Part shown: in pieces, positions 1 to 64,000 of the stretch | How positions within the stretch are numbered: the first letter of the stretch is position 1 | How the letters are laid out: each line of letters opens with the position of its first letter | NCBI GenBank assembly: GCA_036375165.1 | Contig: DASUSI010000178.1 | Coordinates: forward strand, 43,086-107,085 | Length of the DNA stretch: 64,000 nucleotides | Reading direction: 5' to 3' | Source of the DNA: Micromonosporaceae bacterium | GTDB taxonomy: Bacteria; Actinomycetota; Actinomycetes; Mycobacteriales; Micromonosporaceae | Made by a program: the position numbers and the translations under genes | The notes under the pieces: generated by a model | Seen by the model: only the letters and a program-made list of their open reading frames with translations | What the model was told of the DNA's origin: nothing | Database searches by the model: none

Positions 1-91
1 CACCGAGCACACTTTGGGCGGTGCCCACCGAGTCCCCACGGGCAGCCTGGGCGGTGCCCGTTCCGGCGGCGGCACGTCGTAGGGTTGCGAG

Positions 92-850
92 GTGGCAACC
101 GTCCTATTGCTCCGGCACGGTCGTACCCAGGCGAACGCCGACGGGGTGTTGGCCGGGTGGTCTGACGTCGGGTTGGATCCCACCGGGGGTGAGCAGGCCA
201 AGGCGGTCGCAGAACGACTGCGCGGCGTACCGCTGAAGGCGGCCGTGAGCAGCCCCCTCAGACGCTGCCGGCAGACCATCGAGACAGTCACCGAAGGCCG
301 TACGGAACTGACCGTGACGCTGGACGAGCGCATCGGGGAGTGCCGGTACGGGGACTGGCAGGGTAAGCCACTCAAAGAGCTGGCCACCGAGGACCTGTGG
401 CGCGTGGTCCAGCACCACCCGTCGGGCGCCGTGTTCCCGGGGGCCGGCGGGGCCCCGCTCGCGGTGACCTCGGCCCAGGCAGTGGCGGCGATTCGGGAGT
501 TCGACGCGCGTGTCAGCGCCGAGCACGGGCCGGACGCGCTGTGGCTGGCCTGCAGCCACGGCGATGTGATCAAGGCGATCGTCGCCGATGCCCTGGGGCT
601 GCACCTCGACCTGTTCCAGCGGATCGCGGTCGACCCGTGCTCGCTCACGGTGGTCCGCTACACGCCGCTCAGGCCGTTCCTGATCCGGCTCAACGACAGC
701 GGCGGGGACCCGACGAGACTGGCGGGCGGTGCACAGTCCTCCGATGCGGCCGTGGGCGGCGGTGCGGGAGGCCCCGACGGTCATGGCACCGCACCGGCAT
801 CACTCGCCGACGACGCTCCGGCCGTCGCCGACGCAACCACGGACATCTAG
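92..850 (+). CDS. histidine phosphatase family protein (phosphoglycerate-mutase-like putative phosphomutase)
   Basis: N-terminal LLLRHGRTQAN (RHG catalytic motif) and a later CSHGDVIKA second-His motif. First of three tightly packed same-strand genes. Confidence 0.75.
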   Translation: MATVLLLRHGRTQANADGVLAGWSDVGLDPTGGEQAKAVAERLRGVPLKAAVSSPLRRCRQTIETVTEGRTELTVTLDERIGECRYGDWQGKPLKELATEDLWRVVQHHPSGAVFPGAGGAPLAVTSAQAVAAIREFDARVSAEHGPDALWLACSHGDVIKAIVADALGLHLDLFQRIAVDPCSLTVVRYTPLRPFLIRLNDSGGDPTRLAGGAQSSDAAVGGGAGGPDGHGTAPASLADDAPAVADATTDI

Positions 851-860
851 GGTCGATCAC

Positions 861-1412
861 ATGGGGCCACACGTCTACGAATTCGAGCCGCCGGAGCGTT
901 TCGTCGCCGGAACCGTCGGCGAGCCCGGCGACCGCACTTTCTTCCTCCAGGCCCGCGGCAAGGGCCAGACGGTGAGCGTGGTGTTGGAGAAGGTCCAGGT
1001 CGCGATGCTCGCGGACAAACTCGAAGAGCTGCTGATCGAGGCGGCGAACCGGTTCGGTGTCGAATTGCCGAGTGGCGACGAGCTGCCGCAGGACAACGAG
1101 CCGCTGGAGACCCCGGTCGAGGAAGAGTTCCGAGTCGGCACCCTGGGCTTGTCCTGGGACGTGGACTCCGGGACCGTCGTGATCGAGGCGATCGCGGCTC
1201 CGGAAGCAGACCAGGCCGCGCAGGAGGGCGCCGAATCCGATGAGGCGGACCTGGACCGGCTCAGGGTGCGCCTCACCCCCGAGGAGACCCGTGCCTTCAT
1301 TGACCGGGCACGCCGGCTGGTCGCCGCGGGCCGTCCGCCCTGCCCGCTGTGCGGAAACCCGCTCGATCCCTCGGGCCACCTGTGCCCTCGGCACAACGGC
1401 TACCGGCGGTAG
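861..1412 (+). CDS. DUF3090 family protein
   Basis: MGPHVYEFEPPERFVAGTVGEPGDRTFFLQA N-terminus typical of this family. C-terminal CPLCGNPLDPSGHLCPRHNGY zinc-knuckle-like motif. ATG 861 lies 10 nt after the upstream stop and is preferred over track start 729, which overlaps the previous gene. Confidence 0.7.
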   Translation: MGPHVYEFEPPERFVAGTVGEPGDRTFFLQARGKGQTVSVVLEKVQVAMLADKLEELLIEAANRFGVELPSGDELPQDNEPLETPVEEEFRVGTLGLSWDVDSGTVVIEAIAAPEADQAAQEGAESDEADLDRLRVRLTPEETRAFIDRARRLVAAGRPPCPLCGNPLDPSGHLCPRHNGYRR

Positions 1413-1415
1413 CGC

Positions 1416-2249
1416 GTGACCGACTCCGCCGTGCGAGCGCCCGGTGAGCCGGTGGATGAGGACGCCGCCCTCACCTTGCTGCGGCACGGGGAGATGGAGG
1501 TGGAAGGGCTACTCGCGGAGGCGTCGAACGCGACGCTGCGCGCTGTGATCACCCTGGACGGCGTCACCGCCCGGTGTATCTACAAGCCGGTACGCGGGGA
1601 GCGTCCACTGTGGGATTTTCCGGACGGCACGCTGGCCGACCGAGAGTCGGCGGCCTACCTGGTCTCGGTGGCGGGCGGGTGGAACGTGGTCCCGCCCACC
1701 GTGTTGCGGGAGGGTCCACTCGGTCCTGGTGCCTGTCAGCTGTGGATCGACGACGCCTACGCCGAGGATGCCGGGCAACTGGTGGGGTTCGTGCCCGCGG
1801 ACGCGGTGCCCAACGGCTGGCGGCCGATCACCGACGCCCGTGGTCCGGACGGTCGGCGTTACATGCTGGCCCATGCTGACGACCCACGGCTGGCGGCGAT
1901 CGCGGTGTTCGATGTCGTGGTCAACAACGCTGACCGTAAGGGCGGCCACGTGCTCTGTACCCCGTCCGGCCGGGTGTACGGCGTGGACCACGGGGTCTGC
2001 TTCCACTCAGAGGACAAGCTTCGCACGGTGCTGTGGGGTTGGGCGGAACAGCCGCTGGACGAGTCGGCAGGTGAGTCGTTGCGGCGACTTGCCACTGCGC
2101 TCGACGGTGAGTTGGGCCAGGTACTCGGTGAGCATCTCACCGGGTCCGAGATCACGGCGCTGTCCGACCGGATACACCGGCTGCTCGAAGAACCCCGGTA
2201 TCCGGTGCCTGGATCCGGCTGGCATCCGCTGCCGTGGCCGCCGATGTGA
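1416..2249 (+). CDS. SCO1664 family protein (PI3/PI4-kinase-like fold)
   Basis: VVNNADRKGGHVL catalytic-loop-like and YGVDHGVCF DFG-like motifs. 3-nt gap to the DUF3090 gene. Confidence 0.7.
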   Translation: MTDSAVRAPGEPVDEDAALTLLRHGEMEVEGLLAEASNATLRAVITLDGVTARCIYKPVRGERPLWDFPDGTLADRESAAYLVSVAGGWNVVPPTVLREGPLGPGACQLWIDDAYAEDAGQLVGFVPADAVPNGWRPITDARGPDGRRYMLAHADDPRLAAIAVFDVVVNNADRKGGHVLCTPSGRVYGVDHGVCFHSEDKLRTVLWGWAEQPLDESAGESLRRLATALDGELGQVLGEHLTGSEITALSDRIHRLLEEPRYPVPGSGWHPLPWPPM

Positions 2250-2262
2250 CCATGCCGGCACC

Positions 2263-2562
2263 TCACACGTACCGGGGGCCTTCCCGGCTGGGTGTCAGTA
2301 TCGGACGCCTGCCGTCCTGGAGTGAGACCCGCAGATAGGTCAGTTCGGTCAGGTGAAGAGTCACCTCCTCGGCCGCCCCTTGGTCCGGGAGCAGCACTTC
2401 GATGCGGCACAACGGCCCGCAGGCGACCGCGACCGAACCGGCCAGGCTGGTTTCCCGGTCGGTGGTGACGTTCACCGCCTCCAGAACGGTGTCACCGTCC
2501 ACGGTGATCACAACGCGGTGCCCCGAAAAGCCGCTCTCCAATACGACGACGACGGTGGCCAT
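2263..2562 (-). CDS. hypothetical small protein (about 99 aa)
   Basis: Open frame with G/C-ending codons. Internal ATG at 2562 ([11 protein letters not shown]...) is preferred over track start 2649, which would leave only 23 nt to the divergent mshC. No recognisable motif and a weak RBS. Confidence 0.4.
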
Positions 2563-2672
2563 GCTGGCTTCGTACCGTCCACCCGGTCGGGTTACGCCGT
2601 CGTGTCGGCCACGCGACAGCGTCCGCGCGGTCGCTGGAGTTCGCCGCACGCCGCCTGGATACGCTGGCGTTC

Positions 2673-3941
2673 ATGGACTCCTGGCTGCCGACCGCGATTC
2701 CGCGACTTCCCGGCGAACCGGTACCCCTGAGGCTGTACGACACCGCGGGGCGTCAGGTGCGTCCGGTGGAGCCCGCCGCGGGCGAGCCGGCGAAGATGTA
2801 CGTCTGCGGCATCACGCCGTATGACGCGACCCACCTCGGCCATGCCGCGACGATGATCACCTTCGACCTGGTCTACCGGATCTGGGCGGACACCGGGCAC
2901 CAGGTGCGGTACGTGCAGAACGTCACCGACGTGGACGACCCGTTGCTGGAGCGGGCAGAGCGGGACGGCGAGGACTGGGTGGTGCTCGGAATGCGGGAGA
3001 CCGCGCTGTTCCGGGAAGACATGGAGAAGCTGCGGGTGTTGCCGCCGCACCACTACGTGGGAGCGGTGGAATCGATACCGGACATCGCGCATCAGATCGA
3101 GCGGTTGTTGGATCTTGGTGCGGCATACCGGATGCCGGACGGTACGGGCGACGTGTACTTCGAAATCACGGCGTCGCCGCGATTTGGATACGAGTCCGGG
3201 TACGACCGCGACGAGATGCTCCGGCTGGCCGCCGAGCGCGGCGGTGACCCGGAGCGGGCCGGAAAGCGGGATCCGCTCGACCCGTTGCTGTGGCGGGGCG
3301 CCCGGCCCGGGGAGCCGGCTTGGCCGTCGTCGTTGGGTCCGGGTCGGCCGGGATGGCACATCGAGTGCGCGTCGATCGCGCTGCGGCTGCTCGGTGAGCG
3401 GGTCGACGTCCAGGGTGGGGGCAATGACCTGATCTTCCCGCACCATGAGTGCTCGGCCGCCCACGCCGAGGTGCTGACCGGGCGCTGGCCGTTTGCCCAG
3501 GCCTACGTCCATGCCGGAATGGTCGGTCTGGACGGCGAGAAGATGTCGAAGAGCAAAGGAAACCTGGTCTTCGTCTCCCGGCTGCGCGGCGACCAGCACG
3601 GGGAGCGGGTCGACGCGATGGCAATCCGGCTTGCGCTGGTCTCCGACCATTACCGGGCGGACCGGGACTGGACGGACGACGTGTTGAAGGCCGCACAGCA
3701 ACGGCTGGTGCGCTGGCGCCTGGCTGTTGAGCGATCCTCCGGTCCGCCGGCCGGCCCCGTGGTACACCGGCTCCGGGAGCGGCTCGCCGACGACCTCGAC
3801 GCCCCAGGCGCGCTGTCGGTCGTCGACGAATGGGTGGCGGCGGCTGTGTCCGGACAGGGCGACGACCCGGCGGCTCCCGGGATGGTCGCCGACGCGGTGG
3901 ACGCACTGCTCGGTGTGGAGCTGCGGTCAGGCCAGAGTTAG
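2673..3941 (+). CDS. mshC: cysteine:1D-myo-inosityl 2-amino-2-deoxy-alpha-D-glucopyranoside ligase (mycothiol ligase)
   Basis: [14 protein letters not shown]...[15 protein letters not shown]-terminus. Class-I synthetase signatures [14 protein letters not shown] (HIGH-like) and KMSKSKGN (KMSKS). Length 422 aa, as for mycobacterial MshC. Confidence 0.9.
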
Positions 3942-4739
3942 GTCACCTCCCGGCTCGGGCAACGTCAGGCCCGGATGCTGGCCCGGCGTAACCCCGGGGA
4001 CCTGGTACTCGTCGATCAGTGTCGACGTGGGACCGGGCCAGCACGCCTGACTGACCTCGATCACCTCGCCAGCGGTGTCCCTGGCGCGGTGCAGCAGTAC
4101 CAGGACCGGCGTGTCCCGGCGGATCCGTAGCAGTTGTGCCTCCTCGGCGCTGGCCAGCCGGGCGGTGATCTGATCTGTCGCCGCGCCGTACCGCCTTTCG
4201 GTCGCCTCCTCGACGACCTGGTACAGCGGCCGGTCCAACGGCTCCGGCCGGGCGAGTTCGGTCTCGGTGAGGTGGTGCGGGACCAGCCAGCTGGCACCCA
4301 GCTCGACCGGTTGTTCCCGGTCTACCAGCAGGTGGCGACGCACCAGCAGGGTGCTCTCCGGAGAGATCCCGAAAGCGCGCGCGACCTCGGACGGTGGCCG
4401 GTCGGTACCGGCGAAGTAGACCCGGACCCGGTAACGGGTCGGTAGCGCGGCGTGGTACCCCCGGACGGGACCGTAGCGGCCACGGGACAGCCGGGACAGC
4501 CGGCGCCGACTGCCACGGACGTATGTGCCCGAACCCGGTTTGGTGAGCAGCGTTCCTTCCAACCGGAGTTGGTCGATGGCGCGCTGCACGGTCTGCTTCG
4601 CGACGCCGTACCGCTCGGTGAGCGCCGGAATGGACGGCAGCCGGTCTCCGGGTTGGTAATGGCCGGCGGCGATCTGTTCCCGTAGTTGTGTGGCGATCTG
4701 CTGGTGAGGTGGCATCGGCGAGCCTGGATTGATCGTCAT
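3927..4739 (-). CDS. GntR family transcriptional regulator (HutC-type, UTRA effector domain)
   Basis: N-terminal winged HTH: [61 protein letters not shown]. About 180 aa C-terminal domain. 3' end overlaps the mshC 3' end by 15 nt (convergent). Confidence 0.85.
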
Positions 4740-4764
4740 CGGATGATCCTTTCTTTATACCTAG

Positions 4765-4776
4765 CATCCTAGGATG
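4765..4776. promoter_or_regulatory. perfect 12-bp palindrome CATCCTAGGATG, candidate GntR/HutC autoregulatory operator
   Basis: Lies 26 nt upstream of the GntR start codon in an AT-richer intergenic stretch. A related half-palindrome GGATGATCC sits at 4741-4749. Confidence 0.4.
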
Positions 4777-4878
4777 AAATGCGTGCCGTAATCCACCTCA
4801 CACGTCAACCACACGCCACAACACCAGTGAAATAGCCGCAACCCTTGTCAGATCGCTAGGAAGAAGCGCCGAACCAGC

Positions 4879-5826
4879 TCAGGGCGTGGCAGGACCGCCT
4901 GCGGTGGGCCCGCCACCGCGACGACGGAGGTATTTTTCGAATTCCCGGGCGATGTCCTCACCGGTGAGCGGTTCAACCCCGACGTCGTCGGCACGTTGTT
5001 CCAGTGCCCGTACGTACTCGGCAATGTCCGCGTCCTGTTTGGTCAGGCCGTCCACCCGTTCCTGCCATTCGGCGGCCTCCTCGGTGAGGTCACCCATCGG
5101 CACGGGGAGGTCCAACGCGTCCTCCACCCGGTGCAGCAGCGAGAGGGTCGCCTTAGGACACGGTGGCTCCGACACGTAGTGCGGTACATGCGCCCAGAAC
5201 GAGATCACCGGAAGTTCAGCCCGACTCGCCGCATCGTGCAGCACCCCCACGATGCCGGTCGGACCCTCATACCGGGTCTGGGCCAGACCCAGCCGGTCGC
5301 TCAGTGAGTCGTCGGACGAACTGCCCGAGACCGGCAGTGGCCGGGTGTACGGCACGTCGGCCAGCAGAGCGCCCAGCAGCACCAGTCGATCCACCGCGAG
5401 GCTGTGGCAGACCTCGAGAACGTCCTCACAGAAGGCACGCCACCGGACGTTCGGCTCGATGCCACGAATCAGAACCACGTCACGTTCGGTGCCGGCCGGA
5501 CGGCAGACCGAGAACCGAGTGGTCGGCCAGTCAATCCGCCGGCCGTTTCCTTCCAACATGGAGATCGTCGGCCTGGTGACCTGGAAGTCGTAGTACTCGT
5601 CGGCGTCCAACTCCGCGGCCGGGCGCGCCCGCCAAACCTCCTCAAGATGCTCGACCGCCGCCGTCGCGGCGTCGGCCGCGTCGTTCCAGCCCTCAAAGGC
5701 AGCCACCGCCACGGGGTCGGTCAGCACCGGCAGGCCGTCGAACTCACTCACCGGGACAGCGTACGTCGCCCAGCGGTCAGGCGTGCGGCGGAGCCGCGGC
5801 CGGGGATCTTGCCTTCTGGCTTTCAC
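4879..5826 (-). CDS. PAC2 (proteasome assembly chaperone 2-like) family protein
   Basis: LTDPVAVAAFEGWNDAADAATAAVEHL motif typical of actinobacterial PAC2 proteins. Start uncertain: GTG 5826, or GTG 5751 giving 290 aa. Confidence 0.75.
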   Translation of the reverse strand: MKARRQDPRPRLRRTPDRWATYAVPVSEFDGLPVLTDPVAVAAFEGWNDAADAATAAVEHLEEVWRARPAAELDADEYYDFQVTRPTISMLEGNGRRIDWPTTRFSVCRPAGTERDVVLIRGIEPNVRWRAFCEDVLEVCHSLAVDRLVLLGALLADVPYTRPLPVSGSSSDDSLSDRLGLAQTRYEGPTGIVGVLHDAASRAELPVISFWAHVPHYVSEPPCPKATLSLLHRVEDALDLPVPMGDLTEEAAEWQERVDGLTKQDADIAEYVRALEQRADDVGVEPLTGEDIAREFEKYLRRRGGGPTAGGPATP

Positions 5827-5883
5827 CCTGTGGTCGGACTCCCGGCTGTCTCGGGTGGTGTCACCGTACCCGGATAGCCTGAA

Positions 5884-8800
5884 GTGGTGACGAAACCGCA
5901 GTCATTGACCGAAGCCCTGACCGAACGCGTGCTGATCGCCGACGGGGCGATGGGCACCATGATCCAGGCGGCAGACCTCAGCCTCGACGATTTCGATGGC
6001 CATGAGGGGTGCAACGAGGTGCTCAACGTGACCCGCCCGGAGGTGGTCCGGGACATTCACGAGGAGTACCTGCGGGCCGGGTGTGACTGTGTGGAAACAA
6101 ACACGTTCGGCGCCAACCTGGGCAATCTTGGTGAGTACGGGATTACCGACCGGATCTACGAACTGTCCGAGGCCGGTGCCAGGATCGCCCGAGAGGCGGC
6201 GGACGCGTGGTCCACGCCGGAACACCCCCGGTACGTGCTCGGCTCCATCGGGCCCGGCACGAAGCTGCCCACCTTGGGACACGTGCCGTTCGTGGTACTG
6301 CGCGACGCGTACCAGGAGAACGCTCAAGGGCTGATCGACGGTGGTGTGGACGGACTGCTGGTGGAGACCTGCCAGGATCTGCTGCAGGCCAAGGCTGCGG
6401 TGATCGGTGCCAAGCGTGCCATGGCGGCGGCCGACCGCCGGATCCCGTTGATCTGTCACGTCACCGTGGAGACCACTGGATCCATGCTGCTGGGCAGCGA
6501 GATCGGGGCCGCGCTGACCGCGTTGCAGCCGTTGGACATCGACCTGATCGGACTGAACTGCGCCACCGGGCCGGCTGAGATGACCGAGCATCTGCGGTAC
6601 CTGTCGCAGCATGCCCGGGTGGACATCTCGGTGATGCCCAACGCGGGGTTGCCGGAACTGACCCCCGACGGAGCCCGTTACCCCCTCACCCCGCAAGAGT
6701 TGGCCGACGCGTTGCACGAATTCGTCACCGGCTACGGCGCCCGGCTGGTCGGCGGCTGCTGCGGGAGTACTCCGGATCACATCCGCGCGGTGGTGAGCCG
6801 GCTCGACGGCGTGGTCCCGACGGTACGTGAGCTGGTGCACGATCCGGGAGTCGCGTCGCTGTACCACCACGTGCCCTTCGCCCAGGACGCCAGCGTGCTG
6901 ATGGTGGGGGAGCGTACGAACGCCAACGGCTCCAAGGCGTTCCGGGAGGCGATGCTGGCAGGCGACTGGCAGGCGTGCGTGGAGATCGCACGGGAGCAGA
7001 CTCGTTCCGGCTCTCACGTCCTGGATCTGTGCGTGGACTACGTCGGCCGGGACGGGGTCGGGGACATGCGGGAACTGGCGGGTCGGTTCGCCACGGCGAG
7101 CACGTTGCCGATCATGTTGGACTCCACCGAGGCCGCAGTGGTCGAGGCCGGACTGGAGATGCTGGGTGGCCGGTGCATCGTCAACTCGGTCAACTACGAG
7201 GACGGTGACGGCCCTGATTCCCGGTACGCCAAGGTACTGCCGTTGATCCGGGAGCACGGGGCGGCGGTGGTGGCGTTGACCATCGACGAGGAGGGGCAGG
7301 CCCGAACCAGTGACTGGAAGGTCCGGGTCGCCAGCCGGTTGATCGACGACCTGACCGGCAGGGGTGTGGAGTTGTCGGACATCCTGGTGGACTGCCTGAC
7401 GTTCCCGATCTCGACGGGCCAGGAGGAAACCCGCCGGGACGCCTTGGAGACCATCGAGGCGATCCGGGAGATCTCCCGGCGCTACCCGGGGGTGAATTTC
7501 ACGCTCGGGGTCTCGAACGTGTCGTTCGGGCTGAATCCAGCAGCCCGTCAGGTGCTGAACTCGGTGTTCTTGCACGAGTGCCAGCAGGCCGGCCTCACCT
7601 CGGCGATTGTGCACGCCAGCAAAATCCTGCCGATGTCGAAGATCCCTGAGGAGCAGCGCGGGGTGGCGCTGGACCTGGTGTACGACCGGCGGCGCGAGCT
7701 GGAAGACGGCACTGTCTATGACCCACTCCAGCGGTTCATCGAGTTGTTCGAGGGGGTGGACGCGGCGTCGGCGCGGGCGAGCCGGGCGGAAGAGTTGGCG
7801 GCGCTGCCGCTGGAGGAGCGGCTCAAGCGCCGGATCATCGACGGGGAGCGAAACGGCCTGGAGGCCGACCTCGACGAGGCTCTGTCAGGACGGTCCGCTC
7901 TGGACATCATCAACGAGCTGTTGTTGGACGGCATGAAGGTGGTCGGGGAACTGTTCGGTTCAGGTCAGATGCAGCTGCCGTTCGTGCTGCAGTCCGCTGA
8001 GGTGATGAAGACCGCGGTGGCGTATCTGGAGCCACACATGGAGAAGACCGACGACGGCGGTAAGGGCACGATCGTGCTGGCCACCGTGAAGGGGGACGTG
8101 CACGACATCGGTAAGAACCTGGTCGATATCATCCTGTCGAACAATGGCTACACCGTGGTGAATCTGGGGATCAAGCAGCCGATCACGGCGATCGTGGATG
8201 CCGCGGAGGAGCATCGTGCGGATGCCATCGGGATGTCCGGTCTGCTGGTGAAGAGCACGGTGATCATGAAGGAGAACCTGCAGGAGCTGAACCAGCGTGG
8301 GCTTTCCGAGCGGTGGCCGGTGCTGCTGGGTGGGGCGGCGCTTACCCGGGCGTATGTGGAGGATGACCTGCGCGGGCTGTATACGGGGGAGGTCCACTAC
8401 GCGCGGGACGCGTTCGAGGGTCTTTCCCTGATGGATCGGGTGATGGCGGCTCGGCGCGGTGGTGTGGTCGTGGTGGACGAGGAGCGGGAACACAAGCTGG
8501 CGGAGCGTCGTGCCCGGCGGGAGCGTCATCAGGCGCAGCGGGTTGAGGCCGGACTGCCGGATGTGGACGATGACTCGGTGCGGTCGGATGTGGCGGCCGA
8601 TGTTGCGGTGCCGAGGCCGCCGTTTTTCGGGACCCGGGTTGTGAAGGGGGTCCCGGTGGCTGATTACGCGGCGATGCTGGACGAGCGGGCCACGTTCCTG
8701 GGCCAGTGGGGGTTGCGGGGGTCCCGGGGTGGCCGGGGGCCTTCGTATGAGGAGCTCGTGGAGACGGAGGGGCGGCCCAGGCTGCGGTACTGGCTGGAGC

Positions 8801-9420
8801 GGCTGGTGTCGGAGAAGCTGATCGAGGCGGCGGTGGTGTACGGGTACTTCCCGTGCTACTCCGAGGGCAACACGCTGGTGGTGCTGGACGAGAACGGGAA
8901 TTCGGAGCGGGCCCGGTTCACGTTTCCGCGGCAGCGGCGGGACCGCCGGTTGTGCATCGCGGATTATTTCCGGCCCAGGGAGTCCGGTGAGCTGGATGTT
9001 GTGGCGTTTCAGTTGGTGACTGTCGGTTCTGCGATCGGTGACTACGCCAGCAAGTTGTTCGCCTCAGACGCGTACCGGGACTATCTGGAGGTGCACGGGC
9101 TGTCGGTGCAGTTGGCTGAGGCCCTCGCCGAGTACTGGCACCAGCGGGTGCGTTCGGAGTTGATATTCGCGGATGGTGTCTCGTTGGCGGCGTCGGATCC
9201 GGCGTTGGAGGGGATCCTGAACGTGGAGTACCGGGGTTGCCGGTACTCGCTCGGCTACGGGGCGTGTCCGGAGTTGGAGGATCGCGCGAAGATCGCAGAG
9301 CTGCTGCGCCCCGATCGGATCGGTGTGGAGCTGTCGGAGGAGTACCAGTTGGTGCCGGAGCAGTCCACTGATGCGATCGTGGTGCATCATCCGGAGGCGA
9401 CGTATTTCAACGCCCGGTGA
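5884..9420 (+). CDS. metH: cobalamin-dependent methionine synthase
   Basis: 1,178 aa with the full domain order. Hcy-binding region (ADGAMGTMIQ, GGCCGSTP), pterin-binding region, B12-binding DxHxxG (GDVHDIGKN) and C-terminal AdoMet activation domain. Confidence 0.95.
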   Translation: MVTKPQSLTEALTERVLIADGAMGTMIQAADLSLDDFDGHEGCNEVLNVTRPEVVRDIHEEYLRAGCDCVETNTFGANLGNLGEYGITDRIYELSEAGARIAREAADAWSTPEHPRYVLGSIGPGTKLPTLGHVPFVVLRDAYQENAQGLIDGGVDGLLVETCQDLLQAKAAVIGAKRAMAAADRRIPLICHVTVETTGSMLLGSEIGAALTALQPLDIDLIGLNCATGPAEMTEHLRYLSQHARVDISVMPNAGLPELTPDGARYPLTPQELADALHEFVTGYGARLVGGCCGSTPDHIRAVVSRLDGVVPTVRELVHDPGVASLYHHVPFAQDASVLMVGERTNANGSKAFREAMLAGDWQACVEIAREQTRSGSHVLDLCVDYVGRDGVGDMRELAGRFATASTLPIMLDSTEAAVVEAGLEMLGGRCIVNSVNYEDGDGPDSRYAKVLPLIREHGAAVVALTIDEEGQARTSDWKVRVASRLIDDLTGRGVELSDILVDCLTFPISTGQEETRRDALETIEAIREISRRYPGVNFTLGVSNVSFGLNPAARQVLNSVFLHECQQAGLTSAIVHASKILPMSKIPEEQRGVALDLVYDRRRELEDGTVYDPLQRFIELFEGVDAASARASRAEELAALPLEERLKRRIIDGERNGLEADLDEALSGRSALDIINELLLDGMKVVGELFGSGQMQLPFVLQSAEVMKTAVAYLEPHMEKTDDGGKGTIVLATVKGDVHDIGKNLVDIILSNNGYTVVNLGIKQPITAIVDAAEEHRADAIGMSGLLVKSTVIMKENLQELNQRGLSERWPVLLGGAALTRAYVEDDLRGLYTGEVHYARDAFEGLSLMDRVMAARRGGVVVVDEEREHKLAERRARRERHQAQRVEAGLPDVDDDSVRSDVAADVAVPRPPFFGTRVVKGVPVADYAAMLDERATFLGQWGLRGSRGGRGPSYEELVETEGRPRLRYWLERLVSEKLIEAAVVYGYFPCYSEGNTLVVLDENGNSERARFTFPRQRRDRRLCIADYFRPRESGELDVVAFQLVTVGSAIGDYASKLFASDAYRDYLEVHGLSVQLAEALAEYWHQRVRSELIFADGVSLAASDPALEGILNVEYRGCRYSLGYGACPELEDRAKIAELLRPDRIGVELSEEYQLVPEQSTDAIVVHHPEATYFNAR

Positions 9421-9431
9421 CTCGCTCGGGG

Positions 9432-9755
9432 TCAGCCGCCGACGACCTCCTTGACGTCCTCCAGCACCGTGATGGTGACGATGACGTTGAGCGGGGAGTT
9501 GAAGTCGGCATGGAGGTGGAACTCGACACCGCCCATTCCGCCGCCTTCGTCTCCGTGCACGCCGACATTGGTCACGTGGACGTTCGCTTCTCCCAGGTGT
9601 GGTCGTCCTTCCAGGATTCCGAAGACTCCGCCGGAGGGCCGCCATTCGGCGGCCGTGATGATGACGGGGGATTCCTTCTTGATCGGGGCCCAGTTGAAGT
9701 TCCTGCGGACCCTGCCTTGTACGTTCTGATAGACGACTCGGATTGATTCGGCCAT
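9432..9755 (-). CDS. hypothetical beta-rich small protein ending in Gly-Gly
   Basis: 107 codons. AGGGAG lies 8 nt upstream of ATG 9755. G/C-ending codons. No motif recognised. C-terminus is ...LEDVKEVVGG-stop. Confidence 0.45.
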   Translation of the reverse strand: MAESIRVVYQNVQGRVRRNFNWAPIKKESPVIITAAEWRPSGGVFGILEGRPHLGEANVHVTNVGVHGDEGGGMGGVEFHLHADFNSPLNVIVTITVLEDVKEVVGG

Positions 9756-9838
9756 GCGATTTCTCCCTTGTCACGTGGTGGTGTGTGGGACGGGGACTCG
9801 CCGTCCAATCTGACACGGGCGTGAGGTCACAGTAACTT

Positions 9839-9867
9839 TGTGTCACTGATCAGACACACTATGTGTC
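9839..9867. repeat. nested inverted repeats TGTGTC-N8-GACACA-cta-TGTGTC (contains the CTGATCAG palindrome)
   Basis: Read directly: TGTGTC 9839-9844, GACACA 9853-9858, TGTGTC 9862-9867. Located in the divergent intergenic region between the 107-aa gene and the AlkZ/YcaQ-like gene. Confidence 0.5.
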
Positions 9868-9912
9868 TGAACGGACACCTCCGTCGCTCCCGGCGGCGAT
9901 TGGTGAGACCGT

Positions 9913-11061
9913 GTGGGAGTGGTTCGGCTCAGGCGTGTGGATGTGCTGGCGTACCGGTCGGCGGTCAGCGACCTGGCGGCGCAACAGGACGACCCAGCGG
10001 ACTGCGCGGTGTTGGACACCGGGGTTCAGGACACGCCACCCGGCGCCACCGCTTCGCGGGCGTTGCTGGCCCGGGTCCGCGAACGATCGCGGGAATCCGT
10101 TGGGCGGCTGGCGGGAGACGAGCGGTTCGCGGTACTGCATTCGGTACGCGGCACGATGCATCTGCACCGGGTCGCCGATGCCGGGTTACTGGCCGCCGGG
10201 CTGCGACCGGTGGACGCGGACGAACTCGCGGTGTCCCAGCAGGGTCCGTATTTCTTGGGACTGCGGGATGAGGGGATGACGCCGGGTGAAGCGTTCGACG
10301 ACGTGGTGGCTGCGATGCGGTCGGTGATGGCCGATGGACGGTCACGTACCAAAGGGGAGTTGAGCGGTGCGGTGACGTCCCTGGTGGATGGTCGCCTGCG
10401 GGCCTGGTGCGGGGGCTGCGGTGTGGAGCATGTCCACGACGGACTGTTCCGGTACGCGACGCTGGGCGCCGGGTTGGCGGTGGTTGTCGGCAAAGACGGT
10501 GCGAGGTTCAGGAGGTTGCCGTCCGCGGTGGCGGTGGTCGGCCGGGACCAGGCACGGCGAGTTCTGCTGCGGCGGTTCCTGCGGGCGTGCGGCCCTGTGG
10601 GCCCGGCGCGGTTCGCGGCGTGGCTCGGGGTGGCGGTGGCCGCGGCCCGGGAGGTGTGGCGGGGGGTGGAGCCGGAACTGGTGGCGGTGGAGGTGGCGGG
10701 ATGGACCGGGTGGATGCACCAGGACGACGTCGAAGCTGTGGGTGCGGCGCCGCGACCGCCGCGGTTGCGGCTGTTGCCGCCGTACGACCCGCTCACCGAG
10801 ATCGTGGACCGGGAGTTCGCGGTGCCGGATCCGGCTGAGCGCAAGCGGATCTGGCGGGCCAGTGCGAATCCTGGGGTGGTGCTGCGGCGCGGTGAGTTCG
10901 CCGGGTTGTGGCGGCAGCGCACGGTGGCGCGCCGGCTGGTGGTCACGGTCCAGCCATTCGAGGACCTGACCGGCGCCGAGGTGGATGCGGCGGTGGCGGA
11001 CGCCGAAGCGATGGCCGAGTTGGCGGGTCTTTCCGGGGCGCGGGTTCGATTGGCCGGCTGA
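9913..11061 (+). CDS. winged-helix DNA-binding domain protein, AlkZ/YcaQ (HTH_42) superfamily DNA-glycosylase-like
   Basis: About 380 aa. N-terminal ...DTGVQDTPPGATASRALLARV and central/C-terminal ...LRLLPPYDPL... motifs characteristic of this family. Confidence 0.6.
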   Translation: MGVVRLRRVDVLAYRSAVSDLAAQQDDPADCAVLDTGVQDTPPGATASRALLARVRERSRESVGRLAGDERFAVLHSVRGTMHLHRVADAGLLAAGLRPVDADELAVSQQGPYFLGLRDEGMTPGEAFDDVVAAMRSVMADGRSRTKGELSGAVTSLVDGRLRAWCGGCGVEHVHDGLFRYATLGAGLAVVVGKDGARFRRLPSAVAVVGRDQARRVLLRRFLRACGPVGPARFAAWLGVAVAAAREVWRGVEPELVAVEVAGWTGWMHQDDVEAVGAAPRPPRLRLLPPYDPLTEIVDREFAVPDPAERKRIWRASANPGVVLRRGEFAGLWRQRTVARRLVVTVQPFEDLTGAEVDAAVADAEAMAELAGLSGARVRLAG

Positions 11062-11066
11062 TCGGA

Positions 11067-12779
11067 TCAGCGAGTTCTCCGGGCACGGGAGGCGTTTTCC
11101 CGGCGTACGGTCACCTTCTTGCCTTTGATCGTGGTGCGGCGTAGTGCCGAGATCACTTCTTCGGCGGCGGCTTCGGGGACTTCCACGAGGGAAAACCGGT
11201 CGGCGATGTCGATGGCTCCGATGTCGCGGCCGGTCAAATGGGATTCCCCGGCGATGGCACCGACCAGGTCGTTGGGGCGGATCCCCGCGCGGCGGCCGAC
11301 ACCGAAGTACAGCCGGGTGCGCCCGGCCGTGGAGGGACGGCTGCCACGTTTGTCACCGCTTCGCGACGGTGGTCGGTCGGCGGCGGACCGGGTGGTGACC
11401 TCCGGGATCTCCTCCTCCTCGGTGACCGGGCCGGTCTGTGCCTGGTGGGCCAGCTTGATAGCGGCGAGCGCGACTTCCATCAGGTCGAACTCGTCGGCGA
11501 GGGTTTCCACGACCACCCGGAAGTGCTCCAGGTCGTTGCTGAGCAGGGCTTCACGCAGGGCCGCGCCGGTCAGTTCCAGGCGACGGTTGTGAAGGTCTGC
11601 GATGGAGGGGACCTGCTGGACGATGATCCGTTGCCGGGTCAGCCGTTCGATGGCTTTGAGCATCCGGTGTTCGCGTGGTTCGGCGAGGGTGATGGCGACG
11701 CCTTCGCGTCCGGCCCGGCCGACCCGGCCGATCCGATGGACGTATGACTCCGGTGCCGAGGGGACGTTGTAGTTGACCACGTGGCTGAGGTGTTCGACGT
11801 CCAGGCCGCGGGCGGCGACGTCGGTGGCGACCAGCAGGTCCGCGGTTTCGGCGCGGAGTCGTCCCATCACCCGGTCACGTTGTTCCTGGCTCATGCCGCC
11901 GTGCAGGGCTTCAGCGCGGTAGCCGCGGCCGTTGAGCGTCTCGGTGAGTTCGTCGACCTGTTCGCGGGTGCGGCAGAACACGATCGCCGCGGATGGTGCT
12001 TCCACGTCCAGGATCCGACCCAGGGCCGCGGGTTTGTAGGCGCGGGCGACCAGGTACGCGGTTTGGCGTACCCGGGGTGGTTCGCCTTCGGCGACGGGTT
12101 CGCCACCCATCTCGATCTTTACCGGGTCGCGCAGGTGCTGGCGGGCGATGCCGTCGATGCGTGGCGGCATGGTGGCGGAGAACAGCACGGTCTGCCGGTC
12201 GGTGGGGGTGCCTTCCAGGATCGCCTCGATGTCCTCGGCGAAGCCCATGTCCAGCATCTCGTCGGCTTCGTCGAGTACGACCGTCCGCAGTGCGTGCAAT
12301 CGCAGGGTGCCTCGGCGAATGTGGTCCAGGGCGCGCCCCGGGGTGGCGACCACCACGTCGACGCCGCGTTCGAGCACGCGCAGTTGCCGGGTGATCGGTT
12401 GGCCTCCGTAGATCGGCAGGACCCGGGCGGCGATTCCGCGGCCGTACCGGTGGAACGCCTCGGACACCTGCACCGCGAGTTCCCGGGTGGGTACCAGGAC
12501 CAGCGCGACCGGGTCTTTGCCTCTGCCGTCGGAGGGCATGCCCTGCAACACGGGCAGCGCGAACGCGGCGGTCTTGCCGGTGCCGGTGGCTGCCTGGCCG
12601 AGCAGGTCGTCGCCGCGCAGCAGTTGCGGGATGGCTTCGCGTTGGATCGGGGTCGGTTCCTCGTAACCGAGGGTGGACAGCGCATCGAGCAGCTCGGGGC
12701 GTAGGTTCAGGGATTCGAAACTAGTGGCGTTGGTCATGATGTCGGGTTCGGTCGTGGTGTCGGGTGTTGCCTGGCCCAT
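11067..12779 (-). CDS. DEAD-box ATP-dependent RNA helicase with C-terminal DbpA-type RNA-binding domain
   Basis: Q-motif/motif I (TPIQREAIP, AATGTGKT), DEAD (VLDEADEM), SAT, HRIGRVGRAG. C-terminal ...LYFGVGRRAGIRPNDLVGAIAGE... The track ORF (to 14384) is an antisense extension over glyA. ATG 12779 has GAGGAG 7 nt upstream; alternative ATG at 12737. Confidence 0.9.
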   Translation of the reverse strand: MGQATPDTTTEPDIMTNATSFESLNLRPELLDALSTLGYEEPTPIQREAIPQLLRGDDLLGQAATGTGKTAAFALPVLQGMPSDGRGKDPVALVLVPTRELAVQVSEAFHRYGRGIAARVLPIYGGQPITRQLRVLERGVDVVVATPGRALDHIRRGTLRLHALRTVVLDEADEMLDMGFAEDIEAILEGTPTDRQTVLFSATMPPRIDGIARQHLRDPVKIEMGGEPVAEGEPPRVRQTAYLVARAYKPAALGRILDVEAPSAAIVFCRTREQVDELTETLNGRGYRAEALHGGMSQEQRDRVMGRLRAETADLLVATDVAARGLDVEHLSHVVNYNVPSAPESYVHRIGRVGRAGREGVAITLAEPREHRMLKAIERLTRQRIIVQQVPSIADLHNRRLELTGAALREALLSNDLEHFRVVVETLADEFDLMEVALAAIKLAHQAQTGPVTEEEEIPEVTTRSAADRPPSRSGDKRGSRPSTAGRTRLYFGVGRRAGIRPNDLVGAIAGESHLTGRDIGAIDIADRFSLVEVPEAAAEEVISALRRTTIKGKKVTVRRENASRARRTR

Positions 12780-12934
12780 GGTCGGACTCCTCGTTGCCGG
12801 ACCCGTACCTGTGGGGCCCACCTGCACCGGGACTGTGGTCCGGTCCCGGGTAGGACCACGGTACGCGGCTGGGGTGGCCTTGCCGGGGACGGCGGGCCAG
12901 ACGCGGTCACCGTACCCGGGCTCCGGTAAGGTGC

Positions 12935-13022
12935 CCATCTGGGGTCGTGACTGGCGTGCTGGGATGGAACCGACCATCGGGGAGCGGCTCCTGCCGTTGC
13001 GCCGCGCGCCTGGGCCTCCCAT
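12935..13022 (+). promoter_or_regulatory. ZTP (pfl-motif) riboswitch in the glyA leader
   Basis: GGGGTCGTGACTGGCG (12941-12956), CGGGGAGCG (12978-12986) and the 3' pseudoknot element CGCGCCTGGGCC (13003-13016) match the conserved ZTP/pfl cores. CCTCC at 13015-13019 can pair with the glyA SD GGAGG at 13032-13036. Confidence 0.8.
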
Positions 13023-13040
13023 ATCAACCAAGGAGGATCC

Positions 13041-14483
13041 ATGCCGCCGACTGACGACTCCGCCGCATTCCGGCACGCCCTCGCTGTGGTGCGTCGGGTT
13101 GAACCCCGGATCGCCGATGCGATCGCCGCTGAGCTGGTCGACCAGCGGGAGTCGTTGAAGCTGATCGCCAGTGAGAACTACGCATCCCCGGCGGTGCTGC
13201 TGGCGATGGGGAACTGGTTGTCGGACAAATACGCTGAGGGCACGGTAGGACGTCGGTTCTACGCCGGTTGCCGCAATGTCGACACGGTGGAGGCGGTGGC
13301 CGCCGAGCATGCCCGGGAGCTTTTCGATGCGCCGCACGCGTACGTGCAGCCACATTCGGGTATCGACGCGAACCTGGTGGCGTACTGGGCGGTGCTGGCG
13401 CGGCGGGTGGAGGCTCCGGCGCTGGAGAAGGCGCAGGCTCGGCAGGTCAACGAGTTGACCGAGCAGGACTGGCAGGAGTTGCGGCGCCAGTTGGGCAATC
13501 AGCGGATGCTGGGGATGTCGCTGGACGCGGGTGGTCACCTCACCCACGGGTTCCGGCCGAACATCTCCGGCAAGATGTTCGAGCAGCGCAGCTACGGCAC
13601 GGATCCGGAGACCGGGCTGCTCGACTATGACGAGGTACGTCGGATTGCCCGGGAGTTTCGGCCGTTGATCCTGGTCGCCGGGTACTCGGCGTACCCCCGC
13701 AAGATTAACTTCCGCCTGATGAGGGAGATCGCCGACGAGGTCGGTGCGACCCTGCTGGTGGACATGGCGCATTTCGCCGGGCTGGTGGCGGGCAAGGTGT
13801 TCACCGGTGACTTCAACCCGGTTCCGCACGCCCAGATCGTCACCACGACCACGCACAAGTCGTTGCGTGGGCCGCGCGGCGGGATGGTGCTGTGCCAGCC
13901 GGATCTGGCGGCGCAGGTGGACCGGGGCTGCCCCATGGTGCTGGGTGGTCCACTGCCGCACGTGATGGCGGCGAAAGCGGTCGCGTTCGCTGAGGCGCGG
14001 CGGCCGGAGTTCGCCGACTACGCGCAGCGGATCGTGGCCAACGCTGCGGCGTTGGCCGACGGGTTGCTGCGGCGGGGGGCGAGCCTGGTCACCAGGGGCA
14101 CCGACAACCACCTGGTCCTCCTTGACGTGTCCGGGTACGGACTGACCGGGCGGCAGGCGGAGACGGCGTTGCTCGACGCCGGGATCGTCACCAACCGCAA
14201 CTCGGTGCCCAGGGACCCGAACGGTGCCTGGTACACCACAGGTATCCGGCTGGGCACTCCCGCGCTGACCACCCGGGGCCTGGGCACCGACGAGATGGAC
14301 CAGGTCGCAGGGCTGATCCACGCCGTGTTGAGCGAAACCCGGCCCGGTACCGGGCCGGACGGGCGGGTCTCCAAGGCGAAGCACGTGCTCGACAGCGCGG
14401 TGGCCGACCGGCTTTCGCGGCAGGCTACCGAGCTGCTGGCCGGATATCCGTTGTACCCGACGGTCGACCTGGCCGGAGTCTGA
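13041..14483 (+). CDS. glyA: serine hydroxymethyltransferase
   Basis: [13 protein letters not shown]..., SDKYAEG, PLP-lysine motif [24 protein letters not shown] at 13030-13037. Confidence 0.95.
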
Positions 14484-14484
14484 A

Positions 14485-14524
14485 CCTGTGCGGGACAGCC
14501 ACCGCGGTGGCTGTCCCGCACAGG
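14485..14524. terminator. perfect 40-nt palindrome, probable bidirectional intrinsic terminator
   Basis: CCTGTGCGGGACAGCCACCGCGGTGGCTGTCCCGCACAGG lies between the convergent glyA (stop 14483) and the ABC permease (stop 14533). No U-tract, as is common in actinobacteria. Confidence 0.55.
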
Positions 14525-14532
14525 GGTGGGCG

Positions 14533-17094
14533 CTACTCGTACGCGATGGCTTCCAGCACGTTCAGCCGGGAGGCGCGAAACGCCGGCCACCAGGCGGCGA
14601 CCAGGCCCGCGATCACCCCTACCACCACGAACACAACCAGTTGGGCGCCGGGCAACGCGACGGTGCTCAACTGGTCCTCCTCGATCAATGCCAGCGCGAC
14701 CGCGTACCCGAGGGCAAGGCCGAGTCCGATGCCGAGGGCGCAACCGAACACCGCCATGATCACTGACTCCACGCGGATCATGCGTTTCACCTGGCGACGT
14801 GCCATCCCGATGGCTCGCAGCATCCCGAGTTCCCTGGTGCGTTCATAGATGGACAGCAGCAACGTGTTGAGGATGCCCAGGAACGCGATCAGTACCGCGA
14901 CGAGCAGCAGCACGTTGAAGATGTTCAGCGCGACGTCGATCTGCTGATTGATCTGGCGGATCATGTCGCTTCGGTCGGCGACGCTGACCAGTGGGTAGTC
15001 AGCCATCAACTTCTCGACCTCGGTGACGACGGCGTCGGTGTTGGTGCCCGCCGCCAGTTTCAGGTAGCCCTGGTTGACCAGGTCGCCAGCGAAGTACCGG
15101 GAGGCCGACGAGTCGAGGATCACCCCGCTCATGCCCAGTTCGCTGGCGTAGATCCCGACCAGCCGGTACGAGCGGTCGCCGCCTTTGGCGAGCCGGATGG
15201 TGACGCTGTCGCCGACCTCCCAGTCGTTGTCCTCGGCGGTCCTGGTGTCGACGACCGCCTCGTCGCGGGTCAGGTCACGGATCTGGCCCTGCTTCGCGGT
15301 GACCGCGAACACTGGTGTGGCGTCCGCCAGGTCGGTGGCGGCGAGGAAAGCATCCTTGCCGGCGATCCGGGCCGCTGAGAAGTACAACGGCACTGCCGCC
15401 TCGACGCCGTCGATGCCGCGGACCGCTTCGAGCTTCTCGGCGCGGAACCCCTCCTTGCCGGTCGGGGCCCGCAGGTTCAGGGTGTTGATGATCACGTCGG
15501 CGCCGCGTTTGTCGTTGAGCAGGTCCGTTGCGGTCGCCTTGAACGACGCGCCGAGCAGGCTCAGCGCCGCGACCAGCGTCACCCCGATCATCAGCGCGGC
15601 TGCGGTGACCGCGGTGCGGCGCGGGTTGCGCAACGCGTTACGTCGTCCCAGGCCGCTCGCCGCTCCCCAGGACAGCAGCCATCCGACGACACCGGCGACG
15701 GGCTTGGTCAACAGTGGGGACAGTAACGCCACACCCAGGAACACCAGCAGCACGCCGAGACCGAGCGCCCGCAGTGTGGCGTCACCCATGCCCCGCAACG
15801 CCATCGCGGTGGCCACGGACCCGGCGACGGTGAGCAGCAACCCACCGGCGACCAGCCACCGCAACGGCTTGTCGGGCCGTACCACGTCCCGCATCGCGGC
15901 GACCGGTGGCACGCTGGAGGCCCGCAGCGCGGGGGCCAGCGCCGACACCACGGTGACGGTGATGCCGGTGGCGAAGGCGATCAGCACGGTCCAGGTGTCC
16001 ACCACCAGGCCGGCGTCCGGTAGTTCCACGCCGAGCAGGCCGAACAGTGCCCGGACCGCGGCGGCCACGCCGACTCCGAACAGTAGGCCGATGGCCGAAC
16101 CGGCGGCTCCCACGATCAGCGCTTCGAGCAGCGTCGCGCCGGTGACCTGCCGGCGACTGGCCCCGAGCGCTCGGTACAGGGCGAGTTCCCGGGACCGCTG
16201 CGCCACCACGATGTTGAAGGTGTTGAAGATCAGGAAGATGCCGACCAGCAACGCCACGAATCCGAAGACGAGGAAGAACCAGTTGAGGAAACTGAGGCCT
16301 TCCTTGATCTCGCTGGCCTGTTCTTCGGCCACCTGCTCCCCGGTCTTGGCTTCAAAACCGACCGGGACCGTGCCGGCGACCCGGCGGGCGAGTTCCAGGT
16401 CGGACACGCTTCCGTCGGAGGACACGGACGCGCCTGAGTAGACGCCTTCCTTGCCGTAGAACAGTCGCTGCGCCTCGGCCATGCTGAACCCGATCAGGGT
16501 CTCACCGCCCAGCGACGCCCGGTCGCCGGTGTAGGTGAGGGTGCCGACCACGGTGAACGTGCGGGTTTCGGCCAGGCGCGGCACATACACCTTGATGGTG
16601 TCGCGGATGCCGACGGCGGCGACCTGCGCGGTGTGCCGGGTGATCGCGACCTCTCCGGCGGTGTCGGGCTGTTCGCCTTCGGCGAGTTGTAGTACGGAGT
16701 CGGCGTTGGCGAATTCTTCTGGGGTCAGCCCGACGCCGAGGGAGGGGGCGCCGCCGGTCTGCACCGCCTTGCCGGTGTCCCGGTTGAACGGGATCAGGCC
16801 CTCGGTGCCGGCGTCGCCGTACGTGTTCTCGACGCCGTCGACGCCGTCAAGTCGTCGCAGGTCAGCGTCGGTGAGCAGGGGCGGTTCGGCTTCCCGGGAG
16901 GTGTCGTCTTCGGCTCGCACCTGTACCGCGACGTCCTGGTTCACGGTCTGGAACAAGTTGTCGAATCCGGCGGAGAGGCTGTCGGTGAGCACATTCGCGG
17001 CGGATACGAATCCGACGCCGAGCACCACGGCGGTCACGGCGAGCAGCAGGCGGAGTTTACGGGACAGCAGGCCTTTGAGGGTGGCGCGCAGCAT
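14533..17094 (-). CDS. ABC transporter permease, double FtsX/MacB-type
   Basis: 853 aa. Two FtsX-like 4-TM modules separated by large extracytoplasmic regions, with the repeated motif ...RELALYRALGASRRQV... / ...RELGMLRAIGMARRQV... 1-nt overlap with the upstream ATPase gene. Confidence 0.85.
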   Translation of the reverse strand: MLRATLKGLLSRKLRLLLAVTAVVLGVGFVSAANVLTDSLSAGFDNLFQTVNQDVAVQVRAEDDTSREAEPPLLTDADLRRLDGVDGVENTYGDAGTEGLIPFNRDTGKAVQTGGAPSLGVGLTPEEFANADSVLQLAEGEQPDTAGEVAITRHTAQVAAVGIRDTIKVYVPRLAETRTFTVVGTLTYTGDRASLGGETLIGFSMAEAQRLFYGKEGVYSGASVSSDGSVSDLELARRVAGTVPVGFEAKTGEQVAEEQASEIKEGLSFLNWFFLVFGFVALLVGIFLIFNTFNIVVAQRSRELALYRALGASRRQVTGATLLEALIVGAAGSAIGLLFGVGVAAAVRALFGLLGVELPDAGLVVDTWTVLIAFATGITVTVVSALAPALRASSVPPVAAMRDVVRPDKPLRWLVAGGLLLTVAGSVATAMALRGMGDATLRALGLGVLLVFLGVALLSPLLTKPVAGVVGWLLSWGAASGLGRRNALRNPRRTAVTAAALMIGVTLVAALSLLGASFKATATDLLNDKRGADVIINTLNLRAPTGKEGFRAEKLEAVRGIDGVEAAVPLYFSAARIAGKDAFLAATDLADATPVFAVTAKQGQIRDLTRDEAVVDTRTAEDNDWEVGDSVTIRLAKGGDRSYRLVGIYASELGMSGVILDSSASRYFAGDLVNQGYLKLAAGTNTDAVVTEVEKLMADYPLVSVADRSDMIRQINQQIDVALNIFNVLLLVAVLIAFLGILNTLLLSIYERTRELGMLRAIGMARRQVKRMIRVESVIMAVFGCALGIGLGLALGYAVALALIEEDQLSTVALPGAQLVVFVVVGVIAGLVAAWWPAFRASRLNVLEAIAYE

Positions 17095-17891
17095 CAGCTG
17101 GCCTCCGTGCCCGCGGTGTCGGTGTTGGGGCCGATGTCGAGGCGTTTGAGCCGGTCGAGCACGGTCTGTGGGGTGGGGTCGCGCATTTCGTCGACGATCC
17201 TGCCGTCGGCGAGGAAGATGATCCGGTCGGCGTACGAGGCGGCGGCTGGGTCGTGGGTCACCATGACGATGGTCTGGCCGAACTGGTGGACCGAGTCGCG
17301 CAGGAAGTGCAGCACTTCAGACCCGGATTTGGAGTCGAGGTTGCCGGTGGGTTCGTCGGCGAACACAACGTCGGGTCGGGTGATCAGGGCACGCGCGCAC
17401 GCCACCCGCTGCTGTTGGCCTCCTGACAGTTCGGTGGGGCGGTGCCGGAGCCGGTCACGGAGTGCGAGGGTGTCGACCACGGTGTCGAACCACGCCCGGT
17501 CGAGTCTGCGGCCGGCGATGGACAGCGGCAGCCGGATGTTCTCCTCGGCGGTCAGCGTCGGTAGTAGGTTGAACTGCTGGAAGATGAAGCCGACCTTGTC
17601 GCGCCGTAGCCGGGTCAGCTTGGCGTCGGACAGGCCGGTGAGTTTGGTGTCTCCGATCCACACGTCGCCCTGGCTGACGGTGTCCAGTCCGGCCATGCAG
17701 TGCATCAGCGTGGACTTCCCGGATCCGGACGGGCCCATGATCGCGGTGAAGTGGCCGCGTTCCAGTTTGGTGGTCACGGCGCGTAACGCGATCACCTGTG
17801 CCTCGCCAGAGCCGTACGCCTTCCAGATCTTCTCGGTACGGGCGGCGGCGTGTGTGGTGCTGTCCGTCGTGGTTTCCACAGTGGTGGTCAC
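17094..17891 (-). CDS. ABC transporter ATP-binding protein (MacB/LolD-like)
   Basis: Walker A GPSGSGKST, Q-loop, signature LSGGQQQRVA, Walker B VVFADEPTGNLD, H-loop VTHD. Confidence 0.9.
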   Translation of the reverse strand: MTTTVETTTDSTTHAAARTEKIWKAYGSGEAQVIALRAVTTKLERGHFTAIMGPSGSGKSTLMHCMAGLDTVSQGDVWIGDTKLTGLSDAKLTRLRRDKVGFIFQQFNLLPTLTAEENIRLPLSIAGRRLDRAWFDTVVDTLALRDRLRHRPTELSGGQQQRVACARALITRPDVVFADEPTGNLDSKSGSEVLHFLRDSVHQFGQTIVMVTHDPAAASYADRIIFLADGRIVDEMRDPTPQTVLDRLKRLDIGPNTDTAGTEAS

Positions 17892-18156
17892 GCCACTGTC
17901 CCCCTCGGAGCGAATCGATCAGGTTGGACGGCGTTTACCGCCCAGGAACCGACATTAGGCGTCGGCGGCACGGGCCACCTCCGGCTTGCCCCCCAACTTC
18001 CGGCGGCCGAACCCCTACGGATCTTCCCGGGCCCGTCACCCGACTCGGTGATCAACCCGATATAGGGCTTTGTGGCAAAATTCGTTCAGTAGGGGGTGGT
18101 GCGTAGCCGTGGGTATGGCGGCCACGCACCGGGTATCGGCGGGTACGTGGTGGTCG

Positions 18157-19068
18157 TCACGCCCGCTGGTCCCCAGCAGGCGTGACGGTGGGCGCGGCGG
18201 GGAACGGGGGTGGGGTTCCGCCGAACTCCGGGCACAGTGACTGGTGATGACACCAGTCACACAGCCGGCTCGGTTTGGGTCGGAAATCACGGGCCAGGGT
18301 GGCCCGTTCGATCGCCTGCCACAGCGCCAGCAGGGTCCGTTCGAACCGCAGCAACTCCTCCAGGTGGGGCGTGTAGTCGCAGGCTTCCCGATCCGCCAGG
18401 TAGAGCAGCCGAAGCACTTTCGGCACCACTCCCCGGGCCCGCCACAGCACCAGGGCGTAGAACTTCACCTGGAACAGGGCACGGCCTTCGAAGGCCTCCC
18501 GTGGCGCACCGCCCGACTTGTAGTCGACGACGCGTACCTCACCGGCGGGCGAGATGTCGAGCCGGTCGATGATGCCGCGTAGCCGCAGCCCTTCGCCCAC
18601 GACCGCTTCGACCAGCGACTCCCGTTCGGCCGGTTGCAGCCGCTGCGGGTCCTCCAGCGTGAAGTAGCCGTCCAGCAGGGCAACCGCCGACCCGAGCCAG
18701 TCGTCGGTGAGGGCCGGATCGTCGAACAGCCGCGCCAGCTCGGGTTGTTGCTCGGTGAGTCGTCGCCACTCTGGTAACAGCACGGCGCTGGCCTGTTGTG
18801 GCGTTCGGCGCGCCGGCGGCAGGTCGAACAGTCGCTCCAGGACGGCGTGCACCAGGGTGCCGCGGGCCTGGTCGGGGGTGGTCCGTTCGGGAATCCGGTC
18901 GATCACCCGGAACCGGTACAGCAGCGGGCAGGTCTTGAAGTCGGCGGCCCGGGAGGGGGACAGCGACGGACCCTTCTCGACGGCGGTCTCGGTCGTGCCG
19001 TCCGGTGCTTGCGTGGTCGAGGTGTGGGCCCCCGGTGTCCCGGTGGTCCCGGGCATTTCCACCGTCAT
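18157..19068 (-). CDS. PD-(D/E)XK nuclease, RecB/Cas4-like with a four-Cys Fe-S staple
   Basis: N-terminal SPSRAADFKTCPLLYRFRVID, central IIDRLD...VVDYKSG (D..D/E-x-K). C-terminal CDWCHHQSLC, i.e. C-x2-C-x5-C paired with the N-terminal Cys. ATG 19068 preferred over track start 19230. Confidence 0.75.
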   Translation of the reverse strand: MTVEMPGTTGTPGAHTSTTQAPDGTTETAVEKGPSLSPSRAADFKTCPLLYRFRVIDRIPERTTPDQARGTLVHAVLERLFDLPPARRTPQQASAVLLPEWRRLTEQQPELARLFDDPALTDDWLGSAVALLDGYFTLEDPQRLQPAERESLVEAVVGEGLRLRGIIDRLDISPAGEVRVVDYKSGGAPREAFEGRALFQVKFYALVLWRARGVVPKVLRLLYLADREACDYTPHLEELLRFERTLLALWQAIERATLARDFRPKPSRLCDWCHHQSLCPEFGGTPPPFPAAPTVTPAGDQRA

Positions 19069-19135
19069 GAGTGGCAGGTTAGGGCACCGGTACGACGCGA
19101 TCGGGCACCGCCACGGCGGACGTGCCGGGAACGCC

Positions 19136-20204
<1,069 letters not shown>

Positions 20205-20228
20205 ACCCGTGGGGCCTGTCCCGGCGGT

Positions 20229-20624
20229 TCAGTCGTCGGTGTCCGGCCCCGCGATCTCGACGCCGTCGCGGGCGCGGCGGACGTGGATGCATTCGCCGGG
20301 GCACTCCCGGGCGGCGTCGATGACTTCCAGCCGGAGGTGGTCTGGCACCTCGGTGTGGGCTCCTGGCTCGGTGAGCAGGGCCCCACCGGTCGTCTTGACG
20401 TACGCCAGCCCGTCGATGTCGAATTCGAAGACGTCGGGGGCGTACTGCACGCACAATCCGTCGCCGGTGCACAGGTCCTGGTCGATCAACACCCGCAGAC
20501 GTTCCCCGTCGACGGGGGCCGCGTCGGCGGTGGCGCCAGCGGACGCTGGTTTCGTGGAAGACAGGGCACACACCTCCTCGACGGATCTTCGGTCAAGGGT
20601 AGAGCCCCCAGGCGGGCCCGGCAT
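20229..20624 (-). CDS. ferredoxin (single-cluster actinobacterial type)
   Basis: Core VLIDQDLCTGDGLCVQYAPDVFEFD...AARECPGECIHV. Start very uncertain: ATG 20624, or an internal GTG just before VLIDQDLC. Confidence 0.6.
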   Translation of the reverse strand: MPGPPGGSTLDRRSVEEVCALSSTKPASAGATADAAPVDGERLRVLIDQDLCTGDGLCVQYAPDVFEFDIDGLAYVKTTGGALLTEPGAHTEVPDHLRLEVIDAARECPGECIHVRRARDGVEIAGPDTDD

Positions 20625-20743
20625 CCGTACCCCGAAGGTTGGCAGGTCCGCCACAGGGTCGTAAGAGGGGGCGTCAGGAACGGCCGGATGGGCGATTTTG
20701 AGGCTAGGGTGGTACACACGACCTCGAGCCGGGGAGGTGGGAC

Positions 20744-22519
20744 GTGACACGCGGTGAGGACGCTGAAGCACGGGCCGCGCGTCTGGAGAATGAGGCCAAC
20801 GACCTCTCCGCCCAAGTGAGTTTCCTGCAGGAGGAAGTCACGCTGCTGCGGCGCAAGCTGAGCGACAGCCCGCGCCACATGCGGCTCCTGGAGGAAAGGC
20901 TCGCTGCGGCGCAGGCGCAGGTTCATCGCCTGACTGAGCAGAACGAGAAGCTTGTGCAGACCCTCAAGGAGGCTCGCGAGCAGATCGTCACGCTCAAAGA
21001 GGAGATCGACAGGCTGGCGCAGCCCCCGAGTGGGTACGGCGTCTTCCTGCAGCGCAACGAGGACGACACGGTCGACGTGTTCACCGGGGGCAGGAAGCTG
21101 CGGGTGGCGGTGTCACCGGCGGTGGAGGCCGAGAGCCTGCGTCGCGGCCAGGAGGTGTTGCTCAACGACGCCCTCAACGTGGTGGAGGCGTTGGGATTCG
21201 AGCGCGCCGGCGACGTCGTCATGATCAAGGAGATCATGGAGAACGCCGAAGGGATCTCCGACCGGGCTCTGGTGCTCTCACACGCCGACGAGGAGCGGGT
21301 GGTTCACCTCGCGGACTCGCTGGTCAGCCAGCCGCTGCGGGCCGGTGACTCGCTGATGATCGACGCGCGCAGCGCGTACGCGTACGAGCGGATCCCCAAG
21401 AGCGAGGTCGAGGAACTGATTCTCGAGGAGATCCCGGACATCGACTACCGCGACATCGGTGGCCTGGACGGGCAGATCGAGCAGATCCGCGACGCGGTGG
21501 AGTTGCCGTTCCTGCACGCCGAGCTGTTCCGGGAGCACAGGCTGCGGCCACCCAAGGGTGTGCTGCTCTACGGGCCGCCCGGATGTGGTAAGACGTTGAT
21601 CGCCAAGGCGGTGGCCAACTCGTTGGCCAAGCAGGTCACCCGCCAACAGTCGGAAACCGAGAAGCGGTCCTACTTCCTCAACATCAAGGGTCCGGAGCTG
21701 CTGAACAAGTATGTCGGCGAGACCGAGCGGCACATCCGGTTGATCTTCCAGCGGGCACGGGAGAAGGCCAGTGAGGGCCTGCCGGTGATCGTGTTCTTCG
21801 ACGAGATGGACTCGGTGTTCCGTACCCGCGGTTCAGGGGTGTCCTCTGACGTGGAGAACACCATTGTGCCGCAGTTGCTGAGTGAGATCGACGGTGTGGA
21901 GGGCCTGGAAAACGTCATCGTGATCGGTGCCTCCAACCGGGAGGACATGATTGACCCGGCGATCCTGCGACCCGGGCGGCTCGATGTGAAGATCCGCATC
22001 GAACGGCCGGACGCCGAGGCGGCGAAAGACATCTTCTCGAAGTACATCACCTCGGACCTGCCGTTGCACCCGGACGATTTGAACGAGCACGGGAGCAACC
22101 GTGACGCCTGCGTCGCCGCGATGATCCAGGCGGCGGTGGAGCGGATGTACGCCGAGACCGAGGAGAACCGGTTCCTGGAGGTCACGTACGCGAACGGCGA
22201 CAAGGAAGTCCTGTACTTCCGTGACTTCAACTCCGGCGCCATGATCCAGAACGTTGTGGACCGGGCCAAGAAGGCGGCTATCAAGGACCTTCTGAACACC
22301 GGGGTGCGCGGGATCCGGTTGCAGCACCTGCTGGACGCCTGTGTCGATGAGTTCCGGGAGAACGAGGATCTGCCGAACACCACGAACCCGGAGGACTGGG
22401 CACGGATCTCCGGCAAGAAGGGTGAGCGGATCGTCTACATCCGCACCCTGGTGACCGGTAAGGGTGCCGAATCCGGTCGGTCCATCGATACGGTGACCAA
22501 CACGGGCCAGTACCTGTGA
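20744..22519 (+). CDS. arc: proteasome-associated AAA ATPase (Mpa/ARC)
   Basis: N-terminal coiled coil, OB domains ([25 protein letters not shown]). Walker A GPPGCGKT, Walker [11 protein letters not shown]-terminal proteasome-docking GQYL. GGAGG RBS before GTG 20744. Confidence 0.95.
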
Positions 22520-22536
22520 CCCGGAGCAGGGGCGGG

Positions 22537-22553
22537 AACGGCCGAGGCCGTTA
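22537..22553 (+). terminator. short GC hairpin AACGGCC-gag-GGCCGTT after arc
   Basis: 7-bp stem and 3-nt loop, 18 nt after the arc stop. No U-tract, so function is uncertain. Confidence 0.3.
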
Positions 22554-22706
22554 GGCTCGACGTATGAGCGAGTGTCAGCGACCGCGTGACCGGTCACGGT
22601 GTGCGCCTACGGTGCGTCAGATGGTGACCAGGTGGTCTCAGGGGTGCCGTTGCGCGGGCGGTCGCGCTACGGCACCCACCGGTTTCCAGGCCGGGGCGGC
22701 GGGCGC

Positions 22707-24224
22707 ATGAGTACCCGCCGGGTGATGGGCACAGAAGTCGAATACGGAATCTCGGTGCCCGGCCAGCCGGGTGCGAACCCGATGGTCACCTCGTCGCAGA
22801 TCGTGAACGCGTACGGGGCGCGGCCGGAGTTGACTCGCGGCGGCCGCGCCAGGTGGGACTACGAGGAGGAGTCACCGCTTCGCGACGCCCGGGGTTTCAC
22901 CTATTCCGGGGCGTTGTACGACCCGGCGGAGGCGCTCGCCGATGAGGACATGGGTTTGGCCAACGTGATCCTCACCAATGGCGCGCGGCTTTATGTGGAC
23001 CATGCCCACCCTGAGTACTCGACGCCAGAAGTGACGAATCCCCGGGACCTCGTGCTGTGGGACAAGGCGGGGGAGCGGGTGATGGCGGAGGCGTCCCGCC
23101 GGGCCGCGATGACGCCGGGTGGCCAACAGATCAATCTCTACAAGAACAACACCGACAACAAGGGCGCCAGTTACGGCGCACATGAGAACTACCTGATGCG
23201 CCGTTCGACGCCGTTCTCGGACATCGTCACGCATCTGACGCCGTTCTTCGTGACCCGGCAGGTGATCTGTGGGGCGGGACGGTTGGGGCTGGGCCAGGAC
23301 GGTTCCAAGGCCGGGTTCCAGATCTCGCAGCGGGCAGACTTCTTCGAAGTCGAGGTGGGCCTGGAAACCACGCTGAAGCGTCCGATCATCAACACCCGCG
23401 ACGAGCCGCACGCGGACGCCGACCGTTACCGCAGGCTCCATGTGATCATCGGTGATGCGAACCTGTCGGAGATCGCGACCTACCTGAAGGTGGGTACCTC
23501 GGCGCTGGTGCTGTCGATGATCGAGGACCGGGCGTTGCCCGCCGACCTGGGCTTGGCGGATCCGATCAGTGAGTTACGGTCGGTCAGTCACGACCCATCA
23601 CTTCGGCACATGCTGCGGTTGCGTGACGGCCGGCGGTTGACAGCACTGGATGTGCAGTGGATCTACTATGAGCGGGCGTGTTCCTATGTGGAGGATCGCT
23701 TCGGCTCGGATGTGGACGAGGTGACCGCTGACGTGCTGGACCGGTGGGAGGATGTGCTGTCCCGACTCGGTGAGGACCCGATGCTGCTCGCGGACTCACT
23801 GGACTGGGTGGCGAAGCTACGGCTTCTTGAGGGTTACCGGGAACGCGAAGGACTCGAATGGTCCTCACCGAAACTGCAACTGGTGGATCTGCAGTACTCC
23901 GACGTGCGACCGGACAAGGGCCTCTACAACCGGATGGTACGGCGCGGCGACATGAAGACGCTGTTCGGCGGCGAGCAGGTGGAGCGGGCGATGACCGAAC
24001 CGCCGGAGGACACCCGGGCGTACTTCCGGGGCCGTTGCCTGGCCACGTACGGCAGCGAGGTGGTGGCCGCGAGCTGGGACTCGGTGATCTTCGACGTCGG
24101 TCGGGAGTCTCTGGTGCGGGTGCCGATGATGGAGCCGGAACGGGGTACCAAGGCACATGTCGGGGCGTTGTTCGAGCGGTGCCCGAGTGCCAAGGACCTG
24201 CTCGAGGCACTGACGTCCGGCTAG
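22707..24224 (+). CDS. dop: Pup deamidase/depupylase
   Basis: [16 protein letters not shown]... N-terminus, paralogous to PafA (GxExEYG). Located immediately upstream of pup. ATG 22707 preferred over track start 22599. Confidence 0.9.
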
Positions 24225-24282
24225 ACGGAGTGTCACTACTACCAGGTAGCTTCGTAGCAGGTACTCAGGAGGGAGCAGCCCC

Positions 24283-24501
24283 ATGGCTACGCGGGACAGT
24301 GGCGGGCAGTCGCAGGCCGGCCGCGGCAAGCGGGAGCAGGAGACCGACCAGACACCGGAGCCGGCCGCCAACCCGGAGGTCGCGGAGCGGCACGAGAAGC
24401 TCTCCGAGGAAGTCGACGACCTGCTTGACGAGATCGACTCCGTCCTGGAAGAGAACGCAGAGGAATTCGTCCGCGGTTACGTTCAAAAAGGTGGCGAATA
24501 G
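24283..24501 (+). CDS. pup: prokaryotic ubiquitin-like protein Pup (Glu-terminated form)
   Basis: 72 aa, acidic and disordered. Mpa-binding helix [31 protein letters not shown]. Ends in GGE rather than GGQ. Confidence 0.95.
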
Positions 24502-24563
24502 GGAGAAATGTTCGATTCGATTGTAGGGTCGGACACCTGTCGTAGCCCTGACTCACGACGACC

Positions 24564-24944
24564 GTGACGGGTTACGTCGTTGTCGCGGCTGCGGCGGGTG
24601 GAAGCCACGTGACGAGTTCTACGGCAGAGGGCTGCGTGGTCGGGGAGCGTGAAGTGCCACCCGAGGGTACGCGACGCCGTCCAGACTGCCGTGAGGCCAG
24701 GCTACTTGAGAGTTTCCCCGGCCGCGACTACCACGAACACCTGGACCACGATCACGACCACGGAAACGTCCGTGGCATTCTGTGCTTCAACCGCAACGGC
24801 GGACTCGGGCAGTTCAGGGACAGCCCCGACCTGCTGCACAAGGCGATCGGCTACTTGAGAGGGACCACGTGGACTTTGGTGCGACCGGGCGTCTACCAGC
24901 GGTCTTCACGACGCCGGGCATCTCCTCCTTCACCGAGTTTCTGA
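24564..24944 (+). CDS. endonuclease VII-like domain protein, degenerate Zn site (possibly a pseudogene)
   Basis: [40 protein letters not shown] matches the Endonuclease_7 core (VDHDH.TG.VRGLLC..CN..LG.F.D...L..A..YL). The second Cys of the CxxC is Arg (codon 24792-24794) and there is no upstream CxxC. The 3' 76 nt overlap prcB. Confidence 0.5.
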
Positions 24945-25702
24945 GACTCGCCGCGCCGGACCTGTTACCGGGGCGGCGTCCTTTGCCACCGGGCAGCGTC
25001 GAGCATCTCGCTCCTCACGGCACCACGATCGTCGCTGTCGCCTGTGACAGTGGCGTGGTGGTGGCCGGTGACCGGCGTGCCACCATGGGTAACCTGATCG
25101 CGAGCCGGGACATCGAGAAGGTGTTCCCGGCCGGCCCGTACTCCGTGGTGGGATATGCGGGTGCCGCCGGTGTCGGCCTGGAACTGATCCGCTTGTTCCA
25201 GGTGGAGTTGGAGCACTACGAGAAGATCGAGGGCATCACCCTGTCGCTGCATGGCACCGCGAACCGGCTCGCGTCGATGATTCGTGGGAACCTGGCGGCG
25301 GCGATGCAGGGTCTTGCGGTGCTTCCCCTGCTCGCCGGGTTCGACACCGCGGCCGATGTCCCGGCCAAGGCTGGCCGCATCTTCAGCTTCGATGTGACCG
25401 GCGGCTGCTTCGAGGAGAGCGACTTCCACGCCATCGGGTCCGGTTCACTGTTCGCGAAGTCCGCGATGAAGAAGCGCTACCGGCCGGGCATGGCTCTCGA
25501 CGACGCGGTACGCCTGGTCGTGGAAGCGCTCTACGACGCGGCCGAGGACGACACCGCCACCGGTGGTCCCGACATGACGCGCAAGATCTATCCCGTGGTC
25601 ATGACAGCGACCGCGGACGGTGTGGTCAAGCTGGGCGAGGAGCAGTCGGCGCAAGTGGCCCGGGTCGTGGTGAACGACCGCATGGAGAACCCGGGCGGCT
25701 GA
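24869..25702 (+). CDS. prcB: proteasome subunit beta
   Basis: Propeptide with [16 protein letters not shown], then the HG/TTIVAV processing site (catalytic Thr1) and GDRRAT. GTG 24869 has GAGAGGGA upstream and is preferred over track start 24782, which runs through the EndoVII-like core in another frame. Confidence 0.9.
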
Positions 25703-25751
25703 GTGTCGCCGTCACACAACCTTCCCAGACAGCCGAAGGAGAGCGCCCGCC

Positions 25752-26639
25752 GTGGCAATGCCGTTCTACGCCTCGCCCGAGCAGTTGATGCGCGACAAGT
25801 CCGAGTACGCCCGCAAGGGCATATCGCGGGGTCGCAGCGTCGTGGTGGTCACGTACTCGGACGGGGTGCTGTTCGTCGCGGAGAACCCGTCGACCGCGCT
25901 CCACAAGATCAGTGAGATCTACGACCGGATCGGGTTCGCCGCCGTTGGCCGCTACAACGAGTTCGAAAACCTGCGCATGGCGGGGGTGCGACTCGCCGAC
26001 ATCCGCGGTTACAGCTACGACCGGCGCGACGTCAACGGGCGGTGGCTGGCCAACACCTACGCACAGACCCTCGGAGCGATCTTCACCGAGCAGCACAAGC
26101 CGTTCGAGGTGGAAATCTGCATCGCACAACTGGGTGATGTCCCAGACCATGACGAGCTGTACCGGATCACCTACGACGGCTCGGTGGGGGACGAGCCGGG
26201 ATTCGTCGCGATGGGCGGCCAGGTCGACGCGATTTCGGCGGTGTTGCGGGATCGTCACCGTCACGATGCGGCACTGGCGGACTCGCTGAGCCTGGCCATC
26301 GAGGCCCTGGGCAGCGTCGGCGGTGAGGCCGGGCAGCGGCGGGAGATCCCCGCCGACCGGCTGGAGGTGGCGGTGCTTGACCGTAGCCGGCCGGGCCGGG
26401 CGTTCCGGCGGGTCACCGGGGCGGCGTTGGCCTCGTTGCTGGGCCGCGGCCCGGCCCAGAAGCCGACTGAGCCGGCCGCGGAACAGTCCGGTCAGGGCGC
26501 ACCCTCCGACGATGCGGTCGATGAACTGATCGGCGAACTGGAAGCCGGCGAGTCCGAGGACGCCCCACCAACACCGCGCAAGTCCGCACCGCGCAAGGCG
26601 AAGCCCAGGACAACCAAGCCGGAGCCGCCAGCCGAGTAG
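25752..26639 (+). CDS. prcA: proteasome subunit alpha with extended charged C-terminal tail
   Basis: [33 protein letters not shown]...[24 protein letters not shown] closely parallels mycobacterial PrcA. About 50 extra C-terminal residues. Confidence 0.9.
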
Positions 26640-26724
26640 CGGTGGCCGCAGTAGTCCGGTCGTCCGTTGTCCGGGGCCGTCGGTGTGGCGCACAATGGCG
26701 GCTGTCTGACGCTTCGTCGCGGGG

Positions 26725-27774
26725 GTGCACAGGACGGCATCGGTGACCGGGGTGGCACTGCGGGCACGGCTGGGGGAGCGCGGCGCGACGGGACTGCGCA
26801 TGCTGGCCGTCGCGGTCGCGTACTCCCTGGGTGCCCAGGTCGGACTGCTGATCGCGGTGGTACGGGACCAGGTCACCCCGTTGTGGCCGCCGACCGGTGT
26901 CGCCTTGGTGGCCCTGCTGGCCTGGGGGCTTCGGATCTGGCCCGGGATCGCCGTCGGGGCGCTGGTGGTCAACGTTCCGATGGGCCCGTCATGGTCCGCT
27001 GTCGGGCTGATCACGTTGGGTAACACCGTCGCCCCGGTGGCCGTGTACCTGCTGCTACGCCGTACCGGGTTCCGCAGCGAGCTCAACCGGTTGCGGGATG
27101 CCTTGGCGCTGGTGTTGTTCGGCACGTTCGCCGCGATGACGATCAGCGCGACCGCGGGCGCCCTGGCACTGTTCAGTTCCGGTGCGCTGCCCCGCGACGA
27201 GATCTGGTCCACCTGGTCGGTCTGGTGGACGGGCGACGCGATGGGCCTTCTGGTGGTGGCGCCGGTGCTGCTGGTCGCGCGGAGCACCCGGTGGCCGGTG
27301 TTCGGCGGACCGTACCGGTGGCTGGAGGTGGTCGGGTTACTGGCCGGGACCTGCGTGGTGACGCTGTTGGCCACACACACCCCGCTGCCCCTGCTGTTCC
27401 TGGTGTTTCCGTTCCTGATCTGGGCGGCGTTGCGGTTTCAGCAACTGGGGGCGACCCCGTGCGCGTTGATCATATCCATCATCACGATCCTGGCCGCGGT
27501 GGACGAGACGGGTCCGTTCGAAGGGTTGGATCTGCTGCCCCGGATGACCGTGTTACAGGCGTTCAATGGCACTGTCGCGCTGACCGGGCTGCTGCTGGCC
27601 GCGATCACGGCGGAACGTGACCAGGCACACCGGGCGATCAACCGGGCGGTCACCCAGCTCGCGGACGCCTTGGCGCAGCAGCACCCGGACCAGTCCCTGC
27701 TCAGCAGTGCGTTGTTCCGCACCGTGCGGCAGACGGACGATCCGTCCACACGGCGTGAGGATCCCGGAACCTGA
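26725..27774 (+). CDS. MASE1 domain membrane protein without an output domain
   Basis: VAYSLGAQVGLLIAVVRDQVTPLWPPTGVALVALLAWGLRIWPGIAVGALVVN is the typical MASE1 start. About 8 TM helices, then a short about 60-aa soluble tail. Start uncertain (26725 or ATG 26800). Confidence 0.6.
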   Translation: MHRTASVTGVALRARLGERGATGLRMLAVAVAYSLGAQVGLLIAVVRDQVTPLWPPTGVALVALLAWGLRIWPGIAVGALVVNVPMGPSWSAVGLITLGNTVAPVAVYLLLRRTGFRSELNRLRDALALVLFGTFAAMTISATAGALALFSSGALPRDEIWSTWSVWWTGDAMGLLVVAPVLLVARSTRWPVFGGPYRWLEVVGLLAGTCVVTLLATHTPLPLLFLVFPFLIWAALRFQQLGATPCALIISIITILAAVDETGPFEGLDLLPRMTVLQAFNGTVALTGLLLAAITAERDQAHRAINRAVTQLADALAQQHPDQSLLSSALFRTVRQTDDPSTRREDPGT

Positions 27775-27780
27775 CCGATG

Positions 27781-29106
27781 TCAGTCCACGAACCCGGGTG
27801 CCGGTGCGGTCAGTGACACCGTGTCCGGGCGTTCGGGCCAGTGACGAAGCCGGCGCAGCAACCGCACGCCCAGCAGTGTCGCCGCCACGGCTGAACCCGC
27901 CAGGAACGCCAGTTCGACCCGCAGCAGGGTTTCGACCGGCAGCGACGTCACCCCGACCAGAACCAGAAACCCGACCGCCCACCCGATCGCCTGGTCCCGG
28001 TGCCCGGCCAGGGCCAGTCCAGCCTGCCCCAGCACCGTGGCCACCATGTAGAGGGCGGTCGCCGCGGCCAGCCACGCGAAGTCGACCCGGTCCAGGATCG
28101 TCCCGGCGTCGAACAGCACCCGCACCAGCCACGGCCCGACCGCGACACACACCACAGCACCCGCGGCGCCCAGCCCCGCCACCGCGACCGTGGTGCGGTT
28201 CAGCAACCGGCGGAACCCCGCCCGATCCCCGGCGGCAGCCGCCGTGGACAGCGCCGGAAGCAGGGACGCCTGCACCGAGGAGAACACGAACAGCGGAATC
28301 CTGGCCAACACCAGGCCGGACAGCAACGCACCCGCCAGCGCGGCCTGCGCCGGGGTCGCCAACACCCGGGCGCTGACCACGCCGGCATTGACCACCGCCA
28401 GCCAGAACGTGCTCGAGGCGACCAGCAGGCCCAGCCGCGCGGCGATACCGGAGTACGGAACGTCCGGTCCAGGCACCGGACGGAGCATCCCGGGACGGGC
28501 GGTCAGTGCCACGGCGATCAGCGGCGCGACCGCCAGGACCAGCCCGTACCCGGCGGCCTGTCGTACCCCCGCCGCGGCCAACACCGCTGCCAGAGCGACC
28601 CGCAACACGCCGTCCAGGGCCAGTTGGGTGCCGTAGCGACCGAACCCGCCGTGCCCGGCGAGCAGTCCCCGGGACAGGTGGGCCGCGGTGAGCGCCACCA
28701 GGTTCGCGGCGAGTACGTCGACCAGTCGGGCGTCACCGTTGAACAGCGAATCGGCCAGCGGAGCGCGGAGCGCGAAGATGATGGTCAGCAGCACGACCAG
28801 GACCGCCAGGCCGACCAGGGTGATCCTCGCCGCGACCGGACCAGCTCCGGTGCCCCGCGCCCGGTGCGCTGCCACCAGCCGGCCGAGTTCCTGCTCGAAC
28901 GGGAAGAACAACCCAGGGCCCACAGAGAAGACGATCATCCACAACACCGCCAGGTCGCTGTAGTCCCCGGGGTCCAAGGCGTGCCCGGCGATCGCGAGAA
29001 ACCCGTACGCGGCCAGCCCGAGTATTCCGAGGCCGGCGCCGACGAGGCCGGTGCCCGCTGGCAGCGCCGCCGAAAGCCGCCGGATCAGTGACCTGACCCG
29101 TCTCAC
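27781..29106 (-). CDS. polysaccharide biosynthesis / MOP-superfamily flippase-like membrane protein
   Basis: About 441 aa and polytopic (12-14 predicted TM helices by eye). GTG 29106 overlaps the DUF2304 stop (GTGA). The track start 29370 extension is Arg/Pro-rich and overlaps the upstream gene. Confidence 0.6.
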   Translation of the reverse strand: MRRVRSLIRRLSAALPAGTGLVGAGLGILGLAAYGFLAIAGHALDPGDYSDLAVLWMIVFSVGPGLFFPFEQELGRLVAAHRARGTGAGPVAARITLVGLAVLVVLLTIIFALRAPLADSLFNGDARLVDVLAANLVALTAAHLSRGLLAGHGGFGRYGTQLALDGVLRVALAAVLAAAGVRQAAGYGLVLAVAPLIAVALTARPGMLRPVPGPDVPYSGIAARLGLLVASSTFWLAVVNAGVVSARVLATPAQAALAGALLSGLVLARIPLFVFSSVQASLLPALSTAAAAGDRAGFRRLLNRTTVAVAGLGAAGAVVCVAVGPWLVRVLFDAGTILDRVDFAWLAAATALYMVATVLGQAGLALAGHRDQAIGWAVGFLVLVGVTSLPVETLLRVELAFLAGSAVAATLLGVRLLRRLRHWPERPDTVSLTAPAPGFVD

Positions 29107-29498
29107 CTGTCCGGACTGTCCGGTAGGCCCTCGCCAGAGGGTGGTCCGGTGAGCACACCGCGTTCCCGGTTCACCAGTTCCGCCTCCCGCAGCGCCACGG
29201 CTCGGGCGAGCTCGGTGAACCGCTCCCCGAGGTCTCGGAACCTGAGGAAAAAGTGCAGCACCACAAAGACGAACGCGACGAACAGCGTGTACAGCACCAG
29301 GTCGGCGCCTCGGCCGACGCCGAGGCGCTGTGCCACCACGGTGACGTCGTCCGGGCGCAGCACCGCCCATGCGTTCAGCGCCAGGAACGCGAAAAACCCC
29401 AGCCGCTTGCCCGCCTGCAGCCGTACCCCGTGCTGCCAGCGGACGAAGCCGAGCAGCAGGCCGGCCACCGCGAGCAGCAGCAGTACCTTGATCAGCAT
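29103..29498 (-). CDS. DUF2304 domain membrane protein
   Basis: 131 aa with 3-4 TM helices (MLIKVLLLLAVAGLLLGF...), then ...FLRFRDLGERFTELARAVALRE. Directly downstream of a GT2, the usual pairing for this family. Confidence 0.7.
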   Translation of the reverse strand: MLIKVLLLLAVAGLLLGFVRWQHGVRLQAGKRLGFFAFLALNAWAVLRPDDVTVVAQRLGVGRGADLVLYTLFVAFVFVVLHFFLRFRDLGERFTELARAVALREAELVNRERGVLTGPPSGEGLPDSPDR

Positions 29499-29503
29499 CG
29501 GGT

Positions 29504-30190
29504 TCAGATCCTCCGGTTACGCAGGGTCAGGTCGAACAGGATGTTGACGCCGTTGATCAACGACTGGCCTTTGCCGCGGGAGTAGTCGGTGTAGAGGATC
29601 GTGACGGGAGCTTCGGCCACCCGCCAGTCGCCGTGTGCGAGTTGCGCCACGATCTCGGACGCGTGAGCCATGCCGTTCATCCGGATCCGCAGCCGTTCGG
29701 CGACCGGTCTGGTGAGCACCCGAAGCCCGTTGTGGGCGTCGGTGAGGCGCAGTTTGCGGCCGCTGCGGCTCAGTGCCGCCGCCGCTCGCAGCACCAGCCG
29801 CCTGGCCCGGGGAACGGTGTCGGCGCGGTCCAGGAACCGGGAGCCGAGCACCACGTCCACGTCGTCGGACCGGGCCCGGCCGACCATGGCGGCCGCGTCG
29901 GTCACCCGGTGTTGCCCGTCGGCGTCGAAGGTCACGAAGTACCGGGCGTCCGGTCGGGCCAGCGCGTAGTGAAGGCCGGTCTGCAGCGCGGCGCCCTGCC
30001 CCAGGTTGACCGGATGACGGACCAGGTGGGCCCGGGTTCGCGCGATCACCCGCGCGGACGTGTCGCGGCTCCCGTCATCGACACACACGACGTTCGGGAA
30101 CACCGGCAGCAGTTCGGCGATGACCTGGGCGATCACGGTTTCCTCGTTGTACACCGGGACGATCACCCAGACATCCTTGTTGTCGGACAT
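29504..30190 (-). CDS. glycosyltransferase family 2 (polyprenyl-phosphate sugar synthase-like, PpgS/Rv3631-type)
   Basis: VWVIVPVYNEE...VVCVDDGSRDTS...FDADGQH (DxD) motifs. 228 aa and soluble. Confidence 0.85.
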   Translation of the reverse strand: MSDNKDVWVIVPVYNEETVIAQVIAELLPVFPNVVCVDDGSRDTSARVIARTRAHLVRHPVNLGQGAALQTGLHYALARPDARYFVTFDADGQHRVTDAAAMVGRARSDDVDVVLGSRFLDRADTVPRARRLVLRAAAALSRSGRKLRLTDAHNGLRVLTRPVAERLRIRMNGMAHASEIVAQLAHGDWRVAEAPVTILYTDYSRGKGQSLINGVNILFDLTLRNRRI

Positions 30191-30388
30191 CTGGCCTCAG
30201 TTCTGATTGTGCCCCTCTGGGCACGGCACTGGTTATGCTAACGACTCGTCCGACGCGGCACGGCTTCTCTCACTGACCGCCGCGATCGCCACCCGTGCCA
30301 CGTCCGGCCGTCAGCCACGCGCGGATCGTGGCCGGGTGCGTGGCGAGTCCGTGGCCGGCGTGGTGGGAAGCGGCTGGGAGGAGTGCGC

Positions 30389-31327
30389 ATGCGGGTCGTG
30401 GTCACCGGTGGCGCGGGGTTCATCGGTTCGCACCTGGTGGACCGGCTGGTGGCGGACGGCGCGGAGGTCGTGGTCGTAGACCACCTGCGGGGCGGCCACG
30501 AGGCGAATCTCGCCGTCGCGTTGCGTACCGGGCGGGTGAGCGTGGTGCGCCAGGATGTCACCGGTCCGGGCGTGACTGAACGGATCGCCGAGGCGGCACC
30601 TGACACGGTGTTCCATCTGGCCGCGCAGATCGACGTGCGGGCCAGTGTGGTGGACCCGGTGCACGACGCGACCAGCAACGTGCTCGGTACGCTCGCGGTC
30701 CTGGAAGCGGCCCGCCGGTCCGGTGTCCGCAAGGTGGTGTTCGTGTCCTCCGTGGCGGTGTACGGCCCGCCGGTCTCGCTGCCGGTCACGGAGAACGCCG
30801 TACCCAGGCCGCTGTCCCCGTACGCGGTGAGCAAGCTGGCCGGCGAGTTCTACCTGCACCAGTACCGGGAATTGCACGGACTCGACACCACGGTGTTGAC
30901 GTTGAGCAACACGTACGGGCCAAGGCAGGATCCGCACGGCGAGGCCGGCGTTGTCGCGATCTTCGCCGACGCGTTGCTGTCCGGCAAGCCGACCCGGGTG
31001 TACGGGGATGGCGGCAACGTCCGCGACTACGTGTACGTCGGTGACGTGGTGGATGCCCTGGCGGTCGCGGCGGCCCGGCCAGGCACCGGCCGCAGGATCA
31101 ACATCGGCACCGGGCGGCGTACCAGCGACCTGGAGTTGCACCGGCTGGTCGCAGAGGCGGCGGGAGTGCGGGTCGAACCGGAGTTCGCCCCGGCGAGGCT
31201 CGGGGACCTGCGCGAGATGGTGCTGGACGCGTCCGCGGCCAGGGAGGTGCTTGGCTGGGTGCCACGTACCTCCCTGGCCGACGGGATCAAGCTGACCGTC
31301 GAGGCGTTGCGTGCCGGACGGCGGTAG
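30389..31327 (+). CDS. NAD-dependent epimerase/dehydratase (GalE-like UDP-hexose 4-epimerase)
   Basis: Rossmann VVVTGGAGFIGSHLV and catalytic SPYAVSK (YxxxK). GGGAGGAG RBS before ATG 30389. Confidence 0.85.
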   Translation: MRVVVTGGAGFIGSHLVDRLVADGAEVVVVDHLRGGHEANLAVALRTGRVSVVRQDVTGPGVTERIAEAAPDTVFHLAAQIDVRASVVDPVHDATSNVLGTLAVLEAARRSGVRKVVFVSSVAVYGPPVSLPVTENAVPRPLSPYAVSKLAGEFYLHQYRELHGLDTTVLTLSNTYGPRQDPHGEAGVVAIFADALLSGKPTRVYGDGGNVRDYVYVGDVVDALAVAAARPGTGRRINIGTGRRTSDLELHRLVAEAAGVRVEPEFAPARLGDLREMVLDASAAREVLGWVPRTSLADGIKLTVEALRAGRR

Positions 31328-31336
31328 CGGATCGGC

Positions 31337-32884
31337 TCAGGTGTTGCGCGGGAAGCTCAACGTGACCCCGTCCGAGGGGAACCGGGCCGCGTTCTGCCCC
31401 GCCGAACCGGCCGAGGGTGTCTCGGGTGCCGGCTGGTGAGGCCAGCGGCTGGTCACCGCCTTTGTGCGGGTGTAGAAGCGCACCCCGTCCGGCCCGTACG
31501 CGTGGGCGTCACCGAACAGGGACGACTTCCAGCCGCCGAACGAGTAATACGCCACCGGGACCGGGATCGGGACGTTCACCCCGACCATTCCCACCTCCAC
31601 CTCGTACTGGAACCGGCGGGCGGCCGCGCCGTCGCGAGTGAAGATCGCGGTTCCGTTCCCGTATCGGTTCGTGTTCACGAGGTCGGCAGCCTCCTGGTAG
31701 GAACCGACCCGCACCACTGACAGCACCGGTCCGAAGATCTCGTCGGTGTAGACGCTCATTTCTGGGCGTACCCGGTCAAATAGCGTGGGACCGAGCCAGA
31801 ACCCGTCCGCGGCGCCGTCGACCGGGTGCTGGCGGCCGTCCACCGCCAGTTCCGCGCCGTCGGCGAGGCCGGCGTCGAGGTAGCCGAGCACCCGGTCGCG
31901 GTGCGCGGCGGTGATCAACGGGCCCATCTCGCAGCCTGGGCGGATGCCGTCACCCACGTGCAGTTCCGAGATCCGTTTCTTGATCTTCGAGACCAGGTCG
32001 TCGGCGACGGGCTCCACGGCCACCACCACGGAGACCGCCATGCAGCGTTCTCCAGCGGACCCGAAGCCAGCGGAGACCGCAGCGTCCGCGGTCAGGTCCA
32101 GGTCGGCGTCGGGGAGTACCACCATGTGGTTCTTGGCGCCGCCGAGTGCCTGGACCCGCTTCCCGTGGGCGGCGGCGGTCTGGTAGATGTACCGCGCGAC
32201 CGGTGTGGAACCCACAAAGGACACGGCCTTGACCGTCGGGTGTTCCAGGATCCGGTCCACCGCCTCCTTGTCGCCGTGGACCACGTTGAACACCCCGTCA
32301 GGGAGGCCGGCCTCGGCCCACATCCGCGCGATCGCGAGTGACGCCGAGGGGTCCTTCTCGCTGGGTTTGAGCACGACGGAGTTGCCGCAGGCGATCGCGA
32401 CCGGCGCGAACCACATCGGCACCATGGCCGGGAAGTTGAAGGGTGAGATGATCGCGACCACGCCCAGTGGTTGCTGGATCGAGTACACGTCCACGCCGGT
32501 GGAGGCGTTCTCGGTGTAGCCACCCTTGAGCAGATGCGGCACGCCGCAGGCGAACTCGACCACTTCCAGGGCTCGGTGCACCTCGCCGGCCGCGTCGCTG
32601 AGCACCTTCCCGTGCTCGGCGGTGATGATGCCGGCGAGTTCGTCGCGGCGGGCACGGAGCAGCTCGCGGAACCCGAAGAGAACCCCAGTGCGCCGGGCGA
32701 GCGAGGCGTCCCGCCATTGCGGGAACGCCCGCGCCGCCGCGTCGACGGCGGCGTCCACCTCGGCCGGTCCTGCGAAGTCGACCTGGCCGGCGAGGGCGCC
32801 GGTGGCCGGATTGAAGATGTCACCGGTACGGCCCGTCGGGCCGCTCCAGGGTTTGCCGTTGACCCAGTGAGTTACGCGGTTCAT
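31337..32884 (-). CDS. mmsA: CoA-acylating methylmalonate/malonate-semialdehyde dehydrogenase
   Basis: HWVNGKPW...IFNPATG N-terminus, catalytic region FGSAGERCMA (the mmsA-type Cys context). About 515 aa. ATGA start/stop overlap with the upstream aminotransferase gene. Confidence 0.85.
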   Translation of the reverse strand: MNRVTHWVNGKPWSGPTGRTGDIFNPATGALAGQVDFAGPAEVDAAVDAAARAFPQWRDASLARRTGVLFGFRELLRARRDELAGIITAEHGKVLSDAAGEVHRALEVVEFACGVPHLLKGGYTENASTGVDVYSIQQPLGVVAIISPFNFPAMVPMWFAPVAIACGNSVVLKPSEKDPSASLAIARMWAEAGLPDGVFNVVHGDKEAVDRILEHPTVKAVSFVGSTPVARYIYQTAAAHGKRVQALGGAKNHMVVLPDADLDLTADAAVSAGFGSAGERCMAVSVVVAVEPVADDLVSKIKKRISELHVGDGIRPGCEMGPLITAAHRDRVLGYLDAGLADGAELAVDGRQHPVDGAADGFWLGPTLFDRVRPEMSVYTDEIFGPVLSVVRVGSYQEAADLVNTNRYGNGTAIFTRDGAAARRFQYEVEVGMVGVNVPIPVPVAYYSFGGWKSSLFGDAHAYGPDGVRFYTRTKAVTSRWPHQPAPETPSAGSAGQNAARFPSDGVTLSFPRNT

Positions 32885-34176
32885 GCCGTCAGCTCCTTCC
32901 GTACGGCTGCCAACGCGTCGGTGAGGATCCCGACGGCTTCGTCGACCTCGGAGGAGGTGACGGTCATCGGCGGGGCGAGCCGGATCGCGTTGCCGTACAG
33001 GCCGCCCTTGCCGACCAGAAGCCCCCGGGAGCGGGTTTCCTCCAGCAGCAGCGTGGCCGCTGCTGGGCTGGGCTCGGTGCCGCCGGGTGCCACCAGCTCG
33101 ATGCCGACCATCAGGCCCATCCCGCGGACGTCACCGACCAGGTCGTTTTCGGCCGCGGCGGTACGCAGGCCGCCAATCAGTTGCGTGCCCCGCTGTGCCG
33201 CGTTGCCCTGCAGGTCGTGGTCGAACAGGTAGTCAAGGGCAGCCTTCGCGGCGGTGGCGGCGATCGGATTGCCACCGAACGTGGAGATCGAGTTCGCGGG
33301 CAGGCAGTCCATCAGGTCCGGGCGGGCCACCAGGCCACCGATCGCGATGCCGTTGCCGAGTCCCTTGGCGAACGTCATCGCGTCCGGTGTGACGCCATGT
33401 GCCCCGATGCCCCAGAAATGGGCTCCGGTACGTCCCCACCCGGTCTGGACCTCGTCGGACACGAACAGGATGCCGTACTCGTCGAGGATCTGTTTGAAGG
33501 CGGCGAAAAGTCCAGGCGGCGGCACGGTGAACCCGCCGACGCCCTGGATCGGTTCGGCGATCATGCACGCCACGTCACCGGCCGTGGTGGTCTCGATGAT
33601 GTTGCGTAGATCGTCGGCGCAGGCCCGGATGTAGTCGTGGTCGGAGAGGTTGCGGAACGGGCTGCGGTAGCGGTAGCCGCCATGCACATAGCTGACTTGC
33701 ACCGGGCTGAGCGACGTAGCGGACCAGCCACGGTTTCCGGTGATGGCGACGGTGGCGAACGCCCGCCCGTGGTAGGAGTTGCGCAGCGCCAGGACCTGGT
33801 TGCTGCGCCGGTGTTGGGTGGCGAGCATCAGCGCCGTCTCGTTCGCCTCGGTGCCGGAGTTGGTGAAGAACACCTTGGCGTCCTCGATGCCGGACAGCCG
33901 GGCGATCTTCTCGGCCAGCTCGACCTGGTGCCGGATCAGGTACAGGGTGGAGGTGTGAAGAATCCCGGTGTCGAGCTGGGCACGGATCGCGTCGCTGATT
34001 TCCGCGATGTCGTACCCGATGCCGTTGGTCAGGATCCCGGCGAAGAAGTCGAGGTACTCGGTGCCTGAGTCGTCGCTGACCCGGCGCCCCGACCCGCGGA
34101 CGATTTCGATCGGCTGTTCGTAGTAGAGGGCAAGCCAGGAGGGCATAACCGCACGGTGGCGGGCAAGCAAGGTCAT
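32881..34176 (-). CDS. class-III (omega) aminotransferase, candidate beta-alanine aminotransferase
   Basis: YLDFFAGILTNGIGY, ...FVSDEVQTGWGRTG..., TFAKGLGNG (PLP-Lys). ATG 34176 preferred over track start 34572. Confidence 0.85.
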   Translation of the reverse strand: MTLLARHRAVMPSWLALYYEQPIEIVRGSGRRVSDDSGTEYLDFFAGILTNGIGYDIAEISDAIRAQLDTGILHTSTLYLIRHQVELAEKIARLSGIEDAKVFFTNSGTEANETALMLATQHRRSNQVLALRNSYHGRAFATVAITGNRGWSATSLSPVQVSYVHGGYRYRSPFRNLSDHDYIRACADDLRNIIETTTAGDVACMIAEPIQGVGGFTVPPPGLFAAFKQILDEYGILFVSDEVQTGWGRTGAHFWGIGAHGVTPDAMTFAKGLGNGIAIGGLVARPDLMDCLPANSISTFGGNPIAATAAKAALDYLFDHDLQGNAAQRGTQLIGGLRTAAAENDLVGDVRGMGLMVGIELVAPGGTEPSPAAATLLLEETRSRGLLVGKGGLYGNAIRLAPPMTVTSSEVDEAVGILTDALAAVRKELTA

Positions 34177-34286
34177 GGCCCGAGTCTCATCCCGCCGAGG
34201 GGAACCCAACCATGGACGAAATGCATCCAAACCAACGCTGGGTCGATACAGTGTGTCCGCCAGCCTGGTGACGCTGGGAGGTGGCC

Positions 34287-35954
34287 GTGTACCCGACCGT
34301 CTCGGAAGTGCTGACACTCCCGCTGATTCGTCGCGCCGGAGCCCGGGTGGTGGCGGGTTCGGTGGGGCTCGACCGCCGGGTGCGCTGGGCGCACGTGGCC
34401 GAAGTCGCCGACATCGCACATCTGCTGCGGGGTGGTGAGCTGGTGTTGAGCACAGGGATCGCACTCCCGGACGACGACGCGGGGTTGAGCGGTTACGTCG
34501 CCGACCTGGCCCGCGTCGGTGCGGCGGGTCTGGTGGTGGAGTTGATCCGTCGCTGGCAGCACGACGTGCCACCGGCGTTGAAGGCCGCGGCCGACCGGCA
34601 CGGTCTGCCGGTGGTGACCCTGGCCCGGGAGATCCGATATGTGAGCGTCTCGGAAGCGGTGGTCTCCATGATCATGGACGCTCAGGTGGCCGAGTTGCGG
34701 GCGGCCCAACAGGTGCACGAGAGGTTCACCGCGCTCACCGTGACCGGGGCCGAACCCGCGGCCATCCTGCAGGAGGTGGCCCGGATGTCCGGGCTACCGG
34801 TGGTACTGGAGACTCTCGCCCACCACGTCCTCGGCTATCACGCGGCCAGCCAGCCGCCCGCCGACCTGCTCGCCGACTGGGAACGGCGGTCGCGAGCGGT
34901 GACCCTGCCGGGGCGTACCGCGTACCATCCGGGCGCCGGCTGGCTCGCCACCATCGTGGGGGCGCGCGGGGATGACTGGGGCCGGTTGATCCTGATGTCC
35001 CCGGACGAGCCGCCGCAGCGCCACGTGGTGATGCTGGAAAGAGCGGCTGACGCACTCGCTTTGAACCGGTTGCTCGCCCGGGACCGGGACAGCCTGGAAC
35101 GGCAGACCCACCGGACCCTGCTGACCGCGTTGCTCTCGCCGGGTCCCGCCCCGGCAGACCTCGACGCCCGCGCCGCCGCGCTGGGGGTACGGCTGTCCGG
35201 CCGGCAACTGGTGGGGATGGCGGTACGCCCCCACCCGACGCCGAGCGCGGTCGGTGACCGACCTTCGCTGGGAACCCACGAGGTGCTGCGTGATCTGGCC
35301 GAGGCGACCGCGCTGGCCGCCCGCCGGGCAGGTCTGCCGGCGCTGGTCGGGATCGTTGACGACACCAGTGTCCAGGCGCTGCTGTCGTCGCCGGGCACCA
35401 CCACGGCCGATGCTCAGCTGCGGCGGATGGCCCGGGAGGTGCGGGCGGTCGCCGCCGCGTCGCGGTCGCTGCGAGGGTTGCCAGTGGTGGTCGCGGCCGG
35501 CAGTGCCATCTCGCCGGGGCCCCACGCGATCTCCGCGGCCGGGAGGAGCCTGCGGGAAGCGGTGCACGTCGCCGGTGCGGCAACCCGCCAGTCCGAGCCG
35601 GACACCGTCGCCGAACGTGGATACCACTCCCTGGCCGACGTGCGGGTCCGGGGCCTGTTGCACCTGTTGCGCGACGATGAGCGTCTGGACGCCTTCGTGG
35701 AACGGGAACTCGGTCCGCTGCTGTCAGGACAGACCCCACAGGCCGACCGGCTGCTGGAGGTGCTTCGCGGCTACTGTGAGCACGGCGGCAACAAGTCCGC
35801 CGCCGCGGTGGCGGCACACACGTCCCGTACCGCGTACTACCAGCAGTTGGCGCGGGTGGAGCAGGTCCTCGGGGTACGCCTGGACGACCCTGAGTCGGTG
35901 CTGTCGCTGCATGTGGCGCTGCTCGCGCTGGAGGCGTCCACTCAGGCCCTCTGA
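34287..35954 (+). CDS. PucR family transcriptional regulator
   Basis: N-terminal purine-catabolism PurC-like domain (VSEVLTLPLIRRAG...RVRWAHVAE...LLRGGELVLSTG). C-terminal PucR HTH (...NKSAAAVAAHTSRTAYYQQLARVEQVLG). Start GTG 34287 (GGGAGG 5 nt upstream) or GTG 34281. Confidence 0.8.
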   Translation: MYPTVSEVLTLPLIRRAGARVVAGSVGLDRRVRWAHVAEVADIAHLLRGGELVLSTGIALPDDDAGLSGYVADLARVGAAGLVVELIRRWQHDVPPALKAAADRHGLPVVTLAREIRYVSVSEAVVSMIMDAQVAELRAAQQVHERFTALTVTGAEPAAILQEVARMSGLPVVLETLAHHVLGYHAASQPPADLLADWERRSRAVTLPGRTAYHPGAGWLATIVGARGDDWGRLILMSPDEPPQRHVVMLERAADALALNRLLARDRDSLERQTHRTLLTALLSPGPAPADLDARAAALGVRLSGRQLVGMAVRPHPTPSAVGDRPSLGTHEVLRDLAEATALAARRAGLPALVGIVDDTSVQALLSSPGTTTADAQLRRMAREVRAVAAASRSLRGLPVVVAAGSAISPGPHAISAAGRSLREAVHVAGAATRQSEPDTVAERGYHSLADVRVRGLLHLLRDDERLDAFVERELGPLLSGQTPQADRLLEVLRGYCEHGGNKSAAAVAAHTSRTAYYQQLARVEQVLGVRLDDPESVLSLHVALLALEASTQAL

Positions 35955-36044
35955 CCGGCCCTTCTGACAGTTTGTCCATTTCGGACCGGGATTCCGGACA
36001 CTCTGCCACTGCCTTGTGCCACGCCGTCCGCCCACCATGCCGAA

Positions 36045-37584
<1,540 letters not shown>

Positions 37585-37592
<8 letters not shown>

Positions 37593-38427
37593 CATCGTTC
37601 GCGCCGGCCTGGTACAGCAGAAGTGGACCGGCGACAAGCAATCCATGATCGACAACGCGGTGTCCGCGATCGAGTCCGCGGCTTCCCAGGGCGCCCAGGT
37701 GGTGTGCCTACAGGAGCTGTTCTACGGGCCGTACTTCTGCCAGGTGCAGGACGCCGACTTCTACTCCTACACCGAACAGATCCCGGACGGGCCGACCACC
37801 ACGCTGATGTGTGAGCTGGCGCGGCGGCACAACATGGTCCTGATCGTTCCGATGTACGAGCAGGAACAGCCAGGCGTCTACTACAACACCGCCGCGGTGA
37901 TCGACGCCGACGGCCGTTACCTCGGCAAGCACCGAAAGAATCACATTCCGCAGGTGAAAGGCTTCTGGGAGAAGTTCTACTTCCGCCCGGGAAACCTGGG
38001 ATACCCGGTGTTCGACACTGCCGTGGGCAAGATCGGCGTCTACATCTGCTACGAGCGGCACTTCCCCGAGGGCTGGCGGGCGCTTGGCCTGGCCGGCGCC
38101 CGGATCGTGTTCAACCCGTCGGCCACCAGCCGCGGCCTGTCGGAGTACCTGTGGCGGTTGGAACAGCCCGCTGCGGCGGTCGCCAACGAGTACTTCGTCG
38201 GCACCATCAACCGGGTCGGTGTGGAGCCGCTCGGTGACAATGACTTCTACGGTCAGTCGTACTTCGCCGACCCGCGCGGCCAGTTCGTCGGAGCCGCCGC
38301 CTCGGACACTGAGGAGGAGGTCGTGGTCCGGGACCTGGACATGGGGTTGCTCGCCGAGGTCCGCGACCTGTGGGCGTTCTACCGGGATCGTCGACCCGAG
38401 ACGTACGACTCGCTGACCACCCCATGA
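37585..38427 (+). CDS. nitrilase-superfamily carbon-nitrogen hydrolase, beta-ureidopropionase-like
   Basis: CLQELF (Glu), HRKNHIP (Lys), ICYERHFPE (Cys) catalytic triad contexts. 8-nt overlap with the permease gene. Confidence 0.8.
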
Positions 38428-38440
38428 CCGGAGGCGACCG

Positions 38441-39844
38441 ATGAGCATTCTGATCAAAGGCGGCACCGTCATCTCCGCCACCGGGGCGCATGCGTCGGAC
38501 GTGCTGGTCTCAGGCGAGCGGATCGCCGCCATCGCAGCCCCCGACGCCGGCCTCACCGAAGCGTGGCAACAGCGGGCCGACACCGTGATCGACGCCGCCG
38601 GCAAGTATGTGCTGCCCGGCGGTATCGACGTGCACACCCACATGGAGATGCCGTTCGGGGGCACCCACTCGGTGGACACGTTCGAAACCGGCACCCGGGC
38701 CGCCGCGTGGGGCGGCACCACCACGATCATCGACTTCGCGGTGCAGCAGAAAGGACAGACGCTGCTGGCCACTATGGACCGCTGGCACCAGAAGGCCGAC
38801 GGCAACTGCGCCATCGACTACGGCTTCCACATGATCATCGCGGATGTCAACGAGTCCACGCTCAAGGAGATGGACGCCTGCGTGGCCGCCGGGGTGAACA
38901 GCTTCAAGATGTTCATGGCCTACCCCGGGGTGTTCTACGCCACGGACGGGGAGATCCTGCTGGCGATGCAGCGGGCCGCCGAGAACGGTTCCCTGATCAT
39001 GATGCACGCCGAGAACGGCATCGCGATCGACCAACTCGTGGCGCAGGCGCTGGCGAAGGGCCAGACCGACCCGGTGTATCACGGGCTGACCCGCCCGGCC
39101 GAACTGGAGGCGGAGGCCACCCACCGGGCGGCGGTGCTGGCCAAGGTGACCGGCGCGCCGCTGTACGTCGTGCACCTGTCCTCCGAACCGGCGCTGGCTG
39201 CGGTCCGCGCCGCCCGCGACACCGGGCAGAACGTATTCGCCGAAACCTGCCCGCAATACCTCTACCTGTCCATCGAGGACATGGCCAAGCCTGACTTCGA
39301 GGGCTCCAAGTACGTCTGCTCGCCGCCGGTGCGCCCCCGGGAGCATCAGGACACGCTGTGGCAGGGGCTGCGCACCAACGACTTGTCGGTGGTGTCCACG
39401 GACCACTGCCCATTCTGTTTCAACGAGCAGAAGGAACTGGGTCGCGGGGACTTCTCCAAGATCCCCAATGGGCTGCCCGGGGTCGAGCACCGGATGGACC
39501 TGCTGCACCAGGGTGTGGTGGCCGGCGAGCTGTCGCTGGCCCGCTGGGTGGAGGTGGCGTCCACCACCCCCGCCCGGATGTTCGGTCTCTACCCCCGCAA
39601 GGGCGTGATCGCCGCCGGCTCCGACGCCGACATCGTGGTGTACGACCCGAAGGCGACTCAGATCCTGTCGGTGGCCACCCACCACATGAATGTGGACTAC
39701 TCGGCGTACGAGGGCATGGAGATCACCGGAAAGGTGGCCGCCGTGCTGTCCCGGGGCCGGGTGGTGGTCGCCGGGGACGAGTTCCACGGCAGTGCCGGCC
39801 ACGGCAGGTTCTTGAGCCGCGATCTGAGTCAGTACCTGCACTGA
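38441..39844 (+). CDS. hydA: dihydropyrimidinase (D-hydantoinase)
   Basis: LIKGGTVISA..., metal ligands GGIDVHTHMEMPFGG, FKMFMAY (carboxylated Lys), MMHAENG, VVHLSS, VSTDHCPF. Confidence 0.9.
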   Translation: MSILIKGGTVISATGAHASDVLVSGERIAAIAAPDAGLTEAWQQRADTVIDAAGKYVLPGGIDVHTHMEMPFGGTHSVDTFETGTRAAAWGGTTTIIDFAVQQKGQTLLATMDRWHQKADGNCAIDYGFHMIIADVNESTLKEMDACVAAGVNSFKMFMAYPGVFYATDGEILLAMQRAAENGSLIMMHAENGIAIDQLVAQALAKGQTDPVYHGLTRPAELEAEATHRAAVLAKVTGAPLYVVHLSSEPALAAVRAARDTGQNVFAETCPQYLYLSIEDMAKPDFEGSKYVCSPPVRPREHQDTLWQGLRTNDLSVVSTDHCPFCFNEQKELGRGDFSKIPNGLPGVEHRMDLLHQGVVAGELSLARWVEVASTTPARMFGLYPRKGVIAAGSDADIVVYDPKATQILSVATHHMNVDYSAYEGMEITGKVAAVLSRGRVVVAGDEFHGSAGHGRFLSRDLSQYLH

Positions 39845-39899
39845 CCCGGCCGACCCCGCGGGACGGCAACTCGGCGGGGCGATGAATTCTGGAGGAGCC

Positions 39900-40898
39900 A
39901 TGGACTTCGGTGTGGTGATGCAGACGGACCCGCCGGCCCGGGACGTCATCGAGACGATGCGGGTCGCGGAGGACTGCGGGTTCCGCTACGGCTGGACGTT
40001 TGACTCCTGCGTGCTGTGGCAGGAGCCGTTCGTGATCTACTCGCAGGTCCTGTCGGCCACCCGGTCGATGACGGTGGGCCCGATGGTGACCAACCCCAGC
40101 ACCCGGGACTGGTCGGTGACGGCGTCCCTGTTCGCCACGCTCAACGAGATGTACGGCAACCGCACGGTGTGCGGCATCGGGCGGGGCGACTCGGCGAACC
40201 GGGTGGTCGGCCGGCCACCGGCCACGCTGGGGCACCTCGCCGAGGCGATGAGGGTGATCAAGAATCTCGCCGAAGGCCGGGAAGCCGTTATGAACGGCAC
40301 CACCGTGCGGATCCCGTGGGTGCGGGACGGCCGGCTGGGGATCTGGATGGCGGCGTACGGTCCCAAAGCGCTCAAGCTGGTCGGGGAGCAGGCCGACGGG
40401 TTCATCCTGCAGACCGCCGACCCGGACATCGCCCGGTGGACCATCCAGTCGGTACGCCAAGCCGCCACCGACGCCGGACGCGACCCGGACGCGATCACGA
40501 TCTGCGTGGCCGCTCCCGCGTACGTGGGGGAGGACCTGGACCACCAGCGGGAGCAGTTGCGCTGGTTCGGTGGCATGGTCGGCAACCACGTCGCTGACCT
40601 GGTGGCCCGCTACGGCACCGACGGTCCAGTGCCCCGGGCGCTCACCGACTACATCGAAGGACGCAGGGGATACGACTACTCGCACCACGGCAAGCCGGGC
40701 AACCCGACGACCGACTTCGTTCCGGACGAGATCGTCGACCGGTTCTGCCTACTGGGACCGGTGTCGGCTCACGTCGACCGGCTCCAGGAACTGGTCGAGA
40801 TCGGGGTCGACAACTTCTCGATCTACCTGATGCACGACCAGAAGGACAAGACCCTGTCGGCGTACGGCGCGGATGTGATCGGCCGGTTCGCCGGCTGA
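39900..40898 (+). CDS. LLM-class (luciferase-like) F420-dependent oxidoreductase
   Basis: MDFGVVMQTDPPARDVIETMRVAEDCGFRYGWTFDSCVLWQEP...GPMVTNPSTRDW...GIGRGDSA pattern is typical of actinobacterial F420-dependent LLM enzymes. Last gene of the permease-hydrolase-hydantoinase string. Confidence 0.7.
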   Translation: MDFGVVMQTDPPARDVIETMRVAEDCGFRYGWTFDSCVLWQEPFVIYSQVLSATRSMTVGPMVTNPSTRDWSVTASLFATLNEMYGNRTVCGIGRGDSANRVVGRPPATLGHLAEAMRVIKNLAEGREAVMNGTTVRIPWVRDGRLGIWMAAYGPKALKLVGEQADGFILQTADPDIARWTIQSVRQAATDAGRDPDAITICVAAPAYVGEDLDHQREQLRWFGGMVGNHVADLVARYGTDGPVPRALTDYIEGRRGYDYSHHGKPGNPTTDFVPDEIVDRFCLLGPVSAHVDRLQELVEIGVDNFSIYLMHDQKDKTLSAYGADVIGRFAG

Positions 40899-40902
40899 CG
40901 GC

Positions 40903-41982
40903 TCACTGGCCGACCCCCTCAGCGCTTCGACCCGCTGGCTCGGCGGTGGCTCGGGGCGCCGAGGGACTGCCGATCCGGCGGCCCGGCAGCGCGGCGATTC
41001 CGACCGCCAGCAGCGTGACAGCCGCACCGGCGACGGTGCTGGCCTGCAGCCGCGCCCCCGCGGCGGGCGCGACCAGGTCGAGGGCGATCGCGCCGACGAG
41101 CTGGCCCGCGATGGTGGACAGACCCAGAAGCAGAACCCCGATCCAGCGCACCACAACCGCCGCGACCCAGATGAACACCACCCCCAGCGGGCCACCCAGG
41201 TACAGCCAGGGTTCGGTCGGTAACGCCGTTGGCGTCCCACGGACGGTTCGTACCACCAGCCAGGAAACGGTGAGCAGTGCGGTCCCGGCGGCGAAGTTGA
41301 CCAGCGCGGCGGTCAGCGCACTCTGGGCCGCCGCGCGGACCTGCCCATTCACCGCCTGTTGCACCGCGATTCCGGCTCCGGCGACCAGCGGGAGCAGGAC
41401 CAGCCACAGCGCGACCCCGCTTTGGATTCGGTCGGACATCGCAGCCGTCACAGCGGCGAGTGCCAGCCCGGCCCCGACGACCCGCGGCCAGGTCAGCGGC
41501 TTTCGGCCGCCCGGCCCCAGGCCGGCCCGGTCCACCAGCAGCGACGATCCGGTCTGCCCGGCGACCAGGGCGACCGAGAAGATCGCGACGCCGATCACGC
41601 CGACGGTCAGGCTCTGGGTGGCGACCAGGAACCCGCCGCTGATCCCGCCGAGGCACTGCCAGAACCGCAGCGAGCCGTGCCGTAACGCCGCGCCGAGCCG
41701 GGCCACGCCGTTGCGGGCGGTGGGCAGCAGCGGCACGAGCAGCACCAGCAGCGCCAGTCCGATGCCGAACGAGATCAGCGCGGCCAGTACCCCGTCCCCG
41801 AGGCGCACCCCGAGTTCCCCGTTGATCCGCGACTGCACCGCGAACGCCGCGCCGCTGAGCGCGGACAGCAACACACCGAGAGTCTTTTCCGATCGGGTGA
41901 CCGGGCGGGATGCGTGGGGTCCGACGGTCTCGGCAGGGCGCTGCCCGATGGCGGTACGGCCCAGGGCCGGGTGGAATCCCAC
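40903..41982 (-). CDS. DMT-superfamily transporter (duplicated DUF606/YdcZ-type)
   Basis: Two repeats of ...AVQSRINGELGVRLGDGVLAALISFGIGL... / ...AVQQAVNGQVRAAAQSALTAALVNFAAGT... GTG 41982 has AGGGAGGA 7 nt upstream; track start 42054 would overlap the upstream gene. Confidence 0.65.
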   Translation of the reverse strand: MGFHPALGRTAIGQRPAETVGPHASRPVTRSEKTLGVLLSALSGAAFAVQSRINGELGVRLGDGVLAALISFGIGLALLVLLVPLLPTARNGVARLGAALRHGSLRFWQCLGGISGGFLVATQSLTVGVIGVAIFSVALVAGQTGSSLLVDRAGLGPGGRKPLTWPRVVGAGLALAAVTAAMSDRIQSGVALWLVLLPLVAGAGIAVQQAVNGQVRAAAQSALTAALVNFAAGTALLTVSWLVVRTVRGTPTALPTEPWLYLGGPLGVVFIWVAAVVVRWIGVLLLGLSTIAGQLVGAIALDLVAPAAGARLQASTVAGAAVTLLAVGIAALPGRRIGSPSAPRATAEPAGRSAEGVGQ

Positions 41983-42034
41983 CCCGCCATCCTCCCTCGT
42001 CAGTGGTCCTGGGTTGCGGCTGGTCGGGGGGTCG

Positions 42035-42883
42035 TCACGACCGGTCCCCGTCAAGGTGCAGCTCGGGGATCTCGTCCCAGTGCAGCAGGGCGATCAGTTC
42101 CCGGTGGTGGGCGCTGAGCCGGTGCAGCGCCAGGCGCCTGCCCTTGGGCAGCTGGCTGGCCGCCCACGCCAGGTGCCGCAAACCGTCGAGGTCGATGAAG
42201 TGCAACTCGCCGAGGTCCAGGTGACTGTCGCCAGCGTCGTCGGTCCGCTCGTTGAGCTGTCTCAAAGCGGTGAGGAAGACGTCCATGGTCCCCGCGTCGA
42301 CCGCGCCCTGCACCCGAAGACCCGGCGGGTCGAAACTCGGGAAGATCTGCAATCCGCCGTGGCTGTAGAGCGGGTCGACACCCAACTGACCAGGGTGCAA
42401 CCGGTCCAGCCCGGCCTTCCCCACATCACGGCGGTCGTATTGGCAGACCACCATCGCCGGCAGCCTGGCCAGCGCCGCGTGCAGGCCTTTCTCGTACGCC
42501 ACGAGCCGGCCCATGCCGGGCGTGTGTCGCAACGCCCAGTTCATCTCGGTGGTGACCCGCAGGCCACGCCATCCCGCACCGAGGGCCGCCTCGACCTCCT
42601 GGCGCAGGATCCGGAACAGCCGGTCCGGCTGGAACCTGTCGCCGGACAGGTACACGTCACCCACGGACGCCACGCCCAACTGACCGGACGCCAGATGTCG
42701 CCGCCACTGGTCGCGTTCCAGGAAACCGAACACGCCAGCGGCGCTTTCCGGGTCGGCGTAGATGTACAGCACGCGCTCGTCGCGCCCCAAGCCGTCCCCG
42801 ACGAATGCCGACAGCACCGCCTGGCGTTCGGCCAGGCCGTTTGGGACCAGACACAGGTGGTCTCCGTGTGTGGCCTGGCTCAC
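42035..42883 (-). CDS. MEDS domain protein with C-terminal STAS-like domain
   Basis: N-terminal GDHLCLVPNGLAERQAVLSAFVGDGL...VLYIY (MEDS pattern). C-terminal ...LRVQGAVDAGTMDVFLTALRQL...HLDLGELHFIDLDGLRHL... (STAS-like). Confidence 0.6.
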   Translation of the reverse strand: MSQATHGDHLCLVPNGLAERQAVLSAFVGDGLGRDERVLYIYADPESAAGVFGFLERDQWRRHLASGQLGVASVGDVYLSGDRFQPDRLFRILRQEVEAALGAGWRGLRVTTEMNWALRHTPGMGRLVAYEKGLHAALARLPAMVVCQYDRRDVGKAGLDRLHPGQLGVDPLYSHGGLQIFPSFDPPGLRVQGAVDAGTMDVFLTALRQLNERTDDAGDSHLDLGELHFIDLDGLRHLAWAASQLPKGRRLALHRLSAHHRELIALLHWDEIPELHLDGDRS

Positions 42884-43048
42884 CGGTGTCCACCGGCGGG
42901 TCGGACGGCGGCGCGGTGACTTTCCGGACCTGCGGCGGCCACCCGTGGGGTATCCGATGGTGATGCCCCTCTCCGATGTGCTGTCGGCCCGTTGAGGCTT
43001 GCCGACATGGCGAATGTCGCGGTTCGTCGTGTCGGCGTGCGGTCTCGG

Positions 43049-44065
43049 CTACACGAACCGCCGGATCGAACCCCAGTATGCCCGCATCAGCGCGTTCAGC
43101 ACGTGGGTGCCCGGCGGCAGATCCATGGCCGCGGGTTCCAGGGTCGGCGTCAGCATCGCCATCCACAGGTGGTTCGGCACCGTCAGTTCCGAGTGCAGCA
43201 CCCGGCGTCGCTGCCGCAGGTGGCCGCGGTGTCGCCAGAGCCAGGTCCAGCCACGCAGTTTCTCCTTGGCCCAGCCCTGCTTGAGACCGAGCGCCAGCAT
43301 CGCGAGTTCCAGCGCCAGCAGCGGTGGTGCCAGAAGCAGCAGAGCCCTGCCGCTCCACATCGTGGCCAGCAGCATCAGCCGGTTCCGCTCGATCAGGTAG
43401 AACTTGTACGCGTTCCGCGAGAACTCGTACCGGTGCACCCCGACCGCGTCCGGTACGCACACCACCCGCTGTCCGGCCCGCCAGGTCCGCAACGACAGCT
43501 CCGCGTCCTCGTGGTAGGCGAAGTACGCCTCGTCGAACCCGCCCAACCGCCGCCAGTGTGCCGTCGTGGTGAGAAGGCACGCGCCGCTGGCCCCTGGCGT
43601 GTCGAACGGCTCGTGGCGGGTCTCCGGTTCACCAAACCGCCCAGACCATGACAGGCCGAGCACGTGGATCGGGTTCGCGCCCGCGTTGATCAGCGCGGGG
43701 TTCTCAGCCAGTCGGACGCTGCCCACCGCGATCCCCACCCCAGGCTGATCAACGGTGTCGACCAGGCGGGCGAGGGTTTCTGGTTCCACCACGCAGTCGG
43801 AGTTCACCAACGCGATGTAGTCGCCCCGAGCGGCGGCGGCACCCGCGTTGCAGCCGCCGGCGAACCCGAGGTTGCGGCCGGGACGCAGCGTGGTGACCCC
43901 GGTCCGGTGGGCGATTCGCTCGACGTCGTCGTTGGTGCAGCCGTTGTCGACCAGCACCACATCGACGTCCACGCCGCGCGACGCCAGCAGCGCGTCGACC
44001 GCGCGTGGCAGCCACGGCTCGGCCTGCCAGGCCAACACCACCGCCGACACCCGTGGCCGGTTCAC
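43049..44065 (-). CDS. glycosyltransferase family 2 (rhamnosyltransferase-like)
   Basis: VSAVVLAWQAEPWLPRAVDALL...VVLVDNGCTND...LGFAGGCNAG...ALVNSDCVV. GTG 44065 overlaps the rmlD stop (GTGA). Confidence 0.8.
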   Translation of the reverse strand: MNRPRVSAVVLAWQAEPWLPRAVDALLASRGVDVDVVLVDNGCTNDDVERIAHRTGVTTLRPGRNLGFAGGCNAGAAAARGDYIALVNSDCVVEPETLARLVDTVDQPGVGIAVGSVRLAENPALINAGANPIHVLGLSWSGRFGEPETRHEPFDTPGASGACLLTTTAHWRRLGGFDEAYFAYHEDAELSLRTWRAGQRVVCVPDAVGVHRYEFSRNAYKFYLIERNRLMLLATMWSGRALLLLAPPLLALELAMLALGLKQGWAKEKLRGWTWLWRHRGHLRQRRRVLHSELTVPNHLWMAMLTPTLEPAAMDLPPGTHVLNALMRAYWGSIRRFV

Positions 44066-44946
44066 GGCAGGCCCCAGGTGCGGAGTGCCTCGGCCAGGCT
44101 CGCGGCCCAGTCCGGCTGCGGCGCGACCCCCGCGAGCTGCCACCGGTCGTGACCCAGCACCGAGTAGGCGGGGCGGCGGGCCGGGCGCGGAAACCTGTCC
44201 GACGTGGTGGGTCGTATCCGGTCGGGGTCGTGTCCGGCGGCGGTGAACACCGCGCGGGCAAGGCCGTACCAGGTGGTCTGGCCGGACGCTGTGCCGTGGT
44301 AGACACCCGCCGGTGCCCGTCCGGCGACCGCCCCGGTGCCCAGCTCCCGCAACTGGCGGCTGAGCGCGACGGTCCAGGTGGGCTGCCCGTGCTGGTCGTC
44401 AACCACATCCACGGTGTCGTGTTCGCGTGCCAGGCGCAGCATGGTTGAGACGAAACTGCGGCCGTGTTCGCCGTACAACCAGGCGGTCCGAACCACGTAT
44501 CCGGTGGTGGGCAGCAGTGACAGCACCGCGCGTTCGCCCTCGAGCTTGCCACGGCCGTAGGCGTTGACCGGCGCCGTGGGCGCGTTCTCCGGGTACGGGT
44601 GCTCAGCGGTCCCGGGGAACACATAGTCGGTGGAGATCTGGACCAGCCGGGCGCCGGAGCCCGCGCAGGCGCGGGCGAGCAGTTCCACGCCGTGCCCGTT
44701 CACCCGGGTCGCGGTCGGCTCGTCGGATTCGGCCGCGTCCACGTCGGTGTAGCCAGCGGTGTTGATCACGACGTGGTGGCCGGCCACCACGTCGGACACC
44801 ATGTCGGGGTCGGTGATGTCCACATCGGTGTGCCGCGCCGCGGTGACCTGCTCGCCGGCACCGGTCAACGCCGCGACCAGGTCCCGGCCGAGCATTCCGC
44901 CGGCCCCGGTGACCAGCCACCGCACCAACGAGGCTCCCGAAGTCAT
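44062..44946 (-). CDS. rfbD: dTDP-4-dehydrorhamnose reductase
   Basis: WLVTGAGGMLGRDL Rossmann, ...ISTDYVF..., NAYGRGKLEGE (YxxxK). ATG 44946 overlaps the rmlB stop (ATGA). Confidence 0.85.
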   Translation of the reverse strand: MTSGASLVRWLVTGAGGMLGRDLVAALTGAGEQVTAARHTDVDITDPDMVSDVVAGHHVVINTAGYTDVDAAESDEPTATRVNGHGVELLARACAGSGARLVQISTDYVFPGTAEHPYPENAPTAPVNAYGRGKLEGERAVLSLLPTTGYVVRTAWLYGEHGRSFVSTMLRLAREHDTVDVVDDQHGQPTWTVALSRQLRELGTGAVAGRAPAGVYHGTASGQTTWYGLARAVFTAAGHDPDRIRPTTSDRFPRPARRPAYSVLGHDRWQLAGVAPQPDWAASLAEALRTWGLP

Positions 44947-45971
44947 CCGCGCCGCTGGTCCGCGGACCCGGTTTCGGTCACCAGCTCGGCACGCTTCTTG
45001 AGCGGCTCCCACCAGCCACGGTGGTCCCGGTACCACCGCACGGTGTCGGTCAGGCCGTCCTCGAACGGCACCCGGGGCTCGTAGCCCAGTTCCGTGCGGA
45101 TCTTGGTGTCGTCGACGGAGTAGCGGCGGTCGTGGCCCTTGCGGTCGGTGACGTACTCCACGGCGCTCCAGTCCGCGCCACACGCCGTAAGTAACAGCCC
45201 GGTCAATTCCTTGTTGGCCAGCTCGGTGCCGCCGCCGATGTTGTAGATCTCGCCGGCACGCCCCCGCGACAGGACGAGCTGGATCGCCCGGCAGTGGTCA
45301 TCGACATGCAACCAGTCCCGGACGTTGCCGCCGTCCCCGTACAGCGGGACCCGCCCGCCGTCGAGCAGGTTGGTCACGAACAGCGGAATCAGCTTCTCCG
45401 GATACTGGTACGGGCCGTAATTGTTGGAGCAACGCGTGATCACCACGTCGAGTCCGTGGGTGCGGTGGTAGGCCCGGGCCAGCAGATCGGACCCGGCCTT
45501 CGACGCCGAGTACGGCGAGTTGGGCTCCAGCAAATGATCTTCCGGCCATGAGCCGGTCTCGATCGACCCGTACACCTCGTCAGTGGAAACGTGGACGAAC
45601 CGCCCGATCCGGTGCCGGACCGCGGCCTCCAGCAGCGTCTGGGTGCCCGCCACGTTCGTGGTGATGAACGGTGCCGCGCCCTGGATGGACCGGTCGACGT
45701 GGGACTCCGCGGCGAAGTGGACCACGGCGTCGTGGCCGGGCATCACCTCGTCCACCCGCACCGGATCGCGGATGTCGCCAGCGACGAACCGTAACCGTGG
45801 ATGGTTGGCGACTGGTGCGAGATTCTCCCGGTTACCGGAGTAGGTGAGCTTGTCCAGGACCGTGACCACATCGCCAGGGTCGCCCGAACCTCCGGCGTAC
45901 CCGTCGGACAGCAGCGTGCGGACGTAGTGGGAGCCGATGAAACCGGCACCACCCGTGACAAGGACCCTCAC
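44943..45971 (-). CDS. rfbB: dTDP-glucose 4,6-dehydratase
   Basis: MRVLVTGGAGFIGSHYV, HFAAESHVDRS, STDEVYG, SPYSASKAGSDLL. Confidence 0.95.
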   Translation of the reverse strand: MRVLVTGGAGFIGSHYVRTLLSDGYAGGSGDPGDVVTVLDKLTYSGNRENLAPVANHPRLRFVAGDIRDPVRVDEVMPGHDAVVHFAAESHVDRSIQGAAPFITTNVAGTQTLLEAAVRHRIGRFVHVSTDEVYGSIETGSWPEDHLLEPNSPYSASKAGSDLLARAYHRTHGLDVVITRCSNNYGPYQYPEKLIPLFVTNLLDGGRVPLYGDGGNVRDWLHVDDHCRAIQLVLSRGRAGEIYNIGGGTELANKELTGLLLTACGADWSAVEYVTDRKGHDRRYSVDDTKIRTELGYEPRVPFEDGLTDTVRWYRDHRGWWEPLKKRAELVTETGSADQRRG

Positions 45972-46058
45972 AGTGTCCGGAGTCTAGACGGCGACCCTGC
46001 CGGCGGTTGGAGCCACGGGCACCCGGCGAGTCCGGGGTGCCCGTGATTTTCGGCCGGT

Positions 46059-46970
46059 ATGGTGACCCGGGTGCGTGGCATCATCCTCGCCGGGGGGACC
46101 GGATCGCGGCTGTGGCCGATCACCAAAGCGGTGTCCAAGCAGCTGATGCCGATCTTTGACAAGCCGATGATCTACTATCCGTTGTCCACCCTGATGATGG
46201 CCGGGATCCGGGAGATCCTGGTGATCACCACGCCGGAGGAGCAGCCGCAGTTCGTACGGCTGCTCGGGGACGGATCCCAGCTCGGGATGCGGTTCGAGTA
46301 TGCCGCGCAGCCACGCCCGGAGGGAATCGCGCAGGCATTCCTGATCGGAGCGGACTTCATCGGCGAGCGACCGGTGGCGCTGATCCTGGGCGACAACATC
46401 TTCTACGGGGTGGGGCTCGGACACCATCTCTCCCGGTCCACCGACGTGGTGGGCGGGCGGATCTTCGCCTACCCGGTGGCGAACCCGCAGGCGTACGGCG
46501 TGGTGGAGTTCGACGGGGACGGGAAAGTGTTGTCGATTCAGGAGAAGCCGCAGAAACCCAAGTCGCACTACGCGGTTCCCGGGTTGTACTTCTACGACGA
46601 CCGGGTGGTGGAGATCGCCCGCGAACTGTCACCGAGCGCTCGCGGGGAGTTGGAGATCACTGGGGTGAACGAGGCGTACCTGCGCCGCGGTGAGCTGCGG
46701 GTCGGGGTACTTGACCGGGGCACCGCGTGGCTGGACACCGGAACCTTCGGATCGATGGTCGCCGCCGCCGAGTTTGTCCGGGTCGTCGAGGAGCGCCAGG
46801 GCCTCAAGCTCGGCTGCATCGAGGAGGTGGCCTGGCGTCAGGGCTACATCGACAACGACCAGTTCCGGGCACTGGCCGAGCCGCTCACCAAGAGCGGGTA
46901 CGGGAACTACCTGCTGGACCTCCTGGAACGGGAGCCGGAGCCGACAGTGTCCGACCTTCCCGGCTTCTAG
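46059..46970 (+). CDS. rfbA: glucose-1-phosphate thymidylyltransferase
   Basis: [53 protein letters not shown] is a near-canonical RmlA N-terminus. Confidence 0.95.
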
Positions 46971-47008
46971 CCTTCGCGTGGAAGGACTCTTGTGGAAAGG
47001 CACCGACC

Positions 47009-47638
47009 GTGACTCCTGCCGACAACGCCGGCGAGCCGCTGCCTGGCGACACCGCCGCGGCGGCCTATGCCGAACGGCTACGCCGGCTGGAGGACGTCTG
47101 GTGGAAACGGCTGCTGGACGTGCAGGCCCCGTATCGGTGGAACCTTCGACGGCTGGCGCTCGGCCGCACCCTCGATGTCGGCTGCGGGCTCGGCCGTAAC
47201 CTGCGAAACCTGGGCCCGGACAGCGTCGGCGTGGACCACAACCCGGAGTCCATCCGGATCGCCCGCCACCGCGGGCTGCGGGCCTACACCGTGGAGGAGT
47301 TCCTCGCCTCGCAGTACGCGCGTCCTGGAGTCTTTGACTCGCTGCTGGTGGCCCACCTGGTGGAACACATGCCCGAGCCGGACGCCGAGCGGGTGGTCGG
47401 GAGGTACCTGCCCTATCTTCGGCCGGGTGGTCGTGCCCTGTTCATCACCCCCCAGGAGCGGGGGTACGTCTCCGACCACACCCACGTGCGGTTCTGCGGC
47501 TTTCCGGAGATCACGGCGTTGGCCCGGTCGGTGGGCCTGACCGTGGAACGGCAGTACTCGTTCCCGTTCCCGCGCATCGCCGGCCGGCTGTTCACGTACA
47601 ACGAGTTCAATGTGCTGGCCCGCAAGCCGGAGGCCTGA
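47009..47638 (+). CDS. class I SAM-dependent methyltransferase
   Basis: Motif I LDVGCGLGRN and post-I VGVDHN. GTG 47009 with GGAAAGG 8 nt upstream. The track start 46727 extension overlaps rfbA. Confidence 0.7.
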   Translation: MTPADNAGEPLPGDTAAAAYAERLRRLEDVWWKRLLDVQAPYRWNLRRLALGRTLDVGCGLGRNLRNLGPDSVGVDHNPESIRIARHRGLRAYTVEEFLASQYARPGVFDSLLVAHLVEHMPEPDAERVVGRYLPYLRPGGRALFITPQERGYVSDHTHVRFCGFPEITALARSVGLTVERQYSFPFPRIAGRLFTYNEFNVLARKPEA

Positions 47639-47640
47639 CC

Positions 47641-48243
47641 GTGGAGATCCAGCCGCTGTCCATCGACGGGGCCTACCTGGTGACCCCGCGCCAGCACGGT
47701 GACCCGCGCGGCGTGCTCCTGGAGTGGTACCGGTTCGACCGGCTCGCCGAACACGTCGGGCACCCGTTACGGCTGGCTCAGGCCAACCTGTCGACCTCCG
47801 CGCGGGGCGTGGTCCGGGGCATCCACTACGCCGACGTGCCCCCCGGACAGGCCAAGTACGTCACCTGCCCTCGGGGTGCGGTGCTCGACGTGGTTGTGGA
47901 CCTGCGCGTGGGGTCCCCCACGTACGCCCGGCACGAGGGGGTACGTCTGGACGAGACGGACCGGCGTGCCATCTACCTTGCCGAAGGCCTGGGACATGGG
48001 TTCTGCGCCCTGACGGGCGACGCCACCCTGGTCTACATCTGTTCCGAGACGTACGCGCCGGGGCGCGAGCACAGTGTGCATCCGCTCGATCCGGAACTCG
48101 GGATCGACTGGCCGGTGGCCACCCCACTGCTGTCAGACCGGGACGCCGCGGCGCCGAGCCTCGCAAAGGCGCGTGCCCGTGGCGGGCTGCCTGACTACGG
48201 TGCGTGTCAGAAGTTCTACCGAGCACTGGATGTGAAGGAATGA
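47641..48243 (+). CDS. rfbC: dTDP-4-dehydrorhamnose 3,5-epimerase
   Basis: ...DPRGVLLEWY..., NLSTSARGVVRGIHY, QAKYVTCPRGAVLDVVVDLR, GLGHGF. Confidence 0.9.
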   Translation: MEIQPLSIDGAYLVTPRQHGDPRGVLLEWYRFDRLAEHVGHPLRLAQANLSTSARGVVRGIHYADVPPGQAKYVTCPRGAVLDVVVDLRVGSPTYARHEGVRLDETDRRAIYLAEGLGHGFCALTGDATLVYICSETYAPGREHSVHPLDPELGIDWPVATPLLSDRDAAAPSLAKARARGGLPDYGACQKFYRALDVKE

Positions 48244-48318
48244 CCGTCGAATGTGGACGGGCATCAAATGTCCGGTTCGGTGATGTCGTGGCTCACGGTT
48301 ACCGGGTAGTGTCAATTC

Positions 48319-49677
48319 ATGGATCGGCGGATCTTCGGTCTCGAGACAGAGTACGGCGTGACGTGCACCTTCCGGGGACAGCGGCGGCTGTCGCCCGACG
48401 AGGTGGCCCGGTACCTGTTCCGCCGCGTTGTCAGCTGGGGTCGCTCCAGTAACGTATTTCTGCGCAACGGCGCCCGGCTGTATCTGGATGTCGGCTCGCA
48501 CCCGGAGTACGCCACTCCGGAGTGTGATTCGTTGACCGATCTGGTGGCTCACGACCGGGCCGGGGAACGGATTCTGGAAGGGCTGTTGGTGGATGCCGAG
48601 CGTCGGTTGCACGACGAGGGCATCGCCGGGGACATCTACCTTTTCAAGAACAACACCGACTCGGCCGGCAACTCCTACGGCTGCCACGAGAACTACCTGG
48701 TCGGCCGGCACGGGGAGTTCGGGCGACTGGCTGACATCCTGATCCCGTTCCTGGTCACGAGGCAGTTGATCTGCGGCGCGGGCAAGGTGCTGCAGACCCC
48801 GCGGGGGGCGGTGTACTGCCTGTCGCAGCGGGCGGAGCACATCTGGGAGGGCGTGTCGTCTGCGACCACCCGCTCCCGGCCCATCATCAACACCCGGGAC
48901 GAGCCGCACGCCGACGCTGAGCGGTACCGCCGGCTGCACGTGATCGTCGGTGACTCCAACATGAACGAGGTCACCACCTTGCTGAAGGTGGGAAGCGCCG
49001 ACATCGTACTGCGCATGATCGAGTCCGGGGCCGTGATGCGCGACCTGACACTGGAGAACCCGATCCGGGCGATCCGTGAGGTCAGCCACGACATCACCGG
49101 CCGGCGTACGGTGCGGCTGGCCAGCGGCCGGGAGATCAGCGCCCTGGAGATCCAACAGGAGTACTTCACCAAGGCCGCCGACTTCGTCGACCGACGCGGC
49201 GGTGACGCCACCGCCAAGCGTGTGATCGACCTGTGGGGTCGCGTGCTCGCCGCGGTGGAGTCCGGTGACTCGTCCGGGGTGGCCCGGGAGATCGACTGGG
49301 TGGCGAAGAAGGACCTGATCGACCGCTACCGCGCCAAGCACGACCTGCCGCTGTCCAACCCCCGGGTGGCACAGCTGGACCTGGCATACCACGACCTGCG
49401 TCGCGGCAGGGGCCTGTACGGGCTGCTGGAGCGCCGCCGACAGGTCGACCGGGTGGCCACCGACCTGGAGATCTTCGAGGCCAAGGAGACACCACCGCAG
49501 ACCACCCGGGCCCGACTGCGGGGTGAGTTCATTCGCCGGGCACAGGAGAAGCGACGCGACTTCACCGTCGACTGGGTGCACCTGAAACTGAACGACCAGG
49601 CGCAGCGTACGGTTTTGTGCAAGGACCCGTTCCGAGCACACGACGAGCGGGTGGAGAAGCTGATCGCGAGCATGTGA
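48319..49677 (+). CDS. pafA: Pup-protein ligase
   Basis: [70 protein letters not shown] is almost identical in pattern to mycobacterial PafA. Confidence 0.95.
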
Positions 49678-49868
49678 TGGTCGAAATTCCCCCCGGCGGA
49701 CCCGGTTACGAGGTCGGGCCGCGTAACAGTCGGCGTGAGAGGATCCGTGAGGAGATCGAGGCGAACCGCCGCGGCGAGTACGTGGTGCCAACCTGGGTCC
49801 TCGCGTTGGCGTTGGTCACCATGCTGGCCGGGCTCGCCGCCGTGATCATCTACGCCAACCAGACCTGA
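49677..49868 (+). CDS. hypothetical small single-pass membrane protein
   Basis: 63 codons. ATG overlaps the pafA stop (TGATG). Charged N-terminus, then one TM helix (VVPTWVLALALVTMLAGLAAVIIY). Confidence 0.4.
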   Translation: MVEIPPGGPGYEVGPRNSRRERIREEIEANRRGEYVVPTWVLALALVTMLAGLAAVIIYANQT

Positions 49869-49870
49869 GG

Positions 49871-50962
49871 TCAGGCCAGCAGTCGTGCGGCGTGGCGACC
49901 GGACACGGCCGCTGCGAGGAAGTACGCCGTGTCCTGGTCCAGACCACGCCCCATCGTGGACAACCGCACCGGAAGCCGCCGCAATCCGTCCAGCAAGCCG
50001 TCAGCGGGCACATGCACCACCCGGTGCCGCTCGTGCAGCGGCTTGAGTGCGGTCTCCACCATGGCGGCGAGGTCCGGTTCCAACGGGGAGGGCACCACGA
50101 GGTCCGCCGAAGCGAGCGCCACCCGGCCGTACGCGGTGAGGCTGTGGTGTGATACCCCACGGTGACGCGGCCGGGGATCGGCGTCGGAGATCCGCAGCGA
50201 GCCCACCGGTCTGCCGCCGAGTGCCGCTGTCGCGTTCACCGTCTCGCCGACCTCGACGCCGGAGAACCCCCATGGGGTACCGGTGCCAAGATTGCCCGGC
50301 CCCTGGGCGACCACCGTGATGTCCGCCCGCAGTGCGTGCCGGGCCGCCAGAAGCCCGGCGTGCACGTTGGTGGCCTCAAGGTCGCCTCCGAACGCCTGGC
50401 CTACGGTGACGGTGCCGACGAGGTGCCCGCGAAGCGCGTCCAGGTTGCGGCTGAACCAGGCGGGAAGCGCACCGCCGTCGGTCATCAGGTACGCCACCCG
50501 TGCGTCCGGGGCGTCAGTCTTCAAACCGGCGAGGACGGCGGGCAGCGCGGAGTGCAGGTCCGCGACCACCACCGGCATGCCGTCCAGAGCGTCGGCGCTT
50601 TCCAGGACGGCCCGGTGCGGAGAGTTCTCCTCGTCGGCCCCGAGCACGATCGGCTGCAGTGGCGTGTATCGGGCCTTGACCACATGTCCCGGACCGGTGG
50701 GGTCAGGCGGCAGCCGGTCCGGGATGGCCACCACGAACGCGTACCCTCCGGTGCCCAGGCCCAGCGCAAGGGCCCCGACGTTGAGCAGCACCCGGTCACC
50801 CACCTCGGGGGCGCCGGTGAGCTGTGGGTAGGCCAACGCCCGCACCTCACCGGGTTCCCGCTCCGACCGCCGCTGCACCGCCACGGTCAATTCCACGGCA
50901 CCCCGCCAGGAGCGACCCAGCCCGGTGACGGTCCCTGATCTCCATCGCACCACGCCCAGCAC
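49871..50962 (-). CDS. conserved hypothetical protein (DUF3866-like)
   Basis: About 363 aa with ...LNVGALALGLGTGGYAFVV..., ...VVADLHSALPAV..., ...GQAFGGDLEATNVHAGLL... My recollection is that this pattern belongs to DUF3866. Start uncertain among three GTGs (50962/50953/50950). Confidence 0.5.
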   Translation of the reverse strand: MLGVVRWRSGTVTGLGRSWRGAVELTVAVQRRSEREPGEVRALAYPQLTGAPEVGDRVLLNVGALALGLGTGGYAFVVAIPDRLPPDPTGPGHVVKARYTPLQPIVLGADEENSPHRAVLESADALDGMPVVVADLHSALPAVLAGLKTDAPDARVAYLMTDGGALPAWFSRNLDALRGHLVGTVTVGQAFGGDLEATNVHAGLLAARHALRADITVVAQGPGNLGTGTPWGFSGVEVGETVNATAALGGRPVGSLRISDADPRPRHRGVSHHSLTAYGRVALASADLVVPSPLEPDLAAMVETALKPLHERHRVVHVPADGLLDGLRRLPVRLSTMGRGLDQDTAYFLAAAVSGRHAARLLA

Positions 50963-51085
50963 CGTAGCCGACGCCGGTTGTGGCGCGGACCTGTCCTGGG
51001 CCTGGGCGATTGGACACCGCCACGCCGGGGGCCGGGATCGGATACCTGCCTCGGCACCAGCGGGAACGCTGCTAGCGTCGGGGAC

Positions 51086-52117
51086 GTGTCGCGCAGCCGT
51101 ACCGAACGCCTGGTCAACCTGGTGATCTGCCTGTTGGCCACACGACGGTTCCTGACCGCCGCGCAGATCGCGCAGACGGTGCCCGGGTACGAGCACAACG
51201 CGGCTGAGCCACGCGAACACGAGGCGTTCCAACGCAAGTTCGAAAGGGACAAGGCTGAGCTGCGGGAACTCGGGGTCCCGCTGGAAACCGGCACCGCGAG
51301 CGTCTTCGACACCGAGCCCGGCTACCGGATCGCCCGGCCCGCGTACGCGCTGCCGGACGTGATCCTGGAACCGGACGAGGCGGCGGCGGTGGGGATCGCG
51401 GCGCGGTTGTGGCAGCACGCCGGGTTGGCCTCGGCGGCGTCATCCGGCCTGTTGAAGTTGCGGGCCGCTGGCGTCGATGTGGACTCACAGGCCACCCTCG
51501 GCATCGAACCGGTGGTGACAGTGGAGCCTACCTTCGCCCCGCTCACCGGGGCCGCTGCGGACCGTCAGGCGGTCACGTTCGAGTACCGGGCGCCGGAGGC
51601 CGACGCGCCGACCCGCCGCCGGTTGCAGCCCTGGGGGGTGGTGTGCTGGCGAGGTCGCTGGTACGTGGTCGGTAAAGACCTGGACCGGGACGCGCCACGC
51701 TGCTTTCGGCTGTCCCGGATCGTGGGCGAGGTGCGCCGTACCGGTCCGGCGGCGGCGTACCAGTTGCCGGAGGGCATCGACCTGATCGACTACGTGGCCC
51801 GTTGGTCGGGCCCTCCGGAACACCGGGGACACGCCAGGGTGCGGCTACGACACGGCCGGGCGGCTGGGATCCGCCGCTGGGCCGAGCGGGTCACCGCCCA
51901 CCACGACGGCGACGTCGCGGTGTTGCGGTACTCCGACCCGGATTCACTCGCCGGGTATCTGGTGGGTTACGGCGCGGACGTGGTGGTGCTCGACCCGCCG
52001 GAGGTCTGCGACGCCGTGGTGGCACTGCTGGAGCGGACCGCCGCCCGCTACCCCGAGACAACGAGCGCGGCTACGGACCTGCCTGCCGCGCCCGCCTGGT
52101 CTGGGGAATCCCGATGA
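51086..52117 (+). CDS. pafB: WYL-domain transcriptional regulator PafB
   Basis: HTH RTERLVNLVICLLATRRFLTAAQIAQTVPGY and WYL region (YRAPEADAPTRRRLQPWGVVCWRGRWYVVG). ATGA overlap with pafC. Confidence 0.85.
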   Translation: MSRSRTERLVNLVICLLATRRFLTAAQIAQTVPGYEHNAAEPREHEAFQRKFERDKAELRELGVPLETGTASVFDTEPGYRIARPAYALPDVILEPDEAAAVGIAARLWQHAGLASAASSGLLKLRAAGVDVDSQATLGIEPVVTVEPTFAPLTGAAADRQAVTFEYRAPEADAPTRRRLQPWGVVCWRGRWYVVGKDLDRDAPRCFRLSRIVGEVRRTGPAAAYQLPEGIDLIDYVARWSGPPEHRGHARVRLRHGRAAGIRRWAERVTAHHDGDVAVLRYSDPDSLAGYLVGYGADVVVLDPPEVCDAVVALLERTAARYPETTSAATDLPAAPAWSGESR

Positions 52118-53061
52118 CCGCCAGCGTGGACCGGTTGTCGCGGCTGTTGAACCTGGTGCCGTACCTGCTCGGCAGGCCGGGAATCCGGCTCTCGGACGCC
52201 GCGGCCGACCTCGCGGTCAGTGAACGGCAGCTCCGGGACGACCTGGAGCTGCTGTGGGTGTGCGGCCTGCCCGGGTACGGCCCCGGCGACCTGATCGACA
52301 TGTCGTTCGACGGGGATACCGTCACGATCACGTACGACGCCGGGATCGATCGGCCGTTGCGGCTGACCCAGGACGAGGCACTCGCGCTGATCGTGGCGCT
52401 GCGGCTGCTCGCCGAAACTCCGGCGTTACCAAACCGGGGCTCGGTGGAGCGGGCCCTCGCGAAGATCGAATCCGCTGCCGGGGACGCCGCCGACACCGCC
52501 GGCAGGGTCGCGGTACGGCTCCCGGCGAACACTGACCGGCTCGGGCGGGTCCAGGAGGCGGTACGGCGCGGTCGGGCGCTGCGTATCACGTACTACACCG
52601 CCGGGCGGGACGAGACCACCGACCGGGTGGTTGACCCGATGCGGGTGCTGTTCGCGGCGGGACGGGCCTATCTGGAGGCCTGGTGCCGGCGTGTGGAGGC
52701 GGTGCGGCTGTTCCGGTTGGACCGGATCGACGCGGCGAGTGAGTTGGACGAACCTGCCAGTCCGCCGCCGCAGGCGCAGCCGACCCGACTGCCGGACGGG
52801 ATCTTCCAGCCCACCCCGGAGCTGCCGCTGGTCACCCTGCTGGTCGGCCGGGACGCCCGGTGGATCACGGAGTACTACCCGTGCGAGAACGTGGTGGAGG
52901 AGCCGGACGGTCGGTGGCGGGTCTCGCTGCGGGCCTCGGACCTGACCTGGGCGCGTCGGCTGGTGCTGGGACTGGGTCCCGGCGTGGAAGCGGTCGCCCC
53001 CGGACAGTTGCGGGACGCGATCGGCGCCGACGCGAGGGCGGCACTGGCCGCGTACCGGTAG
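52114..53061 (+). CDS. pafC: WYL-domain transcriptional regulator PafC
   Basis: SVDRLSRLLNLVPYLLGRPGIRLSDAAADLAVSERQLRDDLELLWVCGLPGYGPGDLID plus a WYL region (ITYYTAGRDETTDRVVDPMRVLFAAGRAYLEAWC). Confidence 0.85.
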   Translation: MTASVDRLSRLLNLVPYLLGRPGIRLSDAAADLAVSERQLRDDLELLWVCGLPGYGPGDLIDMSFDGDTVTITYDAGIDRPLRLTQDEALALIVALRLLAETPALPNRGSVERALAKIESAAGDAADTAGRVAVRLPANTDRLGRVQEAVRRGRALRITYYTAGRDETTDRVVDPMRVLFAAGRAYLEAWCRRVEAVRLFRLDRIDAASELDEPASPPPQAQPTRLPDGIFQPTPELPLVTLLVGRDARWITEYYPCENVVEEPDGRWRVSLRASDLTWARRLVLGLGPGVEAVAPGQLRDAIGADARAALAAYR

Positions 53062-53070
53062 GGTGCGGCG

Positions 53071-53349
53071 GTGGACCGCGTGGTGTGGGGCTTGGACCTG
53101 GTGTGGTGGCTGGTGGCGGGCATGGTGGTGCTCGCCGTCGTGGTGATGGCGCTGGCGGCTGTCCCCCTGCTGCGACGGTTGACCGGATTGCGGCGCGGCG
53201 TGCTGCGGCTGCAACGGCACGCGGCCACCCTGGAACGGTTGCGGGGCCGGGCTGAGCGACTCCAGCGGCGGGCCGAGGGGCTCGACGCCCGGTCTGCAGA
53301 GATACGGGAGGGAATGGACCTGTTACGGGCTGGTATTCGCCGCGGCTGA
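53071..53349 (+). CDS. hypothetical membrane-anchored coiled-coil protein
   Basis: 92 codons. N-terminal TM (LVWWLVAGMVVLAVVVMALAAV), then an Arg/Leu-rich heptad-like region. No family recognised. Confidence 0.4.
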   Translation: MDRVVWGLDLVWWLVAGMVVLAVVVMALAAVPLLRRLTGLRRGVLRLQRHAATLERLRGRAERLQRRAEGLDARSAEIREGMDLLRAGIRRG

Positions 53350-53454
53350 CCCGGCGGCGACGACTACGCAGAGTCGACAACCGGACGGCGGGGAGACGTC
53401 ACCGTCCGAGCCACGTACGATGGGCCTCGTCGTCCCCGCCTGGAGGTTCCTCCC

Positions 53455-53727
53455 ATGGGTGTTGTCAAGCCATGGCACATCATCGTTCTGGTGGTGGTGC
53501 TGATCCTTCTGTTCGGCGCGAAGCGGTTGCCGGACGCGGCGCGTGGCCTGGGTCGCTCGCTGCGCATCCTGAAAGCCGAGACGAAAAATCTCTCCGACGA
53601 CGACGTCGAGGTGAAAGCGGAGGCTCAGCACAGCCGTCAGCCGCTGTCCCCGACGATCGACGGGGAGGCGAAGCCGAAGCCGGCTGGCCAGCAGGCACCG
53701 ACCGCCGATCCACAACGCGACCGCTGA
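53455..53727 (+). CDS. tatA: twin-arginine translocase subunit TatA/E
   Basis: MGVVKPWHIIVLVVVLILLFGAKRLPDAARGLGRSLRILKAE (TM plus amphipathic helix). GGAGG RBS 8 nt upstream. Confidence 0.9.
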   Translation: MGVVKPWHIIVLVVVLILLFGAKRLPDAARGLGRSLRILKAETKNLSDDDVEVKAEAQHSRQPLSPTIDGEAKPKPAGQQAPTADPQRDR

Positions 53728-53753
53728 CGGTCGCCCACACCACGCGCTGACAC

Positions 53754-54674
53754 GTGAGCCCGCTGCTTCGCCGCCGGGACAGGTCCCGGTTCGCCATGGC
53801 GGCCGACGGGTCCATGACCCTCATGGATCACCTGCGGGAACTGCGCAGCCGGCTGTTCAAGGCTTGCCTGGGGATTCTCGTCGGGATGGTGTTCTGCCTG
53901 TTCTTCGCCGACAGGATCCTCGACTTCCTCAACGCGCCGTACTGCGAGTACCGAGCGTCGCGCGGTCAGGACATCAGCCGCTGTGGCTTCAACGCGGTGT
54001 CACCGATCGACACCTTCCTGCTGAACCTGCGGGTTGCCCTGTATGCCGGGCTGATCGTCAGCGCCCCGGTCTGGCTCTACCAGTTGTGGGCGTTCATCGC
54101 CCCCGGACTGCACCGGAACGAACGCCGCTACACGTACTACTTCGTCGGCGCGGCCACGCCGCTTTTCATCACCGGAGCCATGCTCGCCTACCTGGTGGTC
54201 GAAAAGGGCATGGAGTTCCTGATGGGCATGGTCAACGCGTACGACGTCACGCTGGACATCGGCGGGTACTTCAAATTCGTCACGAACATGATGCTGCTGT
54301 TCGGCTTCGGATTCGAGTTCCCGCTCGCGGTGGTGGCACTCAACCTGGTCGGCATGGTGAGCGCGAAGCGGCTGCTCGGCTGGTGGCGGGTGGCGGTGTT
54401 CCTGTGCTTCGCGTTCGCCGCGGTGGTCACCCCCACCCCGGACCCGTTCGGCATGACCGCCCTGGCAGTCCCGATGAGCCTGCTCTACATGGGTGCTGTC
54501 GGGGTGGCGTTCCTGAATGATCGCCGTCGTGCCCGTCAGGACGAGTTCGCCGCACTGTCTGACGACGAGGCGTCGCCGATCGACCAGGGGTCCCCGGTTG
54601 AGGAACCGGCACCGGTGTCGCCACCGACCCCGATCGACGAGCCGGGTGAACGGAACACCGACGACATCACCTGA
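53754..54674 (+). CDS. tatC: twin-arginine translocase subunit TatC
   Basis: MTLMDHLRELRSRLFK..., six TM helices, conserved ...LWAFIAPGL...ERR... motif. Pro/acidic C-terminal tail. Confidence 0.9.
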   Translation: MSPLLRRRDRSRFAMAADGSMTLMDHLRELRSRLFKACLGILVGMVFCLFFADRILDFLNAPYCEYRASRGQDISRCGFNAVSPIDTFLLNLRVALYAGLIVSAPVWLYQLWAFIAPGLHRNERRYTYYFVGAATPLFITGAMLAYLVVEKGMEFLMGMVNAYDVTLDIGGYFKFVTNMMLLFGFGFEFPLAVVALNLVGMVSAKRLLGWWRVAVFLCFAFAAVVTPTPDPFGMTALAVPMSLLYMGAVGVAFLNDRRRARQDEFAALSDDEASPIDQGSPVEEPAPVSPPTPIDEPGERNTDDIT

Positions 54675-54683
54675 CAGTGAGCC

Positions 54684-56207
54684 TCACCGCTCGGCAAGCA
54701 CCCGCTCTGCCGCTGGTACCGCCCGTTTCCGGTCGGCCGGCACCAGGCCGATCCGGGTACGGCGGTCCAGCAGGTCCGCGACGTCCAGAGCGCCCTCGTG
54801 ACGTACCGCAAAACGTAACTCCGCCAGGGTGGTGTCGATGCCTTCCGCGATCGGCGCGAGCAGCGCTGGATCTCCACCGGACTCGGCCCGTACCGCGAGG
54901 GCTTCACCGCCGTACTTGCGGATCAACCGCGGGGCGGCGACCACCCGGGTGTGGCCGGCTGCCCCCACCAAGGCCAGCCGGTGGGTGACGCAGGGGCCCG
55001 CCGTGACACCGTGGCGGGTCAGGGCCGTGTCGAGGGCGTGCTGCGCCATCCTCCGGTAGGTGGTGAGCTTGCCACCGATCACGGTGACCAGCCCGTCTCG
55101 TGAGGTGATCACGGCGTGCCGGCGGGACAGGTCCGCGGTGCGCCCACCGCGGGTGTCGAGCAGTGGCCGCAGTCCGGCGAAGGATCCGATCACGTCGTCT
55201 CGGGACACCGGGACCCGCAGCGCCCGGTTCACCGTGGCGAGCAGAAAGTCGATCTCCGCCTCGGTGGCTTCCGGTACGTCCGGCACCTCGCCGGAAACCT
55301 CCTCATCGGTCAGCCCCAGGTACACCCGGCGGTTCGGAGCGGGCAGCACGAACACGAAGCGGTTCCGCTCCCCGGGTACCGGAATCGTCAGCCCGGCGGA
55401 CAGTCCACCGAACCGTTCCTGTCCAAGCACCAGGTGCGACCCGCGGCTCGGCCGCAGCACGATACCCGGTGCCACCCGGCCGGCCCACACCCCGGTCGCG
55501 TTGACGACCACCCGGGCCGCCACGTCGAACCGCTCTCCGCTGCGTCCGTCCCGCAGCACGGCACCGTCTCCGGTCACCTGTTCAGCGGCGCACCGGGTGA
55601 GCACCACGGCACCGAGGCTCGCGGCGGTGCGGGCCAGGCACACCACCAGCCGGGCGTCGTCGTAGAGCTGGCCGTCCCAGCCGAGGATGCCGCCTCGCAG
55701 CCGGTCGGCACGCAGCGTCGGCGCGTACCGGTGGGTCTCGGCGGGGCTGATCCGCCGGGAGTGGGGAAGCAGCCCACCGCTGGTGCCGGCGGCTCGCCGC
55801 AGCAGGTCGCCGCCCAGATACCCGGCCCGGACCACGGTGCGAGGCACCCCTGGCAGCAGCGGCACGAGCTGTGGGAAGGGCCGGACCAGGTGTGGGGCGG
55901 TACGGCGGAGCAGGATGTCGCGTTCCAGCGCGCTCTCGTACGCGATCGACACGTCACCGGAGGCCAGGTACCGCAGTCCGCCGTGCACCAGCTTGGAACT
56001 CCACCGGCTCGTGCCGAAGGCGAGGTCGTGCTGGTCGACGAGGGCCACGGACAGTCCCCGCGCCGCCGCGTCGAGGGCGACTCCGGTCCCGGTCACTCCG
56101 GCCCCGATCACCAGCACGTCCACCAGCCCGGTGTCGCGCAACTCGGCCAGTTCCCGCTCCCGGCGAGCGGCGTTCAGCGAGGCCGGGCCTGGCTCAGGGG
56201 GCGACAT
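54684..56207 (-). CDS. glpD: FAD-dependent glycerol-3-phosphate dehydrogenase
   Basis: DVLVIGAGVTGTGVALDAAARGLSVALVDQHDLAFGTSRWSSKLVHGGLRYL is the canonical GlpD N-terminus. Confidence 0.9.
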   Translation of the reverse strand: MSPPEPGPASLNAARRERELAELRDTGLVDVLVIGAGVTGTGVALDAAARGLSVALVDQHDLAFGTSRWSSKLVHGGLRYLASGDVSIAYESALERDILLRRTAPHLVRPFPQLVPLLPGVPRTVVRAGYLGGDLLRRAAGTSGGLLPHSRRISPAETHRYAPTLRADRLRGGILGWDGQLYDDARLVVCLARTAASLGAVVLTRCAAEQVTGDGAVLRDGRSGERFDVAARVVVNATGVWAGRVAPGIVLRPSRGSHLVLGQERFGGLSAGLTIPVPGERNRFVFVLPAPNRRVYLGLTDEEVSGEVPDVPEATEAEIDFLLATVNRALRVPVSRDDVIGSFAGLRPLLDTRGGRTADLSRRHAVITSRDGLVTVIGGKLTTYRRMAQHALDTALTRHGVTAGPCVTHRLALVGAAGHTRVVAAPRLIRKYGGEALAVRAESGGDPALLAPIAEGIDTTLAELRFAVRHEGALDVADLLDRRTRIGLVPADRKRAVPAAERVLAER

Positions 56208-56805
56208 AGCGGTCCAGCATCAGCCGAAGTTCCGCGTCCAGCAGATCACGCTCCCCGGGTGTGGCCATGATGGGCCCGCTCAGCACAAAGGCCATCGCGG
56301 CGAGCAGTAGGGCCCGTGCCTGCCAGGCCGCGTCGCCCGGCCTTACTGATCCGTCCACGTGGCCGGCCCGTACCACGTCCTCGATCGCCGCCAGTTGGGT
56401 GTCCGTGCTGCTGCCACGCCGTTCCAGCAGGTAGGGCAGCAGGAACTCGGGGTCCACTTCCACGATCTTGCGCAGCAGTGGGTGCGCCCGGGTGCGGCGT
56501 ACCGCCGAGACGATGCCTTCCACGAGCCGGCCCCGGGCACTGCCACCCGGCATGTCGAAGCTGGCCGCCGCCACGGCGGCCGACTCCCGGGTCATCAGGG
56601 CCGCCACCACGGCCCGGACGTTGGGCCAGCGCCGGTACAGGGTGGCACGGGACACCCCAGCGCGGCGGCTTATGTCGGCCATCGTCACCCGCCGCATCCC
56701 GACCGCGAGCAGCATCTGGTACGCGGCATGCAGGATCCGCTCCTCGTCGATGGCGTTCGGTGCCACGGTGGTGCCGGTGGCGGTGTTGCCACGCTGCGAC
56801 ATCAT
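56194..56805 (-). CDS. TetR/AcrR family transcriptional regulator
   Basis: HTH MRRVTMADISRRAGVSRATLYRRWPN. ATG 56805 preferred over track start 57237. 3' end overlaps the glpD start by 14 nt. Confidence 0.8.
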   Translation of the reverse strand: MMSQRGNTATGTTVAPNAIDEERILHAAYQMLLAVGMRRVTMADISRRAGVSRATLYRRWPNVRAVVAALMTRESAAVAAASFDMPGGSARGRLVEGIVSAVRRTRAHPLLRKIVEVDPEFLLPYLLERRGSSTDTQLAAIEDVVRAGHVDGSVRPGDAAWQARALLLAAMAFVLSGPIMATPGERDLLDAELRLMLDRYVAP

Positions 56806-56860
56806 GTGCCTCAATGTATCAGCAGCTACCGACTGACCACCGAACCACCGAAGGCGAGCC

Positions 56861-58537
56861 ATGAGCGAGTCCGACATCCCCGTCGTCGAGATGCACCCGT
56901 ACCGCTGGGGGGATCCGGCACGGCAGGCACACCTGCCCGAGCCGGTGCTGGCGGCGCTGCGCGGTTTCGGGATCCGCGAGCCGGCAAGGCCACCGGTGGC
57001 ACCGGAGGAGGTCGCACTGCGGCCGAGCGCGCTCCTGGAGGGGCCACGCTCGGCTCTGGAAGCGACCATCGGGGCAGCGCACATCAGCGTCACGGACCGT
57101 GAACGGGTCCGGCACACCATGGGTTGGTCCACACCGGACCTGCTGCGGCTGCGGTCAGGCGACACCGTGGACGCGCCGGACGCTGTGCTCTTTCCCGGCT
57201 CCCATGATGAGGTTCTCGCGCTGCTCGGGGTCTGCACGACACACCGGCTGGCGGTGGTGCCCTATGGCGGAGGTACGTCGGTGGTGGGTGGTCTGGCACC
57301 GCTGCGGGAAGGCTTCGCCGGCGTGGTGACGCTGGACCTGCGGCGGCTGGACCGGCTGCTCTCGGTGGACCAGGAGTCCCGTCTCGCGGTGCTCGAATCC
57401 GGTGTGCGCGGGCCACGGGCTGAGCGGTTGCTGGCGGCACACGAACTGACGCTCGGTCACTTCCCCCAATCATACGAGGGCGCGACGATCGGAGGGTACG
57501 CCGCCACCCGTTCCAGCGGACAGGCATCCGCCGGCTACGGGCGGTTTGACGAGATGGTCCTCGGGGTCACCCTTGCCACACCGCGCGGCAGCCTCCGCCT
57601 GGGCCTGGCACCGCGCTCTGCCGCCGGGCCGGACCTGCGGCAGCTCGTCCTGGGATCAGAGGGCGTGTTCGGGGTGATCACGTCGGTCACCGTCCGGGTC
57701 CGGCCCCGGCCGCAGTCGCGGGTGTACGAGGGATGGCGGTTCGACTCCTTCCAGGCCGGGGCTGACGCGCTGCGCCGTCTCGCGCAGGACGGACCGTTAC
57801 CGACCGTATTGCGCCTGTCCGATGAGGCGGAGACCGCGGTCAACCTCGCCAACCCGGCACAGGCGCTGACCGGAGGGACGGGTGGTTGCCTGGCGGTCTG
57901 CGGCTACGAAGGCACGGCCCGCGACGTCCAGTACCGTCGGGAAGGCGCTGCTGTCGTGCTGCGCGACGCGGGCGGTCAGGCATTGGGCACCGGCCCGGGT
58001 GAAGCCTGGCGGGAAGGCCGGTACCGGGCACCGTACCTGCGGGATCCGTTGCTGGACGCTGGTGCCCTGGTGGAGACCCTGGAAACCGCTACCTTCTGGT
58101 CCAACCTGCACCCGCTGCGGCAGGCGGTCACCGATGCGCTGACCGGCTCCCTGTCGGGCGAGGGCACACCGCCGCTGGTTCTCTGCCATATTTCTCACGT
58201 GTACGAGACCGGAGCCTGCCTGTACTTCACGGTGGTCTGTGCCCAGACTGAGGATCCGGTGGCCCAGTGGCGGGCGGCCAAGGCCGCCGTGAACACGGCG
58301 ATCGGTGACGCTGGCGGCACCATCAGCCACCACCACGCCGTCGGCTTCGACCACCAGCCGGGCTACCTGCGTGAGGTCGGCCCACTGGCCATCGAGGCCC
58401 TGCGTGCGGTGAAACGTACGTTCGACCCTGAGCGGATCCTCAATCCCGGCGTACTGCTGGGGTCTGTGACTGCCGGCGGGTTCCGGGACCCTGCCGGTTT
58501 CGGCATGCCCGGTGAGAGCGAGGCGACAGCGGAGTGA
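56861..58537 (+). CDS. FAD-linked oxidase, alkyl-dihydroxyacetonephosphate-synthase-like flavoprotein
   Basis: N-terminal YRWGDP motif. PCMH-type FAD domain (VLFPGSHDEVLALLGVCTTHRLAVVPYGGGTSVVGG). C-terminal ISHHHAVG. Confidence 0.8.
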   Translation: MSESDIPVVEMHPYRWGDPARQAHLPEPVLAALRGFGIREPARPPVAPEEVALRPSALLEGPRSALEATIGAAHISVTDRERVRHTMGWSTPDLLRLRSGDTVDAPDAVLFPGSHDEVLALLGVCTTHRLAVVPYGGGTSVVGGLAPLREGFAGVVTLDLRRLDRLLSVDQESRLAVLESGVRGPRAERLLAAHELTLGHFPQSYEGATIGGYAATRSSGQASAGYGRFDEMVLGVTLATPRGSLRLGLAPRSAAGPDLRQLVLGSEGVFGVITSVTVRVRPRPQSRVYEGWRFDSFQAGADALRRLAQDGPLPTVLRLSDEAETAVNLANPAQALTGGTGGCLAVCGYEGTARDVQYRREGAAVVLRDAGGQALGTGPGEAWREGRYRAPYLRDPLLDAGALVETLETATFWSNLHPLRQAVTDALTGSLSGEGTPPLVLCHISHVYETGACLYFTVVCAQTEDPVAQWRAAKAAVNTAIGDAGGTISHHHAVGFDHQPGYLREVGPLAIEALRAVKRTFDPERILNPGVLLGSVTAGGFRDPAGFGMPGESEATAE

Positions 58538-59406
58538 TGCGCTCCTTCACGGTGCTGGTGAATCCGATCTCGGGGGACGGCAGAGCCCCGCAACGCACCC
58601 GGCCGGTCGCGGATCTGCTGCGCGGGGCGGGAGCGACAGTACGCGAGGTGGTGACCCAGAGCGCCAGCCACGCCACACAGGCCGCACGTGCGGCGGCTCG
58701 GGCGGGAGATGTGGTGATCGCGGCCGGTGGTGACGGGCTGGCACGAGATGTCGCCGACGCCGTGGTACCCGCCGACGGGGTGATGGGGATCCTCCCTGCC
58801 GGACGGGGCAACGACCTGGCCCGCAAGGTCGGCATTCCGACCGAGCCCACCGCACTCGCGAAGCTGTTGCTGGACGGTGAGCCCCGCAGGATCGACGTCC
58901 TGGAGTGCGGCGGTCGGATCATCCCGGGAAACCTGTACGTGGGCATCGACTCCACCGCGAACGCCATGATCAACGCGAGGCGATGGATCCCGGCACCGTT
59001 GCTGTACCGGCTCGCGCCCGTGGTGACCATGCTGCGGTGGCATCCGGTCGACTTCCGACTGACCGTCGACGGCCGGACACAGTCGGTGCGAGGGCACACC
59101 ATCGTGGTCGGCAACTCCGGCACGTACGGTCATGGACTGGACATCGTTCCTTCGGCGGTGGTGGACGACGGGGTCTTCGACGTCATGGTTGCCGGAGACA
59201 TGTCCCGCTGGAAGATCGCGGCCGTGATCCGTGAGGCCACCGAAGGCAGGCACGTACGCCGACCGGAGATCTCCGTAATGACCGCTCAGGCGATCACCAT
59301 CGAGGCGGCACGGCCGGTGCCGGTCTGCGGCGACGGCGACTACATCGGCGAGTTGCCGGTCACCGTCCGGCTGGTGCCGGCAGCACTGAAGTTACTCCGC
59401 CCATGA
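58534..59406 (+). CDS. diacylglycerol kinase family lipid kinase (YegS/Rv2252-type)
   Basis: VLVNPISGDGRA..., VVIAAGGDGLARDV (GGDG), ILPAGRGNDLAR. Start overlaps the upstream stop. Confidence 0.85.
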   Translation: MMRSFTVLVNPISGDGRAPQRTRPVADLLRGAGATVREVVTQSASHATQAARAAARAGDVVIAAGGDGLARDVADAVVPADGVMGILPAGRGNDLARKVGIPTEPTALAKLLLDGEPRRIDVLECGGRIIPGNLYVGIDSTANAMINARRWIPAPLLYRLAPVVTMLRWHPVDFRLTVDGRTQSVRGHTIVVGNSGTYGHGLDIVPSAVVDDGVFDVMVAGDMSRWKIAAVIREATEGRHVRRPEISVMTAQAITIEAARPVPVCGDGDYIGELPVTVRLVPAALKLLRP

Positions 59407-59591
59407 CGTGATCCCGATGATCTCCTCCGGTGGAGGCCGGCTCAGCGGGATCGACCTGAAATCTGTCACGGCCCCGCTAGAATTTTGCCGTACGTCCAGG
59501 ACAGAGCTGCTGACCGCTCGCACCGCGTCCGGGCGTGGGGCGGGCGGGCCAGCTCCGCGAGCCGTTACGTCTTGACGTGGAGGTGTTGACC

Positions 59592-60065
59592 ATGACGCTG
59601 CGCTTTGACCCCTTCCGGGACTTCGACAGGCTGGCCAGCCAGGTGCTCGGCGCGGCCCGCACCCCGGATCTGATGCCCATGGACTGCTACCGCCAGGGTG
59701 ATCAGTACGTGCTTCATTTCGACCTGCCTGGCATCGATCCCGAATCACTCGAGGTCACCACAGAGAACAACACCCTCACAGTGCGTGCCGAGCGACGTCG
59801 TGTCGACAGTGAGGACATCAGCTATCTGGTCTCGGAACGCGCTGCGGGCACATACGCCCGGCAACTCGTGCTCGGGGAGGGCATGAATACCGACCGGATC
59901 CATGCTGACTACCGGGACGGAGTGCTCACCGTCACGATCCCGGTCGCCGAGGAAGCCAAGCCCCGCCAGATCCAGATCAGCCGGGGCGGGCAGCACAAGG
60001 TGATCACGGGCGAGGTGACCGACTCGTCGAGCACCAACTCCCGCGAAGCCACCGAGATCCGGTAA
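59592..60065 (+). CDS. Hsp20/alpha-crystallin family small heat-shock protein
   Basis: RFDPFRDFDRL..., alpha-crystallin core PMDCYRQGDQYVLHFDLPGIDPESLEVTTENNTLTVRAER...GVLTVTIPV. GGAGG RBS before ATG 59592. Confidence 0.9.
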   Translation: MTLRFDPFRDFDRLASQVLGAARTPDLMPMDCYRQGDQYVLHFDLPGIDPESLEVTTENNTLTVRAERRRVDSEDISYLVSERAAGTYARQLVLGEGMNTDRIHADYRDGVLTVTIPVAEEAKPRQIQISRGGQHKVITGEVTDSSSTNSREATEIR

Positions 60066-60110
60066 CCGGGTTGGCTGGAAGCTGATCCGTACATTGCTGA
60101 GCCGGGGGCT

Positions 60111-60142
60111 GGCGACGCCTTCTCACCACGCGGTGAGTCGCC
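60111..60142 (+). terminator. imperfect GC hairpin GGCGAC-gccttc-TCACC-acgc-GGTGA-GTCGCC downstream of hsp20
   Basis: Read directly, 46 nt after the hsp20 stop. No U-tract. Confidence 0.3.
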
Positions 60143-60227
60143 AGAGACCCTCACGCCACCGCGCCCCGCCGCCGGGTCACGGCAACGGGACAGCGGGGAC
60201 CTGCTGAGCGACGCCCAGCACGCGGCG

Positions 60228-60345
60228 TACCCGATGGGCACCGCCGCCGAAGCGATCAGAGTGACCCCGGGCTTCCTCCGGGCGCTCGGTAGGGCGGGAC
60301 CGTTTCGGCCGCACCGGTCAGCGGACAGCGGAGGGGGACCGCCGC
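60228..60345 (+). pseudogene. truncated MerR/HspR-type HTH remnant
   Basis: Translates to YPMGTAAEAIRVTPGFLRALGRAGPFRPHRSADSGGG, matching the MerR-family HTH pattern (Y.I..AAE...V....LR.....GL..P.RS..GG). The only canonical start is the ATG inside the HTH. Similarity stops at about 60340, where recombinase debris begins. Confidence 0.35.
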
Positions 60346-60700
60346 TTAGTCGCACGGATAGATCCGAGTGGAGTCCAGCGAGGCGTGGCCAAGGAGTTCA
60401 GCGACAGTGACGACGTCGGTGCCGGAGCGGATCAAGTCGGTACCAAAGCTGTGGCGCATCACCAAAGTCTGGACCGAGGCAGGCGGCACCTGGAAGACCT
60501 GCGCGCCCGGCGACCACAGTCGGTGACCACTAACTCGCGGTCACGCGAGAGGAATACCGACTACTCGATCAATGGAGCCTGCCAGTCTCAACGGCCAGGT
60601 ACTTGCCGATCGCACGCTCCACCACGTGTTTCACCCCTCTTGCTGAGAACGGCTTGACAGCGCAGTAGGCGAATGCGACTCGATGGCCGGCTTGGTACAG
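60346..60700 (-). pseudogene. tyrosine recombinase (integrase) C-terminal remnant, frameshifted and truncated
   Basis: 60346-60462 reads [38 protein letters not shown]-stop (box II R-H...catalytic Y). The frame is broken by TGA at 60541-60543. PFSARGVKHVVERAIGKYLAV (60590-60652) continues in another frame. No intact N-terminal domain. Confidence 0.6.
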
Positions 60701-60815
60701 CGACATCCCCGGTGCATAGCTTATCCCTGCCTGCCTAAGTTCGCCGAACCCGATGTATTTCGCCGCTTCACGGCGACTCTGTGAATATAACGTCGCATTG
60801 AGGGAGTTGGGCGTT

Positions 60816-63800
60816 ATGGTCGCTTTTATACCGTTTGTGGAGTCCCTGGTCTATGGCAATGCGCTGGCGCCAGCGCAGAACCACGGGGACTGGACGATCG
60901 CCAAGCCATCGCCTACGGGCACGCAGTGGCTCGCGCATCACCTCGATCGGATGCTGCCAGCGTTCGAAAGCTGGCTGGTCGCAGGGCAGCTGCCACCACT
61001 AACCGCCTGGGACGGGCAGTTTCCGACGCCTTGGGACCCGACCAACACAGTGCCGCTGACCGGTGGCCTGAACGGCACCTGGACCGGGATCGCAACGCTG
61101 GACGATCTGGGGGCCGCACTGGCCGCGCGGTTGAAAGCCGTGGCGTTGGACGCCCCAGAACTCATCGGCAAGCGCAAGGCACCGTTCAGCTACCGGTTCT
61201 GGGGCTACCTGCGCTGGGCATGGACCATTCGGGAGCGGTTCCTGGGCCGTCAGGTGATGCCGGTGGGCACGGTGGTCGACCGGGACGGCACGCAGTTGTC
61301 GGCTGTGTCATTCACCGACGTGTTCAACGATCTGCACCGCAACTGGCACATCTCGCCAAACGCACCTGTGGCCCCGACGCCGGGGTTTCGCACCACGGTG
61401 GGGCAACGCGTTCGACTCGGCATCGTGTCCGCCAGGGGCGAGGACTTCCTGCGCTTCCACCGCGAGCACATGAATCTGTTCCACCGCTGGCTGGATCGCA
61501 CAGGCCAGGCCCACCTGTTGCCGGTCGACATGGGCGGGCCGGGCGGATGGCCGGAGAGCGGACCCAACGTGCCACCGTCGCCGTACGCCGCCAACGAGAA
61601 CGCGGTCTCGCCCGGATCGCCGCTGCAGGGCCAGACCAGCATCAATCAGATCGGCGATATCGAGTTCGGCTACCACGTCACCGGTCATGGGCAGAACACC
61701 GACATCGGACCGCTGTCACACAACAACTACGTCCCCCGGTTCCACAACTGGCACGGCTGGATCGACGCGCAGTGGTGGTGGCGGGAACCGAGGTTCGTGC
61801 GCTCCGACCCGACGACGGGCGAGCGGGAGCGGTTCTTCCGTGTCGTCCTACAGAACGGTGCCGACCTGCCGGGGCTGCCGGCGTTGTCCATCGTCCGGGA
61901 TCCCGCCGTGGCCGCCGACCAGGTGTACCCGGCCACCGCCGTCGGCGGGCTGAACCTGACCACCGGCGCCGGGTCACTGCGGATGCGGCTGTACGTCCGC
62001 GACCCGTTCGATCGCACGCTGCGGATGCGGCTGATCGCCGAGGTACTCGACTTCAACGGAGCAGTCGGTGAGACCGTCACGGTGTTGCGAACCATCGGCA
62101 CCGGTGGCGACCACCCGCTGGATACCGAGTTCCTGGAGACCATAAGTTTCGCCAGCGCCTTCGCCTCCGACGATCCCACCATGGTCAACGCCGCCGTCGG
62201 TTTCCTCGCCGCCCGGATCCGGATCACCGGTAACCTGTGGGTCCCGAACACCGCCACACCGGATGACCCGACGACCTCACACGATCCAGGGTTCGTGCAC
62301 GAGGACGTCACCTATATCGATCTGGTGCGGGAGAAGCAGGCACCGGACGTGACGCTCTACCTCAACCGGTCGAGCTTCTCGCGTGACCAGGTGAACGCCA
62401 CCCTCGGCGGTGGGCCCACAGCGAGCTTTCCCCACTCGTTCCTGGTCGCGGTGCAGGACCGCACCTCGCCCGCGCAGGCCACGCCGGCCTGGCCGGCCGC
62501 GGTCGCCGACGAGGTCAAGGGCCTGCTGGTGGGCCTGCAGCCGTCGGCTGGCCTGTTCGACGACCCAGCACACCAGCCCACCGTGGAGCTGTTTGACCCG
62601 GCCACCTCGGCGGTGGTGCCAGGAGTCACGGTCGTGTTGGCCGGCCCGCCGGACAAGGAAGACCCGACCCTGCCGCCGGAGGTGCCGCAGCGGTACACAT
62701 GGCGGTACTCGGTGGTGTTCGACGCCAGCGGCGCAGCGTTCGACGACCTGGCCACCGGCACGCAGCGTGAGGTGCTGCTGCGGGTCCGCACCGGCGACCG
62801 CGCCGGCAACGCGGTCAGCGCCCAGGCCAGCGTTCGGCTCTTCGTCGACGCCAACCCGTACATGCTCGACGGCAATGTGCCCTGGCTGTCCATCGACACG
62901 AGGGTGTTCAACGTGCTGGAAGGACAGACCAGACTCGGCGAGACCTACACCGCAGGCCGTGACCCACTGGACCTGCTGACCGGCTACCTCAACCGCCTGA
63001 ACACCGGCACCACGGGCGGGCAGACCTTCGGCGACCTGCCGACCGAGGGCGTCGCGGCCGCTCTGGAGTACGCCCCACAGGTGCCTAACCCGCAGACCGG
63101 GGTGGCCACACCTGTCCGCAACTTCGCGCTGGCCAGGGTGCGGATCGCGACCCAGGCCGGGGCAAAAGGAGTGCGGCTGTTCTTCCGGCTGTTCCGCTAC
63201 GCCGCACCCAGCCTGCTGTTCGACACCGCGCGCGGCTACCGGTCCTTCGCCGACGGGCTGGGCCGGGTGATACCGCTGGTCGGGTTCGAGTCACAGACCA
63301 ACGGCGCCGCGCTGACCTCGATCCCGTTCTTCGGCAGCCCGCGGCTGATGCTGTCCGCATCGCCGATGACCGACCAGACCGACCCGACCAACGTCCACGA
63401 ATTCGGCGGTGCCGCGGGCGAACAGGTCTGGTACTTCGGCGCTTGGCTGGATGTCAACGTGCCGTCGGTGCAGATCCCCGAGGTGTACGTGGCGGCCAAT
63501 CCCGACGGCCCGTTCACCGCTGGGCAGATGCGTTCGATCTGCACCCTTATGACCGACTTCCATCAGTGCCTGGTCGCCGAGATCTGCTTTGACGCCGACC
63601 CGACGACAGCGCTGGCCTCTCCTTTCGAGTCGGACAACCTCGCGCAACGCAATCTGGTCGTGCTGGAAAGCGACAATCCCGGCGATGTGTGGACCCGCAC
63701 CGTCGAGCACAGCTTCGAGATCGACCTTCACCGTCCTGCGCTAGGCCCCGATATCGACCAATCCGATGACGAGAACGTCGCTGTGGACCACGGAGTCGAT

Positions 63801-64000
63801 CACGGCGAACCCTGCCGGGGATGTGGCGATCATGACGTGGACGACGACCTATTGTGCGCGCACTGCGCCGGGCTGGGCGCGCGCGTACCGCTGCTGCCCG
63901 ACGATCCCCGTCAGGTCATCTCGACCTTCCAGTTCCAGAAGCTCCTGCTCGACCAAGCGATGGACTTGGCCTTCCGCGACCCCGAGGGCATGCGGCTGAT
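60816..64000 (+). CDS. large multidomain protein, 3'-partial (over 1,061 aa): tyrosinase/hemocyanin-type di-copper domain + unassigned region + CxxC-x10-CxxC knuckle
   Basis: I translated the frame by hand from ATG 60816 (AGGGAG at 60801-60806) to base 64000 and found no stop. Codons are G/C-ending. Motifs: FNDLHRNWH, FLRFHREHMNLFHRWL, GYHVTGHG, YVPRFHNWHGWIDAQW, CRGCGDHDVDDDLLCAHC. Not in the supplied track because it lacks an in-window stop. Confidence 0.75.
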   Translation, partial: MVAFIPFVESLVYGNALAPAQNHGDWTIAKPSPTGTQWLAHHLDRMLPAFESWLVAGQLPPLTAWDGQFPTPWDPTNTVPLTGGLNGTWTGIATLDDLGAALAARLKAVALDAPELIGKRKAPFSYRFWGYLRWAWTIRERFLGRQVMPVGTVVDRDGTQLSAVSFTDVFNDLHRNWHISPNAPVAPTPGFRTTVGQRVRLGIVSARGEDFLRFHREHMNLFHRWLDRTGQAHLLPVDMGGPGGWPESGPNVPPSPYAANENAVSPGSPLQGQTSINQIGDIEFGYHVTGHGQNTDIGPLSHNNYVPRFHNWHGWIDAQWWWREPRFVRSDPTTGERERFFRVVLQNGADLPGLPALSIVRDPAVAADQVYPATAVGGLNLTTGAGSLRMRLYVRDPFDRTLRMRLIAEVLDFNGAVGETVTVLRTIGTGGDHPLDTEFLETISFASAFASDDPTMVNAAVGFLAARIRITGNLWVPNTATPDDPTTSHDPGFVHEDVTYIDLVREKQAPDVTLYLNRSSFSRDQVNATLGGGPTASFPHSFLVAVQDRTSPAQATPAWPAAVADEVKGLLVGLQPSAGLFDDPAHQPTVELFDPATSAVVPGVTVVLAGPPDKEDPTLPPEVPQRYTWRYSVVFDASGAAFDDLATGTQREVLLRVRTGDRAGNAVSAQASVRLFVDANPYMLDGNVPWLSIDTRVFNVLEGQTRLGETYTAGRDPLDLLTGYLNRLNTGTTGGQTFGDLPTEGVAAALEYAPQVPNPQTGVATPVRNFALARVRIATQAGAKGVRLFFRLFRYAAPSLLFDTARGYRSFADGLGRVIPLVGFESQTNGAALTSIPFFGSPRLMLSASPMTDQTDPTNVHEFGGAAGEQVWYFGAWLDVNVPSVQIPEVYVAANPDGPFTAGQMRSICTLMTDFHQCLVAEICFDADPTTALASPFESDNLAQRNLVVLESDNPGDVWTRTVEHSFEIDLHRPALGPDIDQSDDENVAVDHGVDHGEPCRGCGDHDVDDDLLCAHCAGLGARVPLLPDDPRQVISTFQFQKLLLDQAMDLAFRDPEGMRL

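Follow-up and report, generated by a model that had tools for sequence, protein, structure and literature searches.

The gene cluster at positions 31337–40898 of the window (the whole 64,000-nt stretch of Micromonosporaceae DNA analysed here) is read, with moderate confidence, as a reductive pyrimidine-catabolism (Pyd) pathway. Its luciferase-like oxidoreductase (LLM), a member of NCBIfam family TIGR03842, would serve as an F420H2-dependent uracil/thymine reductase replacing the unrelated dihydropyrimidine dehydrogenase. The basis of this reading is genomic context. All Pyd steps except the first have a candidate enzyme in the window, and the pairing of one step without an enzyme and one enzyme without a step argues for it. 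Reduction of the 5,6 double bond of uracil/thymine by LLM, as put forward in the original prediction, is supported by the same context, from which we infer the chemistry, and all computational checks suggested with that prediction were favourable to it. In the literature, we found no paper proposing a TIGR03842 LLM as uracil/thymine reductase.

Gene layout of the cluster

Profile searches located seven genes of pyrimidine-catabolism type, all of them where the original prediction had placed them. The reverse strand carries two of these genes. The first encodes a CoA-acylating malonate/methylmalonate-semialdehyde dehydrogenase (MMSDH; 31337–32884, 515 aa), which matches TIGR01722 with 706.8 bits (cut-off 448.5) as well as Pfam Aldedh. 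Its start ATG is preceded by GGAAGGAG and overlaps the stop codon of the aminotransferase gene as ATGA; the overlap predicted for the two genes is thereby confirmed in the sequence. The aminotransferase (32881–34176, reverse strand, 431 aa from ATG 34176) is a class-III, GabT/PuuE-like enzyme matching Pfam Aminotran_3 with 291 bits. No NCBIfam equivalog scored above its cut-off on this protein, and its best solved relatives are GABA transaminases (ca. 200 bits). It is probably a beta-alanine/beta-aminoisobutyrate transaminase. The open frame extends to 34572, giving an over-extended ORF of 563 codons; the likely start is ATG 34176, judging from the start of the profile alignment and the in-frame ATG.

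From a reading of the sequence, the intergenic region 34177–34280 separates the aminotransferase–MMSDH unit from the divergent PucR-to-LLM unit, and is presumed to be regulatory. It contains no match to the sigma-70 consensus, a result without diagnostic value in a high-GC actinobacterium. The PucR-family transcriptional regulator (34281–35954, forward strand, 557 aa) scores 124 bits with Pfam PucR and 55 bits with the C-terminal HTH_30. It had been described as divergent, which is true with respect to the aminotransferase–MMSDH pair but not to the permease-to-LLM genes, with which it is co-directional. Of the 80 best related loci (67–80% identity, from several actinobacterial families), 25 have a PucR homologue of 56–65% identity at the equivalent position.

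The remaining four genes are on the forward strand. The NCS1 nucleobase:cation symporter (36045–37592, 515 aa) matches TIGR00800 with 397 bits (cut-off 353) and Pfam Transp_cyt_pur, and is found in 47 of the 80 loci. Mhp1, a hydantoin permease, is its sole solved relative (127 bits), and the NCBIfam equivalogs that match it best, those of allantoin permeases, stay below cut-off. The permease gene overlaps by 8 nt with that of a nitrilase-superfamily, beta-ureidopropionase-like CN hydrolase (37585–38427, 280 aa; Pfam CN_hydrolase, 230 bits). Among solved structures, the latter is closest to Drosophila beta-alanine synthase (212 bits), followed by human beta-ureidopropionase (187 bits) and, narrowly behind, N-carbamoylputrescine amidase (185 bits). 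The names given to the permease, the aminotransferase, and the CN hydrolase are putative, holding at the family level only. The dihydropyrimidinase/D-hydantoinase (PydB; 38441–39844, 467 aa) reaches 599.6 bits with the TIGR02033 equivalog (cut-off 393), the scope of which includes both D-hydantoinases and dihydropyrimidinases. Finally, the F420-dependent-type LLM (39900–40898, 332 aa) matches TIGR03842 with 576.8 bits (cut-off 295). Its open frame begins at 39882, and ATG 39900 has GGAGGA 6 nt upstream and coincides with the start of the family alignment. Given this start, LLM lies 55 nt downstream of the dihydropyrimidinase gene, as predicted.

The hydantoin- and allantoin-type relatives of the permease and the inclusion of D-hydantoinases in TIGR02033 would also fit an LLM that acts on another cyclic ureide, for example a purine-derived ring, a substituted pyrimidine, or an unsaturated hydantoin-like ring, in a cluster that only resembles Pyd. 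The occurrence of fused LLM relatives beside ATP-dependent HyuA/HyuB hydantoinases and the proposal of an F420 LLM for a uric-acid-derived ring (PMC12507026) point the same way. However, the aminotransferase and MMSDH, the latter well above its cut-off, suit beta-alanine and beta-aminoisobutyrate, which are specific products of uracil and thymine, and true beta-ureidopropionases are the closest relatives of the CN hydrolase. Another ureide as substrate would also leave the phylum's widespread dihydropyrimidinase cluster without PydA. We consider this alternative unlikely, albeit with some weight.

Linkage of LLM to ring-opening hydrolases

The genome searched comprises 4.77 Mb in 185 contigs and is 97% complete. 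The PreA model NF006183 has no match above 22 bits in it, and no PreA/PydA-type dihydropyrimidine dehydrogenase was found; the absence of this enzyme, noted for the cluster in the original prediction, extends to preT, preA, and pydA genome-wide. The sole real instance of a DHO_dh domain is in one PyrD-like gene, and a weak second match is FabK/NMO-like.

The linkage of LLM to the hydrolases is near-obligate. In all 80 related loci, dihydropyrimidinase adjoins LLM, ending a median of 18 nt ahead of its gene with a gap of at most 150 nt in 76 loci; the CN hydrolase is found in 78, and PreA/PreT in none. Among 401 sampled Actinomycetota genomes, 88 encode LLM, and dihydropyrimidinase is present in 85 of these, the other three being assemblies of 350–600 contigs. 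PreA occurs in two of the 401 genomes, both LLM-negative. These counts overstate the statistical weight, as related genomes are not independent. They agree with the anticipated co-occurrence across Actinomycetota, the LLM subfamily being almost always accompanied by dihydropyrimidinase and CN hydrolase. The enzymes labelled dihydropyrimidinase in LLM-negative genomes have just 33–59% identity to that of the window (20/20 sampled loci), and the CN hydrolase is absent from the flanks of all 20. Seven such loci were scanned, and their neighbours are XdhC, YgeW-like, molybdo-dehydrogenase, or other unrelated genes. Hence, these are not Pyd clusters.

Around LLMs of 39–50% identity, the gene set is kept while its order is shuffled. 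The orders are NCS1–LLM–CN hydrolase–aminotransferase–dihydropyrimidinase–MMSDH, the same arrangement starting from LLM, and amidohydrolase–LLM–CN hydrolase. The partners of LLM vary as well: decarbamoylation is assigned to a CN hydrolase or an M20 carbamoylase, or else to a hydrolase of the isochorismatase family fused to LLM, and ring opening to dihydropyrimidinase or HyuA/HyuB, the latter adjoining some of the fused relatives. The TIGR03842–isochorismatase fusions make up more than 100 protein clusters, and their hydrolase is weakly RutB-like (39.9 bits). LLM is the constant member, and its occurrence follows that of the ring-handling enzymes rather than that of beta-alanine metabolism. In a rough tree, the dihydropyrimidinase-linked LLMs do not all form one clade apart from LLMs of other contexts.

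The linkage bears on two further explanations. In one, offered by the original prediction as its alternative, the cluster imports and hydrolyses ready-made dihydropyrimidines or hydantoins, and LLM is an accessory or an unrelated redox passenger in the operon. The hydrolases alone would suffice for such use, and the permease is Mhp1-like. Nevertheless, a passenger would not keep its linkage in all 80 loci and in 85 of the 88 genomes, outlast repeated reshuffling of gene order, be retained down to 39% identity, and end up fused to a decarbamoylase-type domain. Direct uptake also fails to explain why the hydrolases have an F420 enzyme of the reductase clade as their most constant partner, and we give it little credence.

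In the other, LLM is an F420H2-dependent malonate/methylmalonate-semialdehyde reductase, a PydE analogue that would render the aldehyde harmless by forming 3-hydroxypropionate or 3-hydroxyisobutyrate, and the ring is reduced by another enzyme or not at all. Alcohol/carbonyl oxidoreductases do occur among F420-dependent LLMs, namely Adf, FGD2, and phthiodiolone ketoreductase (PMC6279831, PMC8498797). PMC12507026 cites, as reference 10, an extended Pyd pathway that includes a semialdehyde reductase, and in Streptomyces-type loci the aminotransferase is present but MMSDH is not encoded within 10 kb. On the other hand, 37 of the 80 related loci have neither aminotransferase nor MMSDH in their flanks, whereas dihydropyrimidinase is in all 80. 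Where LLM and MMSDH occur together (this window and loci L135, L136, L142, L143, L145, and L147), MMSDH already consumes the aldehyde. This explanation, which leaves the first pathway step without an enzyme, is improbable.

F420 supply and enzyme class of LLM

Of the F420 genes anticipated by the original prediction, those for FbiC, CofD, and CofE are encoded in the genome, together with an NADPH:F420 reductase (Fno), whereas canonical Fgd is absent from it. CofD is detected at an E-value of 1e-60 or better in 84 of the 88 LLM-positive genomes, compared with 156 of the 313 others. Two LLM-positive genomes that are 95–96% complete lack FbiC and an intact CofD: in G188 a remnant of cofD is all that is left, and in G375 both genes are missing. 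This means either that F420 is not an absolute requirement or that the F420 system is being lost in these lineages.

The AlphaFold2 model of LLM (pLDDT 90.9) has a Mer-like fold, with all top eight Foldseek matches being Mer (TM 0.75–0.80). Mer also matches best in sequence (89.6 bits), far ahead of Adf (46 bits) and Fgd (36 bits). By both measures, Mer is followed by other F420 enzymes, and FMN-dependent enzymes rank lower. Mer, the F420-dependent methylene-tetrahydromethanopterin reductase (PDB 1Z69, 8QPL; TM up to 0.80), falls within the F420 LLM reductase clade (PMC6279831). LLM keeps the PxVTNP loop under F420, Asp103 at the end of strand 4, and the carboxamide Gln177 at the end of strand 6, but has Val12 in place of the catalytic Glu6 of Mer and Ser42 in place of its His36 (bioRxiv 10.1101/2023.09.18.558202). 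The Mer equivalog models fall far below cut-off on LLM (119.9 vs 276 and 112 vs 348.7), and residues invariant in the TIGR03842 family, including Asn235-His236, Arg261, and Asp265, have no Mer counterpart. We take the Ser42/His36 position to be where Adf and Fgd carry their catalytic His. The serine at this position and the proximity to Mer rather than Adf or Fgd speak further against a semialdehyde reductase.

RutA is a luciferase-like enzyme as well, and the Rut pathway cleaves uracil by oxygenation. LLM might accordingly be a flavin-dependent, oxygen-using cleaver of the uracil ring, with an amidohydrolase processing the ureido product, and the isochorismatase fusions would mirror the RutA–RutB pair. 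Yet TIGR03612 (RutA) is missing from the 19 NCBIfam matches of the window LLM, among which the lone match to an FMN monooxygenase of the NtaA/DmoA type, to which RutA belongs, scores 18.7 bits (TIGR03860), and the top structure and sequence relatives are all F420 enzymes. Moreover, the cluster has no flavin reductase partner, oxidative cleavage would leave the dihydropyrimidinase found in every locus without a substrate, and the TIGR03842 family tracks F420 biosynthesis. A RutA-like role is very improbable.

Proposed pathway and its relation to known systems

For the preferred reading, in which LLM is a uracil/thymine reductase, we infer the substrate, reaction direction, and F420 use of the enzyme as well as regulation by PucR. 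Uracil or thymine would be imported by the NCS1 permease. LLM would then reduce the base by moving a hydride from F420H2 onto C6 and protonating C5, yielding dihydrouracil or dihydrothymine, and Fno would regenerate F420H2 from NADPH. The ring would be opened by dihydropyrimidinase, and the CN hydrolase would strip the carbamoyl group to give beta-alanine or beta-aminoisobutyrate. The two divergently encoded enzymes, the class-III aminotransferase and CoA-acylating MMSDH, would carry these products on to acetyl-CoA or propionyl-CoA. Both transcription units would probably be under PucR control.

Three F420-type enzymes provide chemical precedents. LxmJ is an F420H2-dependent LLM, and its reaction is the reduction of a C=C bond conjugated to a carbonyl (PMC8498797). 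SSGG-03002/NpsU, a putative F420/FMN oxidoreductase, is genetically needed for C5–C6 reduction of the uracil ring in mureidomycins, and an in-vitro attempt with it failed (PMC10714638). A Chloroflexota F420 LLM (‘yanthine reductase’) has been put forward, on the strength of its gene neighbourhood, as the enzyme that reduces the ring in a reductive uric-acid pathway (PMC12507026). From these examples, F420H2-dependent LLMs are capable of reducing carbonyl-conjugated C=C bonds, and F420-type enzymes are implicated, through genetics or gene context, in the reduction of uracil-like rings. Different from the candidate, they serve antibiotic tailoring or purine catabolism, and none is tied to the Pyd pathway.

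The overall gene logic is that of Pyd, which consists of PydA or PreT/PreA, PydB, PydC, a beta-alanine aminotransferase, and a malonate-semialdehyde dehydrogenase or reductase. The dihydropyrimidinase of the cluster exceeds the equivalog cut-off, the decarbamoylase is beta-ureidopropionase-like, and the cluster further encodes a class-III aminotransferase, a CoA-acylating semialdehyde dehydrogenase, and a permease of nucleobase type. In contrast to Pyd, PydA/PreA/PreT are absent from the genome and nearly so from the phylum, and the operon has an F420-type TIM-barrel enzyme instead. Known dihydropyrimidine dehydrogenases are the NADPH-dependent PydA, the NADH-dependent PreTA, and the ferredoxin-dependent PydAc (PMC7332683). 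They have in common an FMN domain related to dihydroorotate dehydrogenase and Fe-S clusters, and differ just in the electron-input module. The reaction proposed for LLM, C5–C6 reduction of uracil/thymine, is the same, likewise with an electron donor matched to the redox metabolism of the host. LLM, however, has another fold and no Fe-S cluster, and would take its hydride directly from a diffusible deazaflavin. LLM may therefore be a functional equivalent of the PydA-type enzymes that lies outside their family.

Genes of the cluster and the search for its first enzyme

Seven cluster genes were confirmed in the window by ORF listing and profile searches. Two of them are on the minus strand. The first encodes a CoA-acylating methylmalonate-semialdehyde dehydrogenase (MMSDH; 31337-32884; 706.8 bits against the TIGR01722 cut-off of 448.5), and just upstream of it lies the gene of a GabT/PuuE-like class-III aminotransferase with 431 residues. 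The start of the latter is most likely ATG 34176, as the profile alignments begin ~130 residues into the 563-codon frame. The ATGA overlap previously proposed between the aminotransferase stop and the MMSDH start is seen in the sequence. The other five genes are on the plus strand, encoding a PucR regulator (34281-35954), an NCS1 permease (36045-37592), a CN hydrolase (37585-38427), a dihydropyrimidinase (38441-39844), and the luciferase-like protein, hereafter LLM (39900-40898). The PucR gene had been described as divergent; this holds with respect to the aminotransferase-MMSDH pair, but not to the permease-to-LLM genes, which run in the same direction. In the 5' direction, the aminotransferase frame stays open for ~130 codons beyond the probable start and crosses the PucR start (window 34177-34572), and a naive call of the 563-aa ORF makes the divergent PucR and aminotransferase genes overlap by ~290 nt.

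The sole solved relative of the permease is the hydantoin permease Mhp1, and the permease gene overlaps the CN hydrolase gene by 8 nt. Among solved proteins, the CN hydrolase, a candidate PydC, is nearest to the beta-ureidopropionases of Drosophila (212 bits) and human (187 bits), with N-carbamoylputrescine amidase close at 185 bits and no NCBIfam equivalog above its cut-off. The dihydropyrimidinase exceeds the TIGR02033 cut-off (599.6 versus 393 bits) and qualifies as PydB, the dihydropyrimidinase of the reductive pyrimidine-catabolism pathway. The LLM scores 576.8 bits with TIGR03842, whose cut-off is 295.45. Its start is most likely ATG 39900, where the family alignment begins and which has GGAGGA 6 nt upstream; with this start, the predicted gap of 55 nt to the dihydropyrimidinase gene is reproduced. 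The next gene downstream encodes a YdcZ-type exporter (40903-42054) and is convergent, and the LLM gene is therefore the last one of the unit.

The assembly has 4.77 Mb in 185 contigs and is rated 97% complete. Profile searches of it found the dihydropyrimidine dehydrogenase PydA neither in the cluster nor elsewhere in the genome. The best score with the PreA model NF006183 in the whole assembly is 22.4 bits versus a cut-off of 335, which agrees with the predicted lack of preT, preA, and pydA and extends it to the genome. The one real dihydroorotate-dehydrogenase domain of the genome is PyrD-like. A weak second match to DHO_dh was considered as a dihydropyrimidine dehydrogenase and rejected, being FabK/NMO-like. 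PydA and PreA have an FMN domain akin to dihydroorotate dehydrogenase together with Fe-S clusters. Known variants of dihydropyrimidine dehydrogenase differ only in the electron-input module (PMC7332683). The single Pfam match of the LLM is PF00296, and the DHO_dh catalytic domain (PF01180) is absent from it. The LLM is likened to PydA/PreA in how it works, and no family membership is claimed.

Fold, predicted cofactor, and conserved residues of the LLM

Gene linkage and fold assignment make the original prediction the best-supported reading: the LLM would be an F420H2-dependent uracil/thymine reductase that replaces dihydropyrimidine dehydrogenase, which we regard as fairly probable. The LLM is encoded by the only TIGR03842 gene of the genome and covers model positions 1-327 of 329; the model (F420_CPS_4043) represents LLM-class F420-dependent oxidoreductases of unknown function. 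Its AlphaFold2 model has a pLDDT of 90.9 and is confident except for residues 240-280. In the Foldseek search, methylene-H4MPT reductase (Mer) occupies ranks 1-8 with TM scores of 0.75-0.80, followed by FGD1, FGD2, and Adf, and FMN-dependent LLMs rank lower; among TIM barrels of the LLM type, the protein is closest to F420-binding ones. The phmmer search gave 89.6 bits for Mer, 46 for Adf, and 36 for Fgd1. Among F420-dependent LLMs, Mer falls in the "reductase" branch, the members of which use F420H2 (PMC6279831).

We then mapped residues of Methanocaldococcus jannaschii Mer (jMer; bioRxiv 10.1101/2023.09.18.558202) onto the LLM via sequence alignment. In the alignment, the loop that lies beneath F420 in Mer (P-x-V-T-N-P), Asp96 (Asp103 in the LLM), and the F420-contacting carboxamide at the end of strand 6 (Gln177 in the LLM) have matching residues. 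This loop after strand 3 carries a non-prolyl cis-peptide in jMer, where it reads P60-G61-V62-T63; the LLM has P67-M68-V69-T70-N71-P72, with Met replacing Gly61, and may or may not retain the cis-peptide. Different from Mer, the catalytic Glu6 at the end of strand 1 is replaced by Val12, and His36 by Ser42. The E6Q mutant of jMer keeps 0.4% of the activity (bioRxiv 10.1101/2023.09.18.558202). The LLM lies below the cut-offs of both Mer equivalogs (119.9 versus 276 bits for NF002619, and 112 versus 348.7 bits for TIGR03555). With a Mer-like match and with Glu6 and His36 missing, it is therefore Mer-like in fold, yet no Mer; its cofactor is probably Mer-like as well, namely F420.

Conservation was assessed on 99 dihydropyrimidinase-linked family members. 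The invariant residues include V69, T70, P72, R75, R101, D103, W146, Y159, Q177, D180, N235, H236, R261, D265, and D282, while S42, W46, S104, and C289 are conserved in at least 95% of the members. Adf and Fgd have a D-H motif with the catalytic histidine (His39/His40) following strand 2. At the corresponding place in the alignment with Mer, whose residue is His36, the LLM reads Asp41-Ser42, and Ser42 may be the equivalent of the Adf/Fgd histidine. Residues 240-280, which carry the invariant R261 and D265 along with the well-conserved Y264, Y266, and H269, may form a substrate lid. As a conjecture, the conserved polar residues would be well matched to a small heterocyclic ring bearing two carbonyl and two NH groups.

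These F420 LLM families were reportedly defined by Selengut and Haft in 2010. Our full-text literature search found no publication that links an F420 LLM to the reductive pyrimidine pathway or so describes TIGR03842, though the 2010 family paper might already remark on the neighbourhood. The 2021 F420 review lists no role in pyrimidine catabolism for F420 LLMs. Three precedents are relevant. The F420H2-dependent LLM LxmJ reduces dehydroalanine (PMC8498797). The putative F420/FMN oxidoreductase SSGG-03002/NpsU is genetically required for reduction of the uracil-ring C5-C6 bond in mureidomycins, and its in-vitro assay failed (PMC10714638). An F420 LLM has also been proposed, from context, as the ring reductase of a Chloroflexota uric-acid cluster (PMC12507026).

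Linkage to dihydropyrimidinase and F420 supply across Actinomycetota

In a collection with one genome per species, relatives of the LLM are encoded in at least 593 stretches. Neighbours were counted at the best 80 of these, with LLMs 67-80% identical to that of the window, which come from Micromonospora, Lentzea, Amycolatopsis, Kutzneria, Streptosporangiaceae, Streptomyces, an Acidimicrobiales genome, and others. A dihydropyrimidinase (at least 50% identity) is encoded at all 80 loci and a CN hydrolase at 78, and the permease, the aminotransferase, and MMSDH are found at 47, 42, and 10, respectively. PreA and PreT occur at none of the 80. The distance from the dihydropyrimidinase end to the LLM gene has a median of 18 nt and is at most 150 nt in 76 of the 80 loci. 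That the LLM serves instead as a semialdehyde reductase is very improbable, because both aminotransferase and MMSDH are absent from 37 of the 80 loci while the LLM tracks the ring opener and the decarbamoylase.

The phylum was sampled with 401 evenly drawn Actinomycetota genomes of at least 90% completeness. The LLM was found in 88 of them, a match to the dihydropyrimidinase model in 124, and PreA in 2, neither of which has the LLM. Dihydropyrimidinase accompanies the LLM in 85 of the 88 genomes, and the three exceptions are assemblies of 350-600 contigs. The co-occurrence of this LLM subfamily with dihydropyrimidinase and with the CN hydrolase, proposed as a check in the original prediction, was thus found across genomes and loci, respectively. 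The tallies include genomes flagged as unpublished, i.e. G088 (LLM and dihydropyrimidinase) and G120 (dihydropyrimidinase), and for CofD G001, G048, G088, G120, G316, and G398; dropping these shifts each count by at most 6 and leaves the conclusions unchanged, and the individual loci examined all come from other genomes.

A match to the dihydropyrimidinase model without the LLM occurs in 39 genomes, 20 of which were sampled, with neighbours scanned at seven loci; the top-scoring unsampled ones (G287, G388, and G309) are assemblies of 270-320 contigs. In all 20, the hydrolase is just 33-59% identical to the window dihydropyrimidinase and has no flanking CN hydrolase. The neighbours at the seven loci are XdhC, a YgeW-like carbamoyltransferase, a molybdo-dehydrogenase FAD subunit, and other amidohydrolases or unrelated genes. 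At L102, L105, and L109, from actinobacterial genomes without the LLM, the match has XdhC, a YgeW-like carbamoyltransferase, a MobA-like gene, or the FAD subunit of a molybdo-dehydrogenase beside it, in a manner resembling the HyuA-containing reductive uric-acid cluster (PMC12507026) and unlike pyrimidine catabolism. With a distant hydrolase and no CN hydrolase in the 20 sampled, and purine-type or other contexts at the seven scanned, we rejected the 39 genomes as counter-examples; judged by their gene content, the scanned loci are not pyrimidine-catabolism clusters. One genome (G109) has an LLM of another subfamily, 28% identical, directly downstream of a dihydropyrimidinase homologue of 48% identity (L111:8099-11646).

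The host genome encodes FbiC (514.5 bits), CofD (374.8 bits), CofE (265.8 bits), and the NADPH:F420 oxidoreductase Fno (233.6 bits), all above their cut-offs, and so has the F420 genes that the prediction calls for. As Fno is among them, reduced F420 would come from NADPH. In a side observation on C185:13518-14162 and C9:3365-4306 of this genome, the best match to the Fgd model scores 122 bits versus a cut-off of 420, and no canonical Fgd was found. Across the sample, CofD was detected at an E value of 1e-60 or better in 240 of 401 genomes, that is, in 84 of the 88 LLM-positive genomes versus 156 of the 313 others. Among the four exceptions, FbiC is intact in G342, whose cofD is frameshifted, and in G126, whose cofD is cut off by a contig end. 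G188 shows no FbiC and has only a cofD remnant of the first 102 residues (C9:71137-71439), ~6 kb upstream of dihydropyrimidinase and 13 kb from the LLM gene; in G375, neither cofD nor FbiC was found. The latter two genomes are 95-96% complete and may have recently lost F420 synthesis with the LLM kept.

Exchangeable partners of the LLM in distant relatives

Deeper actinobacterial relatives have LLMs 44-50% identical to the window protein and differ in gene order. The locus L135 reads NCS1 permease, LLM, CN hydrolase, aminotransferase, dihydropyrimidinase, and MMSDH; L142 and L143 have the same set without the permease, and L134 has dihydropyrimidinase, CN hydrolase, and LLM all on one strand. 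In two metagenomic relatives, the LLM gene overlaps the CN hydrolase gene (43% identity) or sits between amidohydrolase and CN hydrolase genes with an ABC transporter upstream (39% identity). A constant gene set in variable order is a classical sign of functional coupling, as opposed to inherited synteny. Two other relatives of 37-39% identity have unrelated gene contexts, and we place the limit of the functional group there; the contig of P0006, a further relative, is too short for reading its neighbours. An expanded cluster surrounds a 39%-identical LLM in L131:3728-16022, comprising an NMT1-type ABC transporter, an amidohydrolase, the LLM, a CN hydrolase, and an FAA hydrolase, as well as a second LLM, two CoA-transferase subunits, a second amidohydrolase, and a class-III aminotransferase.

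The search for longer relatives returned more than 100 protein clusters of ~600-650 residues, in which the TIGR03842 domain continues at its C-terminal side into a fused hydrolase of the isochorismatase family. This hydrolase family includes RutB and biuret amidohydrolase, and N-carbamoylsarcosine amidase also belongs to it. The TIGR03842 domain of one fused form (P0209) scores 535.9 bits and is 60% identical to the window protein, and in a rough tree the fused clade is nested within the core clade to which the latter belongs. In two of three neighbourhoods (L150:10001-17165 and L152:10001-17834, both metagenome contigs), the fusion gene is followed by a small, unassigned ORF of ~190 aa and by genes for ATP-dependent HyuA/HyuB-type hydantoinase subunits. 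Such loci could encode a fully non-orthologous three-step pyrimidine route, or a route for another cyclic ureide. Sigma-54 activator genes lie beside fused forms, as indirect signs of non-actinobacterial carriers. The fusion also recalls the RutA-RutB pair, which favours a minor alternative, that the LLM acts as RutA in a Rut-like pathway; however, RutA is an FMN-dependent LLM with a flavin reductase partner, its model TIGR03612 is not one of the 19 NCBIfam matches of the window LLM at an E value of 0.001 or better, and profile searches of the window genes found no flavin reductase gene in the cluster.

Some relatives have an M20 "hydantase" carbamoylase gene between those of dihydropyrimidinase and LLM. 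In L151:6607-10295, dihydropyrimidinase is followed by a 764-aa ORF joining such a carbamoylase (TIGR01879) to the LLM. Whether this ORF is a true fusion or the product of a frameshift error, the M20 enzyme stands in place of the CN hydrolase. The M20-LLM single ORFs P0155 and P0160 are possible artefacts and were counted as adjacency only. Apparent dihydropyrimidinase-LLM fusions were rejected as evidence, since the dihydropyrimidinase part of P0152 covers just model positions 180-401, and frameshifts or faulty gene calls probably account for them.

As judged from these gene neighbourhoods, the LLM is the constant partner, around which some ring opener and some decarbamoylase vary, and aminotransferase and MMSDH are dispensable neighbours. 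We argue from this pattern that the LLM would act on the cyclic ureide itself. For the family as a whole, we lean slightly towards the view that the TIGR03842 family makes up a new class of dihydropyrimidine dehydrogenase, i.e. single-domain, Fe-S-free F420H2:uracil/thymine oxidoreductases. In Actinomycetota, pyrimidine catabolism would normally begin with these enzymes, and they would be the constant core of a modular system in which the ring opener is of two kinds (dihydropyrimidinase or ATP-dependent HyuA/HyuB) and the decarbamoylase of three (CN hydrolase, M20 enzyme, or fused isochorismatase).

PreA is present in 2 of the 401 Actinomycetota versus an LLM-bearing dihydropyrimidinase cluster in 85, and the start of pyrimidine breakdown in these soil and host-associated bacteria is therefore a gap. 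Bacterial F420 is known mainly for roles in antibiotic biosynthesis, xenobiotic and prodrug reduction, and glucose-6-phosphate oxidation. If the reading of the LLM as a uracil/thymine reductase is true, F420 would have a housekeeping catabolic role in central nucleotide turnover, and the widespread "hypothetical equivalog" family TIGR03842 would gain a function. A small, Fe-S-free uracil/thymine reductase might also be of use as a biocatalyst. The LLM would then clearly exemplify how the opening step of a textbook pathway can be taken over by a non-homologous enzyme.

Follow-up and report, generated by a model that had tools for sequence, protein, structure and literature searches.

A divergent type-3 copper domain at the head of a large modular protein from a Micromonosporaceae bacterium

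The 64,000-nucleotide stretch of Micromonosporaceae DNA analysed here (the window) ends inside a gene for a large protein that probably consists of two modules, a type-3 copper head and a carrier scaffold, and acts as a tethered oxidase. Module 1, comprising residues 1-345 and probably the beta-sandwich of residues 346-495 as well, belongs to the type-3 copper superfamily, together with tyrosinase, catechol oxidase, and hemocyanin, but is very divergent. Its six histidines, distributed 2+1 / 2+1 over four predicted helices, would bind two copper ions and hold O2 as a side-on peroxide. Oxidation by the head would turn a phenolic substrate, whether a phenol, a catechol, an aminophenol, or the side chain of a tyrosyl residue, into an o-quinone. 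Module 2, the roughly 900 residues from ~500 to 1423, is predicted to combine Ig/macroglobulin-like sandwiches with two helical elements and to end in a C2-like domain, and is probably a general carrier.

The gene and its surroundings

The preliminary description of this DNA, made from the sequence alone, had claimed a hidden open reading frame of more than 1,061 codons, open to the last base. Starting at the ATG at 60816 (plus strand), the frame indeed runs unbroken to the window end at 64000, with 1,061 sense codons and no stops. Its GC content by codon position is 0.678/0.487/0.855, and both the GC3 of 0.855 and the positional pattern amount to the coding signature expected in a high-GC genome. 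The closest in-frame stop 5' of the ATG is at 60717-60719. There is a second candidate start, an ATG at 60753; homologue alignments begin at the Met of 60816, and the Shine-Dalgarno-like AGGGAG is present where it had been placed (Table 1).

The full-length product is available as HEX6077752.1 (P0001 in our numbering of the family), a 1,423-residue protein from a Micromonosporaceae MAG that is annotated "hypothetical protein." The window frame is 100% identical to its residues 1-1,061, and the off-window part of the gene amounts to 362 further codons (residues 1062-1423). About 47 full-length homologues share 41-59% identity, so the frame did not arise by chance but is a genuine gene under selection. 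The other reading frames listed over the region, which the preliminary description had dismissed as off-frame artefacts, are shadows of this conserved gene, and their clustering across loci reflects nothing but their overlap with it.

Does the gene belong to a larger system? It had been proposed to be the first gene of an acquired system continuing off-window, a proposal that found no support. What continues is the same gene, and no conserved flanking gene is shared across 17 loci from many phyla; the gene is solitary, without a conserved partner. Horizontal acquisition itself is plausible because there is an integrase remnant upstream, GC falls from 0.72 in the flanking chromosome to 0.64-0.68 at the gene, and the distribution is very patchy, covering bacterial phyla and a haloarchaeon. 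The remnant, reported earlier as recombinase debris, is a 47-residue stretch on the minus strand with what we take to be the C-terminal motif of tyrosine recombinases. As a separate observation, the loci often lie beside PIN/antitoxin genes, transposases, or integrase remnants.

As previously noted, no MelC1 caddie gene lies nearby: the upstream reading frames are unrelated, and the 17 loci have no neighbour in common. Likewise, the protein had been said to lack a signal or Tat motif, and no Sec/Tat signal or transmembrane segment was found in the window protein or in any other protein of the superfamily. An ordinary tyrosinase from the same search, by comparison, does carry a signal peptide. 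Every head type described below is an enzyme class that is normally extracellular, yet the superfamily has no export signal.

Table 1. Features of the gene and its upstream flank, in window coordinates
Feature	Coordinates	Strand	Basis or remark
Probable C-terminal remnant of a tyrosine recombinase, 47 aa	60346..60489	-	Translation; ~330 nt upstream of the gene
Shine-Dalgarno-like AGGGAG	60801..60806	+	Read from sequence; 9 nt 5' of the start codon
First 1,061 of 1,423 codons of the HEX6077752.1 gene	60816..64000	+	Open frame, 100% identical public protein, GC3 0.855; gene overruns the window end
Divergent type-3 (coupled binuclear) copper domain, residues 1-345	60816..61850	+	AF2 model, hhalign, profile retrieval of PF00264 proteins
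Proposed CuA site: H174 and H178 (LHRNWH), then H215 (FLRFHR) on the next helix	61335..61460	+	Invariant; aligned with tyrosinase H..WH, FL.FHR
Proposed CuB site: H287 and H291 (YHVTGH), H313 (PRFHNWHGWIDAQW = P-x-F-x3-H-x3-D-x2-W)	61674..61754	+	Invariant; aligned with tyrosinase WH...H, DP.F..WH..(V/I)D..W
Beta-sandwich, residues ~346-495, present only with the copper head	61851..62300	+	Strands at model residues 11-130, pLDDT >90
First part of the shared scaffold, several beta-sandwich domains, residues ~500-975	62313..63740	+	Conservation, confident AF2 model, Foldseek
Variable, partly disordered linker containing an acidic tract rich in His, residues ~976-1045	63741..63950	+	Column identity 0.04-0.12, many gaps
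Cys4 knuckle C1000-x2-C1003-x10-C1014-x2-C1017, a clade-specific insertion in the variable linker	63813..63866	+	Homologue alignment; pLDDT 80-88
C-terminal third of the scaffold, beginning	63951..64000	+	Full-length sequence and AF2; remainder off-window, residues 1062-1423

The copper head

The copper domain comprises a family-specific helical N-terminal extension (residues ~1-160) and a four-helix, histidine-bearing core (residues ~163-321). The proposed ligands are spaced H174-x3-H178-x36-H215 at CuA and H287-x3-H291-x21-H313 at CuB, the first codon lying at 61335-61337 and the last at 61752-61754; on re-reading, all His and Cys positions and nucleotide coordinates first assigned, H174 through C1017, proved correct. 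The preliminary claim of a di-copper domain had been staked on recovery by profile searches and on conservation of the six histidines. As to the latter, none of the six varies among 26 of 26 homologues, and each of the 47 domain-bearing sequences has them all. The signature residues that flank them (F211, F214, R216, P307, F309, D317, and W320) are likewise conserved. In the AF2 model of the domain (pLDDT 86.3, pTM 0.86), helices span residues 163-179, 207-229, 276-293, and 307-321, and every H-x3-H pair and every single His falls on a predicted helix. No Cys is conserved in the head among the homologues, which leaves no candidate for a Cys-His thioether.

How is such a domain connected to the known copper proteins? 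Direct profile searches fail. With the window protein, Pfam and NCBIfam gave nothing at E ≤ 1, phmmer and profile searches of the PDB retrieved no tyrosinase, and the gathering threshold of the PF00264 Tyrosinase model (22.6 bits) was not reached, again with nothing at E ≤ 1. PF00264 matched one of 31 family members tested (E 0.061), P0054 scored 20.5 bits against it, under the threshold, and one family member matches PF00264 by itself at E 6.9e-4. The transitive route, by contrast, succeeds. A profile of the domain, searched against 1.84 billion (1.84e9) representative proteins, returned proteins at library-wide E values of 5e-6 to 7e-4, aligned across profile positions ~170-336, that independently clear the PF00264 threshold with E values of 1e-10 to 2e-15. 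Comparison of the domain with PF00264-validated tyrosinases by hhalign gave 98.7% probability and an E value of 1.6e-16 over residues 167-320, with all six His in register. The bridging tyrosinase set in turn matches solved hemocyanins (1e-45) and the B. megaterium and Streptomyces tyrosinases (~1e-16), as well as catechol oxidases, PPOs, and o-aminophenol oxidase; its CuB-signature region matches the solved tyrosinases and hemocyanins. The invariant histidines, the transitive profile, the hhalign result, and the solved matches together identify a bona fide, highly divergent type-3 copper domain. The di-copper claim is thus borne out: as judged by sequence comparison, residues 1-345 are a homologue of the type-3 copper proteins that keeps every ligand and that standard databases miss.

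Might the histidine cluster be something other than a copper site? The helical bundle could have degenerated or been re-purposed, holding Zn, Fe, or no metal, with a tyrosinase likeness that is only historical, as the negative or non-significant direct profile and structure searches would allow. Chance matches between His-rich motifs do occur, as phmmer illustrates with a marginal hit (E 0.003) to two-domain laccases around their copper site, though with a profile this hit weakens to E 0.3. We consider this reading very improbable. Six ligands invariant over 41-59% identity and across phyla argue for a maintained metal site, each is in register in the hhalign comparison, and the seven signature residues around them are conserved too.

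Copper binding, oxidase rather than O2-carrier chemistry, and the substrate are inferred. Foldseek with the AF2 copper domain gave only non-significant matches (best E 0.84, TM ~0.24); 11 of the 40 weak matches, including ranks 1-5, are type-3 copper proteins (hemocyanin, PPO, or tyrosinase), and the top-ranked neighbours, themselves non-significant, are KLH and squid hemocyanin (mollusc functional units). These hemocyanin matches would suit an O2 carrier or sensor, one of two improbable alternatives in which the scaffold serves oligomerisation, the other being a metabolic enzyme acting on small aminophenols or catechols. The CuA pattern points the same way, since an H-x3-H on one helix and a His on the next is the arrangement of arthropod hemocyanin and not that of Streptomyces tyrosinase. 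So does the residue that follows the first CuB His, which is V/G/A versus the Asn common in tyrosinases, so that monophenolase activity cannot be predicted. However, the bridging relatives are Pfam tyrosinases with the same H..WH CuA motif, the gene is accompanied by neither a biosynthetic gene cluster nor any conserved metabolic gene, and the hydrolase heads found on the same scaffold are easier to reconcile with a shared target that is a macromolecule than with transport of O2.

The scaffold and its other heads

The head is followed by a beta-sandwich (residues ~346-495) that precedes the start of the shared scaffold; relatives with other heads (group 2) align only from query residue ~490-520 on. 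This sandwich is a candidate active-site shielding domain. Is everything beyond the head, then, a plug? In a latent pro-enzyme, only the copper head would be functional, and residues 346-495 or the entire scaffold would plug the active site until proteolysis or a conformational change, as the C-terminal domains do in PPOs from plants and fungi, in Verrucomicrobium pre-pro-tyrosinase, and in hemocyanin functional units. This is possible but doubtful. The sandwich is head specific and lies directly after the copper domain, outside the shared scaffold, in the same alpha-domain plus beta-sandwich layout as the mollusc hemocyanin functional units that gave the best, non-significant, Foldseek matches, and the lack of a caddie gene makes built-in regulation plausible. 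There is precedent as well, since PPOs of both bacteria and eukaryotes are described as having C-terminal shielding domains (PMC10526336, PMC11803259), but the sandwich has no sequence similarity to known shielding domains, with nothing in Pfam at E ≤ 1. Furthermore, ~900 further residues match the head in strength of conservation and recur with heads unrelated to it, which would be unexpected for a disposable pro-peptide. As regards residues 346-495, the latent pro-enzyme and the tethered oxidase are compatible.

In the ~700 residues that follow the head within the window, the preliminary description had recognised nothing apart from a Cys4 knuckle. They instead belong to a confidently folded multi-beta-sandwich scaffold, a module common to proteins with other heads. 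The AF2 model (pLDDT 89.5, pTM 0.87) contains Ig/macroglobulin-like beta-sandwiches, helical hairpins, and a C2-like domain. The best-conserved core (residues ~680-975) carries the motifs WLS.D.RVF, NFA.A.VR, VR.FFRLF, YFG.WLD.N, HQC.V.E, and SDNLAQRN, and the off-window residues 1062-1423 are modelled as a helical bundle plus a beta-sandwich, a long hairpin of helices, and, at the terminus, a second beta-sandwich of 8 strands. Foldseek returned generic Ig/MG-like arrays only, plus several C2 domains (prob 1.0, TMt 0.46-0.57, ~145 columns). Pfam C2 has no match in HEX6077752.1; the C2-like fold would be the terminal domain of the scaffold. Between the two parts of the scaffold lies a linker whose length and composition differ widely between homologues and whose pLDDT is ~40 at full-length residues 977-995. 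The Cys4 knuckle claimed here does exist, and its CxxC...CxxC is kept in the closest ~20 relatives (P0001-P0019 and P0022), but it is missing from the others of P0020-P0047, the other half of the family.

In other phyla, the scaffold recurs behind different N-terminal heads, starting at about residue 500. The region in common covers ~750 residues (query residues ~500-1260) at 29-41% identity, with the same invariant motifs. Among 32 group-2 genomes with the scaffold, the heads are GO-like (copper-radical oxidases resembling galactose/glyoxal oxidase) in 21, LodA-like in 5, glutaminase in 4, and M14 in 1; sedolisin heads and an extra M23 head were also found. Carriers include Nitrosomonas sp. 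Nm84, Roseobacter sp. EG26, and Reyranella soli. The scaffold is therefore not only folded and conserved but also modular. Head-scaffold fusions of these kinds were not found in the literature searched; one paper mentions large LodA fusions, but with catalase domains (PMC4417212).

What might such a scaffold do? Because it carries different enzyme heads in other bacteria, its most likely role would be to direct the catalytic head to, or hold it at, a substrate that is a macromolecule or a surface, and the whole protein may modify or cross-link proteins or make reactive quinones locally. The targeting role and a cellular location are inferred, and the proposed function rests on fold class and modular distribution. 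More tentatively, the scaffold could define a class of large modular proteins without signals that is widespread but so far unrecognised, occurs in bacteria and at least one haloarchaeon, and forms a new delivery or targeting platform with interchangeable enzymes. If this is true, the N-terminal enzymes of the platform (type-3 copper, copper-radical, and LodA-like quinoprotein oxidases, glutaminase, and peptidases) would modify proteins or generate reactive species, and the platform might, for example, cross-link a polymer of the cell surface or matrix by oxidation, or act in conflicts between microbes or with viruses. The window gene would be its tyrosinase-headed version, and its copper domain would represent a clade of type-3 copper proteins that is new and branches deeply.

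In an unlikely reading, the protein is a polymorphic antimicrobial or conflict effector that would use the scaffold to deliver, recognise, or self-assemble and the heads as warheads (toxic quinones, H2O2, protein degradation). It would be directed at competitors or deployed in phage infection, with release in the absence of a classical signal, e.g., by lysis. Interchangeable heads on a constant scaffold fit this reading, but the variable domain is N-terminal, unlike that of classical polymorphic toxins. The gene is solitary and patchy (bacterial phyla and a haloarchaeon), is often near PIN/antitoxin genes, transposases, or integrase remnants, and has a GC content below that of the flanking chromosome; however, it has no immunity-like conserved neighbour and no associated secretion system or signal, and searches with PADLOC defence models and PHROGs gave no match at E ≤ 1. 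The C2-like domain would be in keeping with an effector, as this fold serves membrane binding in perforin. LodA-type enzymes are described as H2O2-generating antimicrobials with roles in competition and biofilm development (PMC4417212). Oxidases are atypical as defence effectors.

Comparison with known systems

The closest known relatives of the copper head are an unnamed bacterial PF00264 subgroup with an H-x2-W-H CuA (P0099, P0102, P0106, P0110, P0111, and P0113). The two are alike in having H..WH, G..FL.FHR, (W/Y)H...H, and P.F..WH..(V/I)D..W in series, with the six His aligned. The subgroup proteins, of 160-480 aa, clear the Pfam threshold, and related ones have signal peptides, whereas the window domain lies below Pfam detection and has an extra ~160-residue helical N-terminal extension, long loop insertions, and ~1,080 further residues fused to it.

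Streptomyces MelC2 (1WX2) and the Bacillus megaterium tyrosinase (3NM8) have a CuB H-x3-H-x21-H spacing and signature context identical to those of the window domain, while the CuA spacing is H-x3-H-x36-H in the window and H-x15-H-x8-H in MelC2 (1WX2 numbering). The bridging set is what makes homology to these tyrosinases demonstrable, since matching by sequence or by Foldseek directly gives nothing significant. In contrast to the MelC2/MelC1 pair, the window protein has neither a caddie gene nor Tat/Sec export, and at 1,423 aa it is a multi-domain protein five times longer than a single-domain secreted tyrosinase of ~270-300 aa. The order of copper domain and beta-sandwich is that of mollusc hemocyanin functional units and latent PPOs. 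Unlike these, the window head has no Cys-His thioether candidate, and its beta-sandwich, whose shielding role is putative, has no detectable sequence similarity to known shielding domains.

Relatives with galactose/glyoxal-oxidase-like, LodA-like, Gln_deamidase_2, M14, and sedolisin heads resemble the window protein in the scaffold and differ in the N-terminal catalytic head. The LodA-headed ones also differ in keeping a LodB-like flavoprotein gene adjacent. The modular scaffold itself is undescribed, and the copper head that it carries here is a divergent form of a known superfamily.

The window gene and its protein

The preliminary description had a reading frame open from the ATG at 60816 to the end of the window, and translation bears this out: 60816-64000 of the plus strand holds 1,061 sense codons and zero stops. 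The existence of this large ORF is thus confirmed. AGGGAG stands at 60801-60806, with the ATG 9 nt further on, and the closest in-frame stop upstream lies at 60717-60719. There is a second possible ATG at 60753, and homologue alignments begin at the Met of 60816. GC at the three codon positions is 0.678/0.487/0.855, as expected of coding sequence in a high-GC organism, and the remaining ORFs that overlap the gene are off-frame shadows. The frame is 100% identical to the N-terminal 1,061 aa of a public protein of 1,423 aa, HEX6077752.1 (P0001 in our numbering of related proteins), annotated as 'MAG TPA: hypothetical protein VFZ32_21145 [Micromonosporaceae bacterium]'. About 47 full-length homologues from metagenomes and genomes, 1,377-1,788 aa long and 41-59% identical, are likewise all 'hypothetical', and only one has a precomputed Pfam domain, an extra M23 peptidase domain.

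A divergent copper head

What is the N-terminal part of this protein? Neither the window protein nor the full-length protein has a match at E<=1 in Pfam or NCBIfam, and no HMM of PADLOC or PHROGs matched. Scanned singly, 31 family members gave one PF00264 match (E 0.061); the full-length member P0054, alone against PF00264, reaches E 6.9e-4 and 20.5 bits (cut-off 22.6). A single-sequence phmmer search of the PDB matched residues 152-230 (window 61269-61505) marginally (E 0.003) to two-domain laccases (8AIP, 9IX9) around their copper site. We reject this likeness as chance: it weakens to E 0.3 with the family profile and is gone with the domain profile.

The di-copper domain claimed from the bare sequence therefore has no direct Pfam Tyrosinase match, but the domain profile does reach PF00264 proteins, and the claim holds up on three independent lines. 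The first is conservation. In a 26-sequence alignment (41-59% identity), the six proposed ligands H174, H178, H215, H287, H291, and H313 are invariant, as are W177, F211, F214, N303, N304, R308, F309, W312, and D317; in a 50-sequence alignment, the six His occur in 47/47 sequences that have the copper domain. (All residue positions first quoted, including C1000, C1003, C1014, and C1017 of the Cys4 knuckle, are correct.) The second is a transitive profile search. A profile of residues 1-350, run with HMMER against 1.84 billion representatives, had just 66 matches at E<=1e-3. Its weak tail (library-wide E 5e-6 to 7e-4, profile positions ~170-336) is made up of proteins of 160-480 aa that independently exceed the Pfam Tyrosinase threshold (P0099, 2.4e-15; P0105, 2.7e-14; P0106, 8.9e-15; P0110, 3e-14; P0111, 3.4e-10; P0113, 3.7e-12). 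The third is profile-profile comparison. Against an alignment of seven of these weak-tail tyrosinases, hhalign gave 98.7% probability and E 1.6e-16 over 147 columns (query 167-320), pairing LHRNWH with H..WH and FLRFHR with FL.FHR at CuA, and YHVTGH with WH...H and FHNWHGWID with F..WH..(V/I)D at CuB. The bridging tyrosinases in turn match solved mollusc hemocyanins (1.4e-45), the Bacillus megaterium tyrosinase (~2e-16), and Streptomyces 1WX2 (5.6e-16), as well as catechol oxidases, PPOs, prophenoloxidases, and one o-aminophenol oxidase. From these lines we conclude that the N-terminal domain is a bona fide, very divergent type-3 copper domain, with copper binding predicted; a non-copper site is unlikely.

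An AF2 model of residues 1-350 (pLDDT 86.3, pTM 0.86) puts the six His on four helices (see the table), and this modeled 2+1/2+1 arrangement on two helix pairs fits the needs of a type-3 centre. In a Foldseek search of the PDB, the head model had no significant match (best E 0.84, TM ~0.24), although ranks 1-5, and 11 of the 40 matches listed, are hemocyanin functional units, prophenoloxidases, or bacterial tyrosinases, a ranking that lends weak support. A helical extension specific to this family makes up the first ~160 residues. CuB is classical in both spacing (H-x3-H-x21-H) and context (P-x-F-x3-H-x3-D-x2-W). CuA, H-x3-H-x36-H, is unlike the Streptomyces pattern and resembles the arrangement of arthropod hemocyanin; its H-x3-H is common to the bridging bacterial tyrosinases. 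No Cys is conserved in the head, and there is therefore no Cys-His thioether. The position after the first CuB His holds V/G/A instead of Asn, so the head may be a monophenolase, a diphenolase, or another type. An O2 carrier or sensor, or an enzyme acting on small molecules, is accordingly among the main rivals or refinements to be weighed, next to the phenol/catechol-type oxidase chemistry that we favor. The head also travels without the rest of the protein, since the divergent copper domain is also found (E ~1e-25 to 1e-29) in three metagenomic proteins of 608-827 aa (P0067, P0068, and P0072), ahead of a region that differs from the scaffold; in P0067 and P0072 this includes a glycine-rich C-terminal domain (weak Gly_rich_2).

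A scaffold with exchangeable heads

The remainder of the protein had been called unassignable. Foldseek against the PDB and a viral library recognized no catalytic fold in it, but the region is a confidently folded beta-sandwich array. Modeled with AF2 from the 50-sequence alignment, residues 346-1423 have pLDDT 89.5 and pTM 0.87; pLDDT falls below 50 only at full-length 977-995. Its PDB matches are solely generic Ig-like/FN3/macroglobulin-like arrays plus a C2 domain: PrgB (1e-6), antigen I/II C123, complement C3/C4, Escherichia coli alpha-2-macroglobulin, integrin legs, and transglutaminase barrels. The C2 match (prob 1.0, TMt 0.46-0.57, ~145 columns) probably corresponds to the terminal sandwich. 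The viral library returned generic DUF11, FN3, and tail proteins. Residues ~680-975 are the most conserved stretch, with invariant motifs including H916-x-C918-x3-E922 and SDNLAQRN.

The Cys4 motif is real and, with the Asp/His-rich tract before it (window 63741-63812), is shared by the closest ~20 relatives (P0001-P0019 and P0022), some of which have very long His/Asp runs, e.g., HGGDHDHEDDDHDDHGNHDDHGDDDHDDHDHGDHEGE in P0007. Both are missing in P0020-P0047 and in group 2, the relatives with the scaffold but other heads, which rules out a family-defining metal site. Nowhere is the protein less conserved or more gapped than here, and the region is partly disordered. It is best described as a clade-specific insertion, with a knuckle that possibly binds metal and Asp/His tracts that look metal-binding; built-in copper handling would be pure speculation.

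How far is the scaffold reused? A scan of one genome per species gave 60 loci; besides those with a full-length copper-headed relative, ~40 loci align only to query residues ~490/520-1260. Because group-2 loci match only from query ~490/520, the scaffold starts near residue 500, and the copper head module includes the beta-sandwich at 346-495. Head plus sandwich recall hemocyanin functional units and latent PPOs, in which an alpha-domain is likewise followed by a beta-sandwich. This makes a latent pro-enzyme, with the sandwich as a candidate shield of the site, another main rival or refinement. In 32 scaffold-only loci, scanning the sequence ahead of the scaffold core with Pfam found the heads given in the table (fusions among L028-L065, e.g., L037 6372-10301, L045 6255-10784, L041 6459-10373, and L028 6681-9878); signal peptides are lacking in all of these fusions. 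Metagenomic P0049 has a pro-kumamolisin (sedolisin) head on the scaffold, and P0011 an extra M23 peptidase ahead of the copper head. A large-database search with the scaffold-core profile yielded short fragments only and is unsuited as a census. The ~900-residue scaffold is thus combined with six or more other enzyme heads, most of them oxidases that depend on O2. On the best-supported reading, a copper/O2-dependent phenol/catechol-type oxidase head sits on a general-purpose scaffold, which would target or position the head on a macromolecular or surface substrate.

Features of the window, the protein, and group-2 loci (window positions in nt; residues in full-length numbering)
Feature	Position	Strand	Loci	Basis
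Glycerol-3-phosphate-dehydrogenase-like ORF, FAD-dependent (presumed)	54684-56207	-		translation
FAD-linked oxidase-like ORF (presumed)	56861-58537	+		translation
Diacylglycerol-kinase-like ORF (presumed)	58534-59406	+		translation
Hsp20-like ORF (presumed)	59535-60065	+		translation
47-aa ORF, presumably C-terminal catalytic motif of a tyrosine recombinase, remnant only	60346-60489	-
Short ORF, may be another recombinase fragment	60569-60706	-
Helix with H174/H178	residues 163-179			AF2
Helix with H215	residues 207-229			AF2
Helix with H287/H291	residues 276-293			AF2
Helix with H313	residues 307-321			AF2
Beta-sandwich domains	residues ~356-475, ~495-547, ~589-676			AF2
Large conserved beta-rich core	residues ~695-970			AF2
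Variable linker	between core and three-helix element			AF2
Three-helix element	residues ~1037-1085			AF2
Beta-sandwich	residues ~1088-1214			AF2
Long helical hairpin	residues ~1216-1265			AF2
Terminal eight-stranded beta-sandwich	residues ~1274-1422			AF2
Galactose/glyoxal-oxidase-like head (GO-like_E_set; Kelch)			21 (Glyoxal_oxid_N in 15)	Pfam scan
LodA-like head			5	Pfam scan
Gln_deamidase_2 head (glutaminase)			4	Pfam scan
Peptidase_M14 head			1	Pfam scan
FAD-binding neighbor of LodA-headed genes	10236-11366; 5559-6650; 10377-11501; 9226-10359		L031; L036; L041; L065
Small ORF beside GO-headed genes	10041-10439; 5854-6333; 10095-10496		L053; L057; L058 (also L048, L052, L063)

Neighborhood, distribution, and significance

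The gene had been taken as probably the first of an acquired system lying beyond the window. This is not supported: 362 further codons of the same gene come first, and its neighbors are unshared. The neighborhoods of four metagenomic homologues are wholly different, and an all-against-all comparison of flanking ORFs at 17 loci found no conserved neighbor, each shared cluster lying inside the gene itself. No caddie, chaperone, immunity, or operon partner of the copper-headed family emerged from these 4 neighborhoods and 17 loci, nor is any neighbor common to all scaffold genes of group 2. LodA-headed loci do adjoin a gene for an FAD-binding protein of ~375 aa that has a GGGPAG motif and is similar to LodB, the flavoprotein on which maturation of the LodA cofactor depends; its retention suggests that LodA-type heads on the scaffold are functional quinoproteins. 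Beside GO-headed scaffold genes of related Acidobacteriota stands a small conserved ORF (~133-169 aa; MLEHQEHEENVDRLF...PNDGPPLLWLKSQARYVRA), whose start in L053, L057, and L058 is no more than about 40 nt from the end of the scaffold gene; it may be a partner specific to that lineage, or synteny alone may explain it.

The absence of a signal or Tat motif and of a caddie, noted at the outset, is upheld by the signal scan and the 17 loci. No Sec/Tat signal or TM segment was found in the superfamily members examined, including M23-extended, sedolisin-, LodA-, and GO-headed ones; by contrast, the ordinary tyrosinase P0098, retrieved in that search, clearly has a signal peptide. The heads are of enzyme types that are usually extracellular.

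Copper-headed full-length relatives occur in Pyrinomonadaceae and Bryobacteraceae (Acidobacteriota), and others in Acidimicrobiia, Gemmatimonadales, Longimicrobiales, Chloroflexota, and one deltaproteobacterial MAG. In a Gemmatimonadales MAG, the homologue P0030 (L025 ~7929-12260) appears to be divided among three overlapping frames, perhaps as a pseudogene with frameshifts, perhaps through an error in long-read assembly. Bacteroidota carriers are Saprospiraceae and cultured Flavobacteriaceae, the latter being Arenibacter echinorum DSM 23522, A. hampyeongensis JCM 17788, Arenibacter sp. F20364, and Galbibacter sp. EGI 63066. Salinigranum salinum YJ-50-S2, a cultured haloarchaeon, also has a full-length copper-headed homologue (L008 8001-12176); this and the one in a related MAG (L009) show 42-44% identity, which implies that the entire 1,400-aa architecture was transferred between domains. 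In the window, GC falls from 0.71-0.72 over 50000-58000 to 0.635-0.68 across ~59000-61500 (intergenic plus gene), the gene itself having 0.64-0.68, and the genes at 54684-60065 look like ordinary chromosome. Given the recombinase remnant, the lower GC, and the patchy distribution, horizontal acquisition of a segment beginning near the integrase remnant is plausible. Mobile context, swappable heads, and a C2-like domain also speak for a polymorphic antimicrobial or conflict effector, the remaining main rival or refinement, against which stands the lack of a PADLOC hit.

Why does an oxidase head on a reusable scaffold matter? The family spans Actinomycetota, Acidobacteriota, Gemmatimonadota, Chloroflexota, Bacteroidota, and one haloarchaeon, and scaffold reuse points to shared biology, e.g., targeting, cross-linking, or conflict. 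A hemocyanin-like CuA with neither caddie nor export signal prompts the questions of how the protein acquires its copper and where it acts. Cultured carriers make the readings directly testable, and a naturally scaffolded, protein-directed tyrosinase could serve bioconjugation. Our searches found no literature on this architecture, family, or scaffold, and as far as we can tell the scaffold and its head-swapping are undescribed. Type-3 copper classifications and surveys rest on PF00264 hits (PMC11803259), and a family below that threshold means that the whole clade is overlooked in them. A survey of LodA-like proteins does mention large fusions, but with catalase domains (PMC4417212).
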